Part shown: piece after piece, positions 1 through 64,000 of the stretch | Layout of the letters: each line of letters opens with the position of its first letter | How positions within the stretch are numbered: the stretch's first letter is position 1 | Origin: an uncultured Alphaproteobacteria bacterium | Lineage (GTDB): Bacteria > Pseudomonadota > Alphaproteobacteria > Rhizobiales > Xanthobacteraceae | Length of the DNA: 64,000 nt | Assembly: GCA_963708125.1 (NCBI GenBank) | Contig: OY970184.1 | Coordinates: 4,623,010-4,687,009, forward strand | Reading direction: 5' to 3' | The notes under the pieces: model-generated | Databases searched by the model: none | What the model was told of the DNA's origin: nothing | What the model saw: the letters and a program-made list of their open reading frames with translations, nothing else | Program-made: the position numbers and the translations under genes

Positions 1-483
1 GGCTGGAATTAGATGGCCGCTGCCGACCGAGTGGACCGACGACGTTCTGGACGAACGGCTGTTCGCGCGCAGCGGCATCAAGCCCGGCCGACGCCGTTAC
101 CGCGAACCGGATTGGGCGGCGCTTTCGCGCGAGCTCAAGCGGCCAGGTGTCAACCTGATGGTGCTGTGGGAAGAGTATCGGGCGAGCAATCCGACAGGCT
201 ACGCATATTCTCGTTTTTGTGATTTGTTCCGCGCGTTCGAACGTCGTTTGTCGCCGGTGATGCGCCAGCATCATGTCGCCGGCGACAAAGTGTTCGTCGA
301 CTACTCCGGCAAGAAGATCGAGATCGTCGACCCGAAGACGGGCGAGATACGCGACGCCGAGATATTCGTCGCCGTGGCGGGCGCATCGAACTACACGTTT
401 GCCAAAGCAACTTGGACACAAGCGCTGCCGGACTGGATCGAGGCGCATGTGGAGATGTTCCGATTTTTTCAAGGCGTGCCACG
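1..483 (+). pseudogene. IS21-family IstA transposase fragment (cut by the window edge on the left, broken at 483)
   Basis: nt 1-483 are the exact reverse complement of 9839-10321: ORF pairs 13..222/10100..10309 and 150..482/9840..10172 are identical and their coordinates sum to 10322. The peptide MVLWEEYRASNPTGY...HVEMFRFFQGVPR is an internal stretch of the 8920..10635 IstA ORF. Identity stops at 483|484. Confidence 0.9.
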
Positions 484-700
484 CGCCAGCACCCCGGTCG
501 GACCCCTTACGCGCTACATCATTGCCGATCTCTACCAGAAACGCGCACGTCAGAGCGGACTGCCACTCCAGGGTACGTCCTCCTACTGCCTGCGCCATTC
601 ATTTGCGATGCGGCTGCTCGATCGCGGTGTCGGCGTAAAGGTGATCGGTGATCTGCTGGGTCATCATACCCTGGAAAGCACTTGCGTCTATCTTCGGCTA
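484..700 (+). pseudogene. C-terminal fragment of a RitA-like tyrosine recombinase (lineage RIT-X), split by IS630; the last 22 codons resume at 3463..3528
   Basis: The translation ...SYCLRHSFAMRLLDRGVGVKVIGDLLGHHTLESTCVYLRL carries the box II RH and the C-terminal GH..Y motifs. Removing 701-3462 joins VYLRL to EAGALREVALPLPTVREEDAA*, which resembles the C-termini of the other RitA-like genes here. Its stop overlaps the next recombinase start as ATGA at 3525-3528. Confidence 0.75.
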
Positions 701-1088
701 GTACCTCGTCACAGTGATTTTGACTCTTTGATCTCGAGTTTCGGGTAGGCGCGGCCCATTTTGTCACGTGCTTTCTCAGTCGTGAACATCCATCTTATGC
801 GGGCGCGTGATGTATTGCGCTGCCGCTCCCAGGCATCGATTTCGGACACGAGGCGTTCCTTGCTATCGATGCGCCGATCCAGGCACTGACTGCGCAACAC
901 GCCAATTTCGATTTCTACCATGTTCAACCAGCTGGCGTGCTTGGGGACGTAGTGGAACTCCAGATGGTTCAACAGACGTCGGGCCTCGGCAGGCGGGAAG
1001 GCTTGATAGAGTGCTCCGGCCGTGTGGGTGGACAGATTATCCAGCACGACGCGGATGCCCGCCGCTTTGGGAAAGTGAACGTCTACTA

Positions 1089-2364
1089 GTTCATCGTTTC
1101 CAAAGTCCGAATCATATCAGGCGGCTCGATCGAGTTTGTAGGACCATGTGTGGACGACCGGATCCTGGTTGAAGTGGTCCATGGCCGCCGTGATGCGATC
1201 CTTGAGTTCCTGTTTGGATGCGACGCGGATGTGGCGCAACACCGAGCGAGTGAGCTTGGAGAAGAACCCTTCGATGAGATTGAGCCAGGAGCCGTGTGTG
1301 GGCGTGAAGGTGAATTCGAAGCGCCCCACGGGCTGCTGTGCAAGCCAGCCCTTGGTCTCCTTGGAGATGTGTGCCGAATGATTGTCGAGGATCAGCTTGA
1401 TCGCGGTATGGGCCGGATAGGCGGCATCGATCAGCTTGAGGAATTCGATGAATTCGCGACTACGGTGCCGATCCTTGACAAGGGCGTGAACCTGGCCGGT
1501 GAGCAGATCAATGCCGGCCAACAAACTGATCGTGCCGTGGCGCTTGTATTCGTGATCACGCGCAAACGTCGCATGGATGCCAGGCTCGGGCGGCAGGTCC
1601 GGTGCGGTCGTCGCAATCGCCTGAATGCTCGGCTTCTCATCATAGGAAATGATCGCCACCGCGTCGCTGGGTTTTTGCTTGGCTTTTGCCGCAGTCTCTT
1701 TAATGATCTTCACCTCGCGATAGACACACAGGACTTCCGCCATCTTGGCCTTAAAGTCGGGATCACGGCGTTCCAGGTAGTAACGGACCTTGTGAGGCTT
1801 GATCTCCTGCTCGTTGAGGATGATGCACAACGTGCCCTGAGCAAGCTTGCCCAGGCAAACGTGCCCCTCTCGCGGCCCATGTTCGCGCACATGACGGGCG
1901 AGCAGCCGCGTCGTCCACAATTCGTGGGGATAGCCGAGTTCCTTGGCCTTGCGGCAGGCCAGATTCACCACCCAGGCCTTGGCCTCGGCCGTGATTGTCG
2001 GCTTCCGGCCCGGGCGCGGCAGATCGTCCAGCGCCGCCATCGCGCCCAAGGCCAGGGCTCGTTCAACGCAGCGCTGAACGGTCAGATGGTGCACCCCTAT
2101 GGCCCTGGCCACCGCAAAAAAGGATGCGTCCTCCCGGTAGGCGAGCAGCATTCGCGCACGCTCGACCCGGCTCGCGGGTTCCGTCCGCGACCGCGCCACC
2201 GCAGTCAACCTGGCCGCATCCTCCTCACTCAGCGCCAACTCGATCGCATGCCGCCACCCCGCCATGATCTCAATCCCCGCTTCCGAATCAGAGCAGCGAG
2301 GCTACAACCCATGTCAGCAAAAATGAATCCACCCCATATGATGCTTTTCAACGAATCGATGAAC
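1089..2364 (-). mobile_element. IS630-family element (inner, 1,276 bp, apparently intact), nested in the outer IS630 transposase gene
   Basis: Terminal GTTCATCG at 1089-1096 and its reverse complement at 2357-2364. TA lies at 1087-1088 and 2365-2366, and the reconstituted target is CTAG. Confidence 0.9.
1117..2265 (-). CDS. IS630-family transposase (382 aa)
   Basis: Uninterrupted ORF. It has an N-terminal HTH region (ARSRTEPASRVERARMLLAY...) and a C-terminal DDE region (ILDNHSAHISKE...FTPTHGSWLNLIEGFFSKL). Confidence 0.9.
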   Translation of the reverse strand: MAGWRHAIELALSEEDAARLTAVARSRTEPASRVERARMLLAYREDASFFAVARAIGVHHLTVQRCVERALALGAMAALDDLPRPGRKPTITAEAKAWVVNLACRKAKELGYPHELWTTRLLARHVREHGPREGHVCLGKLAQGTLCIILNEQEIKPHKVRYYLERRDPDFKAKMAEVLCVYREVKIIKETAAKAKQKPSDAVAIISYDEKPSIQAIATTAPDLPPEPGIHATFARDHEYKRHGTISLLAGIDLLTGQVHALVKDRHRSREFIEFLKLIDAAYPAHTAIKLILDNHSAHISKETKGWLAQQPVGRFEFTFTPTHGSWLNLIEGFFSKLTRSVLRHIRVASKQELKDRITAAMDHFNQDPVVHTWSYKLDRAA

Positions 2365-3163
2365 TAGTTCCCGCATGCAAGCAGCGAAGTCGATGGCGGT
2401 GCGGCTCTCCGTGACTTTGACCTTGCGCCAGGGGCGATGCACGTCGAGGAAGATAAACAGATTGGCGGTGCCATTACGCTTGTACTCGCAATCGTAGCGC
2501 TCCAGCTGTCCGGGCTTGGCCTTGATCTGCTGACGAACCTCGCCGATGAGCTGGGTCGGGCTTTCGTCGAAACAGACCACCGGGCGCTTCCGATCAGGCT
2601 CTTCAGCATAGAGGTCGAGCACATCTTCCATGCGGGCGACGAATTCACCGTCGACCTGCGGGATGCACCACATGTCCTTGCGCCAGGGCTTGAGCTGGTT
2701 TTCCTGCAGGCGCCGGCGCACGGTCTCGCGGGAGATGTTGTCGTGCTCGGTGAGCCTGACCATTTCATCGGCGAGGAGTTCCAGCGTCCAACGGGCGCGG
2801 CCTTTGGGCGGGCTCGAACAGGCAGTTGCGACCAGCAGGGCCTCCTCTTTGCCGGAGAGCTTGCGGTCGGCACCAGGGCGGGGCTCCTCGCTGAGCGCCG
2901 CCTCCAGGTTGCCGATTACGAAGCGGCGCTTGGTCCGATAGACGGTCGAGCCGCCTACCCCGACGCTCCTCGCGATCTCCTCGTCACTGGCGCCGGCATC
3001 TGCCGCCAGCAGAATCTGCGCGCGCTTGAGCCTGCGTGCCCCATGTTTGCCGCCGCTCAGCAGCGCACTCAGTTGTTCGTGTTCGGATTGGCTCAGTTCG
3101 ACCCGATAGCGTACATTCATCCGTGCCTCCTCGCGTTGAGGCCCGGACGAACAGTTGAGTCGG

Positions 3164-3421
3164 ATGGCCGGAGTGAGTCGCCCTGCAAAAAGCTTCACGC
3201 CCAAGCAGGGCCAGTATCTCGCGTTTATCCACCTCTACACACGCCTGCACCGCCGGCCACCAGCCGAAACCGACATGCAGCAATATTTCCGCGTCAGCCC
3301 ACCCTCGGTTCACCAGATGGTGTTGACGCTTGAGCGGGCAGGCTTCATCCGGAGACAACCACGGACACCCCGCAGCATCGAAGTGCTCGTTGATCCCAAA
3401 CAGCTGCCCGAGTTACTTTGA
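3164..3421 (+). CDS. small winged-helix (LexA/MarR-like) DNA-binding protein encoded inside the outer IS630, divergent from its transposase
   Basis: 85-aa ORF from the ATG at 3164: MAGVSRPAKSFTPKQGQYLAFIHLYTRLHRRPPAETDMQQYFRVSPPSVHQMVLTLERAGFIRRQPRTPRSIEVLV. The pattern resembles a LexA N-terminal or MarR wHTH. It lies between the transposase start (3120) and the right IR (3437-3460). Confidence 0.55.
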   Translation: MAGVSRPAKSFTPKQGQYLAFIHLYTRLHRRPPAETDMQQYFRVSPPSVHQMVLTLERAGFIRRQPRTPRSIEVLVDPKQLPELL

Positions 3422-3524
3422 ATACGGGTCTAACCGGTCAAAACCTGTGTGCAGAGGTACTAGAGGCCGGAGCCCTGCGGGAGGTCGCGCTTCCTCTGCC
3501 GACAGTGCGCGAGGAGGACGCAGC

Positions 3525-4300
3525 ATGAGTGCGACATTAGCGGGCAGCGCGTTAAACCAGGTTGCCGCCCGATATTTGCGGAGACAACGCTCACTCGGGC
3601 GCGCCTATGTTCATGAGGAGCATGTAATAGACGCTTTAGGTCTGTTTCTTGAGAAGCACAGCTGCGCCGATCTCAATCGAGCCATCTTCGAGGCATGGTG
3701 CGCATCACAAGCTCATCTCTCTGCAAACACGCGACGCAATCGCCAGCGTATCGTGCGCAACTTTTGCCTCTATCGGCAGCGCACCGAGCCAACTTGCTTC
3801 GTTCCGGATATCAACCGCCTCCCACATCGGAAGCCGTATGCACCCCCGGTCATCTTCGGGGCGGCTGAGGTCGCCAGGATGTTGGCCGTAGCCGATCGTT
3901 TGGCGCCGACTTCAACCTCACCGCTTCGCCAGCGGTGATGCGACTTGCCGTGGTGCTACTCTACACGGCAGGGCTCCGTCGGGGCGAACTGTTGCGTCTC
4001 ACACTGGCCGATGTCGATCCCCGCGACGGCATTTTGCAGATTCGTGCGTCGAAGTTCCACAAGTCGCGGATCGTCCCGTTGTCGCCAGACGCCTGTCGGG
4101 AGCTGAGGCTGTATCTCCGGAAGCGACTTCGGCCACCTCTGAGCTGTTCAGCGGAAGCCCCCTTGCTTTGCAACAACATGACGCGTGTGCGTGGCTACAC
4201 AGGTAACGGCCTGCGGCAGGGAATCCAACAGCTATTCCGAGCAGCCAATGTTTGCGGCACTGACGGACGAACCCCGCGGGTCCATGATTTTCGTCACTAT
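3525..4300 (+). pseudogene. RitB-like tyrosine recombinase (RIT-X), 5' part; frameshift near 3936; interrupted after HDFRH by RIT copy 1
   Basis: MSATLAGSALNQVAARYLRRQRSLGRAY... continues in the +1 frame as MRLAVVLLYTAGLRRGELLRLTLADVD...KFHKSRIVPL...TPRVHDFRH. The codons CAT GAT TTT CGT CAC occupy 4283-4297. The 3' part resumes at 7725..7934. Confidence 0.8.
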
Positions 4301-4326
4301 GTAGCCCTCCGGACTATGTCGCGTAC
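4295..4326. repeat. RIT terminal inverted repeat, RitC-proximal end
   Basis: CACTATGTAGCCCTCCGGACTATGTCGCGTAC. The reverse complement of 7668-7699 is CACTATGAAGCCCTCCGGACTATGTCGCGTAC, 31/32 identical. The 11-mer GACTATGTCGC occurs at 4312-4322 and inverted at 4393-4403. Confidence 0.9.
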
Positions 4327-4412
4327 TCTGACGAACTCTCCAATTTTGGCTGTAAATATCGGATCGCCGGGCATAGAGGTTCAGTCGATTAGGCGACATA
4401 GTCTTGTCCAGG

Positions 4413-5411
4413 CTATAAGCCGTCCAGAAAGTTCAGCAGCTGATCTCCCGGGCGATAACGACTCGGCGAGCCGTGCGGCGATGAGATTTTGGCGAGGGCC
4501 TGCTCCTTCATCGCGAGTGTTGCTTCCAAATAGATCTGCGTCGTTTCTAGCGATTCATGACCGAGCCACATGGCGATGACCGCGCGGTCGACACCCGCTT
4601 GTAACAATTCCAGCGCCATCGTGTGTCGAAGCAGATGGACGGTGACCCGCTTTCCCTTCAAATAAGGGCACACTCTGGCAGCGTTCGCAGAATGTTTTCT
4701 CAACAGGTGCTGCACGCCATGAACGCTCAAGCGCTCGCCCTTTGCATTTGGAAACAACAGGCGTTTACTGCCTCTTTGCGGCTCAGATAGCCAAGCTCTC
4801 AGTACGGCAACAGTTGGCTTGGCCAATGGCGTACAGCGCTCCTTCCGACCCTTGCCTATGACCCGCACATGAGCGCCGCTTTCAAGCATGAGGTCGTCGC
4901 GTTTGGCGCCGGTGATTTCCGACAAGCGCAGACCCGTTTGGACCGCCGTCAGGATAAAAGCATGATCACGCCTCCCGAACCAGGTGCGACGATCGAGAGC
5001 AGCGAGCAAAGCATCGACTTCTTGACGTATAAGGAAACGGACGAGCGTGCGTGGGAAGCATTTGCTAGGGATAGCAAGCACACGCTGGATCTGTGCCGAG
5101 TGAGTTGGCAGTTCGAAAGCGGCGTAATGAAAGAATGAGTGGATAGCGGTCAGCCGCAGGTTGCAACTGCGCGCGCTCAGACCTTGATTCTTCTCGATCT
5201 GATCGAGAAACGCCACGACCAACGGGGCATCGATCTCTTCGAACCGCAGAGCTGAAGGTGGTTTATGCAACCGCTGCCGAGTGAACTTAAGGAACTGACG
5301 GAAGGTGTCGCGGTAGGAGCTGATGGTGTGCGGACTGACCTGGCGCTGCTGGATCAGACGCTGTGTGAAGAAGCGCTCCAGCAGGGGAGCGAGGCTGAGG
5401 AGGGTAGTCAT
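4413..5411 (-). CDS. tyrosine recombinase, RitC position (333 aa from MTTLLSLAPLLERFF)
   Basis: The full catalytic set is visible (...GLRLSEI..., HLLRHTMALELLQAGVD, WLGHESLETTQIYLE). The ATG at 5411 overlaps the upstream stop as ATGA (5408-5411). Confidence 0.85.
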   Translation of the reverse strand: MTTLLSLAPLLERFFTQRLIQQRQVSPHTISSYRDTFRQFLKFTRQRLHKPPSALRFEEIDAPLVVAFLDQIEKNQGLSARSCNLRLTAIHSFFHYAAFELPTHSAQIQRVLAIPSKCFPRTLVRFLIRQEVDALLAALDRRTWFGRRDHAFILTAVQTGLRLSEITGAKRDDLMLESGAHVRVIGKGRKERCTPLAKPTVAVLRAWLSEPQRGSKRLLFPNAKGERLSVHGVQHLLRKHSANAARVCPYLKGKRVTVHLLRHTMALELLQAGVDRAVIAMWLGHESLETTQIYLEATLAMKEQALAKISSPHGSPSRYRPGDQLLNFLDGL

Positions 5412-6361
5412 GGCCGCCTCTCCCAGCGCTGTTCCAGCCGCGACCTCGCCTCGTGCATCAACTCGGGCAGCGCGCTCAAATACCAAAAGGTATCGCTCCA
5501 GTGGACGTGCCCGAGGTAGGCAGACAGGATCGGCAAGCGCCGCTCGGCATTCTCCCCGGCGCGGTACCACCTCAATAATGTCTTCGAAGCGAACCCATGC
5601 CGCATATCGTGCAGTCGCGGCCCGCGACTATCGGACGGGCCGCGCAGCCCGATTTGACGAGATAAGGCGTAAAACGTTCGGCGAATGTCGCCGCCATCCA
5701 AGCGGTTGCCCCAGCCGGATACGAATAGATAGGAAGAGACCGGCCGGTTCGCCCACGCCTGCTCGCGTCGCGCCATGTAGTCGGCGAGCACTCTGCGGGT
5801 TGAAGCGTGCAACGGAACCAGGCGAGACTTGCCGAACTTAGCTCCCCGAATGGTCAGCACGCCGGATCGAAGGTCAACATCTTGCAGTTCGAGGTTTTGC
5901 GCCTCGCTGACACGCAGCCCCGTGACGCTTAGCAACCCGAACAGGCAATGGTAGGTCCAGGGCCGCAAGCCATTCTTGGCAGGAAGCTTCAGAGCGGCGC
6001 GCAGCAACTCTTTGATCTGTTTGTCGGAGTACATGTAGGGTTGCGCGCGCTTGGGCCGATACGGCAACAGCCCTGCGGCTGGAATTTGCGTACGCGGATC
6101 CATAGCGCTTCGGTGCCGCGCGAAACTTCGCACGCAGCTCAAACGTCGCGCCCACTCGCTCGGCTGCACGTTCGACGGTTGTTTGGCCCAGGCGAGCGCC
6201 AAAGATTGGGTGATGTATGAGGCGCGGCGCTGCTCCATGAACGTGACGAAGGCGAGCAAGCTCTTGCCGGCAGCCTCCAGCTTGTATCCCAAGCTGCGTC
6301 GCATGATCAGATACTCTTGAGCGGCTTGTCGGAGTGTGTTCATCGCACACCTCCCGGTCAC
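5408..6361 (-). CDS. tyrosine recombinase, RitB position (about 311-317 aa)
   Basis: Motifs GLRVSEAQNL, KFGKSRLVPL, LHDMRHGFASKTLLRWY and YLGHVHWSDTFWYL are present. The start is either the GTG at 6361 (GTGA overlap with the upstream stop) or the ATG at 6343. Confidence 0.85.
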   Translation of the reverse strand: MTGRCAMNTLRQAAQEYLIMRRSLGYKLEAAGKSLLAFVTFMEQRRASYITQSLALAWAKQPSNVQPSEWARRLSCVRSFARHRSAMDPRTQIPAAGLLPYRPKRAQPYMYSDKQIKELLRAALKLPAKNGLRPWTYHCLFGLLSVTGLRVSEAQNLELQDVDLRSGVLTIRGAKFGKSRLVPLHASTRRVLADYMARREQAWANRPVSSYLFVSGWGNRLDGGDIRRTFYALSRQIGLRGPSDSRGPRLHDMRHGFASKTLLRWYRAGENAERRLPILSAYLGHVHWSDTFWYLSALPELMHEARSRLEQRWERRP

Positions 6362-7572
6362 GGCAAGGCGAGTGTGCGCAGCGCATTGATGTCAACCTTG
6401 GTGTAGATCTTGGTGGTCTCAGGGCTACGATGCCCCAATAACTCGCCGATCTCGCTCAGCGAGGCGCCATGGCGCAACATCTCGGTAGCCAGTCCATGGC
6501 GAAACTGATGGGCTCCAGTGGTGGGCGCATCAATGCCGGCACGCAAGAGTGCGTGGCGAACAATCGTTCCGACGGCACTGGGACCTAAAAAGCCACGGAT
6601 GGGAGCTTTAACACGCAAAAATACGCGACGACTGGTGCTGCGTGGTCGTCCTTGTTGTAAGTATGCGGCGATTGCCTCGCCGACATCTTTGGGCAAGGGC
6701 AGTTGGACCAGCCGCCCCCCTTTGCCGTGAACGCTCAGGGAACCATCCTTCCAGTCGATATCATCGAGTTCGAGAAACACCACTTCGGTGGCACGCAAAC
6801 CCAACCGTGCAAGCAGCAACAAAATCGCATAGTCGCGTTGTCCGATCGCGGTATGTCGATTGATTTGCGTCAACATGGCGGACTTGATCCGCTGCAATCG
6901 CCCGAGGGATCGACGGCATCGACCAGTTCGCCACAACGGGCACGGCTGCAGCCAGATCCAGCCGGACAAAACCGCGATAGCGCGTGTACTGGAGGAAGGA
7001 ACGCAACGCAGTGGTCAGGAGCTTGGCTGTCTTCAAATGCAGTCGTGGCGTTTGGCGCTGAACAAACCGCACCACGTCTCCGGCACACAATTGCGAGAGC
7101 CTGACAGGTGCGCTGCCAAAGCAATCCTTGAGGAACTCGCGAATAAACCGGACGTAGTTGACAATCGTCGCCGTCGCCAGGGCGCGTTCCTCGCGCAAAT
7201 ACCGCTCATATGCGCGGACGTGTTGTTCGATCGGGCTTGGTCGAAGCTGGCGTATCTCGACCGGGATTAAATTGCCATCACGTAGAAAATCGAGGAGTTG
7301 CTTCAACGCCGCAGCATCACCCTCGCAAATCCGCTGCTGCCGCGCACGATATCGAAGGTACTGGTCGAAATGTCGAGATGAGACGCTGTGCAAACGCACC
7401 GACTTCTTTGCAAGCCATCGGCTAAAACCGACAGCGATCCGAATCCGCCTCCGCAGCGAACACGGCGCGTATCCCTGCCGCTCGCCCACTTCGAAAACGA
7501 GACAATGTAGGGCGCCAGAGGTCCCTCCGGCGCGCGTAACAGAACCACCTGATCGTTGACGATAAACTTCAT
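6358..7572 (-). pseudogene. tyrosine recombinase, RitA position, read in three frames (two frameshifts)
   Basis: Frame 1 gives MKFIVNDQVVLLRAPEGPLAPYIVSF (from 7572). Frame 2 gives ...GERQGYAPCSLRRRIRIAVGFSRWL...VANWSMPSIPRAIAADQ. Frame 3 gives ...SAMLTQINRHTAIGQRDYAILLLLARLGLRATEV...AHQFRHGLATEML...LLGHRSPETTKIYTKVD. The shifts lie near 7480-7500 and 6880-6900. Confidence 0.75.
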
Positions 7573-7667
7573 GGTCGACCCCTTCCCCTGCACAGGTTGA
7601 GAGAAGAGGCGAGACTATGTCGCGACCCACAGACGATTTGCGCCAAGAAACTGAGCCGTAATCGAAA

Positions 7668-7699
7668 GTACGCGACATAGTCCGGAGGGCTTCATAGTG
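7668..7699. repeat. RIT terminal inverted repeat, RitA-proximal end
   Basis: GTACGCGACATAGTCCGGAGGGCTTCATAGTG. The 11-mer GACTATGTCGC occurs at 7613-7623 and inverted at 7672-7682. Confidence 0.9.
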
Positions 7700-7703
7700 A
7701 CGA

Positions 7704-7723
7704 CTATGTCGCCGGCGACATAG
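7704..7723. repeat. 20-bp perfect palindrome CTATGTCGCCGGCGACATAG just outside the RitA-proximal IR of copy 1
   Basis: Read directly from the sequence. It is built from the same CTATGTCGC motif as the RIT sub-terminal 11-mers and is absent next to copy 2. Confidence 0.9.
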
Positions 7724-7724
7724 G

Positions 7725-7934
7725 CGCCACAGCTTCGCAGTCGGATCGCTGTTGCGATGGTACCAGCAAGGCGCGGACGTCCAATCCAATCTGCCGAAGC
7801 TTGCGATGTACATGGGGCACGTCTCAATTGTTTCGACCGCCTACTACCTGCGCTGGATTCCGCAGCTCGCAGCTGCAGCTAGCTATCGGCTCGAGACGCA
7901 CTTCGGCCACCTCATCACCGGAGGTGCCGTATGA
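7725..7934 (+). pseudogene. RitB-like recombinase (RIT-X), 3' part
   Basis: CGC CAC AGC TTC GCA GTC... translates to RHSFAVGSLLRWYQQGADVQSNLPKLAMYMGHVSIVSTAYYLRWIPQL, the expected continuation after the RH box. Its stop overlaps the next gene start as ATGA at 7931-7934. Confidence 0.8.
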
Positions 7935-8700
7935 GATCCCAGAGACCTAATGAACTCGGCAAGGGCATCGAGCGGTTCTTCCGTGAGTATCTGCCGACGC
8001 TCCGCGGTACCAGCCGACACACGATCCGCAATTACCGGGACGCCATCGTTCTGTTCTTGCGTTTTACTTCGTCGCAAACAGCGAAAGCTATCGAGGATCT
8101 CGACCTCGCCGATTTTACCGCCAACCGGGTGCAGGACTTTTTGGCCTTTCTGGAGGCCGAGCGTCACAATGGCGTCGCCACCCGCAATGCGCGGCTGGCG
8201 GCGCTGCATACCTTCGCTCGCTTTCTTGTTCTTGCGACCGAACAGCCTGCCCATCTAGCCGAGCTGCAGCGCGTGCTAGGCCTACCGTTCAAACGCGACG
8301 CGCGTAGCAAGCCGATCGAATACCTTGAGCCGCAGGAAGTCGAAGCGCTGCTCAAATCGATCGATCGCTCCACACTAGCTAGGGGGTAACCGTGACTATG
8401 CTTTGTTCGCACTGATGCTCAACACGGGTGCCCGCGTTCAGGAGATACTCGACTTGCGGCTGTGCGACGTCCGCACCGATCCTCCTCATCGAGTCCGGCT
8501 GCACGGCAAGGGCGGCAAAACGCGATTGTGTCCAATTTGGCCGCAAACCGCACGGCTTCTGCAAGAACTCTCGAACAGTCCTGCTCATTCACGAGGCAGA
8601 GAATCTCCGCTGTTCGTGAACTGCCAGGGCAACAAGTTGACCCGCTTTGGCGTTCGTTACCTGCTCAAGAGGCACATCACCGCCGGAGCGAGAGCAACCC
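7931..8700 (+). pseudogene. RitC-like tyrosine recombinase (RIT-X); frameshift near 8380-8390; 3' end removed at about 8700 by IS21
   Basis: MRSQRPNELGKGIERFFREYLPTLRGTSRHTIRNYRDAI... continues in another frame as RDYALFALMLNTGARVQEILDLRLCDV...LHGKGGKTRLCPIW...FGVRYLLKRH. The box II region is missing. Confidence 0.75.
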
Positions 8701-8704
8701 GCAC

Positions 8705-8923
8705 GCGCAGCCGTGCGTTTCTGGCGCGGGCCTCGAAGCGCTTTTGCCGCCGCAGTGTCGCTTCGTGTTCGAGCAGGAGGCCGAGCCATTCGGCATGTTG
8801 CAGGTCGCTTGTGTCTGCGGCCAGTTCGAGTTGGTGGAAGCCCTTGGCCATGCCGTGAAGACCGAGGTCGCGCAACATAGTGAGGGTCGGATGCATCAAC
8901 ATGAGATGTTCTGTCCTTTTCAA
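8705..8923 (-). pseudogene. istB: IstB helper ATPase, N-terminal fragment only
   Basis: MKRTEHLMLMHPTLTMLRDLGLHGMAKGFHQLE...EWLGLLLEHEATLRRQKRFEARARNARLR. Homology is then lost, and no Walker motifs are present. Confidence 0.75.
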
Positions 8924-10464
8924 TGGAAGTAGCCGGGGCCGCGGAGGTTTTTATGCTCGATCACGTTGTTGTTCTCCGGGTCCGCATGTGCTGAAGCGCG
9001 ATCGAGATTATTTTTGAGAAGGGAAGCGATGCTCTTGGAGGTGAACGCGCCGATGGCGAGCGCGCGCGCGGCGACGGCTTCGGCGCGAGCCGGCGCGATG
9101 CCGCGGAAGAGGCGCAGCACGCCGAGGCATGTTCGAAAGCCTTGTTCCGGATGGGGGCGATAGGTGAGTACGGCGATCACCAACGCTTCGGTGTGTGGGC
9201 CGATCGCCCGTGCCCAACGCTCGAAACGCGCTGGCGTCCATTCTGCGTAGCGCCGATGCGCGCTCGGCATGTGGTCGGGATCGGTGCCATGACTGCCGCC
9301 GCCGTAACGCCGCTCATGGAGGGCGACGCGTTGGCCGCGATGGAACACCTCGATGGTTCGGCTGGCGATGCGAAGGTCGACCTCGGCGCTGATCAGCGCA
9401 TGCGGTACCGAGTAGTAGTAGCCGTAGGCTTCGACGTGATAATCGATACCGACGCGCGCCAGCTTCCATTCGGCAAACTGGTAATCAGCTTCCGGCAACG
9501 GCCGAAGCACCGGTCGCTCGACACTTGCAAACAGATCACTGCGGCTGAGCCCGATGCGTCGCATGATGTGACCATTCATGCGCTCAAGAACGAGTGCAAT
9601 AGCTCTATTAGCTTCGGCGAGAGAGAAGAACGTTTGGTGCCGCAGGCGCCCAAGGATGTATGTCTGCGCAAATCTTACGCCGGCCTCCACCTTGGCTTTG
9701 TCACGGGGACGATATGGCCGGGCCGGCAGAATGCCGACACCGTAGTGTTCGGCCATCATGGCATAGCTGCGATTAATCTCAGGATCGTAGAACGACGCCT
9801 TGTGCACGCCGCTCTTGAGATTGTCTGGGATTAGCAGACGTGGCACGCCTTGAAAAAATCGGAACATCTCCACATGCGCCTCGATCCAGTCCGGCAGCGC
9901 TTGTGTCCAAGTTGCTTTGGCAAACGTGTAGTTCGATGCGCCCGCCACGGCGACGAATATCTCGGCGTCGCGTATCTCGCCCGTCTTCGGGTCGACGATC
10001 TCGATCTTCTTGCCGGAGTAGTCGACGAACACTTTGTCGCCGGCGACATGATGCTGGCGCATCACCGGCGACAAACGACGTTCGAACGCGCGGAACAAAT
10101 CACAAAAACGAGAATATGCGTAGCCTGTCGGATTGCTCGCCCGATACTCTTCCCACAGCACCATCAGGTTGACACCTGGCCGCTTGAGCTCGCGCGAAAG
10201 CGCCGCCCAATCCGGTTCGCGGTAACGGCGTCGGCCGGGCTTGATGCCGCTGCGCGCGAACAGCCGTTCGTCCGGAACGTCGTCGGTCCACTCGGTCGGC
10301 AGCGGCCATCTAATTCCAGCCGCATGTGCCCGCCCGAGATTCTCCTGGATTGTGCTGCGAGCCACGCCGAGCGTGCGTGCAATCTCGCGCGCGCTTACGC
10401 CGCCGTGATCTAGTCGTAACATCTGTCGCAATTGACGCATGGTCAGCCCTCTTCTCGCCGGCAT
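8920..10464 (-). CDS. istA: IS21-family IstA transposase
   Basis: N-terminal HTH (SAREIARTLGVARSTIQENL) and a DDE core (FVDYSGKK...EIFVAVAGASNYTFA...). The six-frame ORF runs to 10635, but that lies beyond the inferred IS end, so the start is more likely the ATG at 10464 or 10440. Confidence 0.85.
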   Translation of the reverse strand: MPARRGLTMRQLRQMLRLDHGGVSAREIARTLGVARSTIQENLGRAHAAGIRWPLPTEWTDDVPDERLFARSGIKPGRRRYREPDWAALSRELKRPGVNLMVLWEEYRASNPTGYAYSRFCDLFRAFERRLSPVMRQHHVAGDKVFVDYSGKKIEIVDPKTGEIRDAEIFVAVAGASNYTFAKATWTQALPDWIEAHVEMFRFFQGVPRLLIPDNLKSGVHKASFYDPEINRSYAMMAEHYGVGILPARPYRPRDKAKVEAGVRFAQTYILGRLRHQTFFSLAEANRAIALVLERMNGHIMRRIGLSRSDLFASVERPVLRPLPEADYQFAEWKLARVGIDYHVEAYGYYYSVPHALISAEVDLRIASRTIEVFHRGQRVALHERRYGGGSHGTDPDHMPSAHRRYAEWTPARFERWARAIGPHTEALVIAVLTYRPHPEQGFRTCLGVLRLFRGIAPARAEAVAARALAIGAFTSKSIASLLKNNLDRASAHADPENNNVIEHKNLRGPGYFH

Positions 10465-10550
10465 CGTGCCCCTCCTCGTGTATCGAGAGGCGGCTGATGC
10501 CTGAGTCGCTGACCCGCAGGAAAACGTCGCCGATCGCCGCGCCAAAGTGG

Positions 10551-10588
10551 CCGGCTTCACGTCGGAAGCCCGACCGGCTTCACGTCGG
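10551..10588. repeat. sub-terminal direct repeats at the IS21 end (2 x CCGGCTTCACGTCGG)
   Basis: Identical 15-mers occur at 10551-10565 and 10574-10588. Multiple terminal repeats are typical of IS21-family ends. Confidence 0.7.
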
Positions 10589-10619
10589 TAGACCCGGCCG
10601 GATGAAATCGGAATCCGCA

Positions 10620-10910
10620 GGTCTGACCGGTGCACCAGACGAAAGTGGGACCAAGCGGCGAGAAAAGGGATTGGCGCGAGCAGGCAATGCCCGCGTGCGC
10701 TACGGTATGGTTCAATTGGCCTGGCGTTGGCTCACGCACCAGAAAAACAGCGAGCTCGCGCAATGGTATCAAACGCGAACGGCTGGCGCCAAGCCAGGTC
10801 TGCGCAAAACCATGATTATCGCCTTGGCCCGCAAGCTGCTGATCGCACTGTGGCGTTACGTGACGATTGGCGAAGTGCCGGCCGGTGTGGTGCTGCGTGC
10901 GGCGACATGA
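10620..10910 (+). pseudogene. IS110-family transposase, C-terminal fragment (5' part removed by IS21)
   Basis: ...GLARAGNARVRYGMVQLAWRWLTHQKNSELAQWYQTR...MIIALARKLLIALWRYVTIGEVPAG matches the C-termini of the IS110 copies at 11639.. and 15182... Confidence 0.8.
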
Positions 10911-11223
10911 GTGATTTGGCAGAAACAGCTTTCACCACACAAAGAGACCCCCAGAGACCCAGGCATAAGTCCGTATCAACCGCGACGAATGCCAAAGTGA
11001 TCCGAGGTGGCGGTAGCCCGCTGTCCATCCATGGCTTCGATGCCGACAAGGAGAGAATGGGCCCGCCTCCGAGGAGCCTCGCCGTCGATGCGCATGAGTT
11101 ATATGAGGCTTCGCGTGTCAAGAGTTTTTTTCGTGCTCAACACTTCTTCCTTCCGTTTCAAGAGGCTTACGCGAGCGCAAGTCTGCATTGATGGCACGGC
11201 GGCTCCTTTGCTTGGCCCGCGCT

Positions 11224-11304
11224 GAGCGGTCAACCTCCGGAGCCCGGAGGGTCGCGCCGAAAGGCGCGAGAGGCGGGGTTGACAGCGAAAGGCACGTGCC
11301 AAGC
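11224..11304. repeat. REP-like structured repeat, copy 1
   Basis: GAGCGGTCAACC-[two GC hairpins]-GGGGTTGACAGCGAAAGGCACGTGCCAAGC. The reverse complement of 14988-15063 has the same frame: GAGCGGTCAACC...GGGTTGACGGCGAAAGCGCGTGCCGAGC. Confidence 0.7.
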
Positions 11305-12019
11305 AACAATAGTGCCGGGCCATTAGCTGCAAAATGTTATTGCGTTCTGCGTTCCTGTTGATCCTCTTTGCCCGTTGAAGTTCCGATTAGGTTTGTTCAA
11401 TTGATCCAAGGCGGAGCCCTCTTCGCTATGCAGCAACTCGCCACATCAACTTATATCCGGTCGGAATCGAGTCCGTACCAAGGTCCCTCATGCATAGTTG
11501 CGAGGGCAAAGGGCTCCAAGGAGGATGGGACCCATCTGCAACACGGCTTCTTTCAGCCAGTCATGCGCACGATCACACATCCACCTTGGATTGGAATGTT
11601 CATTTCTTCGTGTTCAGACCTTCTCTGTGCCTCATGTTTTAAGCCTTCAGAACTGCGCCTGTCGGAACCATCCCGGTTTCCAGGTAGCGCCATAGTGCGA
11701 TGAGCAGCTTGCGTGCCATCGCGACGATGGTGATACGTCGGATGCGTCCCTTAACGTTGCCGACACGCTCGCGGAACCAGATGCTCAAGGGACTGTCAGG
11801 TTGATGCCGCAACCACAGCCACGCGAGCTCAATCATGACGGTGCGGGCCATGCCATTGCCAGCCTTGCTGATACCCTGATCACGGCACGTCGCGCCGCTC
11901 TGAAAATGCGCCGGTATTAGACCGACGTAGCTCGCCAATTGCTTGCGATTGTAGAGTCGAGGAGAGGCGCGGTGGCTTGGGGCCCTGTGGCATCGCTCCG
12001 TTTCCCCTCCCCGCTCATC

Positions 12020-12052
12020 GAACGCAACGTGCCGATTGCCGGCATTACGCTC
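12020..12052 (-). ncRNA. group II intron domain V
   Basis: Minus-strand GAGCGUAAUGCCGGCAAUCGGCACGUUGCGUUC has the AGC triad at positions 2-4. It folds as an 8-bp lower stem, a 2-nt bulge on the 3' strand, a 5-bp upper stem and the loop GCAAU. It lies 15 nt after the RT stop codon. Confidence 0.75.
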
Positions 12053-12066
12053 TCCGACTGGCTTCA

Positions 12067-13391
12067 TCATGAGGTGCACGGCGGCGGCCCGAGGTGCACG
12101 CGGAGAAGTCGGAGCACGCCGTAGCCTCCGTAAATACGCTCATGGGAGAACTGCCGCGCTCCAGTGTTGTGCACTTTGTGCCGACGCTTGAGGAAGTGTT
12201 TGGTGCGTTCATAGACGTAATACTCAACGGCCCGATAGGCCTGCAACCGTGTGCCATAGCTGAAGTACGCCGACCAGCCACGCAAGACGCTGTTGAGTTG
12301 ATCGCGTACTTGAGGCCATGGCCCCACTTCGTGCGGCACCAGCAGTTCGCCGATCTTTGTCTTGATCCGCTGCACACTCTTCTTGGACGGGCTTGCGCCT
12401 AGATACCAATGGCCATTTTTCCGGTACCAATGCGGCCCGAAGCTATAACCAAGGAAGTCGAAGCTCTCGCGCCGGACATCCTTCACCGAGGTTTTCGCCT
12501 CGTTGAGCGTCAGCCCGAGTTTTGTCATCACCGCTTTCGTCCACGCCAGGGCCTCATGCGCGTGGCCGCGGCTGAGGATGACGAAGTCGTCGGCGTATGA
12601 GACGATGTGAGCGCGAAAGGCTTCGCCGCGTCTGGTCAGACGCCAATGCTTCAGGAACCGGTTCATGTAGATGACGGAGAGCAGCGGGCTTGCAACACCG
12701 CCTTGCGGTGTACCGCGCTTGCTATTCTTGCCACCACTCATGTGCCGCTTCCCGTTGCCGTCCCGCTCCTCGACCGGCGCTTGCAGCCATAGCTTGATCG
12801 GCCACAGCACATGCCGGTCGACGATGCGTCGGGCCACCGATTTAAGGAGGTCCGAATGCGGGATCGTGTCGAAATATTTAGACAAATCGGCGTCGACCAC
12901 GTCGGTATAGCCCCGGCAGATCAGCCGGTGCGTTTCCTTGATCGCATCGACCGCGCTGCGGCGCGGACGATAGCCATAAGCATTGTCCTCAAAGTCCGCT
13001 TCGAAGATCGGTTCCAGCACGAGTTTGGCGGCAGTCTGAATGACGCGACAGCGAATCGTGGGAATGCCGAGCGCGCGCTCGCCTCCCCCGGGCTTCGGGA
13101 TCATCACCCGCCGCACCGGATCGGGCCGGTACGTCTTCGAAACGAGGTCCTCGCGCAGACCCGCTACCATGCCTCCACGCCCGACGCCTCGATCTGCTCA
13201 AAGGTCACCCCGTCAACACCCGGCGCACCCGCTTTGGCGCGGGCCAGCGCATAGGCATGGCGCAGAATGTCCTCGCGGCAGATCTTGTCGTAGAGCAAAT
13301 AAAAGCGGTAAGCGGGCTCCGCCTTCGCCTTACGATAAAGCTTTCTCTGAAGGTTCCTGATCTTTTCAGGTGTTTCGAGGCTCATCGCCAA
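12067..13391 (-). pseudogene. group II intron reverse transcriptase/maturase, one frameshift near 13165
   Basis: MAMSLETPEKIRNLQRKLYRKAKAEP...[18 protein letters not shown] shifts frame into (L)[36 protein letters not shown]...[10 protein letters not shown]...LGYSF.... The RT motifs including YADD and a maturase (X) domain are visible. No endonuclease domain is apparent. Confidence 0.85.
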
Positions 13392-14987
13392 TCACCCTAT
13401 CCTCACCGTCTTCGAAAGCGCACCAGAAGTCAGGGTCCTTTCCTCGACCGGCGTTACCCGGCGTCATCAGTCATATGACCCTGCCCGACTCCCGCCGGAG
13501 CCGTCGCCTACCGCGACGTTGAGGCCGCTACCCTCGCCCGCGACGGGCCTCCCTCGTTGCCCGTCTCACCCTTCCCGACGTGCTGTGCCCAATACCCCGG
13601 CGGACCGAACGGTTGCACGTGTCGATTTCTTCGCCGTCCGTGCGGCCTTCCCCGTTTTGACGGCGGGTCGGCGTCCGCACCTTCACTTTCGGGGCCTGCT
13701 CAGGCTTCACTCGCGTTACGGCCCGTCGGATTGCTCGACCGCCCAAAGGCGGCCTTTGTCACGAGGCTTCGTCCCGGACAGTTGCCCGCCCGAGCCGCTC
13801 GTCAGCTACCAGACCTATCGACAACTATCTGGGTGGAATCCTCCTCCACTGGTGGAACGCGCCGTCGAGGCGCACGTCAAAAAGAACGGTAGAACACTTC
13901 GCCGACAAGCGTGGTCGCAAATTCCGGTCCGATGCACTTGATTTTGGCCAGATGCTGGATCTTTTTTCGCTCCTATGCGCCGCCTCAGTCTTGGCCGATG
14001 CAATGGCATCGCGCTCGGCCTCGATCGTCTTGATCATTCCGATGACAAGTTCCAACCGCTGCAGTTCCCGCAGGATTTCCGCCTTGAGCCGCGGCGGCAA
14101 CGGCCGACCATCACCGGTGTGTAGTTGTTCCAGCCGCTGCATCCGGTCGCGGCGCAGGGGGGCGTAGTCATAGATGCCATGGATCGCGAGCAGGCCCTTG
14201 ATCCGGTTGACGTGCTGGATACGTTCGCTAATCAGCCGGTCCCGCTCACGATGGAGCCGACGGTCGTCCTCTTCGGCGACACTTGGCACGCGCACAACGC
14301 TCCAAACCTTCGGTTCACCGCGCAGATACGCCATCAGTGATCGGAGCAGTCGCTCGGCATCGACGCGGTCCGTCTTGGCTCGGCGCGCCCGACGATCAAC
14401 CTGCAGACTTGCCGGATCGATGACGTAGTTGCGGTTGCCGTGTGCTTCGAGCAGACGGTGCAGCCAGAACCCATCGTAACCCGCTTCGTAGCAAGAAACC
14501 ACTTCTACTTGTTTCTTTGTTTCTCTGGCGACGCGCGTCCGGATCCGATCGCATAGATCCAGGAGCTCCTTCCCATCACAGGGCTCCAACGTGTGGCGAC
14601 TGATCTTGTCCGACAGGGGCGTGTTGACCGCGACAATCCAACTCTTCTTGCTCAATTCGATTGCAATAAGACACCGTACGGCGTCATCATAGGGTGCGGC
14701 GGGCGGCAGGTTGCTCACTGTCCGGGCTTCCATCATAGCTCTCTCCTATGAACAGGTGGGAAGGGCAGAAACCGAGCTGGTAATACCTTCCGCCCGCTAC
14801 GCCTGCATAGGATCTGCATCATGGTTCGGATCCCACAGAGAGGATCAGCCGAATATAAGGTTGTGGCGGCGAAGCGCGCTTACGACTTGGCAGGCTCGCC
14901 TTAGATCACACCCAGAGCTACAAACCGCCTGGTGACAGGAGAACCAACAAAAGCCAACGCGCGAAGTAATGGCAACGTCCATTGTAA

Positions 14988-15063
14988 GCTCGGCACGCGC
15001 TTTCGCCGTCAACCCGTCGTGCGCGGACCCCCCCTGGCGGGGGCTTTCGGGGGTTGACCGCTC
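14988..15063. repeat. REP-like structured repeat, copy 2 (inverted relative to copy 1)
   Basis: See 11224-11304. It lies between the right end of IS110 copy B and the left end of copy A. Confidence 0.7.
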
Positions 15064-15101
15064 AACGCGGCCAAACGTATTGCAGCCTCAGCACGTCCGC
15101 G

Positions 15102-16500
15102 GTCACACATCCCCTTGGAATTGGTAATGTTCCTTTCGTCCTTTTCTTGTTGAGTGTAATCACACCTTCAGAGCGGCGCCTTCAGGCCACCAGACCTGTC
15201 TCGAGATAGCGCCAGAGCGCAATCAGTAGCTTCCGTGCGACGGCGACGATGGTAATTCGCCTGATGCGACCCTTGAGTTTACCAACACGTTCGTGGAACC
15301 AGACACTCAAGCGGCTGGCAGGTTGATGCCGCCGCCACATCCACACGAGTTCAATTATGACCGTGCGAGCCCTAGCATTGCCACTCTTGCTGATACCCTG
15401 ATCACGGCACGTCGAGCCACTTTGGAAATGTGCCGGCGTTAGCCCCACATAGCTCGCCACTTGTTTGCGATTGCCAAATGAGCGGTGGAACACTTCGCCG
15501 ACCAGTATGGTAGAAAATTCGGACCCGATGCACTTAATCTTGGCCAGATCCTGGATTTTCTTTGCGCTAGAGTGCTCCGTTTCAGTCTTGGCCGATGCAA
15601 TGGCATCGCGCTCTGCCTCGATCGTTTTGATTATTCCCAAAAACAAGCTCCAACCGTTGCAGTTCGCGTGCGATTTCCGCCTCGCCGCGGTGATAACCTC
15701 CGACCATCAGCGGTACCAATCGTTGCAGCTGCTGCATCCGATCGCGGCGCAGGGGGTGGTAGTCATAGATGCATGGATCGCGAGCAGTCCCTTGATCCGG
15801 TTGACGTGTTGGATACGTTCGCCAATCAAGCGAGCACGCTCACGATGGAGCCGATGGTCGTCCTCTTCGGCGACACTTTGCACGCGCACAACGCTGCTTT
15901 CGGCTCACCCCGCAGATACGCCATCAGTGATCGGAGCAATCGCTCGACATCCACGTGATCCGTCTTCGCGCGACGCGCACGACGATCCACTTGCAGACTT
16001 GCCGCGTCGATCACTGTAATTGCCTATGCCGTGTGCTTCGAGCAGGCGGTGCAGCCAGAAGCCGTCGTAGCCGGCTTCGTAGCAACAAACGATTTCCACG
16101 CGCTTCTTCGTTTCTCGGGCAACTCGCGTCCGGACCCGCCCGCACAGATCCAAGAGCTCCTTCCCATCGCAGGGTTGCAACCTGTGGCGACTGATCCTGT
16201 CCGAGAGCGGTGTGTTGACAGCAACAATCCAACTCTTCTTGCTCAATTCGATTGCAAGAAGACACCTTGCGGTGTCATCATGGGCTGCGGCGGGCGGAAG
16301 GTTGTTCGCTGTCCGGGCTTCCATCAGGTAATCTATGAGCTGGTGATGGGTCGACACCGAACTGCTAGCAGCTTTCCGCCCGCTACGCCTGCATAGGATC
16401 TTTTGTCCGGGGTCAGCGCGCTGGCCGCCACCTGATGGGGTTTGAGAGGATCGGTCGACCAATCTAGCGTTGCGCGTGGTCGGGTGCCACAGCTAAGCTG
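15102..16500 (-). mobile_element. IS110-family element, copy B (ends approximate), degenerate
   Basis: It is paralogous to copy A along the whole transposase gene and in both non-coding ends. Confidence 0.6.
15182..16324 (-). pseudogene. IS110-family transposase with several frameshifts
   Basis: The homologous peptide is spread over four ORFs in different frames: 15905..16462 (MEARTANNLPP...YEAGYDGFWLHRLLEAHG), 15826..16014, 15707..15889 and 15182..15646 (C-terminal half). Confidence 0.8.
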
Positions 16501-16692
16501 CGGCCTGACCTAATCTATCGTCCCGGCGTCGGGATCTCGCTCGGGAAGGCGGTGTCACGACCCGCCCGAAACAGTTTAATCGTCTCCTCTTCTACAGCAA
16601 GGTTGGCGGGCTGCTGGACTTACGCGGGGCTTACGGCCCCGGCGCGAAGCGAGCCACCATGATTTGTGTATCGTCATCGGCGCCCTCCACAC

Positions 16693-16960
16693 TCATGCCG
16701 CCGCGACATTACGGAAGCTCCTGCCATCGGCCAGCATCCGATGCATGATGACGGCGAGTTTGCGTGCCAACGCGCCTTGGCTTTCTTCATCCCGCTCCGC
16801 CTGGCGAGCTTCATCGCCCAGCTCTTCAAGGCCGTGCAGCCCTTCAGTGGCTTGATCAGAATGATGTTGGCGGCCTCGTAAAGACACGCGCGTACCATGC
16901 ATCACCAATTTAGAGATGCGGCCATCGATATCGGTCTCGCCCGATTTGGTTTTTGGTGGG
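16693..16960 (-). pseudogene. IS110/IS1111-type transposase C-terminal remnant, frameshifted
   Basis: VRACLYEAANIILIKPLKGCTALKSWAMKLARRSGMKKAK (ORF 16674..16898) continues in another frame as ALARKLAVIMHRMLADGRSF. Confidence 0.6.
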
Positions 16961-17234
16961 CGTTGAGCCTGAGCACGTAAATTGACACGGTGGCCTTCAC
17001 CGCGAGCGCATTTCTGACAATCTTTGGGTGTGTCGGACTGTGCGTTCCAACAGCGTACCGCGCAGCAACTCGCCCGTGACGGGCAATTTGCTGACCAGTT
17101 TGTCGCACGCGCTGATGGTCTGCTGGCGAATCGTTGACACGAATAAATCGACAAGCGCGCGGCGTCAATCTCAAATTCGTGCATCCCTGCAGCTTTCGGT
17201 CTTCCGGCGGATTCTCGCGCCGTGACAGCCTGTG

Positions 17235-20200
17235 CTAATTTTGCGCCGGAAAGTAGCTCGACGCTGAGCATCGAGCTCGCGTCGGCAGGGCGCTTGCCAG
17301 CTTGTCAAGCCGTGCTTTCATGAGCCGGCCGACGGGGCTAATACCATAACGTTCACGGACGAAGGATTGACCGACTGCGCCGCGCCGGCGCGCCTCTTCG
17401 GGATCAGCCACGACCTTGCGCATGATCTCGACCGCCTCAGCGAGATTGGGCTCAGCCCAGGATTGACCGTCCGAATAGTGATATTCGTGCGGCAGGACCG
17501 GGCGAAGCAAATACGGCACCGGATAACCCGTCCGGTTATTGAGGAAATTGGTTGAGCCCGAGTAGTCAGTGCCGATGACGATGCGGCCGAAGCTTAACGC
17601 TTCTGCCATGCCCAGCCCAAAGCCTTCCGAGCGGTGCAGCGAGACATAGGCGTCGGTGGCGTGGATCAGGCCAAGCATCTCCCCGCGTGACATATTGTGG
17701 TCGAGCAGGCAAATCCGCACGTCACGATCCATCGTCCGGCGGATCGCCGCTTTGAGTTCGGGATAGTGCTCGGGTGCGCCAGCGGACTTGATAATGAGAC
17801 CGACATTCTCGTCTCCCTTCGGGAACGCTTGCTGGAAGGCCTCGATCACACCGAGCGGGTTTTTGCGGAAAGGAGACGAATAGTAGTCGAAACTAAACAT
17901 GAAATAGAAGCGCGATTCCTCCAAGCCATAATGCGCACGCGCGGGAAAATCGTAACCGCTCGGTTCCATGGCCGGCGGCATGACCAGGATGGAGCCTGTG
18001 AAGACAGGCGTAAACGCCTTAGCGATGAACTCGTTTGGCGCCCAGATTTCATCGATGGCACGGAGTTTCTCGCGCCATTCCTCCGGTGCGGCTGCCAGCT
18101 CCCAATAGGGGACTAGGACCTTGTAGGACTCGTCGAGCTGGCGCGGATCGAGTGTGCGAAAGACCGCCGCAAGTTGATCAGCTGCAACTTGGATGAGGCA
18201 GATGTCATAGGCATGTGTGTCATCGTACCGCTCAGGCATATAGGGCTCGATCAGCCGCGTCTCGATGCCTACGCGAAGTGGATAGATTCCGAAGGGAATG
18301 GCTGCGGACGCGGCTGCCGCCAGATTGGCCCGGAACGCTTGGCCAAGTCCGAGCGCCCCTTCCGCATAGCCAACGAAGAGCACCCCGGGTCGATGCTCGA
18401 GCGGCTCCTGTGCATATGCCACTGCCTTCCGTGGCGAAGGTAAGTGCTTTCGGGCGATCCACGGAATCAGTGCAGTGCGTTGGCGCGCCCAAATTGCCCG
18501 GCTTTTCATGTAGGGCCTTACGACGTCGACTGAAGCAGCAATCGCGTATTGGATCCCATGCTCCTCCAACTGTCCGCCGAAGAATGTACATAAGATGCCG
18601 AAACGGCGGACGGCACGAGCAATAAATCCTTTCCGGCGAATCGAAGTGACTTCGGGCTCAGTCGAAGTAATCCGGACTGACTCCCTGGCGCCTTCATTTT
18701 CCGCAACGGCGCCTTCATCTTCAGCAATGAGCGCGTCGCGAATCGCAAAACAAGTTGCTCGCCAAGAAAACTTTGTACGGATGGCCCTGACACCACCTCG
18801 TGACAGGTCGCGGTAGCGCGTGCTGTCCATGTCGTGGGCCTCGATGAGCAGCGCGGTCAGATGCTCGACCGATGGTTCCCACCAGTCGCCGACATCAGAA
18901 AAACCTTTGTCAGAGTAGTCGGCTCGAATTTGCCTGCCTCGTAACAGTAGACTACCGTCGACTGCGAATTCCCTGATCGCGCTAAAACCGCCAAAAATCG
19001 CTGGAGTCCCGCAGGCCATCGACTCGGCGACGGAAAAACCAAAACCTTCCGCGCGGGATGAACAGACAGTGAAATCCACGCTCCGATAAATCGTGGCTAG
19101 CGTCTCTTCGTCCACTGCTGCAAGAGTCTCATAGACTGAGATCCCCATGGAGCAGTATTCGGCAATGCGGAACTGCTTCCAAATCCGGCTGCTGTCGGGT
19201 TGGTTCATGGCATCGAGTATTCCATTGCCCATTAGCACCAAACGTGCGTTGGGACGCTCGCGGCGAAATGCGCACCATGCCTTGAGCATGACGTCGAGGC
19301 CCTTGCGATATTGATTGAACCCAAACCAGAAAAAAGTCTTATTGTCGGCAAAGCGCTGCCTTGGTCCCCAAGGATGGAAGACATCGCTTTCCACCCCGAG
19401 CGGCACGTAGTGCACTCGCCTGAAACGCGCACCTTTCAGGACGTCCACGCCCCAAAGCGACGGCGCCATAACCAGTTTGTATCGATCCTTGAACTCGAGC
19501 CAGGGGACCGGCAGTTCCGATGTCTCCCAGATCGTGAACAGATAATCGGATGGTGGGGTGCCAGGATGCGAAAAGATCAACTCAGGATAGCCAGCGCGTA
19601 CAAGGCCGCTTTTCCGCAGGTAAGGGTGCAGGTTCTTATTGATGATATTCCAGGAATTGGTTTCTTTCGATTTGTGATCAGTGTGATGGACATACCTGCC
19701 AAGGAATTTCCTGGCAAACAGCTGCTTGTTCCTATCGATATAAAAGGACTTGATCAGTTTGCTCGGTTTCATCGCAAAGGTGGAGCTAGTCCAGTGCTCG
19801 ATTTGCGAATTGGGCAGGTAGGCGCAGGTGTAGCCGGCTTGGCGCAATCGGAAGCCGAAATCTGCATCTTCGTGATAGAAACCGTATTGATTGTCGAGGA
19901 ATCCGACTTTGTCGATTATCTCCATACGGATCCCGGCGAAAGTTAATTCACAGAAATCGGATTCCAGGCGATAAGTGCTGCCACTCGGCGGATTATAGTC
20001 ATGGGCGAAACTCATCGCCTCGAGATGCCAAGATACCCGGTAGGCAAGCATGCGCTTTTCCGGGAACGCTTCGTCGACGATTATCTGTGAAGGAGCAACG
20101 ATGCCAAGATTGGGGTCGACGATCAGTTCCCCCAAAAGCTCACGGATCACATCTGTCTTTAGGACGACGTCATTGTTTGCAATGAAAAGGTAATTGCACC

Positions 20201-20474
20201 CGCGCTCGCGCGCTATGCCAGCGGCGATGTTGCAGGCCTCGGTGTAGGTGTGTGGACGGCCCAGTTGGGCCAGCCCAATACCAGCGTCGCGACAGATCCG
20301 CTCGGTCTCGTCCGTGCTGCCCTGGTCAAGCACAATAGCCAGTTCGCCGGGTATTTGCAGGCTCGGCAGCATCCGCGCCAAAAGCCGACCTCCGTTGATG
20401 GATGGAATTGCCACCAGCGTCTTCCGCAGTGAGGTTTCCACGCCCATTCCCGGTTGACCTTTTGACAATAGCAT
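17235..20474 (-). CDS. very large three-module glycosyltransferase (GT2 + GT4 + GT4 fusion, about 1,080-1,115 aa)
   Basis: The N-terminal GT2-like module reads TLVAIPSINGG...DQGSTDETERI...NNDVVL...YHEDADFGFRL. The central GT4-like module contains RAEGFGFSVAESMACGTPAI. The C-terminal GT4-like module contains RSEGFGLGMAEALSFGRIVIGTDYSGSTNF. The start is uncertain: the ORF opens at 20582, and plausible ATGs lie at 20474 and 20447. Confidence 0.75.
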   Translation of the reverse strand: MLLSKGQPGMGVETSLRKTLVAIPSINGGRLLARMLPSLQIPGELAIVLDQGSTDETERICRDAGIGLAQLGRPHTYTEACNIAAGIARERGCNYLFIANNDVVLKTDVIRELLGELIVDPNLGIVAPSQIIVDEAFPEKRMLAYRVSWHLEAMSFAHDYNPPSGSTYRLESDFCELTFAGIRMEIIDKVGFLDNQYGFYHEDADFGFRLRQAGYTCAYLPNSQIEHWTSSTFAMKPSKLIKSFYIDRNKQLFARKFLGRYVHHTDHKSKETNSWNIINKNLHPYLRKSGLVRAGYPELIFSHPGTPPSDYLFTIWETSELPVPWLEFKDRYKLVMAPSLWGVDVLKGARFRRVHYVPLGVESDVFHPWGPRQRFADNKTFFWFGFNQYRKGLDVMLKAWCAFRRERPNARLVLMGNGILDAMNQPDSSRIWKQFRIAEYCSMGISVYETLAAVDEETLATIYRSVDFTVCSSRAEGFGFSVAESMACGTPAIFGGFSAIREFAVDGSLLLRGRQIRADYSDKGFSDVGDWWEPSVEHLTALLIEAHDMDSTRYRDLSRGGVRAIRTKFSWRATCFAIRDALIAEDEGAVAENEGARESVRITSTEPEVTSIRRKGFIARAVRRFGILCTFFGGQLEEHGIQYAIAASVDVVRPYMKSRAIWARQRTALIPWIARKHLPSPRKAVAYAQEPLEHRPGVLFVGYAEGALGLGQAFRANLAAAASAAIPFGIYPLRVGIETRLIEPYMPERYDDTHAYDICLIQVAADQLAAVFRTLDPRQLDESYKVLVPYWELAAAPEEWREKLRAIDEIWAPNEFIAKAFTPVFTGSILVMPPAMEPSGYDFPARAHYGLEESRFYFMFSFDYYSSPFRKNPLGVIEAFQQAFPKGDENVGLIIKSAGAPEHYPELKAAIRRTMDRDVRICLLDHNMSRGEMLGLIHATDAYVSLHRSEGFGLGMAEALSFGRIVIGTDYSGSTNFLNNRTGYPVPYLLRPVLPHEYHYSDGQSWAEPNLAEAVEIMRKVVADPEEARRRGAVGQSFVRERYGISPVGRLMKARLDKLASALPTRARCSASSYFPAQN

Positions 20475-21121
20475 TGATTTTCCGAACGATTTTTGAGCGA
20501 TCAGAGTTATAGTGATCTTTTGCAAGCTCGAACTTGGCCTACCGAAAATCCGTCTGGCTCTCTGCGCCTGGTGTGATTGCATAAACAGGCTACAAGGCTA
20601 GCCGAGTACGCGATGGATGTAGGGCAATAGCGTGCAAATAGACCCCTTCGCAATCGTATCTCAAGGAATTTTGTGCCGAAATCAAGATGTACGGCGATTC
20701 GAATCACGTACCCGGTTCGTAACTTGCTGGCCGAGGCGTTGCAGTACGCGCTACCCCATGCCACCAAATCGTTCTTCGGTACGGGTCAGCATAGGCTGGA
20801 GCTGCTCCGCAACGGCACGCGCGTCACAGGCGTGATGCTGGCGAGCTTCAACCGTTGGAACGAGCAGTGATCTCCGCGAGCAGCCTCGCGACCCAAATTG
20901 CCGGCGCAAAAAAAAGGAGGCCAAAAGGCAACCGCGTAGTGCGGGCGAAGGATTGCCCGCATGCCATACGAACGAGTACAGATGTAAGCGCCGAGACGGC
21001 CGCGATCTCGATCGCGATGGCAACACTCATCCAATTAAGCCACAGCCCGCCTGCAACGGCAAGTTCGACATCCCCGAGCCCGAGCGCTCCGCGAAGTCTG
21101 ATGAAGCGATAGCTCGCGAAA

Positions 21122-21988
21122 ATGACAGCGATTGTTGGTCACGTCGGCCGCGATGCGGCCGAGTCCGAGCTCTCGAACCGCGAACATGCACGGCCGCGCT
21201 CACTTACGCGCGAAGAACACGACAAGATCCTTGCACTCGGTAAAGACCTCAAGCGTGCCTGGTTCGCTCCCACGACGAGCGATCGCGATCGCAAGGAGTT
21301 GCTCCGCACGCTGCTCGAGGATGTCACCTTGAGAGTCGAACGCGATAAATACAACGCTCATCTGACGCTGCGCTGGCGCGGTGGACTCTTTAGCGATGTT
21401 GACGTGCCGTTACCACACTCGCATCCATCGCGCGATCCGTACGGCTGACGATACGATCGACCTGCTGCGACGATTGGCTGTACATTATCCCGACACCAAA
21501 ATTGCCGGTATTCTCAATCGCCAAGGTCGCACAACAGCCACAGGACTGCCGTTCACGGCAAATCGCGTGGCGAGCCTGCGCACGCATTGGAAGATCCCGT
21601 GCTTCGAGCCGAAACAGCGAGTACAGGATGGCGAGTGCATGACCATCGAGAAAGCAGCACGCGCTCTCGGGATCGCACCCTCTACGTTGCACCGCTTGCT
21701 CAATGTCGGCTTCATTGCCGGAGAGCAGATCACACCCGGAGCACCGTGGCGCATCCGAGTCAACAGCGAATTGCGTTCGCGCTTTGCGGAAACGCGCCCG
21801 AAGGCTACGTGAAGATGTTCAAGGCCATGAACCTACTTGGCGTCTCGCGGCAAACCATCTTGCAGCGTGTAAAGCGTGGCGAGCTCAAGGCCGTTCACGT
21901 CTACCGCGGAAGGGCAAAAGGCATTAGAATTCAAATGCCTGCAGCCACTCAAAATCTCTTCGACCCTCTCAAAAACCTGAAGGTGTAA
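21122..21988 (+). pseudogene. large serine recombinase, C-terminal remnant in at least three frames
   Basis: ...DRDRKELLRTLLEDVTLRVERDKYNAHLTLRWRGG..., then TIDLLRRLAVHYPDTKIAGILNRQGRTTATGLPFTANRVASLRTHWKIPC...GEQITPGAPWRIRV, then LLGVSRQTILQRVKRGELKAVHV. There is no N-terminal resolvase domain. Confidence 0.65.
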
Positions 21989-22141
21989 TATGAAGAGACT
22001 TCCATGGCTCGCTCAAAAGCGGTCGCGTCGTGTAACGAGATGTCCCTGCAGCCACGTCTCGCTGGCCTCTTCGTCGATCTTGTCGAGCCGACGCCGCACC
22101 GCATCCTCGCAGACCACCTCCGCTGGCGAGCGCAGGCTCTT

Positions 22142-22411
22142 TCGTCCATGGCCGTGCGGATGCTAAGATCGGGCGAAGAGACGGGGCAGCTCGCGACTTT
22201 GAGCAGTCGGGTAACGGGATTCTATGAGGCCAAGCTGCAGCGTAGCCCCGGATTGTCGGAATCGCCGGTCCGTGCGATTATTGGCATCAGCGTCGTCGGC
22301 GGCGGGCTGATCGTCTCAGTCATGACCTCGTTGCTATCCGTGAGTCAGATTGTGCGTCATGAGGTGGGCTATGACAACGGTTACGGGACAGACTGCGCAG
22401 CGCAATCGTAG
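22142..22411 (+). pseudogene. type II secretion GspF, C-terminal fragment
   Basis: SMAVRMLRSGEETGQLATLSSRVTGFYEAKLQRS...AIIGISVVGGGLIVSVMTSLLSVSQIV resembles the last GspF repeat and TM segment. The preceding roughly 300 residues are missing. Confidence 0.6.
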
Positions 22412-22832
22412 GCGACTGCGCCGTGCGGCACGGGCCGGATTTACCCTAATCGAAATGTTGGTGGTGATCACGATCATCGGCCTGATCATGGCCCTGGTCG
22501 CGCCACGTGTGCTCAATTACTTGACGGAATCGAAGGTCAAAGCGGCAAAAATTCAGATCGCGAGCTTTTCCAGCGCACTCGATCTCTATTACCTCGATGC
22601 GGGGCAATATCCCTCTTCATCCGAGGGTCTTGAAGCCTTGGTGAAGCGACCGTCGGACGTGGCGGCCTGGAATGGTCCGTACTTAAAGGGCGGCGTCGTT
22701 CCCGAAGACCCGTGGGGACGCGACTACGTCTATCACTCTCCGAGCGAACATGGGGCCTATGATATCATTTCCTATGGTGCCGATGGACAGCAGGGCGGAC
22801 CTGCAAGTGAGATCACGAGCTGGGCACATTAA
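22371..22832 (+). CDS. gspG: type II secretion major pseudopilin GspG
   Basis: Prepilin leader plus GFTLIEMLVVITIIGLIMALVAP, followed by the GspG core (KAAKIQIASFSSALDLYYLDAGQYP...PWGRDYVY...YDIISYGADGQQGG). Confidence 0.85.
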   Translation: MTTVTGQTAQRNRRRLRRAARAGFTLIEMLVVITIIGLIMALVAPRVLNYLTESKVKAAKIQIASFSSALDLYYLDAGQYPSSSEGLEALVKRPSDVAAWNGPYLKGGVVPEDPWGRDYVYHSPSEHGAYDIISYGADGQQGGPASEITSWAH

Positions 22833-23660
22833 CGCGCAAACAGGATTCTGCTTGAAATTATTTGCGTCCTTGCGATCATCGCCCTGCTGGCGACCATAGC
22901 CTTGCCGCCCCTTCCCCGGCGTACGTCTGTGTGGGGGATCGAAGCTTACGCCCTGGAGACGGCCGCTTTGCTCAATGCCATCATGACGCGGCGCAGCGGC
23001 AGCATCGGGACGTTGCCACCGTCATTGACGCCACCTCGCGGCGATCCTCTCCGGAGCGCCCGGTCACGTGCTACATGGCCATCCGACGTCGCCGTCCAGA
23101 GCCTTTGCTGCGCGCTGCAACGACCAAGCGGCCGGCGAGACATCCGGAACGTCACTCACGCGCGAAGGCGCCGAGGGTTGTGACCGTCCACTGAGCCCGA
23201 CGCGCCCGGCAGCGCGCCGGCTTTACGCTGATCGAGCTCCTGGTGGCACTGCCGGTGATCGCGATTTCGCTCGCCGTCATCGGATCGGTCATGGCGGCGA
23301 ATGTGCGCGGCACCACCACGGTCTATCAGCGCCTTTTCGCTGGTGGACGGCGCAGTAGCTGCTGACGGCCTTGCCGGCGATAATCGCCGGCGCATCGACG
23401 TGCTGCCGTTTTCCCCGACTTCGTCGACCCGACCCATTCGACGTCGTCATCCGCGTGGAATCGCCAACGCGAGAGATGCTCCGCCTGATACCGTTCGCCT
23501 GCGCCAGGCCAGCGGAGGCCGATGATGCGGCGCGCCGCGGACCCCTGGGAGCAGGGCGGGCTATACGCTGGTCGAGGCGACGCTCGCGACGCTGCCTATG
23601 GGCGCGTCGCAAGGCGTCAACGTCGGCGCACTTGAATTCGCCAATTCGGTTCGTGGTGAT
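22833..23660 (+). pseudogene. remnants of minor pseudopilin genes (gspH/I/J-like), no intact ORF
   Basis: Prepilin-type N-termini appear in different frames: LLEIICVLAIIALLATIALP (about 22850), GFTLIELLVALPVIAISLAV (about 23215) and GYTLVEATLATL (about 23560). Confidence 0.55.
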
Positions 23661-23760
23661 CCGCTCGCCCTACCGTGTTGTGTCTTGCGATGCACGACCT
23701 GACAGATGAGATTTCCGCTCAGTCAGGCGCGGATCCGACCTTTGGGGACCTTCGCCGGCG

Positions 23761-24131
23761 TCATGTTCCGATGCTGGCTCCCAATGCCAGCCGATCCGCG
23801 ACGGCGCGCAAGCGCTTACCGCGCGTCCACAACGTTGCCCCGATGTCAATCGTGCCGCTGCAAGCAGATGCGCATCGACGTAGCCAATTCCGAATCCAAA
23901 CAGCTCGTGCAGTTCGATGAAATGCAGGATTTCGTCGTTTGCCGCGACGATGGCCTGTGGCAACACACGCAAGCTATCTAGAAGAAGGTTGCGCTGCCGA
24001 AGATTGCCCAGCGCAAGCTCGCCGATGACGAATGGGTTCCCCAAGACCTCTCCGGTCTCAAGCAGTTCCACAAGGGTGCGGTTGCGCGATCGCAGATGAT
24101 CGACCCACACGGAAGTGTCAACCAGTATCAT
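23761..24131 (-). pseudogene. vapC: VapC (PIN) toxin, frameshifted near its 3' end
   Basis: MILVDTSVWVDHLRSRN...GNPFVIGELALG...GYVDAHLLAAARL. The expected tail GATLWTRGKRLRAVADRLALG is in another frame, and the usual D of the WTRD motif reads G. The start overlaps the vapB stop as ATGA at 24128-24131. Confidence 0.75.
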
Positions 24132-24325
24132 CTTCGCGCCAACCGCCGTCGTCGCACGACCACCAGATCGCGCTCACTGCCCCCAAGCCGCGCCAGCCGC
24201 CGTGCTCCCTCTCGCTCGATCAAGGCTTTCAAGGCTTCGCGAACCAGAACTGATTTCTCCTTGAGGCCACTGAATTCCTGGGCTTTCGCCAGCAATTCAT
24301 CGTCGAGCGCCAACGTCGTACGCAT
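24128..24325 (-). CDS. vapB: VapB-type antitoxin (65 aa)
   Basis: MRTTLALDDELLAKAQEFSGLKEKSVLVREALKALIEREGARRLARLGGSE... Confidence 0.8.
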   Translation of the reverse strand: MRTTLALDDELLAKAQEFSGLKEKSVLVREALKALIEREGARRLARLGGSERDLVVVRRRRLARR

Positions 24326-24758
24326 CGAAATCTCCCTGATCGCATCGCATTTGGCATCGAATGATGCCGAATTCAATGCCTCGCCAAACGGCCTCAAACG
24401 CCTCCTCCGCAGGGCGCAATGACGCCTCATCGAAAGATGTTGTGCCTAACCCGCTGCAATGGCGTTAGCCTGACTACCCCGAGGAATAAGGTCAGTTTCG
24501 GTATAGGCTTACCCCATCTCGCCAGGGTGAGCGCCGCCCATGATTCCAGGCCCGGGTGTCGCGCCGTGCCGGCAAGCACTCCCTGGAAGGGTGTGTGGGC
24601 GATCGGCACCTGCCCCGGCGCGCAAAATTACCGCATCGGCTACGACCTTAGAAAGCGAGCAAACAAACGGGCGCTCGCGAAGGCCGCTTCGGTGCTCCAC
24701 GGCTCGCAGCCTGGAATGACCTTCTTGCCAATAGTAGCGTGCACCGCGCGCATTCTCG

Positions 24759-25781
24759 ATGTCGGTGCAACCCGCAGGTGCCAGCGTTCTCCTGCTGCTC
24801 GACTGCCTACGTGCCGACGGCGATTTGATCGATTATCGGCCGAATGATAGATTGACGGCGGTGACGGGACGACGGGTCTTCTCAAGCCAGCCGCATTCAA
24901 GCGCGAAAGCGCGGCGGAGTCTTGCGGGCGGGAGTCTTGCCGTGCGGCAGAGCATTTTCTCCATCGATGTTGAGGACTGGTTCAATCTGTCGGGCACCGG
25001 CCATGAGCCGCCACCTTCGGAGTGGGACCAGCTCGAGAGCCGCATCGAGCGGAATTTTCGCGGCCTGTTGGAGCTTCTGGCCGAGGGCGGCGGCACGGCG
25101 ACCTGTTTCGTCGTCGGCTATTTCGCCAAGCGCTTTCCGCATCTCATTCGCGAAGCCGTCGCCATGGGCCACGAAATCGCCTCGCACGGCTATTTTCATC
25201 GTCTCGTCTACGATCTCTCGCCGGCCGACTTTCAACAGGACGCTCTGGCCTCGCGCAAGCTGCTTGAGGATATTTCCGGTCGGCCGGTTCGCGGCTTCCG
25301 CGCGCCAGCCTTTTCGGTCACTGCGCTCACGCCGTGGTTTTTCGACAAGCTCGCCGAGGCGGGTTATCAGTATGATTCTTCCGTGTTCCCGGCCCCGCAT
25401 CAGACCGGCGGCCTCACCAGCGGCCGACTGACACCGCACAACGTCCGCAGTTCCGCCGGCATTATCGCCGAATTCCCCATCACCGTGGTGCCGGTGTTCG
25501 GCGCGCCGATCTGTTTCTTCGGCGGCGGCTATCTGCGGCTGTTTCCCTATCCGCTCATCCGCGCCATGGGCCGGCACGTTGTGCACGACGAGCGCCCCGT
25601 TGTCTTTTACGTCCATCCGCGCGAGATCGACCCCGAGCAGCCGCGCCTGCCGCTGAGCCTGCGGCGCAGGTTCACTTGCTACGTGAACCTCTCCACCACA
25701 CGGTCGAAAATAAAACGCATCCTTGGCGATTTTCAGATCACCTCGTTCGAGCATTACCTTTCCACGAGGACGATCGAGTGA
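24759..25781 (+). CDS. polysaccharide deacetylase family protein (DUF3473 / PEP-CTERM-locus type)
   Basis: SIFSIDVEDWFNL...CFVVGYFAKRFPHLIREAVAMGHEIASHGYFHRLVYDL...RGFRAPAFSVT...VFYVHPREIDPEQP. The start is uncertain. Confidence 0.75.
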   Translation: MSVQPAGASVLLLLDCLRADGDLIDYRPNDRLTAVTGRRVFSSQPHSSAKARRSLAGGSLAVRQSIFSIDVEDWFNLSGTGHEPPPSEWDQLESRIERNFRGLLELLAEGGGTATCFVVGYFAKRFPHLIREAVAMGHEIASHGYFHRLVYDLSPADFQQDALASRKLLEDISGRPVRGFRAPAFSVTALTPWFFDKLAEAGYQYDSSVFPAPHQTGGLTSGRLTPHNVRSSAGIIAEFPITVVPVFGAPICFFGGGYLRLFPYPLIRAMGRHVVHDERPVVFYVHPREIDPEQPRLPLSLRRRFTCYVNLSTTRSKIKRILGDFQITSFEHYLSTRTIE

Positions 25782-26428
25782 GCGACCGCACGGCAGCCTT
25801 CTTCGATCGTTACGCGGTCGATTTCAATGCCATTTACGGCAACAGCAATCGCGCCTTCGAGGGCCTCGTCAACCGCCTCTTTCGCCGCGCAATGCTGGTG
25901 CGCTACGAAAAGACGCTGGCCCACTGCCGGCCGATCGAGGGCCTAAGCGTTATCGACATCGGCTGCGGGCCTGGCCACTACAGCGTAGCGCTGGCGCGCG
26001 CCGGTGCCGCGCAGGTTTTGGGCCTGGATTTTGCGCCCAGCATGCTGACGATTGCCTCCGCATCCGCGCAGGCCGCCGGCGTGGTGCAGTGCTGCTCCTT
26101 CGTGCGCGGCGATTTTCTCACCTATCAGCTGCCCGATCAGTTCGACTACGCGATCCTCATGGGCTTCATGGATTACGTCAGTGATGCGCGCGCCGTGGTC
26201 GATCGCGCACTCGCCATCGTGCGCCGCCGCGCCTTTTTCAGTTTTCCCAAGGCGGGCGGCCCGCTCGCCTGGCAACGGCAGTTGCGCTACCGCAGCCGTT
26301 GCGACCTCTATCTGTATCGCGAGGAGCAGGTTCGCGCGCTGTTCGCGGCAACGGGCGCGCCATTCGCCATCGAGCGAATCGGACGTGACTTTTTCGTCAC
26401 CGCCGGCCCTAAGGCGGCGGCAGCCTGA
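25778..26428 (+). CDS. class I SAM-dependent methyltransferase
   Basis: A GTG start overlaps the upstream stop as GTGA. Motif I is VIDIGCGPGHYSVALARAGAAQVLGLDFAPSML. Confidence 0.75.
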   Translation: MSDRTAAFFDRYAVDFNAIYGNSNRAFEGLVNRLFRRAMLVRYEKTLAHCRPIEGLSVIDIGCGPGHYSVALARAGAAQVLGLDFAPSMLTIASASAQAAGVVQCCSFVRGDFLTYQLPDQFDYAILMGFMDYVSDARAVVDRALAIVRRRAFFSFPKAGGPLAWQRQLRYRSRCDLYLYREEQVRALFAATGAPFAIERIGRDFFVTAGPKAAAA

Positions 26429-26587
26429 GCTTCGGCGCTCATGCCGATCCTTCCTGCTCCCCGCGCGCCGTCCTCAATCGTGCTGCCCCGTGGGCGGCGA
26501 CCCGCAACCAACTGCCCTGCCGAGTCTGGTCCGATACCGGGATGGATACCCGCGTGCGCGGGAATGACGGGAGCTGATCAATCGGAT

Positions 26588-27568
26588 TCACAGCTTCCCG
26601 GCTAACATCGCCGTCGCCAGCCCGATATTCCCGAGGAGCGTCTGCCGGTAGACGCCGGAGCGGATGAGCCCGTAGGACCGCGGCACAAGGCTGCGCTTAC
26701 GCGCCCAACGGAACAGATTAAAAGTCTTGCGGTTCTGCTCCGTCATTGCATCCTCGATGCGCTCCAATGCACCTACGTTCATCTCGGCCCAGCTGCTATA
26801 GCGACCGCGCCAGACCATTGCGGCGCGCCGAATCTGTGCCACCATCGAGCTGTTGGAGCCGATCACGTTGCGCGCGTGGATCCGATAAGACACCCTTGGC
26901 AGGTTGTCGTAGAGCATCTGCCCGCCGACCGCAGTGACCGCCAGATAAATCCACCAATCGTGCGAGGGTACGGTCACTTCCGCACCGGCGCGCATCAACA
27001 ACCGTCGGGCCGCTTCGTTGAGCACCATGGTGTTGCCGCTGGCCAGACTCTGCGCCAAAGCATTGCGGAAATGCGGCGGCTTTCTGTAGTGCAGCGACGA
27101 CCTGATCTTAAGCCCACTTTCGTCGATCAGGCGGGTCCGGGAACAATAAACAACCGGCTCGGCAGAAGACGCGCCTATCAAAGATAAACGCGCGTGCGTC
27201 AGCTTGTCGGAATCCCACACGTCGTCTTGATCAGAGGGGGCATAATAGTCGGCTTCGATGGCCGGATCACAAAGCAGCGATAGAAAATTGGCGACGAACC
27301 CTTTGCCTGGCCCCTGTCTGATCTGTACTCTGGACGCGCCGTGCTTCCTGCGAAAGTCCTCCAAGAGCGCCAGGGTATCATCTTGCGATCCGTCGTCCGA
27401 GGCGAACAGGAGCCAGTCGGAGAAATCCTGGGCTTCATAGGACGCGAGCTGGAGCGGGAGAAACCGCGCTCCATTGAGGGTGCAAAGGAGGATCGCGACA
27501 GTCCCGCTTTGCGACCCCAGAGCTTTAAGGCTGTTGGGCTGAGCCCGACCTGCAATGTCGGCCATCAT
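26588..27568 (-). CDS. family 2 glycosyltransferase (326 aa)
   Basis: VAILLCTLNGARFLPLQLASYEAQDFSDWLLFASDDGSQDDT...APSDQDDVW. Confidence 0.8.
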   Translation of the reverse strand: MMADIAGRAQPNSLKALGSQSGTVAILLCTLNGARFLPLQLASYEAQDFSDWLLFASDDGSQDDTLALLEDFRRKHGASRVQIRQGPGKGFVANFLSLLCDPAIEADYYAPSDQDDVWDSDKLTHARLSLIGASSAEPVVYCSRTRLIDESGLKIRSSLHYRKPPHFRNALAQSLASGNTMVLNEAARRLLMRAGAEVTVPSHDWWIYLAVTAVGGQMLYDNLPRVSYRIHARNVIGSNSSMVAQIRRAAMVWRGRYSSWAEMNVGALERIEDAMTEQNRKTFNLFRWARKRSLVPRSYGLIRSGVYRQTLLGNIGLATAMLAGKL

Positions 27569-28859
27569 GTATCGAATTGCTCACCTCACACTCGCGATCT
27601 CAAAGCACGATCGCGCGCGGCGAGCAACAGACCTCGTTTCTCCATCGGACATCTCCAAGAGCCCGCGCAAATATTGCGTTTGGGCGGCTTGGCGGCGTGT
27701 TGCCTAAGCTGTTCGGGAGCAATCCAGCCATCTGGGCATATGTCGGATCCCGGACCGCCGCGGGCGAACACCGCTGCCGCACCATTCGTGACGCTACACC
27801 CCTTCCGGCAGTCCCACCGCATCACTAACCACGATCGTAACATTGGAGAAATCGGCGAATACCCCCGATAATCCGAGCGTGCGTCCCGTTCCTAGTTGAC
27901 CCGTCCTGTGCACGCAGTTTCGGGGACCAGCAGGGGTTATAGCCAGACGTTGGTCCACAAATGGCCCGGCGGGTATCTAGCCGATATCCCCAGGCAATCG
28001 CCACGAGGATAGCTGCCAATCCCGAAAAAGCCCAATAGAGGACGTTAGCTGAGCCCGCAGTCACGTTTAGTCCGACGCAGCACCAACTATGTCCAATGCA
28101 TCTCGCTGCCTGTGTTGCTCAGAGCGTCATGCATGTGACGCATTTATCTTGACACCCGCAAGGCTCTTACGCGCCAAAGGGCAGCATGGGCGACGATCGC
28201 GGGAGCGTCGGCGCCCTCGCATCATTCGCTATTGCAGGGCGTTGCAGACAAACGTGTCGGTTTTCCCGCGCGGGAACGGATTTGATTGAAGTTCGCTATT
28301 TACCGGATAAACTACGCCCCGCTGGGGGTTTGAATGCGGTTCAGAGCGACTAATCCAAAGTATTAATCACTGGATAGGGTGATGCTTCGTGCAAAGAACA
28401 GTTAGCGGACCGTACTTATCCCCTGCAGGGCCTGGCATTCTGTCCCGACGAGCCAACCTGCCCTCGCTGTATCCCTTATTGACGGGGAGGCGCGTGCGCG
28501 CGGGAAGACACGAGGCGGGTTGTGCGCCAGAATGTCGAGCATCTTTTACCGAATCCCGGTTTGAGGTGATGCGACACGATTGCGACACGATATTGCGCTG
28601 CCCTTTATGCCGAGGTTGATGAAATCTACAGCCTGGCGTGTCCGCTTCGCTCATTCATGTCGAACCCGTACAAACGTTAAAAACGAGCGTTCATGGCGCG
28701 ATAGATATGTTGGTCTGGCCAAACATATCGAGCGCCGATACTTCAGACGTTGATCAGCGAGATCCACGGCGATCCTCAGGTTCACCCGCAGCTAGAATCG
28801 TGTTAGGATGAAGGTATGTGCGCGGCTGAGACCCTTGCTTCTTCGATGATAATCGTCAG

Positions 28860-29314
28860 CATGGTGTGTCAGGATAAAAGCGGTTCACATCTTCAACGCC
28901 TATGGGCTGTGCATGCATCCCAATGATGGCTGGATGGTATCGAATTTCGTGCAGGAGCTGCGCGGCGGGCCGAGTACGATTTAGTGCGATCAACACAAAC
29001 ACATTTGGCTTTGTCGATGATCTGACCAAGGGCATCTTTCGGTTGAAGGCGACCGACGACCCATGCTCCGTCGGATCAAGCTTAGAACTCCCGATGAGGT
29101 CCTCATCTACGAGGTAGAAAAGATTATTATCACCGTGACGGATTCCCGTTCGCCTGTTGTGTTCAAGCCGCTGGCAGTAAATCAACCAATGCGGCGAAAG
29201 CCGGATATCACTTTAGCGCGCCTAAAAATTGGGCGGAGCCCAAAAATCGAATCGCGCGAAGACCTCAAGCGTACGCTCAATTCCACCAGATCAGTGCTCT
29301 TTAGTCGAGCTTAA
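28860..29314 (+). pseudogene. NAD-dependent epimerase/dehydratase (UDP-glucuronate decarboxylase-like), 3' remnant in at least two frames
   Basis: ...FGFVDDLTKGIFRLKATDDP... (ORF 28902..29117) and ...EVLIYEV...PLAVNQPMRRKPDITLARLKIG..PKIESREDLKRTL (ORF 29063..29314) resemble the C-terminal third of UXS/RmlB-type enzymes. Confidence 0.5.
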
Positions 29315-29316
29315 AT

Positions 29317-30126
29317 ATGCGATTGTCGGTCATTATACCTGTGTACAATGAGCGTCATACGCTGGGACGCATTTTGAAAGTTGTTGCGCGAGCATTACCG
29401 AACGTCAAAAAGGAAATCATTGTCGTCGAGGACTGTTCGACGGATGGCACGCGCGAATGGTTGCAGGATAATTTTTCGGATGGACCACGCACTGGGTCGT
29501 CAGTTGATCTCGACAGCGACGGTAATATTCGTCTTGGCGAAGAATCAGAATCAACCGTCGTTATACGTCCGATCTACCATGAGCATAATCTCGGTAAGGG
29601 AGGTGCACTCCAGACCGGATTTAGGGCCTTCACAGGAGAGGTTTTGATCATTCAGGATGCCGATCTCGAGTATGATCCGACCGACTGGGCACCGATGTAC
29701 GATCTCATTGCCGTACGCCAGGTCGCTGATGTGGTCTTTGGCTCACGCTTTTATGGGCGACCCCATCGGTCGCTCTATTTTCATCATTTTCTTGCCAATC
29801 GTCTGATTTCCCTTCTGTTCAATATCGTATTTGATCAGATGCTCACCGATATCGAAACTTGTTATAAGATGATGACAGGACAGGTTGCGCGATCGCTGCG
29901 CTTGACAGCCAATGACTTTGGCATAGAGGTGGAGCTCAGTGCGGAAATCGCGCGTCAGCGCAAGCTGCGCATCTACGAGCTTGGCATCAGCTATTATGGG
30001 CGAACCTACGCAGAAGGCAAGAAGATCAATTGGAAGGATGGGTTGAAGGCGCTTTTGTATGTATTCAAGTTCCGGTTTAGGACCCCTCGAGAACGTTCAC
30101 CAAAAATATGGAAGGTAGACCGGTAG
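29317..30126 (+). CDS. family 2 glycosyltransferase (polyprenol-phosphate sugar synthase-like, 269 aa)
   Basis: MRLSVIIPVYNERHTLGRIL...IVVEDCSTDGTREWL...IIQDADLEYDP... Confidence 0.8.
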   Translation: MRLSVIIPVYNERHTLGRILKVVARALPNVKKEIIVVEDCSTDGTREWLQDNFSDGPRTGSSVDLDSDGNIRLGEESESTVVIRPIYHEHNLGKGGALQTGFRAFTGEVLIIQDADLEYDPTDWAPMYDLIAVRQVADVVFGSRFYGRPHRSLYFHHFLANRLISLLFNIVFDQMLTDIETCYKMMTGQVARSLRLTANDFGIEVELSAEIARQRKLRIYELGISYYGRTYAEGKKINWKDGLKALLYVFKFRFRTPRERSPKIWKVDR

Positions 30127-30886
30127 CGCAATTGGAACGCGCTTTGCTGATGGACCCCACCCGGCAGGACCACTTGGAGAGGTTTGTTAGTCGGATCCCG
30201 AGATGGATTTATCGCTATTGGATCCCCTCGTTTCTAACTGGGCTCGCTCTCCGATGTCCATGTTAGGATGTTCTGGTGTCGACGGCCAGCGTTAAATAAA
30301 GACACCGCCGGCGCACTAATTACTGGTTTACCGACTAAATATGTCTCGCCCCGGGCCAGGTCGACGAGCTGTCGCTGACCGCGCGTCACGGGCTTTCAAC
30401 ATGAGTCGCTAAACTGGATTACTGCTCGTTAGCTATAACCCGCTCGAATAGCGCTTATCCAAAATCACGCAAGTCAACTTTAGATTAAGGGCGTTGAAAA
30501 GACCGGCCGAATTCATTACGCTGCCTGGTGCAACCCCGAGGGGGATGGGCCAACCGATCATAGTAATGAGCGGCACTGCCTTTGCATTCAACTTTTGTAG
30601 CTTTCAACAGTGTAGGGTTCTATGATCAATATTTTTCAGTCAGTCAGCAATTAGATCGATTGTTCAAAGGAACGATTGGCAAGAATCTTATCGCGGTCGC
30701 AAGGCGGCCGGGTGAAAAAGCATCTCGCGGCTCTTGAAGTAGTCGCCACCAGCCAAGGCAATCGCGTTGTATCCACCATTCGGCCAGCTGGATCAAGATC
30801 AGCAAGCGCGGCGAGGCCCTACTAAGTTTCGTCCATCCATAAATAGAGTCCCGGAGATATTGAAGTCGGAGGAAGAGCTCTCGCGC

Positions 30887-32395
30887 ATGCAAAATGAAAA
30901 CTTGAAGATCGGATGGAAGATCCGGAGGAGAAAAACAGCGCTTGTCGTTGGCCTAGCCTTATTGGCTGCGTTGCTTGCGACGTACCTGGCGAGTCCGATC
31001 CGAGAGTCAGAAGATTCGCGGTGGTCGATCGCTACGGCCATGAGCTTTGTTCGTGGCGACTGGGGCGATTTAAGCACCTTCATGCCACCATCACCCGACT
31101 ACGCGCCCGGAAGTTACGCGCTCTGGAAAAATGGAGATCACACGTACACGGTTTATCCGATTGGGGCATCGTTGCTAGCAGTACCAGCGGTAGCGCTTCG
31201 TGTATGGATGAATCCCGCATTTGCAGCCTATATTCGGCAGAAAGTCCCAGATCATTTCGAAATGGCGATCGCCTCCTTCTATGGAGCGATAGCGGTTGCT
31301 CTATTTTTTTGGACGATCTTCGTCAATTTCGATGACGTAAGGATTGCAGTTGCAACGGCACTGATATTCGCACTTGGCACATCGATGTGGTCCACGGCGA
31401 CCCGTGCACTCTGGCAGCATGGACCATTGATACTGATGCTCATCCTTGTCATGCTTCTGTTGCTCGGTGCGCGACGCAGAGCGGCGTTGGCGCAGTATGC
31501 TAGCATTCCTCTCGCTCTATCCTTTGTCATGCGGCCAACCGCCGCGATTCCGATTGCAGTGTTCAGCGCTTACGTGCTGGTCTGGTACCGGCCGTGGTTT
31601 ATCCGGTTCATGCTCTGGTCCGCATGCATTGCCGTTCCCTGGATCGCGTTCAACATCTGGACCTGGGGCATGGTGCTCCCGCCGTATTATCTACCGGGCA
31701 TGGTGATGACCGTGGAGGACAACTCAACTTTCGGCGACGCATTGCTCGGCAACCTGATCAGCCCTGCCCGCGGCCTCTTCGTATTTTCTCCGGTGCTGAT
31801 CTTTGCATTAAGTGGCTTTTGGCTTGCCATGCGGACTCGCGAGGGCCGATCATTGCACATCGGTTTCGGAGTCGTCATCGCCCTACATTGGATACTCGTT
31901 TCTCACTTAGAGCCTTGGTGGGGTGGTTACTCGTTTGGGCCGCGCATCATGAGCGATGTCTTGCCCTTTCTCACTTATTTTGTCGCGTTCACTCTGCAGT
32001 GGTGTCTGACCGCCTACTCACAGCACCGCACGATCGTGGCCGTGTGCATCGCGGGCCTTGCAGCGGTAAGCATATTCATCCACGCTCAGGGCGCTCTTCG
32101 TTTGGCTTCCCAAGAGTGGAACGTGGACCCCGACAGCGTCGACACCCACCCTGCCCGACTTTGGGATTGGAATGATCTCCAATTTTTACGCGGCCTCGAT
32201 GTCGACATCGGCTTGATGTTGCACATCTCATTTGAGCATTCAAATAGTTCCATAGTTTCGGCCAGGTCGGTAATAGCGAATTACATGTCGACGATCATAG
32301 GGCAGGACCAGAACCATGGGGCCAGTGGACAGATGCTAGATAGGCTGCGTTGTTCTTTTCCATCGCCACGCCGCGCAATCTCAAGTTCCCTCTAG
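30887..32395 (+). CDS. polytopic integral membrane protein, possible GT-C (ArnT/PMT-like) glycosyltransferase
   Basis: From MQNENLKIGWKIRRRKTALVVGLALLAALLA I count at least 10 hydrophobic segments by eye. It pairs with the upstream GT2, as in polyprenol-linked glycosylation modules. The function is inferred only. Confidence 0.5.
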   Translation: MQNENLKIGWKIRRRKTALVVGLALLAALLATYLASPIRESEDSRWSIATAMSFVRGDWGDLSTFMPPSPDYAPGSYALWKNGDHTYTVYPIGASLLAVPAVALRVWMNPAFAAYIRQKVPDHFEMAIASFYGAIAVALFFWTIFVNFDDVRIAVATALIFALGTSMWSTATRALWQHGPLILMLILVMLLLLGARRRAALAQYASIPLALSFVMRPTAAIPIAVFSAYVLVWYRPWFIRFMLWSACIAVPWIAFNIWTWGMVLPPYYLPGMVMTVEDNSTFGDALLGNLISPARGLFVFSPVLIFALSGFWLAMRTREGRSLHIGFGVVIALHWILVSHLEPWWGGYSFGPRIMSDVLPFLTYFVAFTLQWCLTAYSQHRTIVAVCIAGLAAVSIFIHAQGALRLASQEWNVDPDSVDTHPARLWDWNDLQFLRGLDVDIGLMLHISFEHSNSSIVSARSVIANYMSTIIGQDQNHGASGQMLDRLRCSFPSPRRAISSSL

Positions 32396-32498
32396 ACGTT
32401 ATGTCCGTCGTTGCGAGGCGGCCCGCCCCGACGTGCTAAAGAGCACGAGGGTTGCTCGGATAGGCCGAGCCAGGGCCTCAACGCACGAGGGGCGGACC

Positions 32499-32590
32499 AT
32501 GGCGAAGTGTAGCGAAGTTTTCGTCGGAATCGATACCGCAAAGACGAGGCACGCAATTGCCGTTGCCGACGCGGGCCGGGATGGGGAGGA
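32499..32590 (+). pseudogene. IS110-family transposase, N-terminal about 30 codons only
   Basis: MAKCSEVFVGIDTAKTRHAIAVADAGRDGE matches the usual IS110 N-terminus (FVGIDxAK). Homology is then lost. Confidence 0.55.
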
Positions 32591-32864
32591 ACGGCGCCCC
32601 GCAACGCGCTACCACGCGTGTGCTGTCATCCAGAGGCTCCGACAGCCCAGCCTGTGATTGGCGCCGGCAGTCGAAAAGTCGAAATCGCGCCAGTCGGTAA
32701 GCGTTGCGCCCAGCTCACGTTGCATCGTTGGCCAGACTTGTGATCTTCATCCTGCGATGAGGGTGGAGATGAATCACATGATTTTTGAGTCGATGGCGAG
32801 CGATTTGGGTGGCAGGCGTTTCCGCGGCGGTACCGCGTTGTGCGGCATGGCGCGAGTATGAGGG

Positions 32865-33376
32865 GTGATGTCCATGGCAAATAACGAGCAGGCGTCTGCC
32901 GCGGTCGCGGCGACAGAGAGCGAACTTATGACTGGTCATAAGAGCGCTCGCACGCAGCAGATCGAGGTGATAAACGGGGTGAACGGCGCCGGTCGTGGTC
33001 GGTGGAGCAGAAGCGGGAGATCGTGGCGGAGAGCCTGGAACCGGGCATGTCGCCGATCGCGGTGGCGCGCCGCCATGGCATTGGCAGCGGTCAGCTTTAC
33101 ACCTGGCGGCGGCAGCTGCGGGAAGGGCAGTTCGGCGGAGAGTGCCAGCTGCCCGCGCGGTTCGCCCGCGTTGCGGTGCTGACTGAACCGCAACAGCGGG
33201 AATCGGCGGTAACGAGCGCGCGGCATGAAGCGGCATCAACATCAGCGAGGGCGGTGGTGACGCGCACCGGCGGCTCGATCGAGATCGCGCTGCCCGGCGG
33301 GGTCAGTGTATGGGTGGATGCGCAGGTCGACAGCGGGGCACTGCACCGGGTGTTGGCGGCGTTGGCGATCCGATGA
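32865..33376 (+). pseudogene. IS66-family TnpA (orfA), frameshift near 33005
   Basis: ...QIEVINGVNGAGRGRWS shifts frame into EQKREIVAESLEPGMSPIAVARRHGIGSGQLYTWRRQL... Confidence 0.75.
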
Positions 33377-33726
33377 TCGCGCCGCCAACCGGAGTGCGGG
33401 TCTATCTGGCCTGCGGGTATACGGACATGCGCAAGGGAGCGAGGGGACTCACCATGCTGGTGCAGCAGGTGCTGGCCAAAAATCCGTTTGACGAAGGCAC
33501 CGTGTATGCGTTTCGCGGACGCCGGAGCAACCTTTTGAAACTCATCTGGCACGACGGCATCGGTCTTTGCATGCTCAGCAAAAGATTGGAACGTGGTCAG
33601 TTCATCTGGCCCATGGCAAGCACGGGTTCGGTCATCACGCTGTCCGCCGGGCAATTATTGACGCTGCTGGAAGGCTGCGAGCGGCGCGCGACGGCACGCA
33701 ATCTACGGCCTGAACTGGCTGGCTGA
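33373..33726 (+). CDS. tnpB: IS66-family TnpB (orfB)
   Basis: MIAPPTGVRVYLACGYTDMRKGARGLTMLVQQVL...YAFRGRRSNLLKLIWHDGIGLCMLSKRLERGQFIWP. ATGA overlap with orfA. Confidence 0.85.
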   Translation: MIAPPTGVRVYLACGYTDMRKGARGLTMLVQQVLAKNPFDEGTVYAFRGRRSNLLKLIWHDGIGLCMLSKRLERGQFIWPMASTGSVITLSAGQLLTLLEGCERRATARNLRPELAG

Positions 33727-33776
33727 AGCGTTCAAAGGGGATTTAAGGGTGGCGGTCCTCGTCGTGACAGGCGGGG

Positions 33777-34010
33777 CTACGATGTGTCCGATGCTTCAGC
33801 TGTTTTGGCGTCTTTCCAGTTCCACGGCAGCAGCAGGGCCAGGTCGTTCTGCTTGGTCTGTCCTGTCACGATCCGTGTCAGCACGTCGATGAGCCAGGCC
33901 AGCGGATCGATGTCGTTCAGCTTTGCAGTTTGAATCAATGACGCGACAATCGACCAATGCCGCCCCCCGCTGTCCGAACCTGCGAATAGCGCATTCTTTC
34001 TCTTATGCAA
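33777..34010 (-). pseudogene. IS66-family TnpC transposase, C-terminal about 75 codons only
   Basis: (G)RKNALFAGSDSGGRHWSIVASLIQTAKLNDIDPLAWLIDVLTRIV... It is opposite in orientation to the tnpA/tnpB at 32865-33726 and tail-to-tail with them. Confidence 0.75.
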
Positions 34011-34027
34011 AGGTTTGCATAAGAGAA
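33998..34027. repeat. 30-bp palindrome TTCTCTTATGCAAA-GG-TTTGCATAAGAGAA at the RitA-proximal end of lineage RIT-Z
   Basis: Read directly from the sequence. Further TTATGC motifs lie at about 34029, 34046 and 34113, upstream of the recombinase start at 34180. Confidence 0.85.
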
Positions 34028-34179
34028 ATTATGCAGACCTTCAGATTATGCGTAGATGCTTGCTTTCCTGTGTAAATCCGCTCTGCTTTCCAGCGATTTC
34101 CGAAGCAGCGCTGTAGACCCGGCTATGCATAATATCAATCTTCACACCAATCTTCTCGCCCCAGTCCACGGGAGAGGAG

Positions 34180-35273
34180 ATGTTCATGAAGCCCGTCATT
34201 TTACGGCCAGCGCCGCAAGCATGGCTGTCGTCCAGCATTATATCGCCTTACCAAGATCGCTATGTCGCGCGTTTGCGGCAAGATCGATACGCGCACAACG
34301 TGATACGCGTGTATCTTGCAAGCGTCGCCCATTTCGCACGCTGGCTCAGCAAGCAGGATATTTGTCTGCCATCGCTCAGCGAGGCGGTATTGGATCGTTT
34401 CCTCAACGAGCATCTGCCCATCTGCAGTTGTCCTGAGCCAGTACGTCGAACACAGTATGAACTGAGGACAGCGGTCCGCCACCTCCTGAGACTGCTTGAG
34501 ACCGAGGGAGCCATTCGGTCCGCCGACGAGCGGGATGAGCGCAGCACGGAGTTGGCAGCGTTCGATGCCTACATGCGTGATGTCGGGGGCCTGGCGGAGA
34601 CCACACGACGGCAGCGTCGACGGATTGTCGGCGATTTCCTCGCTCATGTATTCGGCACGGACTGTGTCATCGTCGCGAAGATCGACACCGCAGACGTGAG
34701 GCGCTTCGTTCTGGGTGAAGGTCGTGCCTGGGGCGCCGGCGCGGTGCGCGTCGCAGGCAATTCGGTGGGCTGCTATCTGAAGTATCGTCAGATGTGCGGC
34801 GACGACATCGCCAAGCTTCTGCAGGCCATACCGCTGGCGGCACACTGGCGCTTGGCGCCGCTGCCCGAGGTATTGTCACCGGCCGAGATTGACCTGCTTT
34901 TGGCATCGTTCAGTGCAACCCTGCCATCCGGTCGGCGTGCCTATGCCATGGTCAGGTGTGTCACGGACCTTGGCCTCCGCTGCGCGGAAGTGGTCAAGCT
35001 GCGCATCGATGATATCGATTGGCGGAACGGAACCGTCAGGATCGCTCGCTCCAAAACGCATTTCACGGCCTGCCTGCCGCTGCCTAAGCCGACCGGTGAC
35101 GCAATCGCCGACTACCTCGGTACGAGCGGCCGAAGACAGCAAGCCGGGCGATTTTTGTTCGTCATGTTGCGCCCTATGACGTTCCCATACTGCCGGGGGT
35201 GGCCAAGCAGGCCGTCATTGCCGCATTTCGCCGCTGCGGCTGGGATCGTTCCGACCCGCACGTCCTGCGCCAC
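34180..35273 (+). pseudogene. RitA-like tyrosine recombinase (lineage RIT-Z); frameshift near 35165; cut after HVLRH by RIT copy 2
   Basis: MFMKPVILRPAPQAWL...GLRCAEVVKLRIDDIDWRNGTVRIARSKTH... continues in another frame as VAPYDVPILPGVAKQAVIAAFRRCGWDRSDPHVLRH. The codons CAC GTC CTG CGC CAC occupy 35259-35273. Confidence 0.75.
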
Positions 35274-35388
35274 TATGTAGCCCTCCGGACTATGTCGCGT
35301 ACTCTGACGAACTCTCCAATTTTGGCTGTAAATATCGGATCGCCGGGCATAGAGGTTCAGTCGATTAGGCGACATAGTCTTGTCCAGG

Positions 35389-36387
35389 CTATAAGCCGTC
35401 CAGAAAGTTCAGCAGCTGATCTCCCGGGCGATAACGACTCGGCGAGCCGTGCGGCGATGAGATTTTGGCGAGGGCCTGCTCCTTCATCGCGAGTGTTGCT
35501 TCCAAATAGATCTGCGTCGTCTCTAGCGATTCATGACCGAGCCACATGGCGATGACCGCGCGGTCGACACCCGCTTGTAACAATTCCAGCGCCATCGTGT
35601 GTCGAAGCAGATGGACGGTGACCCGCTTTCCCTTCAAATAAGGGCACACTCTGGCAGCGTTCGCAGAATGTTTTCTCAACAGGTGCTGCACGCCATGAAC
35701 GCTCAAGCGCTCGCCCTTTGCATTTGGAAACAACAGGCGTTTACTGCCTCTTTGCGGCTCAGATAGCCAAGCTCTCAGTACGGCAACAGTTGGCTTGGCC
35801 AATGGCGTACAGCGCTCCTTCCGACCCTTGCCTATGACCCGCACATGAGCGCCGCTTTCAAGCATGAGGTCGTCGCGTTTGGCGCCGGTGATTTCCGACA
35901 AGCGCAGACCCGTTTGGACCGCCGTCAGGATAAAAGCATGATCACGCCTCCCGAACCAGGTGCGACGATCGAGAGCAGCGAGCAAAGCATCGACTTCTTG
36001 ACGTATAAGGAAACGGACGAGCGTGCGTGGGAAGCATTTGCTAGGGATAGCAAGCACACGCTGGATCTGTGCCGAGTGAGTTGGCAGTTCGAAAGCGGCG
36101 TAATGAAAGAATGAGTGGATAGCGGTCAGCCGCAGGTTGCAACTGCGCGCGCTCAGACCTTGATTCTTCTCGATCTGATCGAGAAACGCCACGACCAACG
36201 GGGCATCGATCTCTTCGAACCGCAGAGCTGAAGGTGGTTTATGCAACCGCTGCCGAGTGAACTTAAGGAACTGACGGAAGGTGTCGCGGTAGGAGCTGAT
36301 GGTGTGCGGACTGACCTGGCGCTGCTGGATCAGACGCTGTGTGAAGAAGCGCTCCAGCAGGGGAGCGAGGCTGAGGAGGGTAGTCAT
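35389..36387 (-). CDS. tyrosine recombinase, RitC position (copy 2)
   Basis: Its translation is identical to 4413..5411. Confidence 0.85.
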   Translation of the reverse strand: MTTLLSLAPLLERFFTQRLIQQRQVSPHTISSYRDTFRQFLKFTRQRLHKPPSALRFEEIDAPLVVAFLDQIEKNQGLSARSCNLRLTAIHSFFHYAAFELPTHSAQIQRVLAIPSKCFPRTLVRFLIRQEVDALLAALDRRTWFGRRDHAFILTAVQTGLRLSEITGAKRDDLMLESGAHVRVIGKGRKERCTPLAKPTVAVLRAWLSEPQRGSKRLLFPNAKGERLSVHGVQHLLRKHSANAARVCPYLKGKRVTVHLLRHTMALELLQAGVDRAVIAMWLGHESLETTQIYLEATLAMKEQALAKISSPHGSPSRYRPGDQLLNFLDGL

Positions 36388-37337
36388 GGCCGCCTCTCCC
36401 AGCGCTGTTCCAGCCGCGACCTCGCCTCGTGCATCAACTCGGGCAGCGCGCTCAAATACCAAAAGGTATCGCTCCAGTGGACGTGCCCGAGGTAGGCAGA
36501 CAGGATCGGCAAGCGCCGCTCGGCATTCTCCCCGGCGCGGTACCACCTCAATAATGTCTTCGAAGCGAACCCATGCCGCATATCGTGCAGTCGCGGCCCG
36601 CGACTATCGGACGGGCCGCGCAGCCCGATTTGACGAGATAAGGCGTAAAACGTTCGGCGAATGTCGCCGCCATCCAAGCGGTTGCCCCAGCCGGATACGA
36701 ATAGATAGGAAGAGACCGGCCGGTTCGCCCACGCCTGCTCGCGTCGCGCCATGTAGTCGGCGAGCACTCTGCGGGTTGAAGCGTGCAACGGAACCAGGCG
36801 AGACTTGCCGAACTTAGCTCCCCGAATGGTCAGCACGCCGGATCGAAGGTCAACATCTTGCAGTTCGAGGTTTTGCGCCTCGCTGACACGCAGCCCCGTG
36901 ACGCTTAGCAACCCGAACAGGCAATGGTAGGTCCAGGGCCGCAAGCCATTCTTGGCAGGAAGCTTCAGAGCGGCGCGCAGCAACTCTTTGATCTGTTTGT
37001 CGGAGTACATGTAGGGTTGCGCGCGCTTGGGCCGATACGGCAACAGCCCTGCGGCTGGAATTTGCGTACGCGGATCCATAGCGCTTCGGTGCCGCGCGAA
37101 ACTTCGCACGCAGCTCAAACGTCGCGCCCACTCGCTCGGCTGCACGTTCGACGGTTGTTTGGCCCAGGCGAGCGCCAAAGATTGGGTGATGTATGAGGCG
37201 CGGCGCTGCTCCATGAACGTGACGAAGGCGAGCAAGCTCTTGCCGGCAGCCTCCAGCTTGTATCCCAAGCTGCGTCGCATGATCAGATACTCTTGAGCGG
37301 CTTGTCGGAGTGTGTTCATCGCACACCTCCCGGTCAC
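36384..37337 (-). CDS. tyrosine recombinase, RitB position (copy 2)
   Basis: Its translation is identical to 5408..6361. Confidence 0.85.
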   Translation of the reverse strand: MTGRCAMNTLRQAAQEYLIMRRSLGYKLEAAGKSLLAFVTFMEQRRASYITQSLALAWAKQPSNVQPSEWARRLSCVRSFARHRSAMDPRTQIPAAGLLPYRPKRAQPYMYSDKQIKELLRAALKLPAKNGLRPWTYHCLFGLLSVTGLRVSEAQNLELQDVDLRSGVLTIRGAKFGKSRLVPLHASTRRVLADYMARREQAWANRPVSSYLFVSGWGNRLDGGDIRRTFYALSRQIGLRGPSDSRGPRLHDMRHGFASKTLLRWYRAGENAERRLPILSAYLGHVHWSDTFWYLSALPELMHEARSRLEQRWERRP

Positions 37338-38548
37338 GGCAAGGCGAGTGTGCGCAGCGCATTGATGTCAACCTTGGTGTAGATCTTGGTGGTCTCAGGG
37401 CTACGATGCCCCAATAACTCGCCGATCTCGCTCAGCGAGGCGCCATGGCGCAACATCTCGGTAGCCAGTCCATGGCGAAACTGATGGGCTCCAGTGGTGG
37501 GCGCATCAATGCCGGCACGCAAGAGTGCGTGGCGAACAATCGTTCCGACGGCACTGGGACCTAAAAAGCCACGGATGGGAGCTTTAACACGCAAAAATAC
37601 GCGACGACTGGTGCTGCGTGGTCGTCCTTGTTGTAAGTATGCGGCGATTGCCTCGCCGACATCTTTGGGCAAGGGCAGTTGGACCAGCCGCCCCCCTTTG
37701 CCGTGAACGCTCAGGGAACCATCCTTCCAGTCGATATCATCGAGTTCGAGAAACACCACTTCGCTGGCACGCAAACCCAACCGTGCAAGCAGCAACAAAA
37801 TCGCATAGTCGCGTTGTCCGATCGCGGTATGTCGATTGATTTGCGTCAACATGGCGGACTTGATCCGCTGCAATCGCCCGAGGGATCGACGGCATCGACC
37901 AGTTCGCCACAACGGGCACGGCTGCAGCCAGATCCAGCCGGACAAAACCGCGATAGCGCGTGTACTGGAGGAAGGAACGCAACGCAGTGGTCAGGAGCTT
38001 GGCTGTCTTCAAATGCAGTCGTGGCGTTTGGCGCTGAACAAACCGCACCACGTCTCCGGCACACAATTGCGAGAGCCTGACAGGTGCGCTGCCAAAGCAA
38101 TCCTTGAGGAACTCGCGAATAAACCGGACGTAGTTGACAATCGTCGCCGTCGCCAGGGCGCGTTCCTCGCGCAAATACCGCTCATATGCGCGGACGTGTT
38201 GTTCGATCGGGCTTGGTCGAAGCTGGCGTATCTCGACCGGGATTAAATTGCCATCACGTAGAAAATCGAGGAGTTGCTTCAACGCCGCAGCATCACCCTC
38301 GCAAATCCGCTGCTGCCGCGCACGATATCGAAGGTACTGGTCGAAATGTCGAGATGAGACGCTGTGCAAACGCACCGACTTCTTTGCAAGCCATCGGCTA
38401 AAACCGACAGCGATCCGAATCCGCCTCCGCAGCGAACACGGCGCGTATCCCTGCCGCTCGCCCACTTCGAAAACGAGACAATGTAGGGCGCCAGAGGTCC
38501 CTCCGGCGCGCGTAACAGAACCACCTGATCGTTGACGATAAACTTCAT
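37334..38548 (-). pseudogene. tyrosine recombinase, RitA position (copy 2), same two frameshifts as copy 1
   Basis: The three-frame layout is the same as 6358..7572. There is one amino-acid difference (LRASEV versus LRATEV). Confidence 0.75.
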
Positions 38549-38672
38549 GGTCGACCCCTTCCCCTGCACAGGTTGAGAGAAGAGGCGAGACTATGTCGCG
38601 ACCCACAGACGATTTGCGCCAAGAAACTGAGCCGTAATCGAAAGTACGCGACATAGTCCGGAGGGCTTCATA

Positions 38673-39429
38673 GTGGCGTAAGGCGTGTAGACATGGGGCG
38701 CGCCGACCGTCATCCTTGCAACCGATTCCGGTGGTCTCGAGCAGCCTTTTAAATGCATGATCGACATTGTGCTTCCTCACCTGTGTTCCGTCTCGGTTTG
38801 CAAAGAAGGCGGACTCCATCCCTTCCGGCACTGGGCGGTCCGAACGTCGTTCGGCATAAGCCCGCAGGGCATCGGCGAGTTTGCAAGCAACGGGCACGAG
38901 ACAACTCTTGTAGAACTTAGTGTTCCGCACCGTCAGCACTGCGTTCGCAAGGTCCACATCCCTCATGGTTAGATGCAGCGCCTCGCTGGTTCGCAGTCCA
39001 GCTCCGTACAGGATCAGGAGCAGGGGTACGGAAAGTATCGCTATCGAGCCGGACGGCGTGCTTGCGGCTGGTATTGACGGCCTCAAACAGGTGCCGCAGT
39101 TCCTCGCGGGAGTAGATATAAGGTTGCGTCGATGGCGGCTCTCTCGGTTCTTCGTCTGCCGCCGGCAGGGGCGACCGGGTGGCATAACCGCGGCTGATCG
39201 CATACCGGTAAAATCCGGCGAGCGCGCCGTACTTGCCGGCGCGCCATCGGGTGAGTGGACCGGTTCCAGCAAGGAATTGGCGGACCTCTTTCTCCGTCAC
39301 CGCATCGCAGCACACGTGTTCGGGGACGCTTCTACAAAATTGGTACAATGCGCGTGCGGTGGTAATGAATCGCGCACCGTGGGCCCGCCGCCACGCCACA
39401 TAGTGGTCGATCGCGCCGCGGAGAATCAT
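38673..39429 (-). pseudogene. RitB-like tyrosine recombinase (lineage RIT-Y); frameshift near 39090; cut after HALRH by RIT copy 2
   Basis: MILRGAIDHYVAWRRAHGARFITTARALYQF... continues in another frame as LLLILYGAGLRTSEALHLTMRDVD...KFYKSCLVPV...APCLHALRH. The codons occupy 38687-38673 on the minus strand. The ATG overlaps the upstream stop as ATGA at 39426-39429. Confidence 0.75.
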
Positions 39430-40664
39430 AACAGCCCCTCCAGATCGATTTCGGCAACTTCGCGAAGAGCATTGAGCTGCACCTTGGCGTAGACCGAGGT
39501 GGCTGCGACGCTGCGATGGCCGAGATAGTCTCCAACCGCCTTCATCGACAAGCCCTGATCCAGGGGATGCTGGGCGGTCGCGTGACGCAACGCATGTGGA
39601 CCACGACGTTTTCCGGTGATCCCAATTCGATCAAGGCGCGTACAGACGATGCCCTTTATCACTTCTCGACTGAGAGGCTTGATCGGAGCCTTCAACGTCA
39701 AGAACAACCTGCGTTCTGGTTGCGCGGGACGAACTTCGCGCAGATAGCGGAGGATCGTCTGCCCGACACCTCGTGAGAGCGGGTAGAGATGCGTAAGCCC
39801 GGGCTTGGGGCAACGCACCCGCAACATCTCCTGCTCCCAATCCAGATCGCCGAGCTGAAGGCCGCTGACCTCACCGGCGCGTAGGCCGTAGGTAGTCAGC
39901 AGCATCAGGATCGCGCGGGCACGAATGTCAAAAGGACTGTCGCCCTCAGTGGTGGCGAGCAGGCGGATGATCTCGTCCTGATTTAATCCTTTCGGAATGG
40001 TTCCGCCGAGATAGCGCCGCGGCGGCATGATCCCGTCTGCCAGACCTGGCTTGCACCAGCTCTGCTGTTCGGCAAACCGGAAGAATCTACGAAGTTGCTG
40101 CGCATAAAGATGCATCGTTGATCGACAGTAGCCACGCGCGTGATAGCGTGCGATGACCTGATCGATCATGGTGATCCCGACCGAGGCTAGATCGACACCT
40201 GTCTCGTCCAGCCAGACGAAGAAGCGATCGACTGTTCGGCAACAGCCGACGACCGTGGCATCGGATAATCCGCGCTCTCCCAACATATGCGCCGCAAAGG
40301 CTGTGACCTCGCGTGTGTGGGCGTGACCTGCGACCTCGGGTTCATCAATCCAGCCTAGAAAGCGCAACCATCGCTCAGCGTGGTTGAAGAACCGTCGACG
40401 CGCGCGAGGTCGTGATTTACGGTCCCCCGGCAAAGACCATCGCCTATACCAGGCCTCAATCTTGCACAGGTTCAAGTCGTCATCGCCGTCCTGCAAATTG
40501 AGAATGCGCACGAGGTTCAGTTGATGCGAAGCAATATTGCACAACGTCTCGGTCTGGATGCCGATTTGCTCGCAACGAGCGAGATAGCGGAGTCTCTCCT
40601 TAAGCAAAGGCGCAGAGCGATATCGCGCGATCGCAGACGGCCGGGTGAAAAGACATTCGAGCAT
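39426..40664 (-). CDS. RitA-like tyrosine recombinase (lineage RIT-Y, 412 aa, intact)
   Basis: ...ILMLLTTYGLRAGEVSGLQLGDLDW...GPHALRHATAQHPLDQG...YLGHRSVAATSVYAKVQLNALREV. Confidence 0.8.
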   Translation of the reverse strand: MLECLFTRPSAIARYRSAPLLKERLRYLARCEQIGIQTETLCNIASHQLNLVRILNLQDGDDDLNLCKIEAWYRRWSLPGDRKSRPRARRRFFNHAERWLRFLGWIDEPEVAGHAHTREVTAFAAHMLGERGLSDATVVGCCRTVDRFFVWLDETGVDLASVGITMIDQVIARYHARGYCRSTMHLYAQQLRRFFRFAEQQSWCKPGLADGIMPPRRYLGGTIPKGLNQDEIIRLLATTEGDSPFDIRARAILMLLTTYGLRAGEVSGLQLGDLDWEQEMLRVRCPKPGLTHLYPLSRGVGQTILRYLREVRPAQPERRLFLTLKAPIKPLSREVIKGIVCTRLDRIGITGKRRGPHALRHATAQHPLDQGLSMKAVGDYLGHRSVAATSVYAKVQLNALREVAEIDLEGLL

Positions 40665-40721
40665 GATCCTGTCTCCTTGTTGTTGGAGAATGGATCATGA
40701 CACAGGATGAATTTCAGCAAA

Positions 40722-40834
40722 TTATGTTGCGGAGATTGCGGCGGAGGGACCACTCTCAGTGGAGAATCGGGACCTCCGCAACATAATCCGGTGCGCAACA
40801 TTTTATCGCTTATGTTGCTATCAACATAAGCGAT
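40722..40834. repeat. terminal repeat region of RIT-Y, including the 30-bp palindrome ATCGCTTATGTTG-CTAT-CAACATAAGCGAT (40805-40834)
   Basis: The inverted pair ATTATGTTGCGGAG (40721-40734) and CTCCGCAACATAAT (40774-40787), plus the terminal palindrome. All carry TTATGTTGC. The region lies between the RitA-Y start and the broken IS66 tnpC. Confidence 0.8.
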
Positions 40835-41427
40835 ACAGCGGAAGGTGGTCGCAGTATTGCTGACCAGCACATGCGCCAGCAAGGCCTCGGTTGCCATGCC
40901 GCCGTCGATCGGACGATCGGGGCCGGCGCCTGCACAATGCCCTCCGCGCAGGTGCGACAGGCGTAGCGTGGCCGGCGCATCACCCGCACCCTCAGGTGGG
41001 CGGGGACGTAATCCAGCATCTCGGTCTTGTCCTCGCCGATCAGATGCAGCTGCGCGCCGCAGCAGGGACACGCCTTGTCCTCGACATCGATCACCTGTTC
41101 GACCCGCGGCAAGGCCGCCGGCAGCGCACCGCGATTGCGTTTGACCGGCCCGGTACGCGGTGCGCGTGCCGACCCGTCCCGCTGTGGCGGGATCGCCCGC
41201 GACACGGCCGCTTCCAGCGCGACCGCCTGCTCCGCCACTGACTGCTCCAGATCCTCGATCCCGAGCTGCACCGCCGCTTCGCCGAGCTTCTCCGAGCGCC
41301 GGCCGAAGCGATTGCGCTGTAGTGCCGCGATGATCAGCCGTTGACGTTCGATTTCGGCCGGGGCCGCACGCAGCATCTGCTGCAGCAGGACCGGGTCGTC
41401 CGGCAGGTTCGTTGGGATAGTGAACAC
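40835..41427 (-). pseudogene. IS66-family TnpC transposase, N-terminal about 200 codons (one frameshift), cut after ...DHLPLYR
   Basis: MFTIPTNLPDDPVLLQQMLRAAPAEIERQRLIIAALQRNRFGRRSEKL...CPCCGAQLHLIGEDKTEMLDYVP... continues in another frame as RPIDGGMATEALLAHVLVS. A short tnpB-like tail (...RPELAG) lies upstream at about 41470-41560. Confidence 0.75.
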
Positions 41428-41809
41428 ATCCCGGAATTGAATCGCCGTCGTGAATCGGGTCCAATGAAATCCTTCGTGATCGGTTCGCCACAGCCCGCCA
41501 GCTCCGGGCGCTTCACCCGCTGCCGCCCGGTATTGATCCCGTGCCTGCGGCCAACGGCCATCACCGCCGCGGGCGGCGCAACGATATCGCTCGCCGCCGC
41601 TTCACCAATCATGTCTTCGATTGCTGCGTTCATCGCGCCACAGCATCACAAGAGTGGCCCGAAAAACAACGTGGCCGCGGCGCAACGCTCACCCAGGTCG
41701 CGCATTTTGGTGTACATAAAGAGCGGGGGACGGTTCCAGGCGGCGCGGCGTCGACGACTGGGGAGCCAATAAACGCCTAAGCTAGCGGTGATGAGAAATC
41801 ATTTCGCCA

Positions 41810-42376
41810 TCAGCCCTCGTGGTAAGGGAACGGGGAAGTAAACTCGCGAAAGCGCGACAGCTTCTGATCTTTGTCCGAGAGCACGGCCTCAGCAGCTGCG
41901 ATCGGCCAGCCAATCGCGAGCGTCGAATCATTCCAGACGATACCTTGCTCGCACTGGGGCGCGTAGTAACAATCGACCTTGTAAGCGACCTCGGTGCTGT
42001 CTTCCAACGTGCAATAGCCATGGGCGAAACCACGTGGAACAAAAACTTGTTCGCCGCCTTGCGCCGTTAGTGTCGCAGCCATCCATCGGCCGTATGTCGG
42101 CGACCCAATCCGCAGGTCAACGGCGACATCGTAGATGCTGCCGCGAAGCACGCGAACGAGCTTTGCCTGAGGCCGCGGCGGCACTTGAAAATGCAGGGCG
42201 CGCACTGTTCCGCGCCGGATTGAAAAGGCCTGATTGTCCTGAACGAAATCGGCCTTTAGCCCGATCTCGTGGGCTGCACGTGCGTTGTAAGTCTCGACAA
42301 AGTAGCCCCGGTGATCTTGAAAGTACCGAGGTTTAAGCACAAGCACACCTGGCAACTCGGTTACTGCGACTTGCAT
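41810..42376 (-). CDS. rmlC: dTDP-4-dehydrorhamnose 3,5-epimerase
   Basis: MQVAVTELPGVLVLKPRYFQDHRGYFVETYN...VQDNQAFSIRRGTVRALHFQ...QAKLVRVLRGSIYDVAVDLR...VPRGFAHGY. Confidence 0.9.
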   Translation of the reverse strand: MQVAVTELPGVLVLKPRYFQDHRGYFVETYNARAAHEIGLKADFVQDNQAFSIRRGTVRALHFQVPPRPQAKLVRVLRGSIYDVAVDLRIGSPTYGRWMAATLTAQGGEQVFVPRGFAHGYCTLEDSTEVAYKVDCYYAPQCEQGIVWNDSTLAIGWPIAAAEAVLSDKDQKLSRFREFTSPFPYHEG

Positions 42377-42745
42377 GGCACAAAAACCTTTTTGCCAATT
42401 ATGCGCCCGCGCGGGGGTTCGGCGCGCCCCGGTCGGCCGCTCATTGCGATCCAGCAATGACATAATCGTTAAGGCCGGGCCGCAATTCCAGATATCGCGG
42501 CCGAGCTTTAATACGTCAGCGGATGCGCTTTAAGCAATATCCTTGATAACCTTTCGATGGCCTACGCCATCTCACGGCCTGCAACGGCAGCGCGCCGGTT
42601 CAATCGCTCTCACTTGTGCCGCTCCGAAGCTAGCACCGGTTCGCGAACGGCGACAATGCCGGGCTTATCCGATGCGCCAACTTCCCATCGATTTGAGGGC
42701 AGGGATAAACGTGACGCGACACTTTCGAGCGGACATTACCTGGGT

Positions 42746-43048
42746 TTAGAATGTTGCGGGACCCGCCATCGCAACCAAAGCCTGCTGATAGGCAAAATTG
42801 AGCCTCTTGGTCTCTGCTTCGGCAAGCCGCCTAAACGCCTCCGACATGCCGTGTACCCGGTCAGGATGACACTGCTTGATCAGAAGCCTGTAAGCAGTCC
42901 GAATTTCCTCGATGCTCGCCGATTGCGACACTCGGAGAACAGAACGCCAGTCATCGACAGCCTGCTGTTCATCTGCCCCTTCGAGCCTTTTTTGTGCGTC
43001 TTCAAAGTGCAACCGTTCAAATGCCATGCCCCTTCCGAGTGTGGCCAA
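42746..43048 (-). CDS. small J-domain (DnaJ-like) protein, 100 aa
   Basis: IEEIRTAYRLLIKQCHPDRVHGMSEAFRRLAEAETKRLNFAYQQAL contains the HPD tripeptide. There is no Zn-finger or C-terminal DnaJ domain. Confidence 0.7.
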   Translation of the reverse strand: MATLGRGMAFERLHFEDAQKRLEGADEQQAVDDWRSVLRVSQSASIEEIRTAYRLLIKQCHPDRVHGMSEAFRRLAEAETKRLNFAYQQALVAMAGPATF

Positions 43049-43060
43049 ATCTTTAAAAAG

Positions 43061-43522
43061 TCATAATTCCAGACCGTGCTGCCGTCGCAGGTTGACCCGG
43101 CGGGCAAAGTAAAACAGCGGCGCTGCCGCTATAGCGAGTCCAGCCGAAACCGCATTGGCATAAAGTGTGTGCCCGTCTACTGGATACCATGAAGTTCCAA
43201 AACCTGGGCCAGACAATTGCCCAATCGCCGGGCCTGTTTGCCCAGTATGGTGTACCGATAAAGTTAAAATCGAGAGGAAAGCGATGACATCGGTTGCCAA
43301 TACCCAACCCAACGCCGAATGGAGGCTCTTATTGTGTATCCACGTCTTGAGGCGCCGCAACGGCCGCGTCCTTAGGCGAATGATGATCGTTTGCAGAAAT
43401 TCTGCGTGCACCTGAAGGTTCTCATATTCAGCGGCTTTCTCGTCGGGAAGGTCGACGCGGTCACCAATCAACGCGCGCCAAAGATGGCCCTGACGCGGGG
43501 GCCAATTCGCGCGACTGCTCAA
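43061..43522 (-). CDS. hypothetical membrane protein (no ATG start; possibly fused by frameshift to 43461..43730)
   Basis: Hydrophobic segments LGWVLATDVIAFLSILTLSV and ANAVSAGLAIAAAPLFYFA. It ends 12 nt upstream of the J-domain gene. Confidence 0.4.
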   Translation of the reverse strand: MSSRANWPPRQGHLWRALIGDRVDLPDEKAAEYENLQVHAEFLQTIIIRLRTRPLRRLKTWIHNKSLHSALGWVLATDVIAFLSILTLSVHHTGQTGPAIGQLSGPGFGTSWYPVDGHTLYANAVSAGLAIAAAPLFYFARRVNLRRQHGLEL

Positions 43523-43730
43523 TCCGAAAACAGACCTTATGGTGCAGCACTATCGCGCGCTTCAGTTCAGCCAATTCGGACTTGCGCAGCGCAAATTCGG
43601 CCCGAACCGATCGAAACGTCAGAGAATGACGAATGTAAGCAAGCACGAGGAAAGGCAGAGCTGGCGACAGCGCCAGCATGGCTGCGTTGGAAAGGTTAAT
43701 TGAAAATACGCCGCTCACCGGTTCGAGCAT
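43461..43730 (-). CDS. hypothetical small membrane protein (89 aa)
   Basis: TM segment AAMLALSPALPFLVLAYI followed by a charged helix RAEFALRKSELAELKRAI. It overlaps the next ORF by 62 nt. Confidence 0.35.
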   Translation of the reverse strand: MLEPVSGVFSINLSNAAMLALSPALPFLVLAYIRHSLTFRSVRAEFALRKSELAELKRAIVLHHKVCFRIEQSRELAPASGPSLARVDW

Positions 43731-44150
43731 GTACTACTCTGATGTGACCTCCCGCACGCGGCCACAGCAGTACCCCCTTAAAGTTGAGATTCTGTCAAAA
43801 CCAAGGCGAGATGTTGGGAAACGCCGCCCGCGGCCTGCCCAAATCCCGTTGGCGTCCGGTAAGTTTGGCTGGGCGGAAAAACCTGCAAGCCGGCTATCCG
43901 AGGCGGGCCGCCACTGCAGTGTCTCCCGCCTAAGTGTCCTTCTAGATCTACGGCCCTTAGCGTCAGCCGCAGCTATCGACTTTTCACGAGGAGGTCTGCG
44001 GTCCAAAATCTCTGAACGAAGCCAATTCTTTTAGCATTGAAGTCCTCCCTGCAGCTTGCGTTCTTTGGCGTGACGAACGCGATGTGGTCTGAGGCATTAC
44101 GCGTGCGCATGGAATGCCAACTACTGCGATACCTAATTTCACTGCTAACG

Positions 44151-44576
44151 CTACAACATCGCAGCTTCGTTGAGCAAAAGGATTCTACCGCGGAGCATTC
44201 GTTTCTTCTCGTGAGCTTTCCGCAGGAAATGTTCGTCTGCGGTGACAAATGGCAGTCAGTGGCAGCGGCGAGTGCAAGGTATATACAATCGTAAGCGGGG
44301 TGGCCGATCTCGATAGACAGGCGCGTCGCTCTCTCGAGCAATGAGCGCACGGGAAGCAGTTCGACATCGACGCCCTGAAGAAGGCGAGCAGCAAGCAGCG
44401 CCTCCTCCCTGAGGAGCTCCTTCCTCCGCACTTTCCTCCACAAAAATGTTTGTATACTCCGCTACCAACAAGTCGGGGGCAATCTGCTTGGCCCTTCGAA
44501 GCAGCACAAGTGCCTCTTGCGTGCCGACTTTCACCCACTTGACCGCAATGCTGGCATCGATGACGAACGTCTTCAC
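44151..44576 (-). pseudogene. vapC: VapC (PIN) toxin with two frameshifts
   Basis: MKTFVIDASIAVKWV...APDLLVAEYTNI, then WRKVRRKELLREEALLAARLL...IGHPAYDCIYLALAAATDCH, then VTADEHFLRKAHEKKRML..., read in three frames. The breaks fall at a T5 run (about 44440) and near 44250. Confidence 0.7.
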
Positions 44577-44812
44577 CTTGCCTCACGCGATTTTCGGAGC
44601 AGAACCTCCGCCGGGGTCTGCTTCCGGCGCTTCGTCAGTTTCCGCAGTTCCGCAGCCAATGTTTCGAATGAGGGCGCAGCTTCGTTGGCGAGCGCCTGGC
44701 GAAGGATTTCTCGATGTTCAGCTTCCGCCGAACGCCCGTGCCGGGCGGCTCGCCTCTTTAAACGCGAGATCAGCTCGTTGTCCAAATTGCGCACGTGCAG
44801 ATTTCCAGCCAT
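44573..44812 (-). CDS. ribbon-helix-helix antitoxin (FitA/VapB-like, 79 aa)
   Basis: MAGNLHVRNLDNELISRLKRRAARHGRSAEAEHREILRQAL. Its stop overlaps the toxin start. Confidence 0.75.
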   Translation of the reverse strand: MAGNLHVRNLDNELISRLKRRAARHGRSAEAEHREILRQALANEAAPSFETLAAELRKLTKRRKQTPAEVLLRKSREAR

Positions 44813-45198
44813 ATTGTCCTCCGTGGGATCAACGCTATCAATGCTCTCAAAATGGGGTGGTCAGTCAATAAGCCAAGGTCGTGAGGCGGTTCGGATAGGA
44901 AGGACCACGGCTTAAAGCCGTGACTGCGATGCCTCCGAAAGGCATCGATCTCAAGAGCGCTCGTGATCTTGGGCGGAATGCGACCTGTGGACTATCTGAT
45001 CGATACCAACATCACCTTGAAAGATCCGCACGAGCCCATCCCCACGTCACCGCGTAGCACCGATCGATCAACGAGGGGCAGCGCCCTGGTGCCTCGCGAA
45101 ATCGATCAGGCCAGCGAAACGAGTACCGACCGAGCGTGTGCGGCCATACGCTCCATACGATACAAAGGGGCCCACGCCCGAACCCCGTGGAGCGAGGC

Positions 45199-45574
45199 CT
45201 ATACCATCACGACAAGTTCGCTGTAGGCACAGAGTTGAGCGTCGCTGGTGATCAGCCGCAAAGGTTCGCTGATAGCCTGCGCAATCAGCATCCGGTCAAA
45301 AGGATCGCAATGATGGTGGGCAAGGTTGCGGATCGCCATAGCATGCCCCAGGTCACGCCCAGTTCGCGAACCCCCGCGGCAGACATCTGTTCCAGTAATC
45401 GCTCGAAATCGACCTCCAACCTGCCGAGACCGGCCTTGTTCACCATTCCCACAGTGATATCGAGCTCACAAAAACGGCCTCCGCGCTCTTGATTTCTTGA
45501 CAACCTGCCCTGGATAGCCGAGCGCTGTCCGCGGCGACGCACAAGACGACACTCGTATCAAGCAATAGCCGCAC
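45199..45574 (-). pseudogene. vapC: VapC (PIN) toxin with three frameshifts
   Basis: VRLLLDTSVVLCVAADSARLS...FVSSISLWE, then VNKAGLGRLEVDFERLLEQMSAAGVRELGVT, then AMAIRNL.HHHCDPFDRMLIAQAISEP, then LRLITSDAQLCAYSELVVMV*, found in alternating frames. Confidence 0.7.
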
Positions 45575-45576
45575 GT

Positions 45577-45813
45577 CTATTCGCTCTCGAAGGCGCCAAG
45601 AACCGCTTCAGGCAACGGCGCATCAAAGTCGTCGGCGATCTCGATTTCACCCTTCATAAAGCCAAACCTGACCTTTCTTGCTGGCTCGCTGATGGGACCG
45701 AGCCGTGCAAGCGGAGTGCCGGATTTGGCGATGATGACGCTTTTGCCGTGCGCCGCCTCGTCGACAAGTCTGGAGAGCTTCGCTTTCGCTTCGTGTATGT
45801 TGAGCTGTTTCAT
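45577..45813 (-). CDS. Phd/YefM-type antitoxin
   Basis: MKQLNIHEAKAKLSRLVDEAAHGKSVIIAKSGTPLARLGPI...FGFMKGEIEIADDFDAPLPE. Confidence 0.75.
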   Translation of the reverse strand: MKQLNIHEAKAKLSRLVDEAAHGKSVIIAKSGTPLARLGPISEPARKVRFGFMKGEIEIADDFDAPLPEAVLGAFESE

Positions 45814-46079
45814 CACAAAACCTCCGTCAGCCACCTACCTACTTGACCAACGTTGGTCAAGTTGCAGCCAAGCGGCGCGGAGTGCCGCTACATCCAGCCG
45901 GGACGCTTTTGTCAATACGCGTCTCCTGCGGAATGCGGATCATGTACTCGTCGCCGCGAAAAATGGTGCTGCTTCTTGGGTTTCACGCTACCGGGGGGTC
46001 GGAACTCGTCATTGCCTCCACGGCGCGGCCGCGGTCATTTAAAGTCGCGTAACGAAGCAGCACTGCTTTCTGCTGCGCC

Positions 46080-46617
46080 TTCAATCGATCAGATCGATAC
46101 TCTTGAGGCCGCCATTGCCAAAATCGATGCGCAGGATGGAGGAAGCCCTGGCGCCCTTTCGCATCGCCGTCGAGTTGATCACGCCGATTCCGGGCATCAA
46201 GAGCCTGAGCGCCCAGGTCATCGTCTCCGAGATCGGGATCGCATGAGCCGGTTCCCTTCGGCGGCACATCTGCTCTCATCCGCGCAATGACGAGAGTGCC
46301 GGCAAGCGTCGATCAAATCGGGCGCAGGACCACGCTGGTGCGATGTGCCTGGGCAGCGCAATAGGAAGGACAGCAATCTGCAGGCTCAATTCTTCCGCAT
46401 TACGGCTCGCAGTGGCAAGAAGAAGGCAATCCTTGCGGTCGCGGCCTCGATGCTCACCCCAATCTACCACACGCTGAAGTACGGCACCGAACACCATGAT
46501 CTCGGTGCGGACCACTTTGATCGCTGTCCCACCGAGATCAAAACCAGGCGCCTGGCCGCCCAGATCGCCAAGCTCGGCTACCAGGTCGAGCTTCGGCCGC
46601 TGCAAGAAGCCGCATGA
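46080..46617 (+). pseudogene. IS110-family transposase, C-terminal two-thirds, frameshifted
   Basis: ...QIDTLEAAIAKIDAQ... and ...MSRFPSAAHLLS... in one frame. ...RKDSNLQAQFFRITARSGKKKAILAVAASMLTPIYHTLKYGTEHHDLGADHFDR... in ORF 46345..46617. Confidence 0.7.
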
Positions 46618-46952
46618 CACCGACGCACTGCCCCGGTGTCTTTATTAGGAGAGGCACATTACTGCAGTTAGATGGATCCAAGCTTTCAGCCTTGAGAATG
46701 AAAGAGAGTATCGTCGCAGGCCGTCGAATTCCTTTTTCGCCATGTTGAAATACCGAATTCAACGCAATCCATTGCCGATTCGCTCGAACAAATTGCTGTT
46801 GCATTCCAAAATGATCATTTGCCTCCGCCACCTGAAATGCCCGAGGTTTCAGGGCAAAAATGTCTGTGCTGGCGAAGATCCGGCGATCTTGCCGGTCAAT
46901 TCTAGCTTCGCAGGTATTTTGCTTCGCCCAGCAGCCGGGATCAATTTCGAGA

Positions 46953-47246
46953 TCAGCGCGCCCGCCCGGTTCCGTCTACGGACACCCAACCGCCGATCTT
47001 GACGCAGGCATTGCTCCCCGGAACCGCGACGAACCCGGCGCCGAACGCGTCGCAAGATTTGATATGCGCGGACCGGGGCGACTTTGCTGCGCGCCGCGGC
47101 GGCGTCCATCGGACCGGCGGATTCGGTTGGGTCAGCGTCTGCGCCAAGGCGCTTGAGGTTGCGATGCCGAAGGCAAGTATCAGAGCAGCCGGCGTGGCCA
47201 CACGGCAGGTCAAGCGCACCGGTGTACGCACCGCTCGGAAATCCAT
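46953..47246 (-). pseudogene. alphaproteobacterial porin, N-terminal fragment only (signal peptide plus about 60 residues)
   Basis: The signal peptide is ...ATPAALILAFGIATSSALA, followed by ...CDAFGAGFVAVPGSNACVKIGGWV, the typical start of Porin_2-type proteins. The reading frame dies at about 46953 where AT-richer DNA begins. Confidence 0.6.
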
Positions 47247-47419
47247 TATGAGACCCCTTTTTTCGGCATTGGCAAAGCCGAAGCCGCGACCGATCTTAGC
47301 ACCTTTGCCGGCCGATTTTTGATTTTTGACGGGCGATTTCGATTACGATATGGGACGCCGCATCCAGAAACCTGGCGCACCTTGCGGCGCAACTCTGGCG
47401 CGGGCGCGGAAAAAAGGCG

Positions 47420-48040
47420 ATGACCATCCGCTTCCATCGCGGCGATCTGCCGGATTTGGCCCACTATGCGGGCGCACGCGCAGCCGCGATCGACACCGAG
47501 ACGATGGGGCTCAGTCTTGGCCGTGACCGGCTCTGCCTAGTGCAGCTGTCGCCCGGGGACGGTTCGGCCGACGTCGTGCAAATCGCGCGGGAGGCAGCCG
47601 ACGCGCCCAATCTTAAACGACTTCTTTCCGACTCCGGTATCCTCAAGATCTTCCACTTCGCGCGCTTCGACCTCGCCATGCTGCAAAAGACGTTCGCCAT
47701 CATGCCGCAGCCGGTTTTTTGCACTAAGATCGCCTCCCGGTTGAGCCGCACCTATACGGACAAGCACGGCCTGAAAGACCTGGTGCGCGAGGTGCTCGGC
47801 CACGAGCTGTCGAAACAGCAGCAGCTCTCCGACTGGGGCGCCTCGGCGCTGACCGACGCACAGCTTTCCTATGCGGCGTCCGACGTTCTCTATCTGCACG
47901 CGCTCAAGGAGAAGCTCGAAGCCATGTTGGCGCGCGAGGACCGCGAAACACTGGCCGCAGCTTGCTTCCGCTTCCTGCCCGACCGGGTGCGGCTCGACCT
48001 CGCCGGCTTTGCCAACGACGATATATTCGCTCATTCATAG
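47420..48040 (+). CDS. ribonuclease D-like 3'-5' exonuclease (short form, 206 aa)
   Basis: AIDTETMGLSLGRDRLCLVQL...KIFHFARFDLAML...SDWGASALTDAQLSYAASDVLYLHAL (DEDD exonuclease motifs). Confidence 0.85.
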   Translation: MTIRFHRGDLPDLAHYAGARAAAIDTETMGLSLGRDRLCLVQLSPGDGSADVVQIAREAADAPNLKRLLSDSGILKIFHFARFDLAMLQKTFAIMPQPVFCTKIASRLSRTYTDKHGLKDLVREVLGHELSKQQQLSDWGASALTDAQLSYAASDVLYLHALKEKLEAMLAREDRETLAAACFRFLPDRVRLDLAGFANDDIFAHS

Positions 48041-48180
48041 CCCTTGGCGCCTGGCCGGAGCCGGCCATTGCCTGGCAGGCGGCCCCGCCGGGGCCACATT
48101 CGTCGGCCACTCTTGCGCGGCAGAGCTGAAAGGTGGAGACTCTGGACCGTATCGGGGAGACGGTTTGAGGGGGGAAGAGC

Positions 48181-48879
48181 TTGGCGAGCATCTCCTTTGC
48201 CAGCGCGGATCGCAGATCGAATTATCAGGCGCAGTCTCGTCGCGATAGCGCACGCATCTATCGGCGGGCACTGCGTCACAGCCGCCACGTGCGCCTGCTG
48301 CGCATCGGCCTTATCGTCATGCTCGGCTTGGTCCTCGTTGGCACGGTGATCGAAAATTATCTGCCGTCGGTCGGCGGCCTTCACCTTCCGGCCGAACTCA
48401 GCGGGCTAGTGATCAACGGCACGAAGATCACCATGCAGGAGCCACGGATGACCGGCTACACCGGCGACAACCGCGCCTACGAGTTCAGAGCCAGTGCCGC
48501 GGCGCAGGACATCACCAAGCCGGATCTGGTGCAGCTTGAGCAGATCCGCGCCAAAATGGCGATGGCCGATAAGAGCATCGTGCATCTGTGGGCCGATAAT
48601 GGCATCTACAACACCAAAGGCGACATGCTCACGCTCAACGATCATATTCGGCTTGTCTCGACCACCGGTTACGAGGCGCGCTTGAGCCAGGCGCTGGTCG
48701 ACATGCGCCAAGGCAATGTGGTGTCCGATACGCCAGTCTGGGTGAAGCTTCTTAACGGCGATCTTAACGCGAAGCATCTGGAAATCGTCGACAAAGGCGA
48801 TGTGGTCCGTTTCAACGACGTGACAATGATTCTGCAGTCGAGCGCACAAAGCAGCAAGACGGCCCAAGCTCAGCAATGA
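48181..48879 (+). CDS. lptC: LPS export protein LptC
   Basis: An N-terminal TM anchor (LLRIGLIVMLGLVLVGTVI) plus a beta-jellyroll-type sequence. The call rests on its position directly upstream of lptA-lptB-rpoN. Confidence 0.75.
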   Translation: MASISFASADRRSNYQAQSRRDSARIYRRALRHSRHVRLLRIGLIVMLGLVLVGTVIENYLPSVGGLHLPAELSGLVINGTKITMQEPRMTGYTGDNRAYEFRASAAAQDITKPDLVQLEQIRAKMAMADKSIVHLWADNGIYNTKGDMLTLNDHIRLVSTTGYEARLSQALVDMRQGNVVSDTPVWVKLLNGDLNAKHLEIVDKGDVVRFNDVTMILQSSAQSSKTAQAQQ

Positions 48880-49514
48880 AACGCAAGGTTCGACTTTGCA
48901 TCATCGTGGCGACTTTGGCCGTGACGGCTTCGGCCGCCGCGCAAGGGGCGGCACAGGGCCTGCTGCACGGCGACCGGGGGCGTTCGCAGGGCAAGGACCT
49001 GCCCGTGCAGATCGACGCGAAGACGCTCGAAGTCCGTGACAAGAGCAAAATCGCGACTTTTACCGGTGCCGTCAAAGTGGTGCAGGGCGACACCACGATG
49101 CATTGCGACAAACTCGTCGTCTTTTACGGCCAAGAAATCGGCATTGCCGACAACAAGCCGGCCGTGCAGGCCAGCGCCGATTCGGGCGTGGTGCCGGGAG
49201 CGCAAAACATCCGGCGCATCGAAGCGCGCGGCAACGTCACCGTCACCGACAAAGATCAGAGCGCCAGCGGCAACATCGGCGTGTATGATTTGCGGGCAAA
49301 GACCATCACGTTAACCGGCAATGTGGTGGTCAGCCAGGGCAACAACGTCATCCACGGCGAGCGCGTCGTGGTCGACACCGTGACCGGAAACGCCCACGTC
49401 GAAGCCGCCCAAGGCACGAGCCAGGGTCGGGTCCGCGCATTGATTATTCCCAACAAAGATGGCAAGGGGCGCCAGGGTAATTTCATGACCGTCGGGCCGG
49501 GCGCGACCAGGTGA
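48876..49514 (+). CDS. lptA: LPS transport periplasmic protein LptA (OstA-like)
   Basis: A signal peptide (LCIIVATLAVTASAAAQG) followed by repeated OstA-type strands (...ATFTGAVKVVQGDTTMHCDKLVVFY...ITLTGNVVVSQGNNVIHGERVVVD). Confidence 0.8.
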   Translation: MKRKVRLCIIVATLAVTASAAAQGAAQGLLHGDRGRSQGKDLPVQIDAKTLEVRDKSKIATFTGAVKVVQGDTTMHCDKLVVFYGQEIGIADNKPAVQASADSGVVPGAQNIRRIEARGNVTVTDKDQSASGNIGVYDLRAKTITLTGNVVVSQGNNVIHGERVVVDTVTGNAHVEAAQGTSQGRVRALIIPNKDGKGRQGNFMTVGPGATR

Positions 49515-49629
49515 TAGGCGTCGCGGCGTCCCCGAGGTGAGAAAAATCGGCTAGAATTTTGATCGACAACCCTCGTTCTTTTCCTGGTCGAGAGCGAAGC
49601 GGCGAGGAGCGACGCGGCGCGAGATTGGC

Positions 49630-50706
49630 GTGTTGAACCTCTTCTCATATCTTCGTTCGGGCACCGCGCGGCTGCGCCGCCAGCCGATCGCCATGGTCGA
49701 AGCCATCGACCTTGCCTCGATCGGCGGGGCCATCGAGACCGCGTATTTCGACATCGCAAGTCTGTCCCCTCGCGCCAGGAAGGCGCGCGGCAAGCCGCCG
49801 GCGCGACGGCCCAAGCCGGATCTGCCGGAGGCGCCGCAGCAGCCGCCCAAGAAGGAGCGGCAGGAGCCGCCGCCGCGCCCCCTCAAGCGAGATCGCAACG
49901 AGCCGGGAGGAGCGCAGCCGCAACGCCAACCCAGCCGGCCGCGGCGGCGCAGTGAAGGCGGCGGCCTCACCCACGGCGACCGCAAGAGCCTGCTCCGCGT
50001 CGACGGCGTCGAAAAGAGCTTCGTCGGACGCAAGGTGGTCAAAGAGGTCAGTCTCTATGTGCGCCGCGGCGAGGCGGTGGGGCTGCTCGGCCCCAACGGC
50101 GCCGGCAAGACGACGGTGTTCTACATGATCACTGGCCTCATCAAGGCCGACCAGGGCCACATCGAGCTCGACGGCAACGACGTCACCCAATTGCCGATGT
50201 ATCAGCGCGCACGGCTGGGCATCGGCTATCTTCCCCAGGAAGCGTCGATTTTCCGCGGCCTGAGCGTCGAGCAGAATATCCGCGCAGTGCTCGAAGTTGT
50301 CGAACCGGATGTGCGACGGCGCGAGCGCGATCTCGACGCGTTGCTCGACGAGTTTAATATCGCCCGGCTGCGCAAAACGCCGTCGATTGCTCTCTCTGGC
50401 GGCGAGCGTCGGCGCGTCGAGATTGCCCGCGCGCTGGCGACTCGGCCCAATTACATGCTGCTCGACGAGCCGTTCGCCGGCATCGATCCCATCGCCGTAG
50501 GCGACATCCAGGCGCTGGTGCGACACCTCACGAATCGCGGCATCGGTGTGCTGGTCACCGACCACAACGTGCGCGAAACGCTCGGCCTTACCGACCGTGC
50601 CTACATCATCTATTCCGGTGAGGTGCTGATGGAGGGCCGGGCCGATGAAATCGTCAACAACCCCGACGTGCGGCGGCTCTATCTCGGAGAGGAGTTCCGG
50701 CTCTAG
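49630..50706 (+). CDS. lptB: LPS export ABC transporter ATPase LptB (start uncertain; ORF carries an approximately 115-aa low-complexity leader)
   Basis: The core reads LLRVDGVEKSFVGRKVVKEVSLYVRRGEAVGLLGPNGAGKTT...LSGGERRRVEIARALA...LLDEPFAGIDP...HNVRE. Confidence 0.85.
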   Translation: MLNLFSYLRSGTARLRRQPIAMVEAIDLASIGGAIETAYFDIASLSPRARKARGKPPARRPKPDLPEAPQQPPKKERQEPPPRPLKRDRNEPGGAQPQRQPSRPRRRSEGGGLTHGDRKSLLRVDGVEKSFVGRKVVKEVSLYVRRGEAVGLLGPNGAGKTTVFYMITGLIKADQGHIELDGNDVTQLPMYQRARLGIGYLPQEASIFRGLSVEQNIRAVLEVVEPDVRRRERDLDALLDEFNIARLRKTPSIALSGGERRRVEIARALATRPNYMLLDEPFAGIDPIAVGDIQALVRHLTNRGIGVLVTDHNVRETLGLTDRAYIIYSGEVLMEGRADEIVNNPDVRRLYLGEEFRL

Positions 50707-50801
50707 CCGGCTACGCAAGCGCAGTGGAAATGTGTTGACGGAAATGCGTCCGACTGCTTTCTGAACGTTTTCCGAAAGCAAGAATCGGACCAACTTGCTC
50801 C

Positions 50802-52307
50802 ATGGCACTGATCCACCGGCTGCAGCTTCGGCAAAGCCAAGCTTTGATAATGACGCCGCAGCTGATGCAAGCCATCAAGCTGCTGGCGCTTTCCAATCTC
50901 GATCTGGCGGCCTACGTGGACGCCGAGCTTGAGCGCAATCCAGTGCTCGACCGCGCCGGTGAGAACGAGGCGGGCTCAGGCGAGGGCGACGGCTCACAAC
51001 AGCCGGACCAGGCTCCTGGCGACGGCGATGACTGGAACCGCGGCACGCCCACGGATACGGGCGAGACGGCAGCGCCAGGCGCGCTCGAAGACGCCGCTAC
51101 CGACGATGCGGAACCGATCTGGCGGAGGCACAATTCTGATTTGCCGGCGGGATATTCGGAATGGGCCGGCGTGCGCTCCGGCGGCCGCGACGATGGCGAG
51201 TACAACCTAGAGGCGTTCGTAACGGCCGAAACCACGCTTGCCGACTGGCTGCGCGAACAGCTTGTTCTTGCCATTGGCGATCCCGCCCGCCGGATGATCG
51301 GTCAGTACCTGATCGACCTTGTCGACAACTCCGGATATCTCACGGGCGAGCTTGCCGCGGCGGCGGAAAAGCTGGGCACCGGCACGACCGAGGTCGAGTC
51401 CGTTCTCAAAATCCTGCAGACTTTCGATCCGCCTGGGGTATGCGCCCGCGATCTGGCCGAATGCCTCGCGATCCAGCTCAAGGAGCAGGACCGCTTCGAC
51501 CCCGCCATGCAGGCCCTGGTTTCGCGCCTTGATCTCTTGGCGCGGCGCGACCTTGCCGGGCTAAAGAAGATCTGCGGCGTCAGTGACGATGATCTCGTCG
51601 ACATGATCGCGGAGATCCGCCGCCTCAATCCGAAGCCCGGCCTCGCCTTTGGCACCGCCACCGTGCAGCCGATCGTGCCGGACGTGTTCGTCCGGCCGGC
51701 GCCTAACGGAGCCTGGCTGATCGAGCTCAATTCCGACACGCTGCCGAAAGTTCTCGTCAACCAGCGCTACTATGCCGAAGTTTCGGCGACGGTGCGCCGC
51801 GACACCGAAAAATCCTATCTGGTCGATTGCCTGCAGAGCGCTACCTGGCTGGTGCGCGCGCTCGACCAGCGCGCTCGCACCATTCTCAAAGTCGCCAACG
51901 AAATCGTGCGCCAGCAGGATGGATTCTTCGCCCATGGCATCGAACATCTGCGGCCGCTCAATCTGAAGACCGTGGCCGAGGGCATCGGCATGCATGAATC
52001 GACTGTGTCGCGGGTCACCTCCAACAAATACATGGCCACCAATCGCGGTATTTTTGAACTGAAATACTTCTTTACCTCCGCCATTGCCGCTGCCCATGGC
52101 GGCGAGGCGCATTCCGCCGAGTCCGTGCGCCACCGCATCAAGCAATTGATCGATGGCGAAACCGAGGTGTTGTCCGACGACACCATCGCGGAAAAGCTGC
52201 GCGAGGCCGGCATCGACATAGCGCGGCGTACGGTCGCAAAATACCGTGAGGCCATGCGCATTCCCTCATCCGTGCAACGTCGACGGGAGAAGCGGCGGGT
52301 TCCCTAA
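50802..52307 (+). CDS. rpoN: RNA polymerase sigma-54 factor RpoN
   Basis: Region I is MALIHRLQLRQSQALIMTPQLMQAIKLL. The C-terminus has the HTH and the RpoN box (ARRTVAKYREAMRIPSS). Confidence 0.95.
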   Translation: MALIHRLQLRQSQALIMTPQLMQAIKLLALSNLDLAAYVDAELERNPVLDRAGENEAGSGEGDGSQQPDQAPGDGDDWNRGTPTDTGETAAPGALEDAATDDAEPIWRRHNSDLPAGYSEWAGVRSGGRDDGEYNLEAFVTAETTLADWLREQLVLAIGDPARRMIGQYLIDLVDNSGYLTGELAAAAEKLGTGTTEVESVLKILQTFDPPGVCARDLAECLAIQLKEQDRFDPAMQALVSRLDLLARRDLAGLKKICGVSDDDLVDMIAEIRRLNPKPGLAFGTATVQPIVPDVFVRPAPNGAWLIELNSDTLPKVLVNQRYYAEVSATVRRDTEKSYLVDCLQSATWLVRALDQRARTILKVANEIVRQQDGFFAHGIEHLRPLNLKTVAEGIGMHESTVSRVTSNKYMATNRGIFELKYFFTSAIAAAHGGEAHSAESVRHRIKQLIDGETEVLSDDTIAEKLREAGIDIARRTVAKYREAMRIPSSVQRRREKRRVP

Positions 52308-52408
52308 TTTGTTCCTGCGCCACGCGCCTGTTCAAAAGAGATGGCACCGCGTTGACTAGGCCCCGCTCAGTAACTAGCTCGGTCAGAGCACCGCTTGCGG
52401 AGGCTCCC

Positions 52409-52978
52409 ATGTCATTCCGCGTCTCCGGAAAACATCTCGACGTCGGCGAGGCCTTACGCGAACGCGTGAGCGAACGGATCGCCGAAGCCATGGGCAAGTA
52501 CTTCGACGGCGGCTATTCGGGGCACGTGACGCTCGAGCGGGAGGGCTTTGGCTTCCGCACCGAATGTGCCATTCATCTCGATTCCAAGGTGACGTTGCAT
52601 GCCGAAGGCATGGCGGCCGACGCCTATGCGAGCGCCGACCAGGCGGCGCTGCGGATCGAAAAGCGTCTGCGCCGGTATCATCGCCGGCTGAAGGATTATC
52701 GGCCCGAACGGTTCGAGCTCGACGGTACAAGCTACGTCATTGCTGCCCCAGAAGCGTCGAGCGAAGCCGAGATGGACGGCTTCACGCCCGTCATCATTGC
52801 CGAGCCGACCACCGTGTTCAAACAGATGTCCGTCAGCGACGCGGTGGCGGTGCTCGATATGACCGGCGCTCCGGTCGTGGTGTTCCGGCATGCCGCCCAC
52901 GGGGGAATCAATGTGGTCTACCGGCGCCCGGACGGGCATTTCGGCTGGGTCAACCCGCAGACTACGGATGCCCATTGA
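52409..52978 (+). CDS. hpf: ribosome hibernation promoting factor (long HPF)
   Basis: MSFRVSGKHLDVGEALRERVSERI... plus the C-terminal dimerisation domain. It occupies the canonical position after rpoN. Confidence 0.85.
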   Translation: MSFRVSGKHLDVGEALRERVSERIAEAMGKYFDGGYSGHVTLEREGFGFRTECAIHLDSKVTLHAEGMAADAYASADQAALRIEKRLRRYHRRLKDYRPERFELDGTSYVIAAPEASSEAEMDGFTPVIIAEPTTVFKQMSVSDAVAVLDMTGAPVVVFRHAAHGGINVVYRRPDGHFGWVNPQTTDAH

Positions 52979-53157
52979 CGCGGGTCGAGACGCTCCCTAT
53001 GGTCCGCCGCCCTGGAGCACGATCGGCGCGTGGCCTTTGTCTCCGTAAGGTCATGCTGATGCACAAAGGCAAAACGACAACAACCGTCCGTTGCAGCCAC
53101 GCTTGCGATTAAGGCTCCCAGCGCAGGCCGCCGCCTCGCTTTTCTCAGGTTCCACTT

Positions 53158-53619
53158 ATGCAGCTTACCGATCTCGTTGCGTCGAACGCAATTCTCCCGG
53201 CGCTCAAGGTCAATGGCAAGAAGCAGGCGTTGCACGAGCTCGCCGCCCGCGCCGCCGTGCTCACAGGCCAGAGCGAACGCGCGATTTTCGAAATTCTCGT
53301 GCAGCGGGAGAAGCTCGGCTCAACCGCCGTGGGCAACGGCATTGCCATTCCGCACGGCAAATTACCGAACCTCACACGACTGTTCGGCTTGTTCGCCCGG
53401 CTCGATCGGCCGGTCGACTTCGAGGCCCTCGATGGCCAGCCGGTCGACCTGATTTTTCTGCTGCTGGCGCCCGAAAGCGCCGGGGCCGATCACCTGAAAG
53501 CTTTGGCGCGCGTGGCACGGCTCCTGCGCGACCCGGCGGTCGCCCACAAGCTACGGGCCTCGCACGACGCCGAAGCGCTCTACGCCGTTCTGGCCATGCC
53601 GCCGGCCTCCGCCGCGTAG
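53158..53619 (+). CDS. ptsN: PTS IIA-Ntr (nitrogen regulatory EIIA)
   Basis: ...LVQREKLGSTAVGNGIAIPHGKL...VDLIFLLLAPE...HLKALARVARLL. Confidence 0.9.
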   Translation: MQLTDLVASNAILPALKVNGKKQALHELAARAAVLTGQSERAIFEILVQREKLGSTAVGNGIAIPHGKLPNLTRLFGLFARLDRPVDFEALDGQPVDLIFLLLAPESAGADHLKALARVARLLRDPAVAHKLRASHDAEALYAVLAMPPASAA

Positions 53620-53697
53620 GCCTGGTCGCAACAAATGGGCCGCGGCAGAATCAATTAAGGCGCAGCCGCCCAGCATTCGCGAATCCGTCGTGACTGG

Positions 53698-53979
53698 TCA
53701 ATGCACGCTGACCGTCTCCAGTTCCTGGCTCCAGGCGTTGGCGATGGCCGCCTCCAGGCTATCGGTCAGCATCATCGGCGTGCCGTCGGCGGCGTGCAGT
53801 GCGAAAAGCTTCAGCCCGGGGGCGATTTCCGGCGCCTGCGGGAACAGCGCGGGAACGTCTTCCGAACGGATCGCCTTCACATAGGCAATCTGCCCATCCC
53901 CCAGCTGCGCAAGCGCCTCTTCAGTCATTTTGAGCTTCGCGCTCTCGATACGGTTCAGTTGATTTATCATGTCCCTCAA
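53698..53979 (-). CDS. DUF1150 family protein
   Basis: ...LAQLGDGQIAYVKAIRSEDVPALFPQAPEIAPGLKLFALHAADGTPMMLTDSLEAAIANAW. It is downstream of hsp20, the usual alphaproteobacterial arrangement. Confidence 0.7.
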   Translation of the reverse strand: MRDMINQLNRIESAKLKMTEEALAQLGDGQIAYVKAIRSEDVPALFPQAPEIAPGLKLFALHAADGTPMMLTDSLEAAIANAWSQELETVSVH

Positions 53980-54028
53980 TTCCTGCCTGTATTAACTGCT
54001 TCGAGTGCTCGCGGGTTTCATTAGTCCA

Positions 54029-54454
54029 TTAGTCGCATTCATTGATTGCGATCGATTTCACGATGCGCTCGGGCTGCGGACGTGCCAGGTCGATCGACAG
54101 CAATCCGTTCTTTAAATCTGCGCCTAACACCTGCATGCCGTCGGCCAGGACGAAAACGCGCTGGAACTGGCGCGCCGCGATGCCGCGATGGACGTATTGC
54201 CGACTTTTGTCGTCCTGCTGGCGGCCGCGAATGACGAGCTGGCTCTCCTCCACGGATATATCGAGCTGGTCGCGGGTGAAGCCAGCCACCGCCAAGGTGA
54301 TCCGCAGCCGTTCCGGACCATTCCCGTCGCGGGGAATACGTTCGATATTGTAAGGGGGATACCCATCCGCGGCCTTGCCCACTCGATCGAGCACACGCTC
54401 GATCTCGTCGAAGCCAAGCAGAAACGGGCTCGAAAGCGAGGAAACCCGGGACAT
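54029..54454 (-). CDS. Hsp20/IbpA family small heat-shock protein
   Basis: MSRVSSLSSPFLLGFDEIERVLDRV...YPPYNIERI...ITLAVAGFTRDQLDISVEESQLVIRG...GIAARQFQRVFVLADGMQV. Confidence 0.85.
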   Translation of the reverse strand: MSRVSSLSSPFLLGFDEIERVLDRVGKAADGYPPYNIERIPRDGNGPERLRITLAVAGFTRDQLDISVEESQLVIRGRQQDDKSRQYVHRGIAARQFQRVFVLADGMQVLGADLKNGLLSIDLARPQPERIVKSIAINECD

Positions 54455-54678
54455 GGCCAAAGCCCTTCGCAAGCGACTTTGCGGGGCCCTTTCGGCGCCC
54501 CAAGGCGCCGTGCCAGACACTTCGGCACAGCCGAGCTAATATGGAGTCGGCAAACCGGCCGTTCAAGAATCAGCGCCGAATGACGTTGTGCGCCGCGGCA
54601 GATCCGCCAGTGTGTCGATTAACAATTCCGGCAGCCCGGTTCATTCCGATCTGGGAACCAATCAGCCCCCGGCAGCTA

Positions 54679-56457
54679 TCACGCGGCTGAGCTTCTGGGT
54701 GTCCGACGCAGTGAGGCGCGCAGCTTTTCGGTGGCCTGCAGATCGGCCACCAAGTTGTCCGGGTCGAGCACGACCCCATAGAGCTCGCGTGCCGCCTCAA
54801 CCGAGATATAGCCCTGCCTGGCGTCGGCCTCGACGGCGGCAACCGGTCGGTCGAGAGGCGATCCGTAGCCACCGCCGCCGCCGGAGCGCATGCGAAAGGC
54901 ATCGCCCGGCTCGAGATAGGCCACCAAAACCTTGGCGTTCGGGAAATCGGTTTTCCACTTGCCGCCGACCCGGATCGCCACCTCGTTGCCGGTAGCTTCG
55001 CCGCCTTCTGCCAGACCCCACGGCTTGCAATGGGCGCGCTCGACATGGCTGTTGAAGGTCATGGGCACGCGCGCCCGCACGACTCGTTCGAGCCCAAGCC
55101 CGCCGCGATAACGCCCCGGTCCGCCGGAATCGGCGATGAGGGCGTAGCGCTCGACCACAAGCGGAAATTTGACCTCCGACTGTTCGCTCGGGGAATTGTG
55201 GGTATCGCCGTCATTGATGCAGACGGTCGCCGAGACGCCGTCCTCATTGTGCTTGGCGCCCCAGCCGCCGCCGAGCGGCCCGAAATTGGCGAGGAAAAAT
55301 TCCGCGGTTCTGGTGTTGACGCCGTGCGCGGCAGCCACCACCAGGTCGGCGTGGTGGCCGGCAATGACCCGATCCGGAATGACCGGCGCGAGCGCCTTGA
55401 ACACGGTATCGACAATGGTCATCGGATACGTCATCCACCAGCGCATCGGCGCCGGACGGACCGCGCTGACCACGCGGCCTGGCGGCACGATCGCCTTGAG
55501 GCTGCGGAACGAGCCGTCATTGATCGGATAATCGGTCGGCGAGGTGAGGCACTTGTAGGCCACCTGCGAGCACGCATACCCGGTGGTCACGCCGGAATTG
55601 AACGAACCACGCACCTGCCGCGAAACATCGGTGAGATCGACCGTCATCTCGTCGCCTTTGACAATGACCTTAAGGCGGATCGGCACCTTCTTGCCGATCT
55701 CGACGCCGTCGTCGTCCATGAACGATTCAGCCTCGTAGACGCCGTCAGGGATCGACCGCGTGCGCGTTCGCGCCATGACCTCGGAATGATCCATGATCGC
55801 CTTAATTGCGCCCAACACTTCGTCGCGGCCGTAACGTTCGACCAGTTCGAGAAAACGCCGCTCGCCGGTCTTCACCGCCGTGATCTGGGCGCGCAGATCG
55901 CCCATGGCGCGGCTCGGCAGACGCACGTTTTGCTTGATCATCTCGATCAGCGTCTCGTCCGGCTTGCCGCGCTCGTACAGTTTCAGGATCGGAATTTGCA
56001 GCCCTTCGGAGAAAATATCGGTGGTGATGCCGCCGAGCGTGCCGCCGATATCGAGCCAATGCGCCATGCAGCAGGAGAAGCCGACCAGCACGCCTTTGTG
56101 GAAGATCGGCAGCGTCAGCGTGACGTGATTAAGATGGCTGCCGGTGAGATAGGAATCGTTGGTGACGTAGATGTCGCCCGGCCGCATGGCCTCGCGGCCG
56201 AAGTGCCGGATCTTGGCTTTCACGGTCTCGGCCATGCCGCGAATGAACATCGGCAGGCCGATGCCGATCGAAACGGTTTCGCCGTCGGCGGTGAACAGGC
56301 CGGTGGTGAAATCCAGCGCCTCGTAAATGATGATATTGTAGGCGGTGCGCATGAGATTGGTCTTCATCTCCTCGGTCACCGCGATCACGCCGTTGCGCAC
56401 GATCTCGGTAACGACTGGATCCGCCTTGGGCGCTGTCTTTCTTTTCTTGCTCGCCAT
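54679..56457 (-). CDS. hyuB: hydantoinase B/oxoprolinase family protein
   Basis: DPVVTEIVRNGVIAVTEEMKTNLMRTAYNIIIYEALDFTTGLF... It is full length (592 aa) and adjacent to hyuA. Confidence 0.85.
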   Translation of the reverse strand: MASKKRKTAPKADPVVTEIVRNGVIAVTEEMKTNLMRTAYNIIIYEALDFTTGLFTADGETVSIGIGLPMFIRGMAETVKAKIRHFGREAMRPGDIYVTNDSYLTGSHLNHVTLTLPIFHKGVLVGFSCCMAHWLDIGGTLGGITTDIFSEGLQIPILKLYERGKPDETLIEMIKQNVRLPSRAMGDLRAQITAVKTGERRFLELVERYGRDEVLGAIKAIMDHSEVMARTRTRSIPDGVYEAESFMDDDGVEIGKKVPIRLKVIVKGDEMTVDLTDVSRQVRGSFNSGVTTGYACSQVAYKCLTSPTDYPINDGSFRSLKAIVPPGRVVSAVRPAPMRWWMTYPMTIVDTVFKALAPVIPDRVIAGHHADLVVAAAHGVNTRTAEFFLANFGPLGGGWGAKHNEDGVSATVCINDGDTHNSPSEQSEVKFPLVVERYALIADSGGPGRYRGGLGLERVVRARVPMTFNSHVERAHCKPWGLAEGGEATGNEVAIRVGGKWKTDFPNAKVLVAYLEPGDAFRMRSGGGGGYGSPLDRPVAAVEADARQGYISVEAARELYGVVLDPDNLVADLQATEKLRASLRRTPRSSAA

Positions 56458-56508
56458 GGTCCTTCATCGGCTCCGGTTCAAGTTAAGTCATGTCCTCTCG
56501 GTCCGCGG

Positions 56509-58584
56509 CTAGGCGCCGATCTGGATGCCGAGATTGCCGAACACATCCACCTCCAGCACGTCGCCTGGCAGCAACAGTGTCGTCGAGGCGTATTCTTCAA
56601 TCAGCGCCGGACCCGCAACGCGATTGCCGGCGAGAAGCGCAGGGCGCCAAAAGGTCGGCGTCGGGTGAAAGCGTCCGCCGAAATAGACCTTGCGCTTGCC
56701 GCCGAGCGCCGCTCGCGGCGGCGCCCGGCGCCCGCGGGCGATCTCGCGCTGCGGCGGCTTGCGCATTAGCCCGGTCACGGTCGAGCGCAGGCTGACGATC
56801 TCGGCGGGCTCGGTGGGCGCCGAGGTGCCGTAGCGCTGCGCGTGCATGGCGTCGAAATGTTGCTTGATCGCTTCACGGTCACGGCGTTTGAACACGCTTA
56901 TAGGTAAATCGACGGTGACCGCGTGCTCCTGGCCGACATAACGCATGTCGGCGGCGCGTTTGATTACGATGCGCCCCGACGCGATCGAAGCGCCGGCAAT
57001 CGCATCGCGCCCCTTCAGCTCGAGTTCATGATAGACCTCTTCGATCGCGTCAAACGAGGCATCATCGAGCGGCTTAAACCATGTGCGCACGAAGTCGTAG
57101 CGCAGGTCGGCAAACAGCATGCCGAACGCAGAGAACACGCCGGGCGCGAACGGCACGATGACGTTGCGCATCCCGATTTCGCGCGCCACTTCGACAGCGT
57201 GCAAGGGGCCGGCGCCCCCATAGGCGCAGAGCACGAAACCGCCGGCATCGAAGCCGCGCTCGGTCGTTACTCCCTTGACCGCATAGGACATCGCCGTGGC
57301 GGCGATGCGCAAAATGCCGTCCGCCGTTTCAACGACGCTCAGGCCGAGCGGATCGCCGATGTTCTCCTTGAGCGCGCGTTCGGCGGCGGCGAGATCGAGC
57401 TTCATCTCGCCGCCGAGAAATCGCTCGGCATCGAGCCGCCCGAGCACCAGATTGGCGTCGGTAACGGTCGGCTCGGTGCCGCCCAAGGCGTAACAAGCCG
57501 GCCCCGGAGCAGCGCCGGCGCTCTGCGGACCGACCCGCAGGGCGCCATCGACCAGGCGCGCGATCGAGCCGCCGCCGGTGCCGACCTCGAAAATATCCAT
57601 CATCGCGATCTGCACCGGCAGCGCTTTTTCGTAGCCGCCGATCAGGGCGGCGCCGGTGGTCAGCGGTTCGCCGTGGTGGATCACGCCGGCCTTAGCCGTG
57701 GTGCCGCCCATGTCGAAGGCGATGGCATTGTCGATGCCGAGCGCCCGGCACAGCGCCTGTGTGCCGATGACGCCGGCAGCAGGCCCGGACTCGAGCATGC
57801 GCACGCATTCCTTCTGCGCCTGCTCGGCCTCGTAGAGGCCGCCAGTCGACTGCACTACAAGGAACGATCCGCAAAACCCGGCAGCGCGCATATGGGCGTC
57901 GATCTCGCCGATATAGCGGCGCACTTTTGGGCCCACATAGGCGTTGGCCGCGACCGTCGAACAGCGCTCGAATTCGCGATATTCCTGCGACAGTTCGTGC
58001 GAGGCGGAGACGAACAGGCCGGGATGGTTCTTTTCCAGAGCAGCTTTGGCGCGCCGCTCGTGGTCGGCATTGGCGTAGCAATTGAGGAACAGAATGGCGA
58101 CCGCTTCGATACCGAGCTCGTGGAATTTGTGGCCGAGCGCCGCGATTTCGTCCTCGTCGAGCGGAGTGTCGATCTCGCCGTCGGCCAGCATGCGCTCGTG
58201 CACCTCGAAGCGCAGCGCGCGCTCGACGAGCGGCACATGTTTCTGGAAGAACAGATTATAGGCGTCGGGCCGGTTGATGCGCCCGATCTCGTAGATGTCG
58301 CGAAAACCTTGGGTAATGAGCAAGGCGGTGCGCGCGCCGGTGCGTTCGAGCATTGCATTGACGGCGATGGTCGAGCCGTGAAGAAACAGCGCGGCCGAAC
58401 GATAATCGCTGCCGGCCTTGGCGACGCCCGCGGAAATGCCCTCCACCAGGTGCGCCGGCGTCGACAGCGCCTTGCCGAAGGTGAGCTTTCCCGTCTTCTC
58501 GTCGAAGACCGCAATGTCGGTGAAGGTGCCGCCGATATCGGCGGCAAGCCGCAACCGCCCGCGCACCGATCCTTGCCGTTTCAT
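56509..58584 (-). CDS. hyuA: hydantoinase A/oxoprolinase family protein
   Basis: LRLAADIGGTFTDIAVFDEKTGKLTFGKALSTP...AFDMGGTTAKAGVI... Confidence 0.85.
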   Translation of the reverse strand: MKRQGSVRGRLRLAADIGGTFTDIAVFDEKTGKLTFGKALSTPAHLVEGISAGVAKAGSDYRSAALFLHGSTIAVNAMLERTGARTALLITQGFRDIYEIGRINRPDAYNLFFQKHVPLVERALRFEVHERMLADGEIDTPLDEDEIAALGHKFHELGIEAVAILFLNCYANADHERRAKAALEKNHPGLFVSASHELSQEYREFERCSTVAANAYVGPKVRRYIGEIDAHMRAAGFCGSFLVVQSTGGLYEAEQAQKECVRMLESGPAAGVIGTQALCRALGIDNAIAFDMGGTTAKAGVIHHGEPLTTGAALIGGYEKALPVQIAMMDIFEVGTGGGSIARLVDGALRVGPQSAGAAPGPACYALGGTEPTVTDANLVLGRLDAERFLGGEMKLDLAAAERALKENIGDPLGLSVVETADGILRIAATAMSYAVKGVTTERGFDAGGFVLCAYGGAGPLHAVEVAREIGMRNVIVPFAPGVFSAFGMLFADLRYDFVRTWFKPLDDASFDAIEEVYHELELKGRDAIAGASIASGRIVIKRAADMRYVGQEHAVTVDLPISVFKRRDREAIKQHFDAMHAQRYGTSAPTEPAEIVSLRSTVTGLMRKPPQREIARGRRAPPRAALGGKRKVYFGGRFHPTPTFWRPALLAGNRVAGPALIEEYASTTLLLPGDVLEVDVFGNLGIQIGA

Positions 58585-58615
58585 TCCGCTTGTTCCTTCG
58601 CTCTACTGTTGCGGC

Positions 58616-59029
58616 TCACGCTTCAAGCACGACGTAATCATCTTCGACGCGCACCGAAAAGGTCTCCGCCGTGTAGGGACCTTCGACCAAGGCCGCGCCG
58701 GGCTCAACCGCGACAGAAAATTGCCGGGCGCGCACGCGCTCGGGCTCGCACCACGATTTGCCGGTGCGCACGTCGAATTCCCAGCCGTGCCATGGACAGC
58801 GGATGATCTCGCCACGGCGCGAGTAGCGATAGCATCCGGGCTCGCGCGCTTCGAGGAGGCCGACCAGTCGGCCGTGAAATAGGCTGCCGCCCTGATGCGG
58901 GCAGCGATTCGCCAAGGCAAAAAAATCGCCGTTGATGTTGAACACGACGATCGGACGGCCTCTGATTTCGACGAGCTTTCGCGACCCGGCCGGAAACTCC
59001 TTGAGCGGAGCGATGACGTGCTTCGCCAT
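58616..59029 (-). CDS. Rieske (2Fe-2S) domain protein
   Basis: CPHQGGSL...CPWHGWEF (Rieske ligand boxes), 137 aa. Confidence 0.85.
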   Translation of the reverse strand: MAKHVIAPLKEFPAGSRKLVEIRGRPIVVFNINGDFFALANRCPHQGGSLFHGRLVGLLEAREPGCYRYSRRGEIIRCPWHGWEFDVRTGKSWCEPERVRARQFSVAVEPGAALVEGPYTAETFSVRVEDDYVVLEA

Positions 59030-59036
59030 GCCCGGC

Positions 59037-60137
59037 CTATGCTGCCGCGGCGCCGAGACGGCCGTAGGTGGCGAGCGCGTTGTCGCACCGGATCTTGCCG
59101 TGCAAGCGTTGCGGAATACCGGCCGGCATCACCGCGTCGCCGTCGAATTGCCAATGCGGAAAATCCGAGGAGAACAACAACATCTCGTCCGATTGCAACT
59201 GGTCGATCACGCGCTCCACCGCATCAGCATCGTCTGGAGCGTCGAATGGTTGAATGGTCAACCGCACGTGGTCGCGCACGATCTCGGCGGGCGGACGATC
59301 GACCCAAGGCACTTCCGCCCGCACCCCGCGCCAGAATTTCGACAGCCGCCACAGGAAGGCCGGCAGCCAGGTGACGCCGGATTCGAGCAGCACCACTTTT
59401 AGCTTGGGGAATTTGGCAAACACGCCCTCGCAGACAAAACTCGCCACCTGCGCCTGAAAGCCCTGCGCGTTGGCGCAATAATCCTCGACGTACCAGGACG
59501 GCCAGCCGAGCGAAGTCACGGGGTGCCGGTAGCTCGACCCGGCGTGAATGCCGATGGGCAGGCCATGGCGCTCGGCCGCCTCGTAGACTGGCCAATATTG
59601 CCGCCGGCCGAGCGGGGATTCTTCCATGGCGAGCACGAGCACCTGCACGAAGCGACTGTCAGGCGCGCAGCGCTCGATCTCGGCGATGGCGTGATCCGCA
59701 TTTTGCATCGGCACCACGATCGAGCCGCGCAGTCGCGGATCGCGATCGAGCCACTCGCGGGCGATCCAATCGTTGACCGCCTTGGCAAAGGCGGCCGCCA
59801 TGTCCTCGCTGAACAGAAGCTGCACGCCGTAAAGGCAATTGCAGATGGCGATGTCGATGGCCCAGCGATCGAGCGCGTGACGGCGCATGTGTTCGAGGGT
59901 ATAGGGCGGCTCGCCGGATTCGGTGCGCCAGTCGACGCGCGCGGTCAACGGCGCCTTGGGCGGATAGCTGACCGATTCCAGCGAATTGAGCCCGCGGTCG
60001 ATCACGCTGTCGCGCCACTGCTCGTCGAGATGCGGCAACAGCGCCTGCATGCTTGGCACATTGGCATGCACATCACAATCAATGGTCGAGGGAGCCGCCG
60101 TCATCGCCTGGTACCCGCGGAGCAGTTTATGCCGCAC
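59037..60137 (-). CDS. amidohydrolase-2 family protein (ACMSD/LigW-like metal-dependent hydrolase or decarboxylase)
   Basis: IDCDVHANVP...IGIHAGSSY...LLESGVTWLP...FSSDFPHWQFD. The start may be the internal ATG at 60104. Confidence 0.7.
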   Translation of the reverse strand: MRHKLLRGYQAMTAAPSTIDCDVHANVPSMQALLPHLDEQWRDSVIDRGLNSLESVSYPPKAPLTARVDWRTESGEPPYTLEHMRRHALDRWAIDIAICNCLYGVQLLFSEDMAAAFAKAVNDWIAREWLDRDPRLRGSIVVPMQNADHAIAEIERCAPDSRFVQVLVLAMEESPLGRRQYWPVYEAAERHGLPIGIHAGSSYRHPVTSLGWPSWYVEDYCANAQGFQAQVASFVCEGVFAKFPKLKVVLLESGVTWLPAFLWRLSKFWRGVRAEVPWVDRPPAEIVRDHVRLTIQPFDAPDDADAVERVIDQLQSDEMLLFSSDFPHWQFDGDAVMPAGIPQRLHGKIRCDNALATYGRLGAAAA

Positions 60138-60178
60138 ATTATCGCTCGCGCGCGGCAGTGGATAGGCAGGCAGAGCGC

Positions 60179-60835
60179 CTAACGCAAGCGCAGCGGACCG
60201 GGCAAGGCGCGTTCAGCCTTGGCGGCGAGCTGCGCCTCGTGCCGTCCTATGAAAGTGGCAAGCAGGATGACGCCGAGGGTGGCGGCAATGCCGAACAGCA
60301 CCCATCCGCTGGGGCCGGACAGAAACCACCACGACGCGGCCAGGTGCGCGAACTCTTTTCCGAAATAATAAGCAGCGGCGCCGAACAATCCCGACCAAAG
60401 AGACACGCCCACTGCGCTCGCCGCCAGGAAGTGCCGCCACGGCATGCGATTGGCGCCGGCGAGAATTCCGGCGATCGCCCGCAACACCGGCAGGAACTGC
60501 GCGATAATGATGATGATGGCGCCGTGTTTGAGGAACAGATATTGGCCAAGCTTGATGCGCGTTTCAGTAATTCGCACGTACGAGCCGTAGCGCAGCAGCA
60601 GCCAATAGCCGAATTGCGCACCGACCAGATAGCCGAGCATGCGCCCGATCAGCGACGCCACCGCCGCGACCAGGATAACGCCGAAGATGTTGAGCTCGTG
60701 CGTCTTGCCCGCGATCACGGAACCAACGATCAAAGCCGTTTCGCCGGGCAGCGGAAGGCCGACGCTTTCGAGGCCGATGAAGGCCGCGACGACGAGCAAA
60801 CCGTAGGTGTGGATGAGATGGACGACACCATGCAT
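60179..60835 (-). CDS. DedA family membrane protein (218 aa)
   Basis: MHGVVHLIHTYGLLVVAAFIGLESVGLPLPGETALIVGSV...IAQFLPVLRAIAGILAGANRMPWRHFL. The six-frame ORF continues to 61387, but that extension is antisense to the UbiD gene. Confidence 0.85.
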   Translation of the reverse strand: MHGVVHLIHTYGLLVVAAFIGLESVGLPLPGETALIVGSVIAGKTHELNIFGVILVAAVASLIGRMLGYLVGAQFGYWLLLRYGSYVRITETRIKLGQYLFLKHGAIIIIIAQFLPVLRAIAGILAGANRMPWRHFLAASAVGVSLWSGLFGAAAYYFGKEFAHLAASWWFLSGPSGWVLFGIAATLGVILLATFIGRHEAQLAAKAERALPGPLRLR

Positions 60836-60913
60836 AGATTGTGTACCCGGCCAAAATTCACTTATACAGGTTTTCCTGAGAAGAGAACTCCTTGACCCGG
60901 CATCTGCACCCTC

Positions 60914-62419
60914 TTGTCGCGGCGCCGCGTCGCCCAGTTCACCGCGCGCGCGGAACCATTCGCTGCTATCACGTCCCGGAGACAAATCGACGCTGTGTAC
61001 AAGGATTTGCGCCAGTTCATAGAACGCGTCGACGAACTCGGGGCGTTGCGCCGCATTGACGGTGCCGATGCGCGATTCGAGATCGGCGGAATCACCGAGG
61101 TGGCAGCGGGGCGGCCCGACTGCCCGGCGCTCCTGTTCGACCGGATCAAGGGCCACGAGCCCGGCTTCCGGATTTTCACCAATGCGACCATCAACGTTCA
61201 ACGGTCCGCCTTGGCGCTCGGTCTTGCCCCAACGCTGCGACCGCTCGACGCACTCAAGGCCTGGATGGAGAAGCGCAAAACCTTGCGGCCGCAGCCGCCG
61301 GTTGTTGTGCGCGATGCCGCCTTCCTGGCAAACACGCTGGCCGGGCCGGACGTCAACATCGCGCGGTTTCCAGCTCCGATCTGGCATCGCGGGGACGGCG
61401 GTCCGTTTATTGGATCAGGCTCGATCGTGGTGATGCGCGATCCGGATAACGGCTGGATCAATGCGTCGATCTATCGCGTGCAGGTGCATGCGGCGAATAA
61501 GGTCACGGTGCAGTTCGATCACGCCGGGCGTCACGGCGCCATTATTGCCAGAAAATATTGGGATCGTGGCGAGAGCTGCCCGCTCGCCGTGGTGCACGGT
61601 GAAGACCCGGCGCTGTTCATCGCCGGCTTCGAATACCTGCCTGACGGTCGCTCGGAATATGAATTCGCCGGCGCCGTCAAGGGCGCGCCTGTTGAAGTAC
61701 ACGAGGGGCCGCAGACTGGTCTGCCAATACCGGCGCTCGCGGAGATCGTGTTCGAGGGGCGGCTCTTGCCGATGAGCGAAACGACGCTGCCGGAAGGACC
61801 GTTCGGAGAATTTACCGGCTATTATGCCGCCGAAAAGCGGCCGGGCCCGGTGATGGAAGTGACCGCCATCCACTACCGCAAAGATCCGATCCTGCTCGGC
61901 TCGCCGCCGATGAAGCCGCCGCGCTTTCATTTCGGCCTGCCGTTCCGCGCCGCCACGATCTGGAGCAATCTGGAAGCCGCCGGCGTGACCGACGTGACCG
62001 GTGTCTGGCAGCACGTCTCGCAGCTGATGACGGTCGTCGCCTTGCGCCAGCGCTATGATGGTCACGCCAAGCGCGCCGCTCTGGTCGCGGCCGCACACAG
62101 CTACATGGCGCGCATCGTCGTCGTGGTCGATGACGACATCGATCCGTCCAATCTCGCCGATGTCATCTGGGCGGTAACGACCCGGTGCGAGCCTTGCGAG
62201 AACATCGACGTCCTGCGCGATGCCTGGAGCTCGGCGCTCGATCCGCGCATTCCGCCTGAAGCGAAGGAGCGCGGCGTCACCTCGCACTCCAAGGCGATCA
62301 TCGATGCCTGCCGGCCGTTCGGCTGGCGCGCGAAGTTTCCACTACCGTCGGCCCTGTCAGCGGAGGAGGCACGCGCGATCGAGGAAAAGTGGGCAGGCGT
62401 TATCCGCGCCGGCTCCTGA
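60914..62419 (+). CDS. UbiD family (prFMN-dependent) decarboxylase
   Basis: YKDLRQFIERVDELGALRRIDGADARFEIGGITEV...GPFGEFTGYYA...MARIVVVVDDDIDPSNLADVIWAV.TR. The start is uncertain and may be the GTG near 60994. Confidence 0.85.
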   Translation: MSRRRVAQFTARAEPFAAITSRRQIDAVYKDLRQFIERVDELGALRRIDGADARFEIGGITEVAAGRPDCPALLFDRIKGHEPGFRIFTNATINVQRSALALGLAPTLRPLDALKAWMEKRKTLRPQPPVVVRDAAFLANTLAGPDVNIARFPAPIWHRGDGGPFIGSGSIVVMRDPDNGWINASIYRVQVHAANKVTVQFDHAGRHGAIIARKYWDRGESCPLAVVHGEDPALFIAGFEYLPDGRSEYEFAGAVKGAPVEVHEGPQTGLPIPALAEIVFEGRLLPMSETTLPEGPFGEFTGYYAAEKRPGPVMEVTAIHYRKDPILLGSPPMKPPRFHFGLPFRAATIWSNLEAAGVTDVTGVWQHVSQLMTVVALRQRYDGHAKRAALVAAAHSYMARIVVVVDDDIDPSNLADVIWAVTTRCEPCENIDVLRDAWSSALDPRIPPEAKERGVTSHSKAIIDACRPFGWRAKFPLPSALSAEEARAIEEKWAGVIRAGS

Positions 62420-62469
62420 ACGTGAGGCCTTCTGTGTAGTACGTCGGGCCCTTACCTTATAATGAGCTA

Positions 62470-62676
62470 AGGCTGGACTGCGCGCACTCGGGCGCTCGCG
62501 GAAGATCGCCGCGATCGCGAATTCCCAGAGTTTTGGCTGGAGGCCCTTCCAAGGCGATCGGCAGCAGGGCGTTGTTTCAGCATAAGGAACAACACGCAAT
62601 GGCGAATCTGCTTTGCTTGGCCGCGCGTGCGCCCGGCCCTCCGAACGTTGATTCGTCGGCCAGCATCGAGGAAGCC
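62470..62676 (+). pseudogene. HigB-like (plasmid maintenance killer) toxin remnant
   Basis: ...SIRNNTQWRICFAW... followed in another frame by GPPNVD resembles the C-terminus of HigB (SIRINDQWRICFRW..G....V). No intact ORF or start codon. Confidence 0.45.
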
Positions 62677-62958
62677 ATGTCCAGAACGGCCCTTCATCCC
62701 GGAGAAATCCTCGCCTAGGAGCTTGCGGAGATTGGCGTCACTCCGACCGAGCTTGCGAGACATCTGCGGGTGCCCGCCAACCGGATCACGCAGATCGTGC
62801 AGGGCAAGAGGGCACTTACGGGCGACACAGCGCTGCGCCTTGGCCATTGGTTCGGCACGAGCGCGCAGTTCTGGCTCAATCTGCAAAGCGCCTATGATAT
62901 CAGGATTGCAGAAATGGCGGCGGGCGCCGAAATCCGCAGACTGCCGAAACGGGCCTGA
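62677..62958 (+). pseudogene. higA: HigA-type HTH antitoxin with an in-frame TAG at 62716-62718
   Basis: MSRTALHPGEILA*ELAEIGVTPTELARHLRVPANRITQIVQGKRALTGDTALRLGHWFGTSAQFWLNLQSAYDIRIAE. The frame is the same before and after the stop. Confidence 0.7.
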
Positions 62959-63026
62959 CGGCGCTGCTCTGCGAAAATGGTCGCGCTCAACTGCCGCGAC
63001 CGGCCGATCGCCCAGGTGCACAGGCC

Positions 63027-64000
63027 TCACGCGACCGCATTTGCCGAATTCAAACTGTCGATCAGCGACGACCGGTACAAAAACTTCTTGTGCAGCCTGA
63101 CGTCTTCGGAGGTGCGCCGCAGCTCGTCCAAGTGCTTGCGGCGAACCGCCGGGTCCCGTTCCTCAAGCTTGCGCTTGTTCTCGATCGTCTGCGCCTGCAC
63201 GTAATCGATCTGCGCCTTGCGTCGCTGCCGCGTGTAGCGGTCGAGCAGGCTGTCGTCAGCGCGGCCGAACCACACCTCGGCGAGCTTTTCGGCGAGATTG
63301 ACGGCGTCATGAATGCCGCCGTTCATGCCCATGCCGCCGATCGGGTTGTTGACATGGGCGCAATCGCCGGCGAGCAGCACGCGGCCCTTGTTGAACGTCT
63401 CCGCCACGCGCTGATGCACCGCATAAAGCGCGTAGTACGGGATCTCGTAGTCGCCGTTCTTTTGATGAATGCGCTGCAAACGGCGCTGAATGTTTTCCAT
63501 GCTCAGCGCCTCCTCGTCGGTTTCCGCTTCGGGGATGGGAAGAACGCCCCGCCAGATTCCGGGCGGGCCATAGCCCTTCACCTTGAACAGGTTGAGCCAT
63601 TCGTCCGGATCGAAAAAGTAATTGCGCGTGCAGAATCCTCTGTCGATCGCGCCGAAATCGAAAGTGGTGCCGATCTTGATGAAACGTTCGGGCCAGGTGA
63701 ACCCTTCGAACGCAATAGTGGCGAGTTTTCGCACGGTGCTGCTGCCGCCATCGGTGCCGATGAGGTAGCGTGCGCGCAGTTTTTCGGTCTCGCCGGCCTC
63801 GTTGCTGATCGTCGCTTCGATCTCGTCCGCAGTCTGAGCAAGGCCGACCAGTTTCGCCGAGAAGCGGACCTCACCGATTCCGCTCGCTTTGATGTGCGGC
63901 AGCGCGGCGTGAACAAGCTTGTACTGCTCCCACTGCACCACATAGGGATGCGGGACCTCGCCCTTGAGCAGGCTGATGTCGAAGACGGCAACGAGCTCAC
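63027..64000 (-). CDS. FAD-dependent monooxygenase (5' end beyond the window)
   Basis: ...YLIGTDGGSSTVRKL...GRVLLAGDCAHVNNPIGGMGMNGGIHDAVNLAEKL. The frame stays open to nt 64000 (ELVAVFDISLLKGEVPHPYVVQWE...). Confidence 0.8.
   Translation of the reverse strand, partial: ELVAVFDISLLKGEVPHPYVVQWEQYKLVHAALPHIKASGIGEVRFSAKLVGLAQTADEIEATISNEAGETEKLRARYLIGTDGGSSTVRKLATIAFEGFTWPERFIKIGTTFDFGAIDRGFCTRNYFFDPDEWLNLFKVKGYGPPGIWRGVLPIPEAETDEEALSMENIQRRLQRIHQKNGDYEIPYYALYAVHQRVAETFNKGRVLLAGDCAHVNNPIGGMGMNGGIHDAVNLAEKLAEVWFGRADDSLLDRYTRQRRKAQIDYVQAQTIENKRKLEERDPAVRRKHLDELRRTSEDVRLHKKFLYRSSLIDSLNSANAVA

Follow-up and report, generated by a model that had tools for sequence, protein, structure and literature searches.

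A RIT element whose probable attachment site is the DNA encoding the box II Arg-His of tyrosine recombinases

Two element copies and the genes that flank them

The window (the whole 64,000-nt stretch of DNA analysed here) holds two copies of a 3,405-bp element in the same orientation, with two mismatches between them, at 4545 and 6788 (Table 1). CAC is the first triplet common to both, as the earlier note had recorded, and their identity stops exactly at CAC...GTG. The two 32-bp arms of the terminal inverted repeat differ by one mismatch, and the repeat occurs four times in the window against zero expected occurrences. Between the repeats, ritA, ritB and ritC lie adjacent on the minus strand, ritB and ritC with a 4-nt overlap (ATGA); only these three recombinase genes were found there, and neither a small accessory protein of the TnpC/Srap type of Tn554 and SEs nor a Tfp partner. 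In this gene order, in inverted repeats of roughly 30 bp and in a unit of about 3.5 kb, the element is a RIT: published members are ritA-ritB-ritC elements of about 3.4-3.5 kb with roughly 30-bp terminal inverted repeats and several identical copies per genome (Van Houdt et al. 2009, 2012; PMC3414803). RIT proteins measure about 400 aa (RitA), 310-325 aa (RitB) and 330-340 aa (RitC), and RitA carries a pair of core-binding domains, RitC one additional helix at its C terminus (PMC8138268). Judged by sequence homology, the three proteins belong to the RitA, RitB and RitC subfamilies of the published pHG1 RIT; the nearest published relatives are the RITs of pHG1 and the EbN1 plasmid, at 72-77% protein identity (PMC3414803), and the three RitA segments match pHG1 RitA at 54-76%. 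HxxRH and a downstream GH motif, with no stop within 50 aa, are present in all three rit reading frames, although RitA is out of frame in both copies. The ritA frameshifts, at about 6872-6876 and 7478-7488, are common to both copies, so that, unless these are assembly errors, both copies must have been mobilised in trans.

Three of the four element ends adjoin box II at its HxxRH codons, each in a different recombinase gene, and the junction sequences are as the earlier note gave them (a slash marks the junction): CAT GAT TTT CGT CAC/TATGTAGCCC in RitB-X (HDFRH), CAC GTC CTG CGC CAC/TATG in RitA-Z (HVLRH, 35259-35273) and, on the minus strand, CAC GCC TTA CGC CAC/TATGAAGCCC in RitB-Y (HALRH, 38687-38673). 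The HVLRH codons stand at the junction as had been claimed, but a frameshift, at a T5 run near 35140, has to be allowed for to bring them into frame with the rest of RitA-Z. That the three targets are distinct recombinases is borne out by the orthologue of RitB-X in a trio, the PF00589 match of RitA-Z and the position of RitB-Y beside RitA-Y, which it overlaps by 4 nt. RitB-X belongs to a degraded host element with close counterparts in an intact trio of Bradyrhizobium retamae (L136): nucleotide identity is 88.5% for the RitA-X fragment (to the RitA end, L136 3304-3521), 86% for the 5' part of RitB-X (L136 3524-4367; one frameshift near 3935-3960) and 90% on the side of its 3' remainder (L136 4362-5338).

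Copy 2 has on each side the 5' part of a different gene, and both genes read into the element, RitB-Y into its RitA-side end; the 3' parts of RitA-Z and RitB-Y are both absent from the 64,000-nt window. Such paired 5' parts, which also flank several plasmid copies, and the CGY CAC that precedes all four element ends in the window would be compatible with an origin that involves no targeting, in which CGYCAC and the gene pieces belong to the element, or homologous or illegitimate recombination joined paralogues at a conserved motif.

Table 1. Features in the window (1-64,000), with their positions, strands and the basis on which they were assigned
Feature	Position	Strand	Basis or remark
IS21-like copy	1..483		truncates the RitA-X fragment on the left
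RitA-X 3' fragment, part of degraded host element RIT-X	482..699	+	PF00589 C-terminal match
RitB-X 5' part	3546..4297	+	tblastn, translation; ends on HDFRH codons 4283-4297
Left target hexamer h1, CGT CAC (Arg-His)	4292..4297	+	L136/L137 empty site
Copy 1	4295..7699		
Terminal inverted repeat, RitC side	4295..4326	+	terminal 11-mer CACTATGTAGC and subterminal direct 11-mer GACTATGTCGC
3,427 bp of inserted DNA, by comparison with the empty site	4298..7724		alignment with uninterrupted trio L136
c site, inverted internal copy of the 11-mer	4393..4403	-	
ritC, 332 aa	4413..5411	-	77% identity to RitC of the pHG1 element
ritB, 311 aa	5408..6343	-	72% identity to pHG1 RitB
ritA	6358..7573	-	two frameshifts; three tblastn segments in different frames against pHG1 RitA
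c' site, internal copy of the 11-mer	7613..7623	+	
Terminal inverted repeat, RitA side	7668..7699	-	
Palindromic module	7697..7730	+	GTGACG (inverted hexamer), A CTATGTC GCCGGC GACATAG G, CGCCAC (h3, right hexamer)
RitB-X 3' remainder, RHSFAVGSLLRWYQQG...GGAV*	7725..7934	+	translation
RitC-X remnant	7931..8710	+	frameshifted; ends before its own box II
RitA-Z 5' part	34180..35273	+	RitA-like, PF00589 match; ends on HVLRH codons
Copy 2	35271..38675		no palindromic module at either end
RitB-Y 5' part	38673..39429	-	RitB-like; ends on HALRH codons; one frameshift
RitA-Y, intact, upstream partner of RitB-Y	39426..40664	-	PF00589 and SAM-like domain

Empty site and palindromic module

At the right junction of copy 1, a 28-nt palindrome (7700-7727), in which the element's 11-mer GACTATGTCGC occurs twice in inverted orientation, lies between the inverted repeat and RitB-X, which resumes beyond it exactly at the Arg-His codons. 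The hexamer CGYCAC therefore stands on both sides of copy 1, at 4292-4297 and 7725-7730, and the palindromic module together with the RitA-side repeat forms an intact site of the junction type. Uninterrupted orthologues of RitB-X, for which the earlier note had advised a search, exist in Bradyrhizobium: one with 92% identity across the junction lies in the intact A-B-C trio of B. retamae. The empty site in L136 and L137 reads CAT GAT TTT CGT CAC AGC, with CGTCAC present once, and the two flanking BLAST segments in the L136 alignment overlap by exactly these 6 bp. Since the uninterrupted orthologues read CGT CAC AGC, 3,427 bp have been inserted and the hexamer duplicated; the right-hand hexamer of the window is CGCCAC, with the Arg codon CGC versus CGT in the empty site. 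By this alignment, a short core, single in the empty site, recurs in near-identical form at either junction, as is characteristic of a site-specific integrative element. Orthologous empty sites that differ only by the missing 3,427 bp already contradict an origin without targeting. The palindromic module and the hexamer duplication, both absent from the earlier note, define the architecture of the attachment site.

Target specificity on plasmids and in metagenomes

Relatives of the element (RitB 63-72% identical) on 11 plasmids provided 14 further junctions, all at MGN CAY: on pHG1 at HTLRH, HSLRH and HVLRH, on the EbN1 plasmid twice at HVIRH, on RPE67 at HTLRH in two different genes, and once each in FT54, M3C, KK10, AR07, NGR234, R. 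leguminosarum and Microvirga. The Arg codons at these junctions are CGT, CGC, CGG, CGA and AGG. The metagenome scan used the end pattern without its flank, so it is unbiased for the target, and gave matches on at least 120 contigs from soil, peat and sediment. Among the matches listed are 130 ends, 72 of which adjoin xxRH codons and 51 the palindrome; six are others and one is too short. PF00589 matched 26 of the 26 5' parts tested, the match of the first member ending at profile position 134 of 172, and 45 of the 51 palindrome ends among the matches listed continue as Arg-His codons and a recombinase 3' remainder, for example RHTTAMHLLQSGVD. The window (3), the plasmids (14) and the metagenomes (72) together give about 89 Arg-His junctions (the metagenome number among the matches listed). 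The insertion at box II Arg-His DNA that had been read from three genes is thus real, general and independently repeated, and the external plasmid and metagenome data exclude chance. The flanking gene pieces are also far too diverse to have been carried along with the element, as the 72 metagenome junctions have 66 distinct 5' flanks (among the matches listed) of RitA, RitB, RitC and non-RIT type, and the two halves of one gene surround one insertion in five cases (window copy 1, pHG1 copy 2, FT54, KK10 and NGR234). After the empty sites and these flanks, we give an origin without targeting almost no credence.

The independent insertions share a defined target sequence, CAY NNN NTN MGN CAY followed by (S/T)xA codons, and the termini of this clade read CAC/TATNTNCC. 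In a simple insertion, the 5' part of the target ends in MGN CAC and is followed by terminal repeat, genes and terminal repeat, and then by GTGNCK n CTATGTC N6 GACATAG n and the MGN CAY that opens the 3' part of the target. This 4+7+6+7+4 module was found at 51 metagenome ends (among the matches listed) and at seven plasmid ends in five plasmids; it forms a perfect or near-perfect hairpin, and its 22-nt palindromic core is always the side next to the 3' part of the target, in either orientation of the element. The RitA-side and RitC-side ends can each carry either kind of junction: RitA:RitC counts are 8:32 at Arg-His junctions and 5:24 at palindrome ends among the matches listed, and the junction type is independent of the element end. 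The element-side His codon is CAC in 72 of 72 metagenome junctions and the far-side codon CAT in 22 of 45 (among the matches listed), which assigns the third base of this codon to the element arm; the KK10 plasmid, where the element-side hexamer ends in CAT, is an exception. Mini-elements of 121-364 bp are inserted like full elements, which points to action in trans, and in sequence L006 (5613-5632) a solo palindrome has a 3' remainder on either side.

The targets comprise RitA-, RitB- and RitC-type genes, as expected from the claim that members of RIT-like trios are struck, but also non-RIT integrases, one type of which (..IDKRVSMHTLRH/SFATHLLE) was struck repeatedly. In the window, the plasmids and the metagenomes, no copy of this clade was found outside an Arg-His/recombinase context, palindrome ends aside; copies in unrelated flanks, which the earlier note had named as evidence against its reading, were thus not encountered. 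A looser specificity, roughly for MGNCAY anywhere, combined with survival or detection only of insertions in dispensable recombinase genes of mobile DNA, would fit the degeneracy of the hexamer, in which all six Arg codons and both His codons occur (among the matches listed), and the third codon positions of the targets, which hold almost no information. However, the 130 flank-blind ends among the matches listed include no Arg-His junction outside recombinase genes, although neutral sites (intergenic regions, other accessory genes) are abundant on plasmids and the loose motif is estimated to occur hundreds of times per genome, once per about 33 kb per strand, so that we regard loose specificity as very improbable. 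With the wobble positions uninformative, recognition by the recombinases would have to cope with a degenerate site of roughly 40 bp. The element's own rit genes contain matching hexamers and were never found struck among the copies surveyed. The suggestion that they escape by codon choice does not hold: the element's ritC reads CTT CGA CAC ACG at box II, relatives' own genes carry CGC CAC or AGG CAC, and CAT targets are struck. A second clade (RIT-X) sits at the Walker B codons of IS21 istB in the same arrangement.

Proposed mechanism and relation to known systems

Based on these junctions, we consider it likely that the element is a RIT-family site-specific integrative transposon whose attachment site is the DNA for the tyrosine-recombinase box II Arg-His. 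A junction site with two equivalent cores would recombine site-specifically with the target, crossing over within the Arg-His hexamer, in a hypothetical scheme in which (i) the Rit recombinases synapse both ends, most simply as an excised circle, placing the palindromic core between two terminal repeats in the joined-end junction; (ii) this junction would offer two equivalent core sites in mirror orientation, GACATAG n [MGNCA] C TATNTNCCC; (iii) conservative strand exchange between one core and the target would insert the element, use of the other core giving the opposite orientation, with the exchange confined to 7 bp or fewer, the last of them the second base of the His codon; (iv) mismatches within this region would be tolerated, so that an Arg codon can carry over from the previous site; (v) the second core, intact after integration, could recombine with a further Arg-His box, leaving both ends on 5' gene parts, as in copy 2, and a solo palindrome between 3' parts. 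The solo palindrome of L006 is the product that the two-core scheme predicts as reciprocal. Where the strands are cut, in which order they are exchanged and what each of the three proteins does are deduced here from sequence comparison.

The same target could be reached by another chemistry, without a double-stranded circle, through a hairpin-ended or single-strand intermediate or by copy-out, like the route proposed for strand-biased circularising elements and Tn554, with the module as a by-product. Neither a circular junction nor an excision product nor transposition has been recorded for any RIT, and a mobilome study in which RIT DNA was protected from exonuclease yielded no circle-spanning reads and suggested hairpins (PMC5737581). 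The module can itself form a hairpin, and SEs and Tn554 bring along a 6-bp donor flank (PMC10214605), comparable to the non-target Arg codon at 7725-7727. Against this, the arms of the module are the element motif CTATGTC/GACATAG of the subterminal-site 11-mer, whereas hairpin fill-in would copy the target or the extreme element end, neither of which the arms copy; moreover, the solo palindrome and the double-5' and double-palindrome configurations follow directly from two conservative cores. We therefore view a circle-free route as rather unlikely and prefer conservative integration from a two-core junction.

The palindrome beside ritC and 'complex combinations' of truncated RIT genes on the same plasmids were already noted (PMC3414803), and in a 2023 comparison the target specificity, empty site and movement of RITs all stand as 'not tested' (PMC10214605). 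We found no description of a RIT target site, attachment-site structure or insertion mechanism, although Ricker et al. 2013 (Plasmid 70:226) may hold one; that work aside, the Arg-His codon target, the hexamer duplication, the palindromic module within the mobile unit and the miniature derivatives are new here. RITs are widespread, yet their mobility has never been reproduced, and this first defined target site, with the predicted junction sequence and the natural mini-elements, makes a mobility assay feasible. Recombinases that recognise DNA encoding the active site of their own superfamily while tolerating wobble variation have an unusual specificity, which bears on the reading of degenerate sites and on the engineering of programmable integrases. 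For annotation, truncated 'integrase' ORFs that end in ...RH followed by Y(L/V/M)P(F/L)..TMS are element junctions rather than genes.

Each insertion strips the catalytic tyrosine from the target gene and brings in three new recombinase genes, which may explain the pile-up of such elements on few plasmids and gives a cause for the nested, truncated recombinase genes on pHG1, the EbN1 plasmid and pNGR234a. We lean towards regarding the RIT family as hyperparasites of mobile elements, each clade having as its attachment site the conserved catalytic-motif codons of a gene from another mobile element: box II Arg-His of tyrosine recombinases in one clade and Walker B Leu-Asp of the IS21 helper ATPase IstB in the other, both with the hexamer on both sides, a palindromic two-core junction and insertion in either orientation. 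If so, the recombinase-targeting clade would snowball, as each insertion supplies three new targets, and this would explain the recombinase-gene 'graveyards' on pHG1 (32 recombinase genes), EbN1 plasmid 2 (17) and pNGR234a (10).

Inteins and group I/II introns with homing endonucleases likewise target the DNA for the most conserved catalytic motif of a protein family, which guarantees recognisable sites across many hosts. They splice out, leave the host gene functional and rely on DNA breaks or reverse splicing, whereas the RIT inactivates its target and apparently moves by conservative site-specific recombination. The 'res hunters' Tn5053/Tn402 and the IS1111-type elements that enter integron attC use DDE or DEDD transposases at non-coding recombination sites. 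They resemble the RIT in a target that lies mainly on mobile DNA, combining a host-safe site with a ride on transmissible replicons, but do not target catalytic-motif codons of their own enzyme superfamily. Tn554, SEs and GInts also have several recombinase genes together and insert site-specifically without classical target duplication, and the carried-over donor flank of about 6 bp in Tn554 and SEs (PMC10214605) would correspond to the non-target Arg codon at the right junction of the window; they differ in their TnpC/Srap or Tfp partners in place of an A-B-C trio, in their targets, and in that no two-core palindromic junction has been described for them. Finally, Rit proteins are 'simple' Xer-like recombinases (PMC8138268), and a dif-like 11-6-11 layout can be read into the 28-nt module; in contrast to dif, with which it has no sequence similarity, the module travels with the element and is surrounded by inverted Arg-His hexamers.

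The element and its junctions in the window

The 3,405-bp element is present twice in the window, in the same orientation; the window comparison finds two positions that differ, and the identity stops precisely at CAC on the left and at GTG on the right. Its 32-bp terminal inverted repeat occurs four times, with none expected, and each copy carries three tyrosine-recombinase genes on the minus strand in the order ritA, ritB, ritC. The gene order, the homology, the size and the inverted repeats place it in the RIT (recombinase-in-trio) family; identity to the RIT of the Cupriavidus necator megaplasmid pHG1 is 54-76% for RitA (three segments), 72% for RitB and 77% for RitC. Exact-sequence look-ups with the element's RitB and RitC returned no record, megablast of the element against plasmids gave no match, and a scan of genome contigs with the inverted-repeat pattern matched only the stored locus L001, which lacks the element body. 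The 11-mer GACTATGTCGC is found at each element end as a degenerate terminal, a subterminal direct and an internal inverted copy; its other occurrences in the window are confined to the adjoining palindrome and, with one mismatch, a single further position. Both copies share two frameshifts in ritA, which point either to movement with help in trans or to systematic assembly errors.

The earlier note had placed three junctions on the box II HxxRH codons of other tyrosine-recombinase genes, and all three are correct: CAT GAT TTT CGT CAC in RitB-X, CAC GTC CTG CGC CAC in RitA-Z and, on the minus strand, CAC GCC TTA CGC CAC in RitB-Y, each followed directly by the element's TATG. The genes hit are, as also claimed, all recombinases of differing kind (RitB, RitA and RitB type, respectively). 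HVLRH shares a reading frame with the remainder of RitA-Z only once a frameshift at a T5 run is allowed for, and RitB-X, RitC-X and RitB-Y are frameshifted too; long genes in other parts of the window being intact, we read these four as decaying pseudogenes. At the fourth junction, on the right of copy 1, the inverted repeat is followed by ACGACTATGTCGCCGGCGACATAGGCGC, a 28-nt palindrome of two inverted 11-mers, past which RitB-X continues with CAC AGC TTC, reading HSFAV. Copy 2 is without a palindrome and has 5' gene parts on both flanks, reading into the element. The RitB-Y frame runs through the terminal repeat into out-of-frame ritA, giving a chimeric ORF of 511 codons; fusions of this RitB-Y/ritA type will be reported by gene callers as integrases ending ..RH-Y(E/V)ALRTMS...

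A query in which the 5' and 3' parts of RitB-X were joined with a single Arg-His retrieved the uninterrupted orthologues that the earlier note had proposed to look for: they are 325 aa long, with 92% identity over 97% of the query, for example in Bradyrhizobium retamae, where the A-B-C trio is intact on contig L136. The empty site reads CAT/CAC GAT TTT CGT CAC AGC TTC in L136 and likewise in another contig, L137. The two segments of L136 that align with the window overlap by exactly the hexamer CGTCAC. Relative to the empty site the window is thus 3,427 bases longer and carries the hexamer twice, the right-hand copy having CGC in place of CGT.

Coordinates of the features discussed in the text
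Feature	Sequence	Positions
Element, copies 1 and 2	window	4295-7699; 35271-38675
ritA frameshifts (both copies)	window	6872-6876; 7478-7488
11-mer, adjoining palindrome	window	7702-7725
11-mer, one mismatch	window	52001-52011
Extra bases relative to empty site	window	4298-7724
Aligned segments, L136 with window	L136/window	3524-4367/3464-4297; 4362-5338/7725-8710
Chimeric ORF, RitB-Y into ritA	window	37737-39272 (minus)
RIT-X remnants	window	482-699; 3464-4297; 7725-8710
RIT-X loci	L136	2251-5688
RIT-X loci	L138-L148	
483-nt inverted repeat, istA-like	window	1-483; 9839-10321
IS630-family transposase genes	window	1117-2265; 2314-3204 (minus)
Group II intron gene	window	12067-13170
IS110-type copies	window	13825-14736; 15476-16462
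Polysaccharide-synthesis genes	window	17235-30126
Inverted-repeat arms, pHG1	L002	15547-18665; 22022-25140
Same arms	pHG1	128214-131332; 134689-137807
Solo palindrome, EbN1 plasmid 2	L006	5613-5632
Mini-element	L054	972-1091
Mini-element	L067	1276-1614
Mini-element	L090	951-1289
Mini-element	L129	32-370
Mini-element	L112	3464-3826
IS91-family element	L011	2019-4648
IS91-family element	L015	2025-4648
Related IS91-family end	L001	415-520
Variant terminal triplets	L014	1335; 8026

Flanks of related elements on plasmids and in metagenomes

The closest plasmid relatives (tblastn with RitB as query) are found on pHG1 and on plasmid 2 of Aromatoleum aromaticum EbN1, for which "complex combinations" of truncated RIT genes have already been noted (PMC3414803). 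A survey of all definable element ends on 11 plasmids gave 14 Arg-His junctions: HTLRH, HSLRH and HVLRH on pHG1; HVIRH twice, in paralogous genes, on EbN1 plasmid 2; HTLRH twice, in different genes, in Burkholderia RPE67; HTLRH also in Paraburkholderia FT54, R. leguminosarum and Cupriavidus KK10 (there with CGG CAT); HTWRH in Marinobacter M3C; HVLRH in Mesorhizobium AR07 and in Microvirga; and HIFRH on pNGR234a. The Arg codons are CGT, CGC, CGG, CGA and AGG, and the targets comprise RitC, RitB and RitA types as well as a non-RIT integrase type (..IDKRVSMHTLRH/SFATHLLE). The 28-nt palindrome, bracketed by RTG and CAC, adjoins an end in pHG1 (two ends), FT54, KK10 and pNGR234a, and past each of these a recombinase 3' remainder starts at the His codon. 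A RIT of pHG1 lies between the arms of a perfect 3,119-nt inverted repeat. Another RIT supplies both arms, each comprising RitA', RitB' and RitC' as far as the HTLRH of RitC', and the composite has two identical outer ends; an intact copy of this outer RIT' was not found within the first 153 kb of pHG1.

Metagenome contigs were scanned with the pattern TATNWNNCNNNCCNGACTATGTCGNGTA from inside the terminal repeat, leaving the flank unspecified, which yielded at least 130 ends on at least 120 contigs. Tabulated in this way, the Arg-His context extends beyond the window: among the matches listed, 72 of 130 ends lie at an in-frame ..xxRH, with 66 distinct flanks, 51 adjoin the 28-nt palindromic module (layout 4+7+6+7+4 nt), six have other flanks, including module variants and one HIFHH, and one flank is too short to classify. 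On the far side of the palindrome, Arg-His and a recognisable remainder follow at 45 of the 51 listed ends (e.g. RHTTAMHLLQSGVD, RHSFATHLLE.. and RHAFAVHMLENGTD). All 26 diverse 5' parts tested matched PF00589 (Pfam); for the first of them, the one printed, the match stops at profile position 134 of 172. Which end is involved does not determine the type of junction, the ratio of RitA-side to RitC-side ends among the matches listed being 8:32 for Arg-His junctions and 5:24 for palindromes.

At the metagenome ends listed, 31% of the element-side hexamers have AGG or AGA as their Arg codon, and box II of RitB and RitC in the elements themselves usually encodes its Arg with one of these two codons as well. 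Both codons are expected to be rare among Arg codons in G+C-rich bacteria.

Other RIT lineages and neighbouring mobile elements

RIT-X, which was hit in the window, is of a different RIT clade from the inserted element. It lies within the IS21 helper gene istB in L136 and nine further loci with both ends visible (10 of 15 fetched loci). The 5' part of istB terminates ..LLILD (CTS GAC), followed by the element's TTATGTGSAG; at the other end come GTCSAG, a palindrome and CTSGAC, after which istB continues with D-W-G to complete the Walker B motif. Both orientations are found, with 5' parts at both ends of locus L144 and palindromes at both ends of L145. RIT-X has the same hexamer-plus-palindrome architecture as the Arg-His clade, and the IS21-like pieces flanking its remnant in the window agree with insertion in istB. 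Published accounts of RITs located within a transposase gene and within the radC gene of an ICE (PMC3414803) are in keeping with this insertion habit.

The whole degraded RIT-X region is bracketed by a 483-nt perfect inverted repeat of IS21-like istA sequence, and IS630-family transposase genes lie between the RitA-X fragment and RitB-X. Beside polysaccharide-synthesis genes lies a mobile-element dump with a gene for a group II intron reverse transcriptase/maturase and an IS110-type element in two diverged tandem copies (80-92% identity).

A relative in P. fungorum (RitB 62% identity, termini AAC/TATGTCCCG) has no recombinase flank, and the Arg-His target is therefore clade-specific rather than universal to RITs. 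Variant terminal triplets, TAC or AAC instead of CAC, occur with non-recombinase flanks at loci L065, L093 and L112 (palindrome ends with AAC TAC) and at L014, which suggests shifts in target specificity within the family. A conserved flank in L001, AR07 and Microvirga was considered as a non-recombinase exception and ruled out, as it is an inserted IS91-family element with its own recombinase that separates the RIT end from the palindrome; palindromes and 3' remainders follow 2.6 kb away. In Mesorhizobium AR07 and Microvirga VF16 this element (Y2 transposase plus tyrosine recombinase) sits between the RitA-side RIT end and the module, with a related end at the same place in a MAG (L001), and the RIT end/module boundary may be its target site.

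Mini-elements of 121 to ~364 bp consist of the two ends only. In L054, L067, L090 and L112 one flank consists of Arg-His codons and the opposite flank of the palindromic module, as in full copies; in L129 the module adjoins each end. The mini-elements have the appearance of non-autonomous 'mini-RITs' mobilised in trans.

Insertion model and target recognition

In the model that we propose, the inserted unit comprises (i) a terminal repeat, the genes and the second terminal repeat, followed by (ii) an inverted hexamer and a 22-nt palindromic core. With the ends joined, the core would sit between both terminal repeats and create two mirror-image sites GACATAG n MGNCA C TATNTNCCC, the circle junction predicted for C. 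necator H16 (pHG1) or A. aromaticum EbN1 being ...GGGCATATA GTGCCT C CTATATCG(N4)CGATATAG G AGGCAC TATATGCCC.... Either core could recombine with a target Arg-His box, giving insertion in either orientation, and the palindrome would come to lie on the target's 3' side every time, in agreement with observation. Once integrated, the element would retain the second, unused core intact at one of its ends, and later recombination of that core with a further Arg-His box would leave 5' gene parts at both ends; such parts are present at both ends of window copy 2, the pHG1 copy with the 3,119-nt arms, the EbN1 and RPE67 copies, and L040, L105, L117 and L124. The reciprocal product would be a solo palindrome between two 3' remainders, and EbN1 plasmid 2 carries a palindrome without an element between RHTTAMHLLQAG and RHTFAVRRLVRW, both Arg-His-initiated recombinase 3' remainders. 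The joining of the ends as a circle and the roles of the three Rit proteins are what we infer.

A search of the targets for a DNA-level preference beyond the protein motif found only 0.1-0.3 bits at third positions; conservation is limited to first and second codon positions, and the recognised site is degenerate, shaped by the protein motif. The suggestion that the element spares itself through codon choice did not hold, as its RitC has CGA CAC ACG and relatives' own genes have CGC CAC or AGG CAC. Genes of the own type (RHTMAM..) are absent from the targets hit at the metagenome ends listed. Aligning the first His of HxxRH with the CAT in the palindrome arm was dropped, the spacing being off by one codon.

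Our literature search found no description of a RIT target site; Ricker et al. 2013 lay outside its coverage, so an earlier description is possible. A 2023 table gives RIT target specificity as untested (PMC10214605), and a palindrome adjoining ritC, like the tangle of RIT arrays on the plasmids discussed here, has been mentioned before (PMC3414803). We rate as new a defined, unusual attachment site and a junction architecture for a known family. The Arg-His insertion habit is a strong candidate to explain why pHG1 (32), EbN1 plasmid 2 (17) and pNGR234a (10) top the list of plasmids ranked by recombinase-gene count.

Among the matches listed, all 72 element-side His codons are CAC, and CAT occurs past the palindrome at 22 ends and never in the hexamer between element end and palindrome; the third base of the His codon is therefore part of the element arm. 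The Arg codon at the window's right junction has a third base that differs from the target's own. Judged from these sequences, the exchanged region would span at most 7 bp, end at the second base of the His codon and tolerate mismatches. Such an exchange resembles that of Tn554 and SE elements, in which 6 bp are carried over (PMC10214605).

Follow-up and report, generated by a model that had tools for sequence, protein, structure and literature searches.

Palindromes at the ends of recombinase-in-trio elements as likely element-borne centres of their attachment regions

RIT elements among described recombination systems

Recombinase-in-trio (RIT) elements have a wide distribution that spans many bacterial phyla. 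In published descriptions (Van Houdt 2009 and 2012, PMC3414803; Ricker 2013) they comprise three adjacent tyrosine-recombinase genes and terminal inverted repeats (IRs), measure ~3.4 kb and occur as several identical copies within a genome (PMC3414803). The elements analysed here share these features. The 3.4-kb elements hold only three recombinase ORFs between their IRs, and in RIT-1 all three match Pfam Phage_integrase, with a 4-bp overlap of ritB and ritA. The IRs measure ~37 bp in RIT-1, 27 bp (perfect) in RIT-X and 89–92 bp in RIT-Y relatives, and identical copies were found within genomes (a 100% identical pair on pSymA and pSymB; seven copies in one gammaproteobacterial MAG). RIT insertions have been reported anecdotally in IS66 tnpA, in the Tn6049 transposase gene and in radC (PMC2864759, PMC3414803), no convincing binding sites for the recombinases emerged from an earlier survey (PMC3414803), and target specificity, empty site and movement are listed as not tested (PMC10214605, Table 1). 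Compared with the literature other than Ricker 2013, with which there may be overlap, the anatomy described below (6+20+6 bp), the crossover position, the rule for the side on which the palindrome lies and the lineage-specific codon motifs used as targets are new.

Several better-known systems resemble RIT elements in part. As in dif, loxP and the lambda attP core, inverted half-sites of ~10 bp enclose a 6-bp spacer and partner identity is limited to the spacer; RIT elements differ in carrying two such cores back to back in mirror image, only one of which would be consumed at integration, and in having targets that resemble the element mostly in 6 bp alone. The Tn554, SE and GInt elements and the coupling sequences of Tn916 and CTnDOT offer parallels in the use of more than one tyrosine recombinase, in site-specific targets, in the tolerance of 6-bp junction heterology and in an asymmetric fate of the 6 bp (PMC10214605). 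However, RITs come without the fourth small protein of Tn554, SE and GInt (TnpC, Srap, GinD), their 6 bp on the palindrome side are apparently permanently element-borne instead of being taken from the donor flank, and the mirror-image palindrome is a RIT feature that is not described for these elements. Integron attC and CTX-phage attP(+) are served by recombinases of the same broad 'simple' group, and RITs may share with them an intrastrand-paired site and products compatible with the exchange of one strand followed by replication; yet no extrahelical bases or bulges were identified in RITs, whose folding is predicted only. Finally, Tn7 at glmS, homing endonucleases and group II introns also rely on slowly drifting target sequences that guarantee sites in many hosts, whereas RITs hit the genes of other mobile elements (IS66, IS21 and other tyrosine recombinases, those of other RITs included) and destroy them.

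Terminal palindromes in the window and in relatives

An earlier note on this DNA had described a palindrome at the RitA-side end of each of three RIT lineages in the window, by which we mean the whole stretch of 64,000 nucleotides analysed. All three are present in the sequence (features in Table 1). That of RIT-1 copy 1, CTATGTCGCC directly followed by GGCGACATAG, is a perfect 10+10 palindrome, with an imperfect extension to 7698–7729 and then on into the IR arm and the target. The other two lie where they had been reported, each being one base longer at either end: TTTCTCTTATGCAAA-GG-TTTGCATAAGAGAAA with 15-bp arms in RIT-Z (33997–34028), and TATCGCTTATGTTG-CTAT-CAACATAAGCGATA with 14-bp arms in RIT-Y (40804–40835). 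A chance origin was rejected by comparison with 60 dinucleotide-preserving shuffles: the window holds five centres of palindromes whose perfect arms reach 10 bp or more (shuffle mean 0.7) and two with arms of at least 13 bp, of which even one was present in only 3% of the shuffles. The recurrence of the arm motifs inside the elements was also confirmed. The RIT-1 motif GACTATGTCGC occurs nine times in the window against 0.01 expected, namely at 4312, 7613 and 7702, inverted at 7672 and at 4393–4403 (the third motif of IR-L), and four times in RIT-1 copy 2. The RIT-Y motif TTATGTTGC occurs three times against 0.19 expected (40722, 40810 and, inverted, 40778), and ATTATGC of RIT-Z is found at 34028, 34045 and, inverted, 34127–34133, a window-wide count not above chance. 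As the note had stated, the palindromes abut foreign DNA, that of RIT-1 copy 1 adjoining the C-terminal portion of recombinase gene RitB-X and those of RIT-Y and RIT-Z adjoining IS66 tnpC fragments.

Relatives were gathered in part via protein-seeded loci, and conserved terminal palindromes were found in relatives of RIT-1, RIT-X, RIT-Y and RIT-Z. The 32 bp of RIT-Z are 100% identical in the window and in two Sinorhizobium meliloti copies, with one mismatch in an S. kummerowiae copy; the elements overall are ~78% identical between window and Sinorhizobium, and the three Sinorhizobium copies lie each in a different context. The RIT-1 palindrome is identical in a Burkholderiales MAG (L010) and has the same position in four more MAGs (L009, L011, L014 and L015), and that of RIT-X was found in 14 Bradyrhizobium plasmids. 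Judged by sequence comparison, the palindromes are real parts of RIT elements, conserved across genera and carried along with the elements. An exact scan of the genome contigs, whose representatives do not include the host genome, with a 29-mer of the RIT-1 IR gave no match, and in a megablast search against plasmids RIT-1 matched only via its RitB-X flank and the RIT-Y region had no match.

Seven lineages have the same order at the palindromic end: an IR arm, 6 bp (O'), exactly 20 bp consisting of two back-to-back half-sites (PAL), and another 6 bp (O). The 32-bp palindrome originally noticed is therefore O', PAL and O together. The IR arm and the PAL arm form inverted half-sites around a 6-bp spacer in all seven, e.g. 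GGCTTCATAG-TGACGA-CTATGTCGCC in RIT-1, where the arms match at 8 of 10 positions, and TTTGCATAA-GAGAAA-TTATGCAGA in RIT-Z. The PAL arms resemble the IR arms and vary with the recombinase lineage, so the proposed co-variation of arm sequence with the recombinase is borne out by the relatives. The YTATG motif does not hold as a general one, the RIT-X arm being TCACGTTGAG and that of one RIT-Y relative containing GTATG. No PAL or IR was recognisable in the RIT lineage associated with a Toprim gene (L053–L055) or in L057.

Table 1. Coordinates of RIT features and target fragments in the window.
Feature	Position	Strand	Sequence, evidence or remark
RitB-X N-terminal half, target gene of RIT-1 copy 1	3330..4296	+	Pfam Phage_integrase match; translation
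O1, 6-bp segment between target and IR-L	4291..4296	+	TCGTCA; read from sequence
IR-L of RIT-1 copy 1, RitC side	4297..4327	+	arm CTATGTAGCC; second direct GACTATGTCGC at 4312
RIT-1 copy 1 ritC (4413–5570), ritB (5408–6361), ritA (6358–7572)	4413..7572	-	Pfam
IR-R of RIT-1 copy 1, RitA side	7667..7697	+	terminal arm GGCTTCATAG; internal motif 7613–7623
O2', inner 6-bp spacer	7698..7703	+	TGACGA; exact reverse complement of O1
RIT-1 PAL	7704..7723	.	CTATGTCGCC and GGCGACATAG, two back-to-back half-sites
O3, outer 6 bp linking PAL and target	7724..7729	+	GCGCCA; intact RitB-X homology resumes at 7725
RitB-X C-terminal half	7725..7934	+	RHSFAVGSLLRWYQQG...GHV; 88% nucleotide identity to L001 from 6001 onward; translation
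IS66 tnpC downstream-half fragment, target half B' of RIT-Z	33730..33996	-	starts (RK)NALFAGSDSGGRHW; translation; lower boundary approximate
RIT-Z outer O	33997..34002	+	TTTCTC; constant in 4 copies; empty site L050 gagTTC-TTTCTC-gtaatc
RIT-Z PAL	34003..34022	.	TTATGCAAAGGTTTGCATAA; 100% conserved in L002, L003, L004
RIT-Z inner O' (34023–34028), then IR arm	34023..34051	+	GAGAAA, then TTATGCAGA; second direct motif 34045
RitA-Z, cut by RIT-1 copy 2	34180..35273	+	cut after ...PHVLRH; Pfam; translation
RIT-1 copy 2, without PAL	35267..38679	-	O GCGCCA (35267–35272), body, O TGGCGT (38674–38679)
RitB-Y N-terminal part, frameshifted	38673..39429	-	cut after ...LHALRH; ORF map; translation
RitA-Y, 412 aa, intact	39426..40664	-	Pfam; 73–81% amino-acid identity to relatives
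RIT-Y IR arm (40793–40803) and inner O' (40804–40809)	40793..40809	+	GCGCAACATTT and TATCGC; internal motifs 40722, 40778
RIT-Y PAL	40810..40829	.	TTATGTTGCTATCAACATAA; position and 7-bp outer arms same in 15 relatives
RIT-Y outer O	40830..40835	+	GCGATA; reverse complement TATCGC = Tyr-Arg codons of tnpC LPLYR
IS66 tnpC upstream half, target half B of RIT-Y	40836..41427	-	ends ...YCDHLPL(YR); Pfam zf-IS66, LZ_Tnp_IS66; translation

Targets, empty sites and junctions

Each lineage hits one conserved codon motif, the targets being verified by translation and Pfam. The RIT-1 family inserts at HxxRH of tyrosine-recombinase genes, those of other RITs included, and RIT-X at the Walker B motif (LLILDD) of IS21 IstB. 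RIT-Y, RIT-Z and two further lineages use four different motifs of IS66-family transposases, LPLYRQ in the case of RIT-Y; the RIT-Z target in the window lies at the same codon position as the Sinorhizobium targets. Because O with its adjoining bases corresponds to a conserved codon motif in a gene of another mobile element, suitable targets would always be available. The picture is one of RITs systematically destroying IS66, IS21 and other recombinase genes, and this matters for the annotation of the scrambled mobile-element graveyards in rhizobial symbiosis plasmids and islands. They may also be a source of programmable, motif-homing recombinases.

In the window, RIT-1 copy 1 lies between two parts of RitB-X. 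The N-terminal half ends in ...VHDFRH, is frameshifted internally near 3935 and shows 83% nucleotide identity with the intact L001 RitB. At the site of O1 the intact homologue has GACTT-TCGCCA-TAGC, and the stretch CGYCAC is common to the left and right junctions of the element (4292–4297 and 7725–7730). Two near-identical empty sites allowed a closer definition. With both the RIT-Z-type site in an intact IS66 (L050) and the RIT-X-type site in an intact ISFK1 istB (L049), exactly 6 bp are common to the site and both junctions, TTTCTC and TTGGAT, respectively. The joined flanks of the intact IS66 are covered by 72 plasmids, 21 plasmids match the RIT-X flank from TTGGAT onward only, and plasmids contained no empty site for the non-IS66 insertion L003. 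Since the 6-bp O is the only sequence that the empty sites have in common with the junctions, the crossover is placed beside the palindrome and not at its centre, and these 6-bp segments are probably the crossover site. PAL itself is absent from four uninterrupted targets, i.e. the L001 RitB, the L049 ISFK1 istB, the L050 IS66 and the LPLYRQ site of L002 (CCGCTC-TACCGG-CAG), which argues against its being part of the flanking genes.

For RIT-Y and RIT-Z, the earlier note had taken the overlap of the outer arm with IS66 coding sequence as what a hybrid, attL/attR-like junction would show. Since O on the PAL side is constant within a lineage (GAGAAA in four RIT-Z copies; TATCGC in six copies of one genome) and the opposite O follows the target's version (GAGGAA, CATTAA, TACCGC), the palindrome appears to be wholly element-borne and not half target. 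What stands of the original proposal is that the palindromes lie at the recombination junction, where their outermost 6 bp coincide with target codons; their centre as the place of crossover and their restriction to the RitA side do not stand. A true target-site duplication was rejected as well, as the two O copies differ when the target differs (GAGGAA vs GAGAAA, CATTAA vs GAGAAA). In some cases (window copy 1 and L008) the inner O' equals the target-side O read as its reverse complement, which simple integration leaves unexplained.

PAL occurs at either gene end in three lineages. In the RIT-1 family it lies three times at the RitA end and three times at the RitC end, adjoining the target half B' in all five readable flanks (that of L015 is unreadable), and in RIT-X once at the RitA end and three times at the RitC end, always beside B'. 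The PAL of RIT-Y is at the RitA end in the window and in five genome relatives and at the RitC end in five others, and it adjoins target half B wherever the flank is readable. By the readable flanks, the fixed feature is thus the half of the target gene that adjoins PAL and not an end of the rit gene cluster.

An attachment model and its alternatives

A complete insertion consists of target half B, O in the target's version (6 bp), an IR arm, ritCBA or ritABC, the second IR arm, O' (6 bp), PAL (exactly 20 bp), O in the element's version, and target half B'. We consider it likely that the RIT attachment region has the palindrome as its element-borne centre in each case, with crossover in O. The 20 bp between the 6-bp segments are best read as two back-to-back 10-bp half-sites, each facing its own 6-bp spacer, so that one would belong to an intact inner core (IR arm–O'–PAL arm) and the other to the outer junction (PAL arm–O–target). 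The Rit tyrosine recombinases would exchange strands within or at the edge of O, between an element core of PAL arm, O and IR arm and a target that resembles this core mainly in O. Integration would leave the second, mirror-image core (IR arm–O'–PAL arm) intact in the inserted element. Given this mirror symmetry of the cores, either orientation of the body would be possible, and PAL would still end up beside the same target half in both cases. At least three kinds of half-site (IR arm, PAL arm and target arms) are involved, which would provide a rationale for three recombinases. The anatomy gives defined substrates of 32 bp and ~50 bp and targets of 20–30 bp (IS66 LPLYRQ, IstB LLILDD), and the model can be tested for which 6 bp recombine, which O copy stays with the element and whether the body inverts.

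Other readings of the palindrome were weighed against this one. If the palindrome itself were the core site, the recombinases would bind both of its arms and exchange strands across its short centre. The 32 bp can indeed be divided into two 13-bp arms and a 6-bp centre, in proportions like those of dif and loxP, and the arms co-vary with the lineage, but the boundaries between element and target are found at the outer 6 bp, the target never shares the centre, which varies freely in the RIT-1 family (GTGGGA, TCTGAA, GCCGAC, GATGTC), and the polarity of the half-sites toward the centre is opposite to that toward O. This is improbable and already disfavoured for integration. A replicated hairpin telomere, left by a linear covalently closed element through a telomere-resolvase-like reaction, would agree with the palindromic ends and with the published idea of hairpin-structured, exonuclease-resistant intermediates (PMC5737581); it needs a perfect dyad, however, and most centres are not self-complementary (AAGGTT, GATAGC, GACATC, GTGGGA, TCTGAA), and element DNA is present on one side of PAL only, with target on the other, making a telomere very unlikely. 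That all three palindromes of the window lie upstream of a ritA-type gene would suit a regulatory operator or terminator for ritA, and a part of the target gene was considered along with these. Yet in relatives PAL is found beyond ritC about as frequently as it is before ritA, its position follows the polarity of the target and not that of the rit genes, the stem has no T-run behind it and intact target genes lack PAL. The palindromes beyond ritC and the PAL-free intact targets essentially refute this explanation, to which we give almost no weight.

A folded single strand accounts for more of the observations. Pairing of IR-L with IR-R, of O with O' and of the PAL arms would give a long hairpin with the PAL centre at its tip, one strand of which would be exchanged with the target before replication completes the insertion, comparable to integron attC and CTX-phage attP(+). 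Such a reaction yields exactly the order B-O-IR...IR-O'-PAL-O-B', and it explains why there is a mirror-image second core, why the centre, as a loop, varies freely, and why O on the PAL side stays with the element and the other O with the target. Folding of the DNA is predicted to give stable hairpins (-11.8 to -15.8 kcal/mol, with z-scores of -2.7 to -7.4), RitA, RitB and RitC are among the 'simple' Xer- and integron-like recombinases (PMC8138268), and a mobilome study found exonuclease-protected RIT DNA without circle junctions and suggested hairpin-structured intermediates (PMC5737581). On the other hand, the single-stranded intermediate is itself deduced, O/O' complementarity is incomplete (4/6 in window copy 1, 3/6 in L009 and 4/6 in L014), the asymmetry of O comes from only ~4 clearly informative insertions, and a double-stranded circle with heterology resolved by replication predicts the same products. 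We therefore regard the folded strand as possible but doubtful. The broader view, in which a hairpin-folded or strand-biased substrate serves RITs that are parasites of other mobile elements and home to invariant codon motifs, is offered just as tentatively; here a single strand exchange, placed where the 6-bp segment borders the IR, would be followed by replication that completes the insertion. If this is true, RITs would home to genes for transposases, helper ATPases and recombinases, and the catalytic HxxRH box of rival RITs would be among their targets.

Under the favoured model of crossover in O beside an element-borne palindrome, the retained inner core might react with a second target, or homologous recombination might occur between copies, and either would give copies without PAL between two like target halves. 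RIT-1 copy 2, which is 99.9% identical to copy 1 (35268–38675 by BLAST), lacks a palindrome at the RitA end, and each of its two flanks is the N-terminal half of a recombinase gene reading into the element. In the window, such a reaction may have produced a deletion by which RitB-Y, RIT-1 copy 2 and RitA-Z came to be joined within one IS66 tnpC. The reciprocal product expected from inner core and second target, an orphan PAL between two like target halves, was found neither for RIT-X in plasmids nor for RIT-Y in genomes, so that a deletion with loss of the reciprocal circle and homologous recombination between copies are equally possible. A scan of metagenome contigs for the predicted circle junction IR-O-PAL-O-IR returned none, a result that is uninformative since the scan was nearly powerless, its control pattern recovering only two normal junctions.

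The ritA of RIT-1 copy 1 has two frameshifts relative to an intact 412-aa relative (tblastn, L009 RitA), and the RIT-1 copies may be non-autonomous because ritA is frameshifted in both. RIT-Y and RIT-Z are truncated in the window, and their relatives have full recombinase trios. A relationship of the insert in RitA-X to the IS91-like insert in L028 was rejected, as there was no similarity and there were no family matches; the insert is 2.8 kb long (700–3463). The upstream half of IS66 tnpC carries a 1-nt frameshift ~30 nt from the RIT-Y junction.

Palindromes and junctions of RIT-1

The window flanks are 88-90% identical to Bradyrhizobium plasmids, mobile elements are piled up in the window, and by its sequence it looks like a Bradyrhizobium plasmid or symbiosis island. 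Self-comparison of the window gave two copies, 99.9% identical, of a recombinase-in-trio (RIT) element, RIT-1, with terminal inverted repeats (IRs) of about 37 bp. The three palindromes described in the earlier note exist in the window sequence as claimed, and a palindrome scan gave their true extents; the arm-motif repeats that it listed inside the elements are also real. Shuffled sequences led to an expectation of 0.7 palindrome centres with perfect arms of 10 bp or more, and the window has five. The stretch common to the two copies stops just short of the RIT-1 palindrome, and copy 2 carries none.

Features of the window and of related loci
Feature	Position	Detail
RIT-1 copy 1	4292-7699
RIT-1 copy 2	35268-38675
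RIT-1 palindrome	7704-7723	perfect 10+10
RIT-Z palindrome	33997-34028	15-bp arms around GG
RIT-Y palindrome	40804-40835	14-bp arms around CTAT
RitB-X restart	7725	RHSFAVGS...
RIT-1 ritA, two copies	6358-7572; 37334-38548	minus strand
RIT-1 ritA frameshifts	near 7441-7477; 6872-6876	both in both copies
RIT-1 copy 2 with both 6-bp junctions	35267-38679
Inverted duplication	1-483; 9839-10321	483 bp, 99.8-100%
IS21-family transposase ORF	8920-10635	holds right arm of the duplication
Insert in RitA-X	700-3463	2.8 kb
ORFs of RitA-X insert	1150-2367; 2437-3333	no Pfam or NCBIfam match
RitB-Y N-terminal part	38673-39429	frameshifted; ORF 38917-39429 out of frame with HALRH codons
tnpC half beside RIT-Y	40836-40870	1-nt frameshift (...LLAHVLVSN / YCDHLPLYR)
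Insert in RIT-Y relatives	L028 3250-5855; L032 3227-5854	2.6 kb; inverted in L031
Palindrome, 22 bp	45841-45862	perfect
Direct repeats	13880-14815 / 15476-16401; 11644-11951 / 15165-15473	80-83% identical over 0.3-0.9 kb

At three of the four RIT-1 junctions, another tyrosine-recombinase gene reads toward the element and is cut right behind the His codon of its HxxRH box: RitB-X (...VHDFRH), RitA-Z (...PHVLRH) and, on the minus strand, RitB-Y (...LHALRH). The fourth runs IR-R, TGACGA, palindrome, GCGCCA, after which RitB-X restarts. In the intact RitB-X homologue of a B. barranii plasmid (L001), ...CATGACTTT-CGCCAT-AGCTTTGCG is uninterrupted and without a palindrome; RIT-1 copy 1 is therefore a simple insertion whose RitA-side end includes the palindrome. 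RIT-1 relatives were found in eight MAGs of widely different phyla (RitB 67-85% amino-acid identity), and all their readable junctions follow the HxxRH of a recombinase gene, with upstream target halves HTLRH, HSLRH, HTFRH (twice), HLLRH and HGMRH. A 20-bp palindrome stands at the equivalent place; L009 and L010 have it at the RitA end, and L011, L014 and L015 at the RitC end. That of L010 is identical to the window palindrome; in the others the outer 7 bp is conserved (CTATGTC/GACATAG or CTATGCC/GGCATAG) and the central 6 bp varies freely. In every readable flank of this family the palindrome adjoins the downstream half of the target gene. Compared with the intact 412-aa RitA of L009, both window ritA copies carry two frameshifts, and the window RIT-1 copies are probably non-autonomous, or were duplicated after decay.

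Targets and 6-bp spacers of the other lineages

Below, PAL is the 20-bp palindrome, O the 6 bp at the junction with the target (beside PAL at one end, beside the IR at the other), and O' the 6 bp between IR and PAL. Three insertions on Sinorhizobium plasmids carry an element about 78% identical to the window RIT-Z; one strain has two of these, on pSymA and pSymB, with 100% identity between the two. The RitA end reads TTC-TTTCTC-TTATGCAAAGGTTTGCATAA-GAGAAA-TTATGC... in the window and in two S. meliloti copies, and the S. kummerowiae copy differs solely in O' (GAGGAA). In the window copy and two of the three Sinorhizobium copies, an IS66-family tnpC is cut at the same codons, between ...A(I/L)TR and RKN(S/A)LF(A/V)G.... 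An empty IS66 (L050, 98.8% identical) reads gagtgagTTC-TTTCTC-gtaatcgcc, and in the occupied site the two junctions are ...gagTTC-TTTCTC-TTATGCAAAGG... and ...GGCATAA-TTTCTC-gtaatc...; exactly 6 bp are therefore common to the empty site and both junctions. A target-site duplication is ruled out for these repeats, since the IR-side copy takes the target's version where the target differs (TTCCTC, TTAATG), whereas the palindrome-side copy stays TTTCTC even there.

Intact RIT-X relatives on Bradyrhizobium plasmids have perfect 27-bp IRs and all cut IS21 istB, in three diverged variants, at the Walker B codons (...LLI-LD-DWG...). Their order is istB N-half, TTGGAT, IR...IR, ATCCAA, the palindrome (TCACGTTGAG then CTCAACGTGA), TTGGAT, istB C-half. 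In L001 the RitA end carries the palindrome, in L005, L007 and L008 the RitC end, and all four have it on the C-half side. The intact istB of ISFK1 reads ...cttctgatt-TTGGAT-gattgggg..., and 21 plasmids match the RIT-X probe from TTGGAT onward only. One RIT-X copy without palindrome (L006) has the istB N-half on both sides, inverted; its flanks are inverted IS21 halves, each with full istA and about 0.5 kb of istB. In the window, a near-perfect inverted duplication surrounds the decayed RIT-X region, in a layout similar to the symmetric IS21-RIT-IS21 layout of L006. RitA-X is also broken by an insert whose two ORFs could belong to an unknown element or have arisen spuriously in high-GC DNA.

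RIT-Y relatives occur in a gammaproteobacterial MAG (seven copies), alphaproteobacterial MAGs, Mesorhizobium and others, with IRs of 89-92 bp. They run tnpC ...DHLPL, TAYCGN, TTATGTT-GANNTC-AACATAA, the reverse complement of O, IR...IR, TAYCGN, tnpC Q(S/A)QI..., where TAYCGN is the Tyr-Arg codons of tnpC; L002 holds an intact LPLYRQ site. In the window and five genome relatives the RitA end bears the palindrome, and in five more it is the RitC end; in every readable flank, including two metagenome contigs and two IS91-insert loci, the palindrome adjoins the LPLYR half. One M. loti copy has GTATG arms and O changed on both sides, with the 32-bp dyad kept. Two independent relatives have the inner 6-bp spacer, precisely between PAL and IR, occupied by a 2.6-kb element that codes for an IS91-family transposase and for a XerC/integron-like tyrosine recombinase; other elements may use the RIT inner core as a target. 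In the window, RitB-Y and the tnpC half flanking RIT-Y are, from their frameshifts, both decaying.

Three further lineages have the same plan: a distant RIT-1-like lineage (TGCGCC-CTATGCCGATGTCGGCATAG-GGCGCA-CTATGCC..., in IS66 tnpC between ...QVCLAH and LLRD), a Pseudomonas plasmid RIT (CCGCCA-TTATGTGCTCCAACACATAA-TGGCGG-TTATGTTGCGG, inserted between ...LVCDDFAG and GYKAGF) and a Paraburkholderia RIT (TTATGGGCTC, GAGCCCATAA, then AAATGA-GTATGG...). All seven lineages keep exactly 20 bp between one 6-bp segment and the other. The PAL plan was not resolved on inspection of a Megaera element, and no IR or PAL was recognised in a lineage on Aminobacter, Haematobacter and Sagittula plasmids (L053-L055). 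In these three genera the RIT lies directly downstream of a toprim-domain gene, and L055 has toprim genes on both sides, inverted; such RITs may have a different target type or be a domesticated trio.

Site model and proposed mechanism

Comparison of RIT ends across genomes found terminal palindromes conserved in relatives of RIT-1, RIT-X, RIT-Y and RIT-Z. They are not part of the flanking genes, as the intact RitB-X of L001 has none and both L050 and ISFK1 istB run uninterrupted through the 6 bp. On these comparisons, the palindrome is element-borne and best read as two back-to-back 10-bp half-sites; half-site, 6-bp spacer and IR arm (or target arm) are best read as a predicted conventional tyrosine-recombinase core. 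The alignments place the crossover inside O or at its edge, and not in the centre of the palindrome. The earlier note had taken the palindromes as recombination-site components co-evolving with their lineage, which holds, and their centre as the crossover, which the 6 bp shared with empty sites contradicts. Its restriction to the RitA side fails with the RitC-end palindromes of RIT-1, RIT-X and RIT-Y relatives, and YTATG is no general arm motif, being absent from the RIT-X arm.

If a circle were closed through O, its joint, IR-O'-PAL-O-IR, would form a single long palindrome holding two mirror-image cores. Apart from the orientation of the body, the product would not depend on which core is used, and PAL would stay on a fixed side of the target, in agreement with what is observed. 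A strand-biased reaction is hinted at, in a small number of informative cases, by an O that is constant beside PAL and takes the target's version at the other junction. Such a reaction could exchange strands at the IR-proximal edge of O, possibly one strand only with resolution by replication, or could involve a hairpin-folded single strand. Folding predicts stable hairpins at RIT palindromes, and exonuclease-protected RIT DNA without circle junctions was reported earlier, with hairpin-structured intermediates suggested (PMC5737581).

RITs were described earlier as trios with IRs, with 47- and 51-bp imperfect palindromic repeats at their ends (PMC5737581) and single insertions in IS66 tnpA, a Tn6049 transposase gene and radC (PMC2864759, PMC3414803). 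In a 2023 table (PMC10214605), the target specificity, empty site and movement of RITs are entered as not tested. Since these features are absent from the prior RIT papers compared (those cited here), the anatomy, crossover location and codon-motif targeting appear new for a known element class.

Proposed history of the RIT cluster, and other repeats

The tnpC fragments flanking RIT-Y and RIT-Z share the minus strand and fit a single gene, and the two elements face each other. RIT-Y entered LPLYR/Q, and RIT-Z TR/KN, of IS66 tnpC; RIT-1 would have followed at an HxxRH site in a gene of one of them. A deletion reaching the HxxRH site of the other, through the RIT-1 inner core or by homologous recombination between two RIT-1 copies, would then have taken out PAL, the distal rit genes of RIT-Y and RIT-Z and the middle of tnpC; it would account for the absence of PAL from RIT-1 copy 2 and for the N-terminal halves on both of its sides. 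PAL-less copies with the same kind of target half on both flanks, inverted, occur in the window and in L006, L012, L040 and L055. No reciprocal orphan PAL was found for RIT-X in plasmids or RIT-Y in genomes, and the origin of such copies may be site-specific or homologous.

A further palindrome (ACTTGACCAAC then GTTGGTCAAGT) precedes by about 30 bp the start of a minus-strand gene (ATG 45813, GGAGG ribosome-binding site); it is probably a repressor operator, unrelated to RITs. Two pairs of diverged direct repeats (11644-16401) lie downstream of the IS21/RIT-X region.
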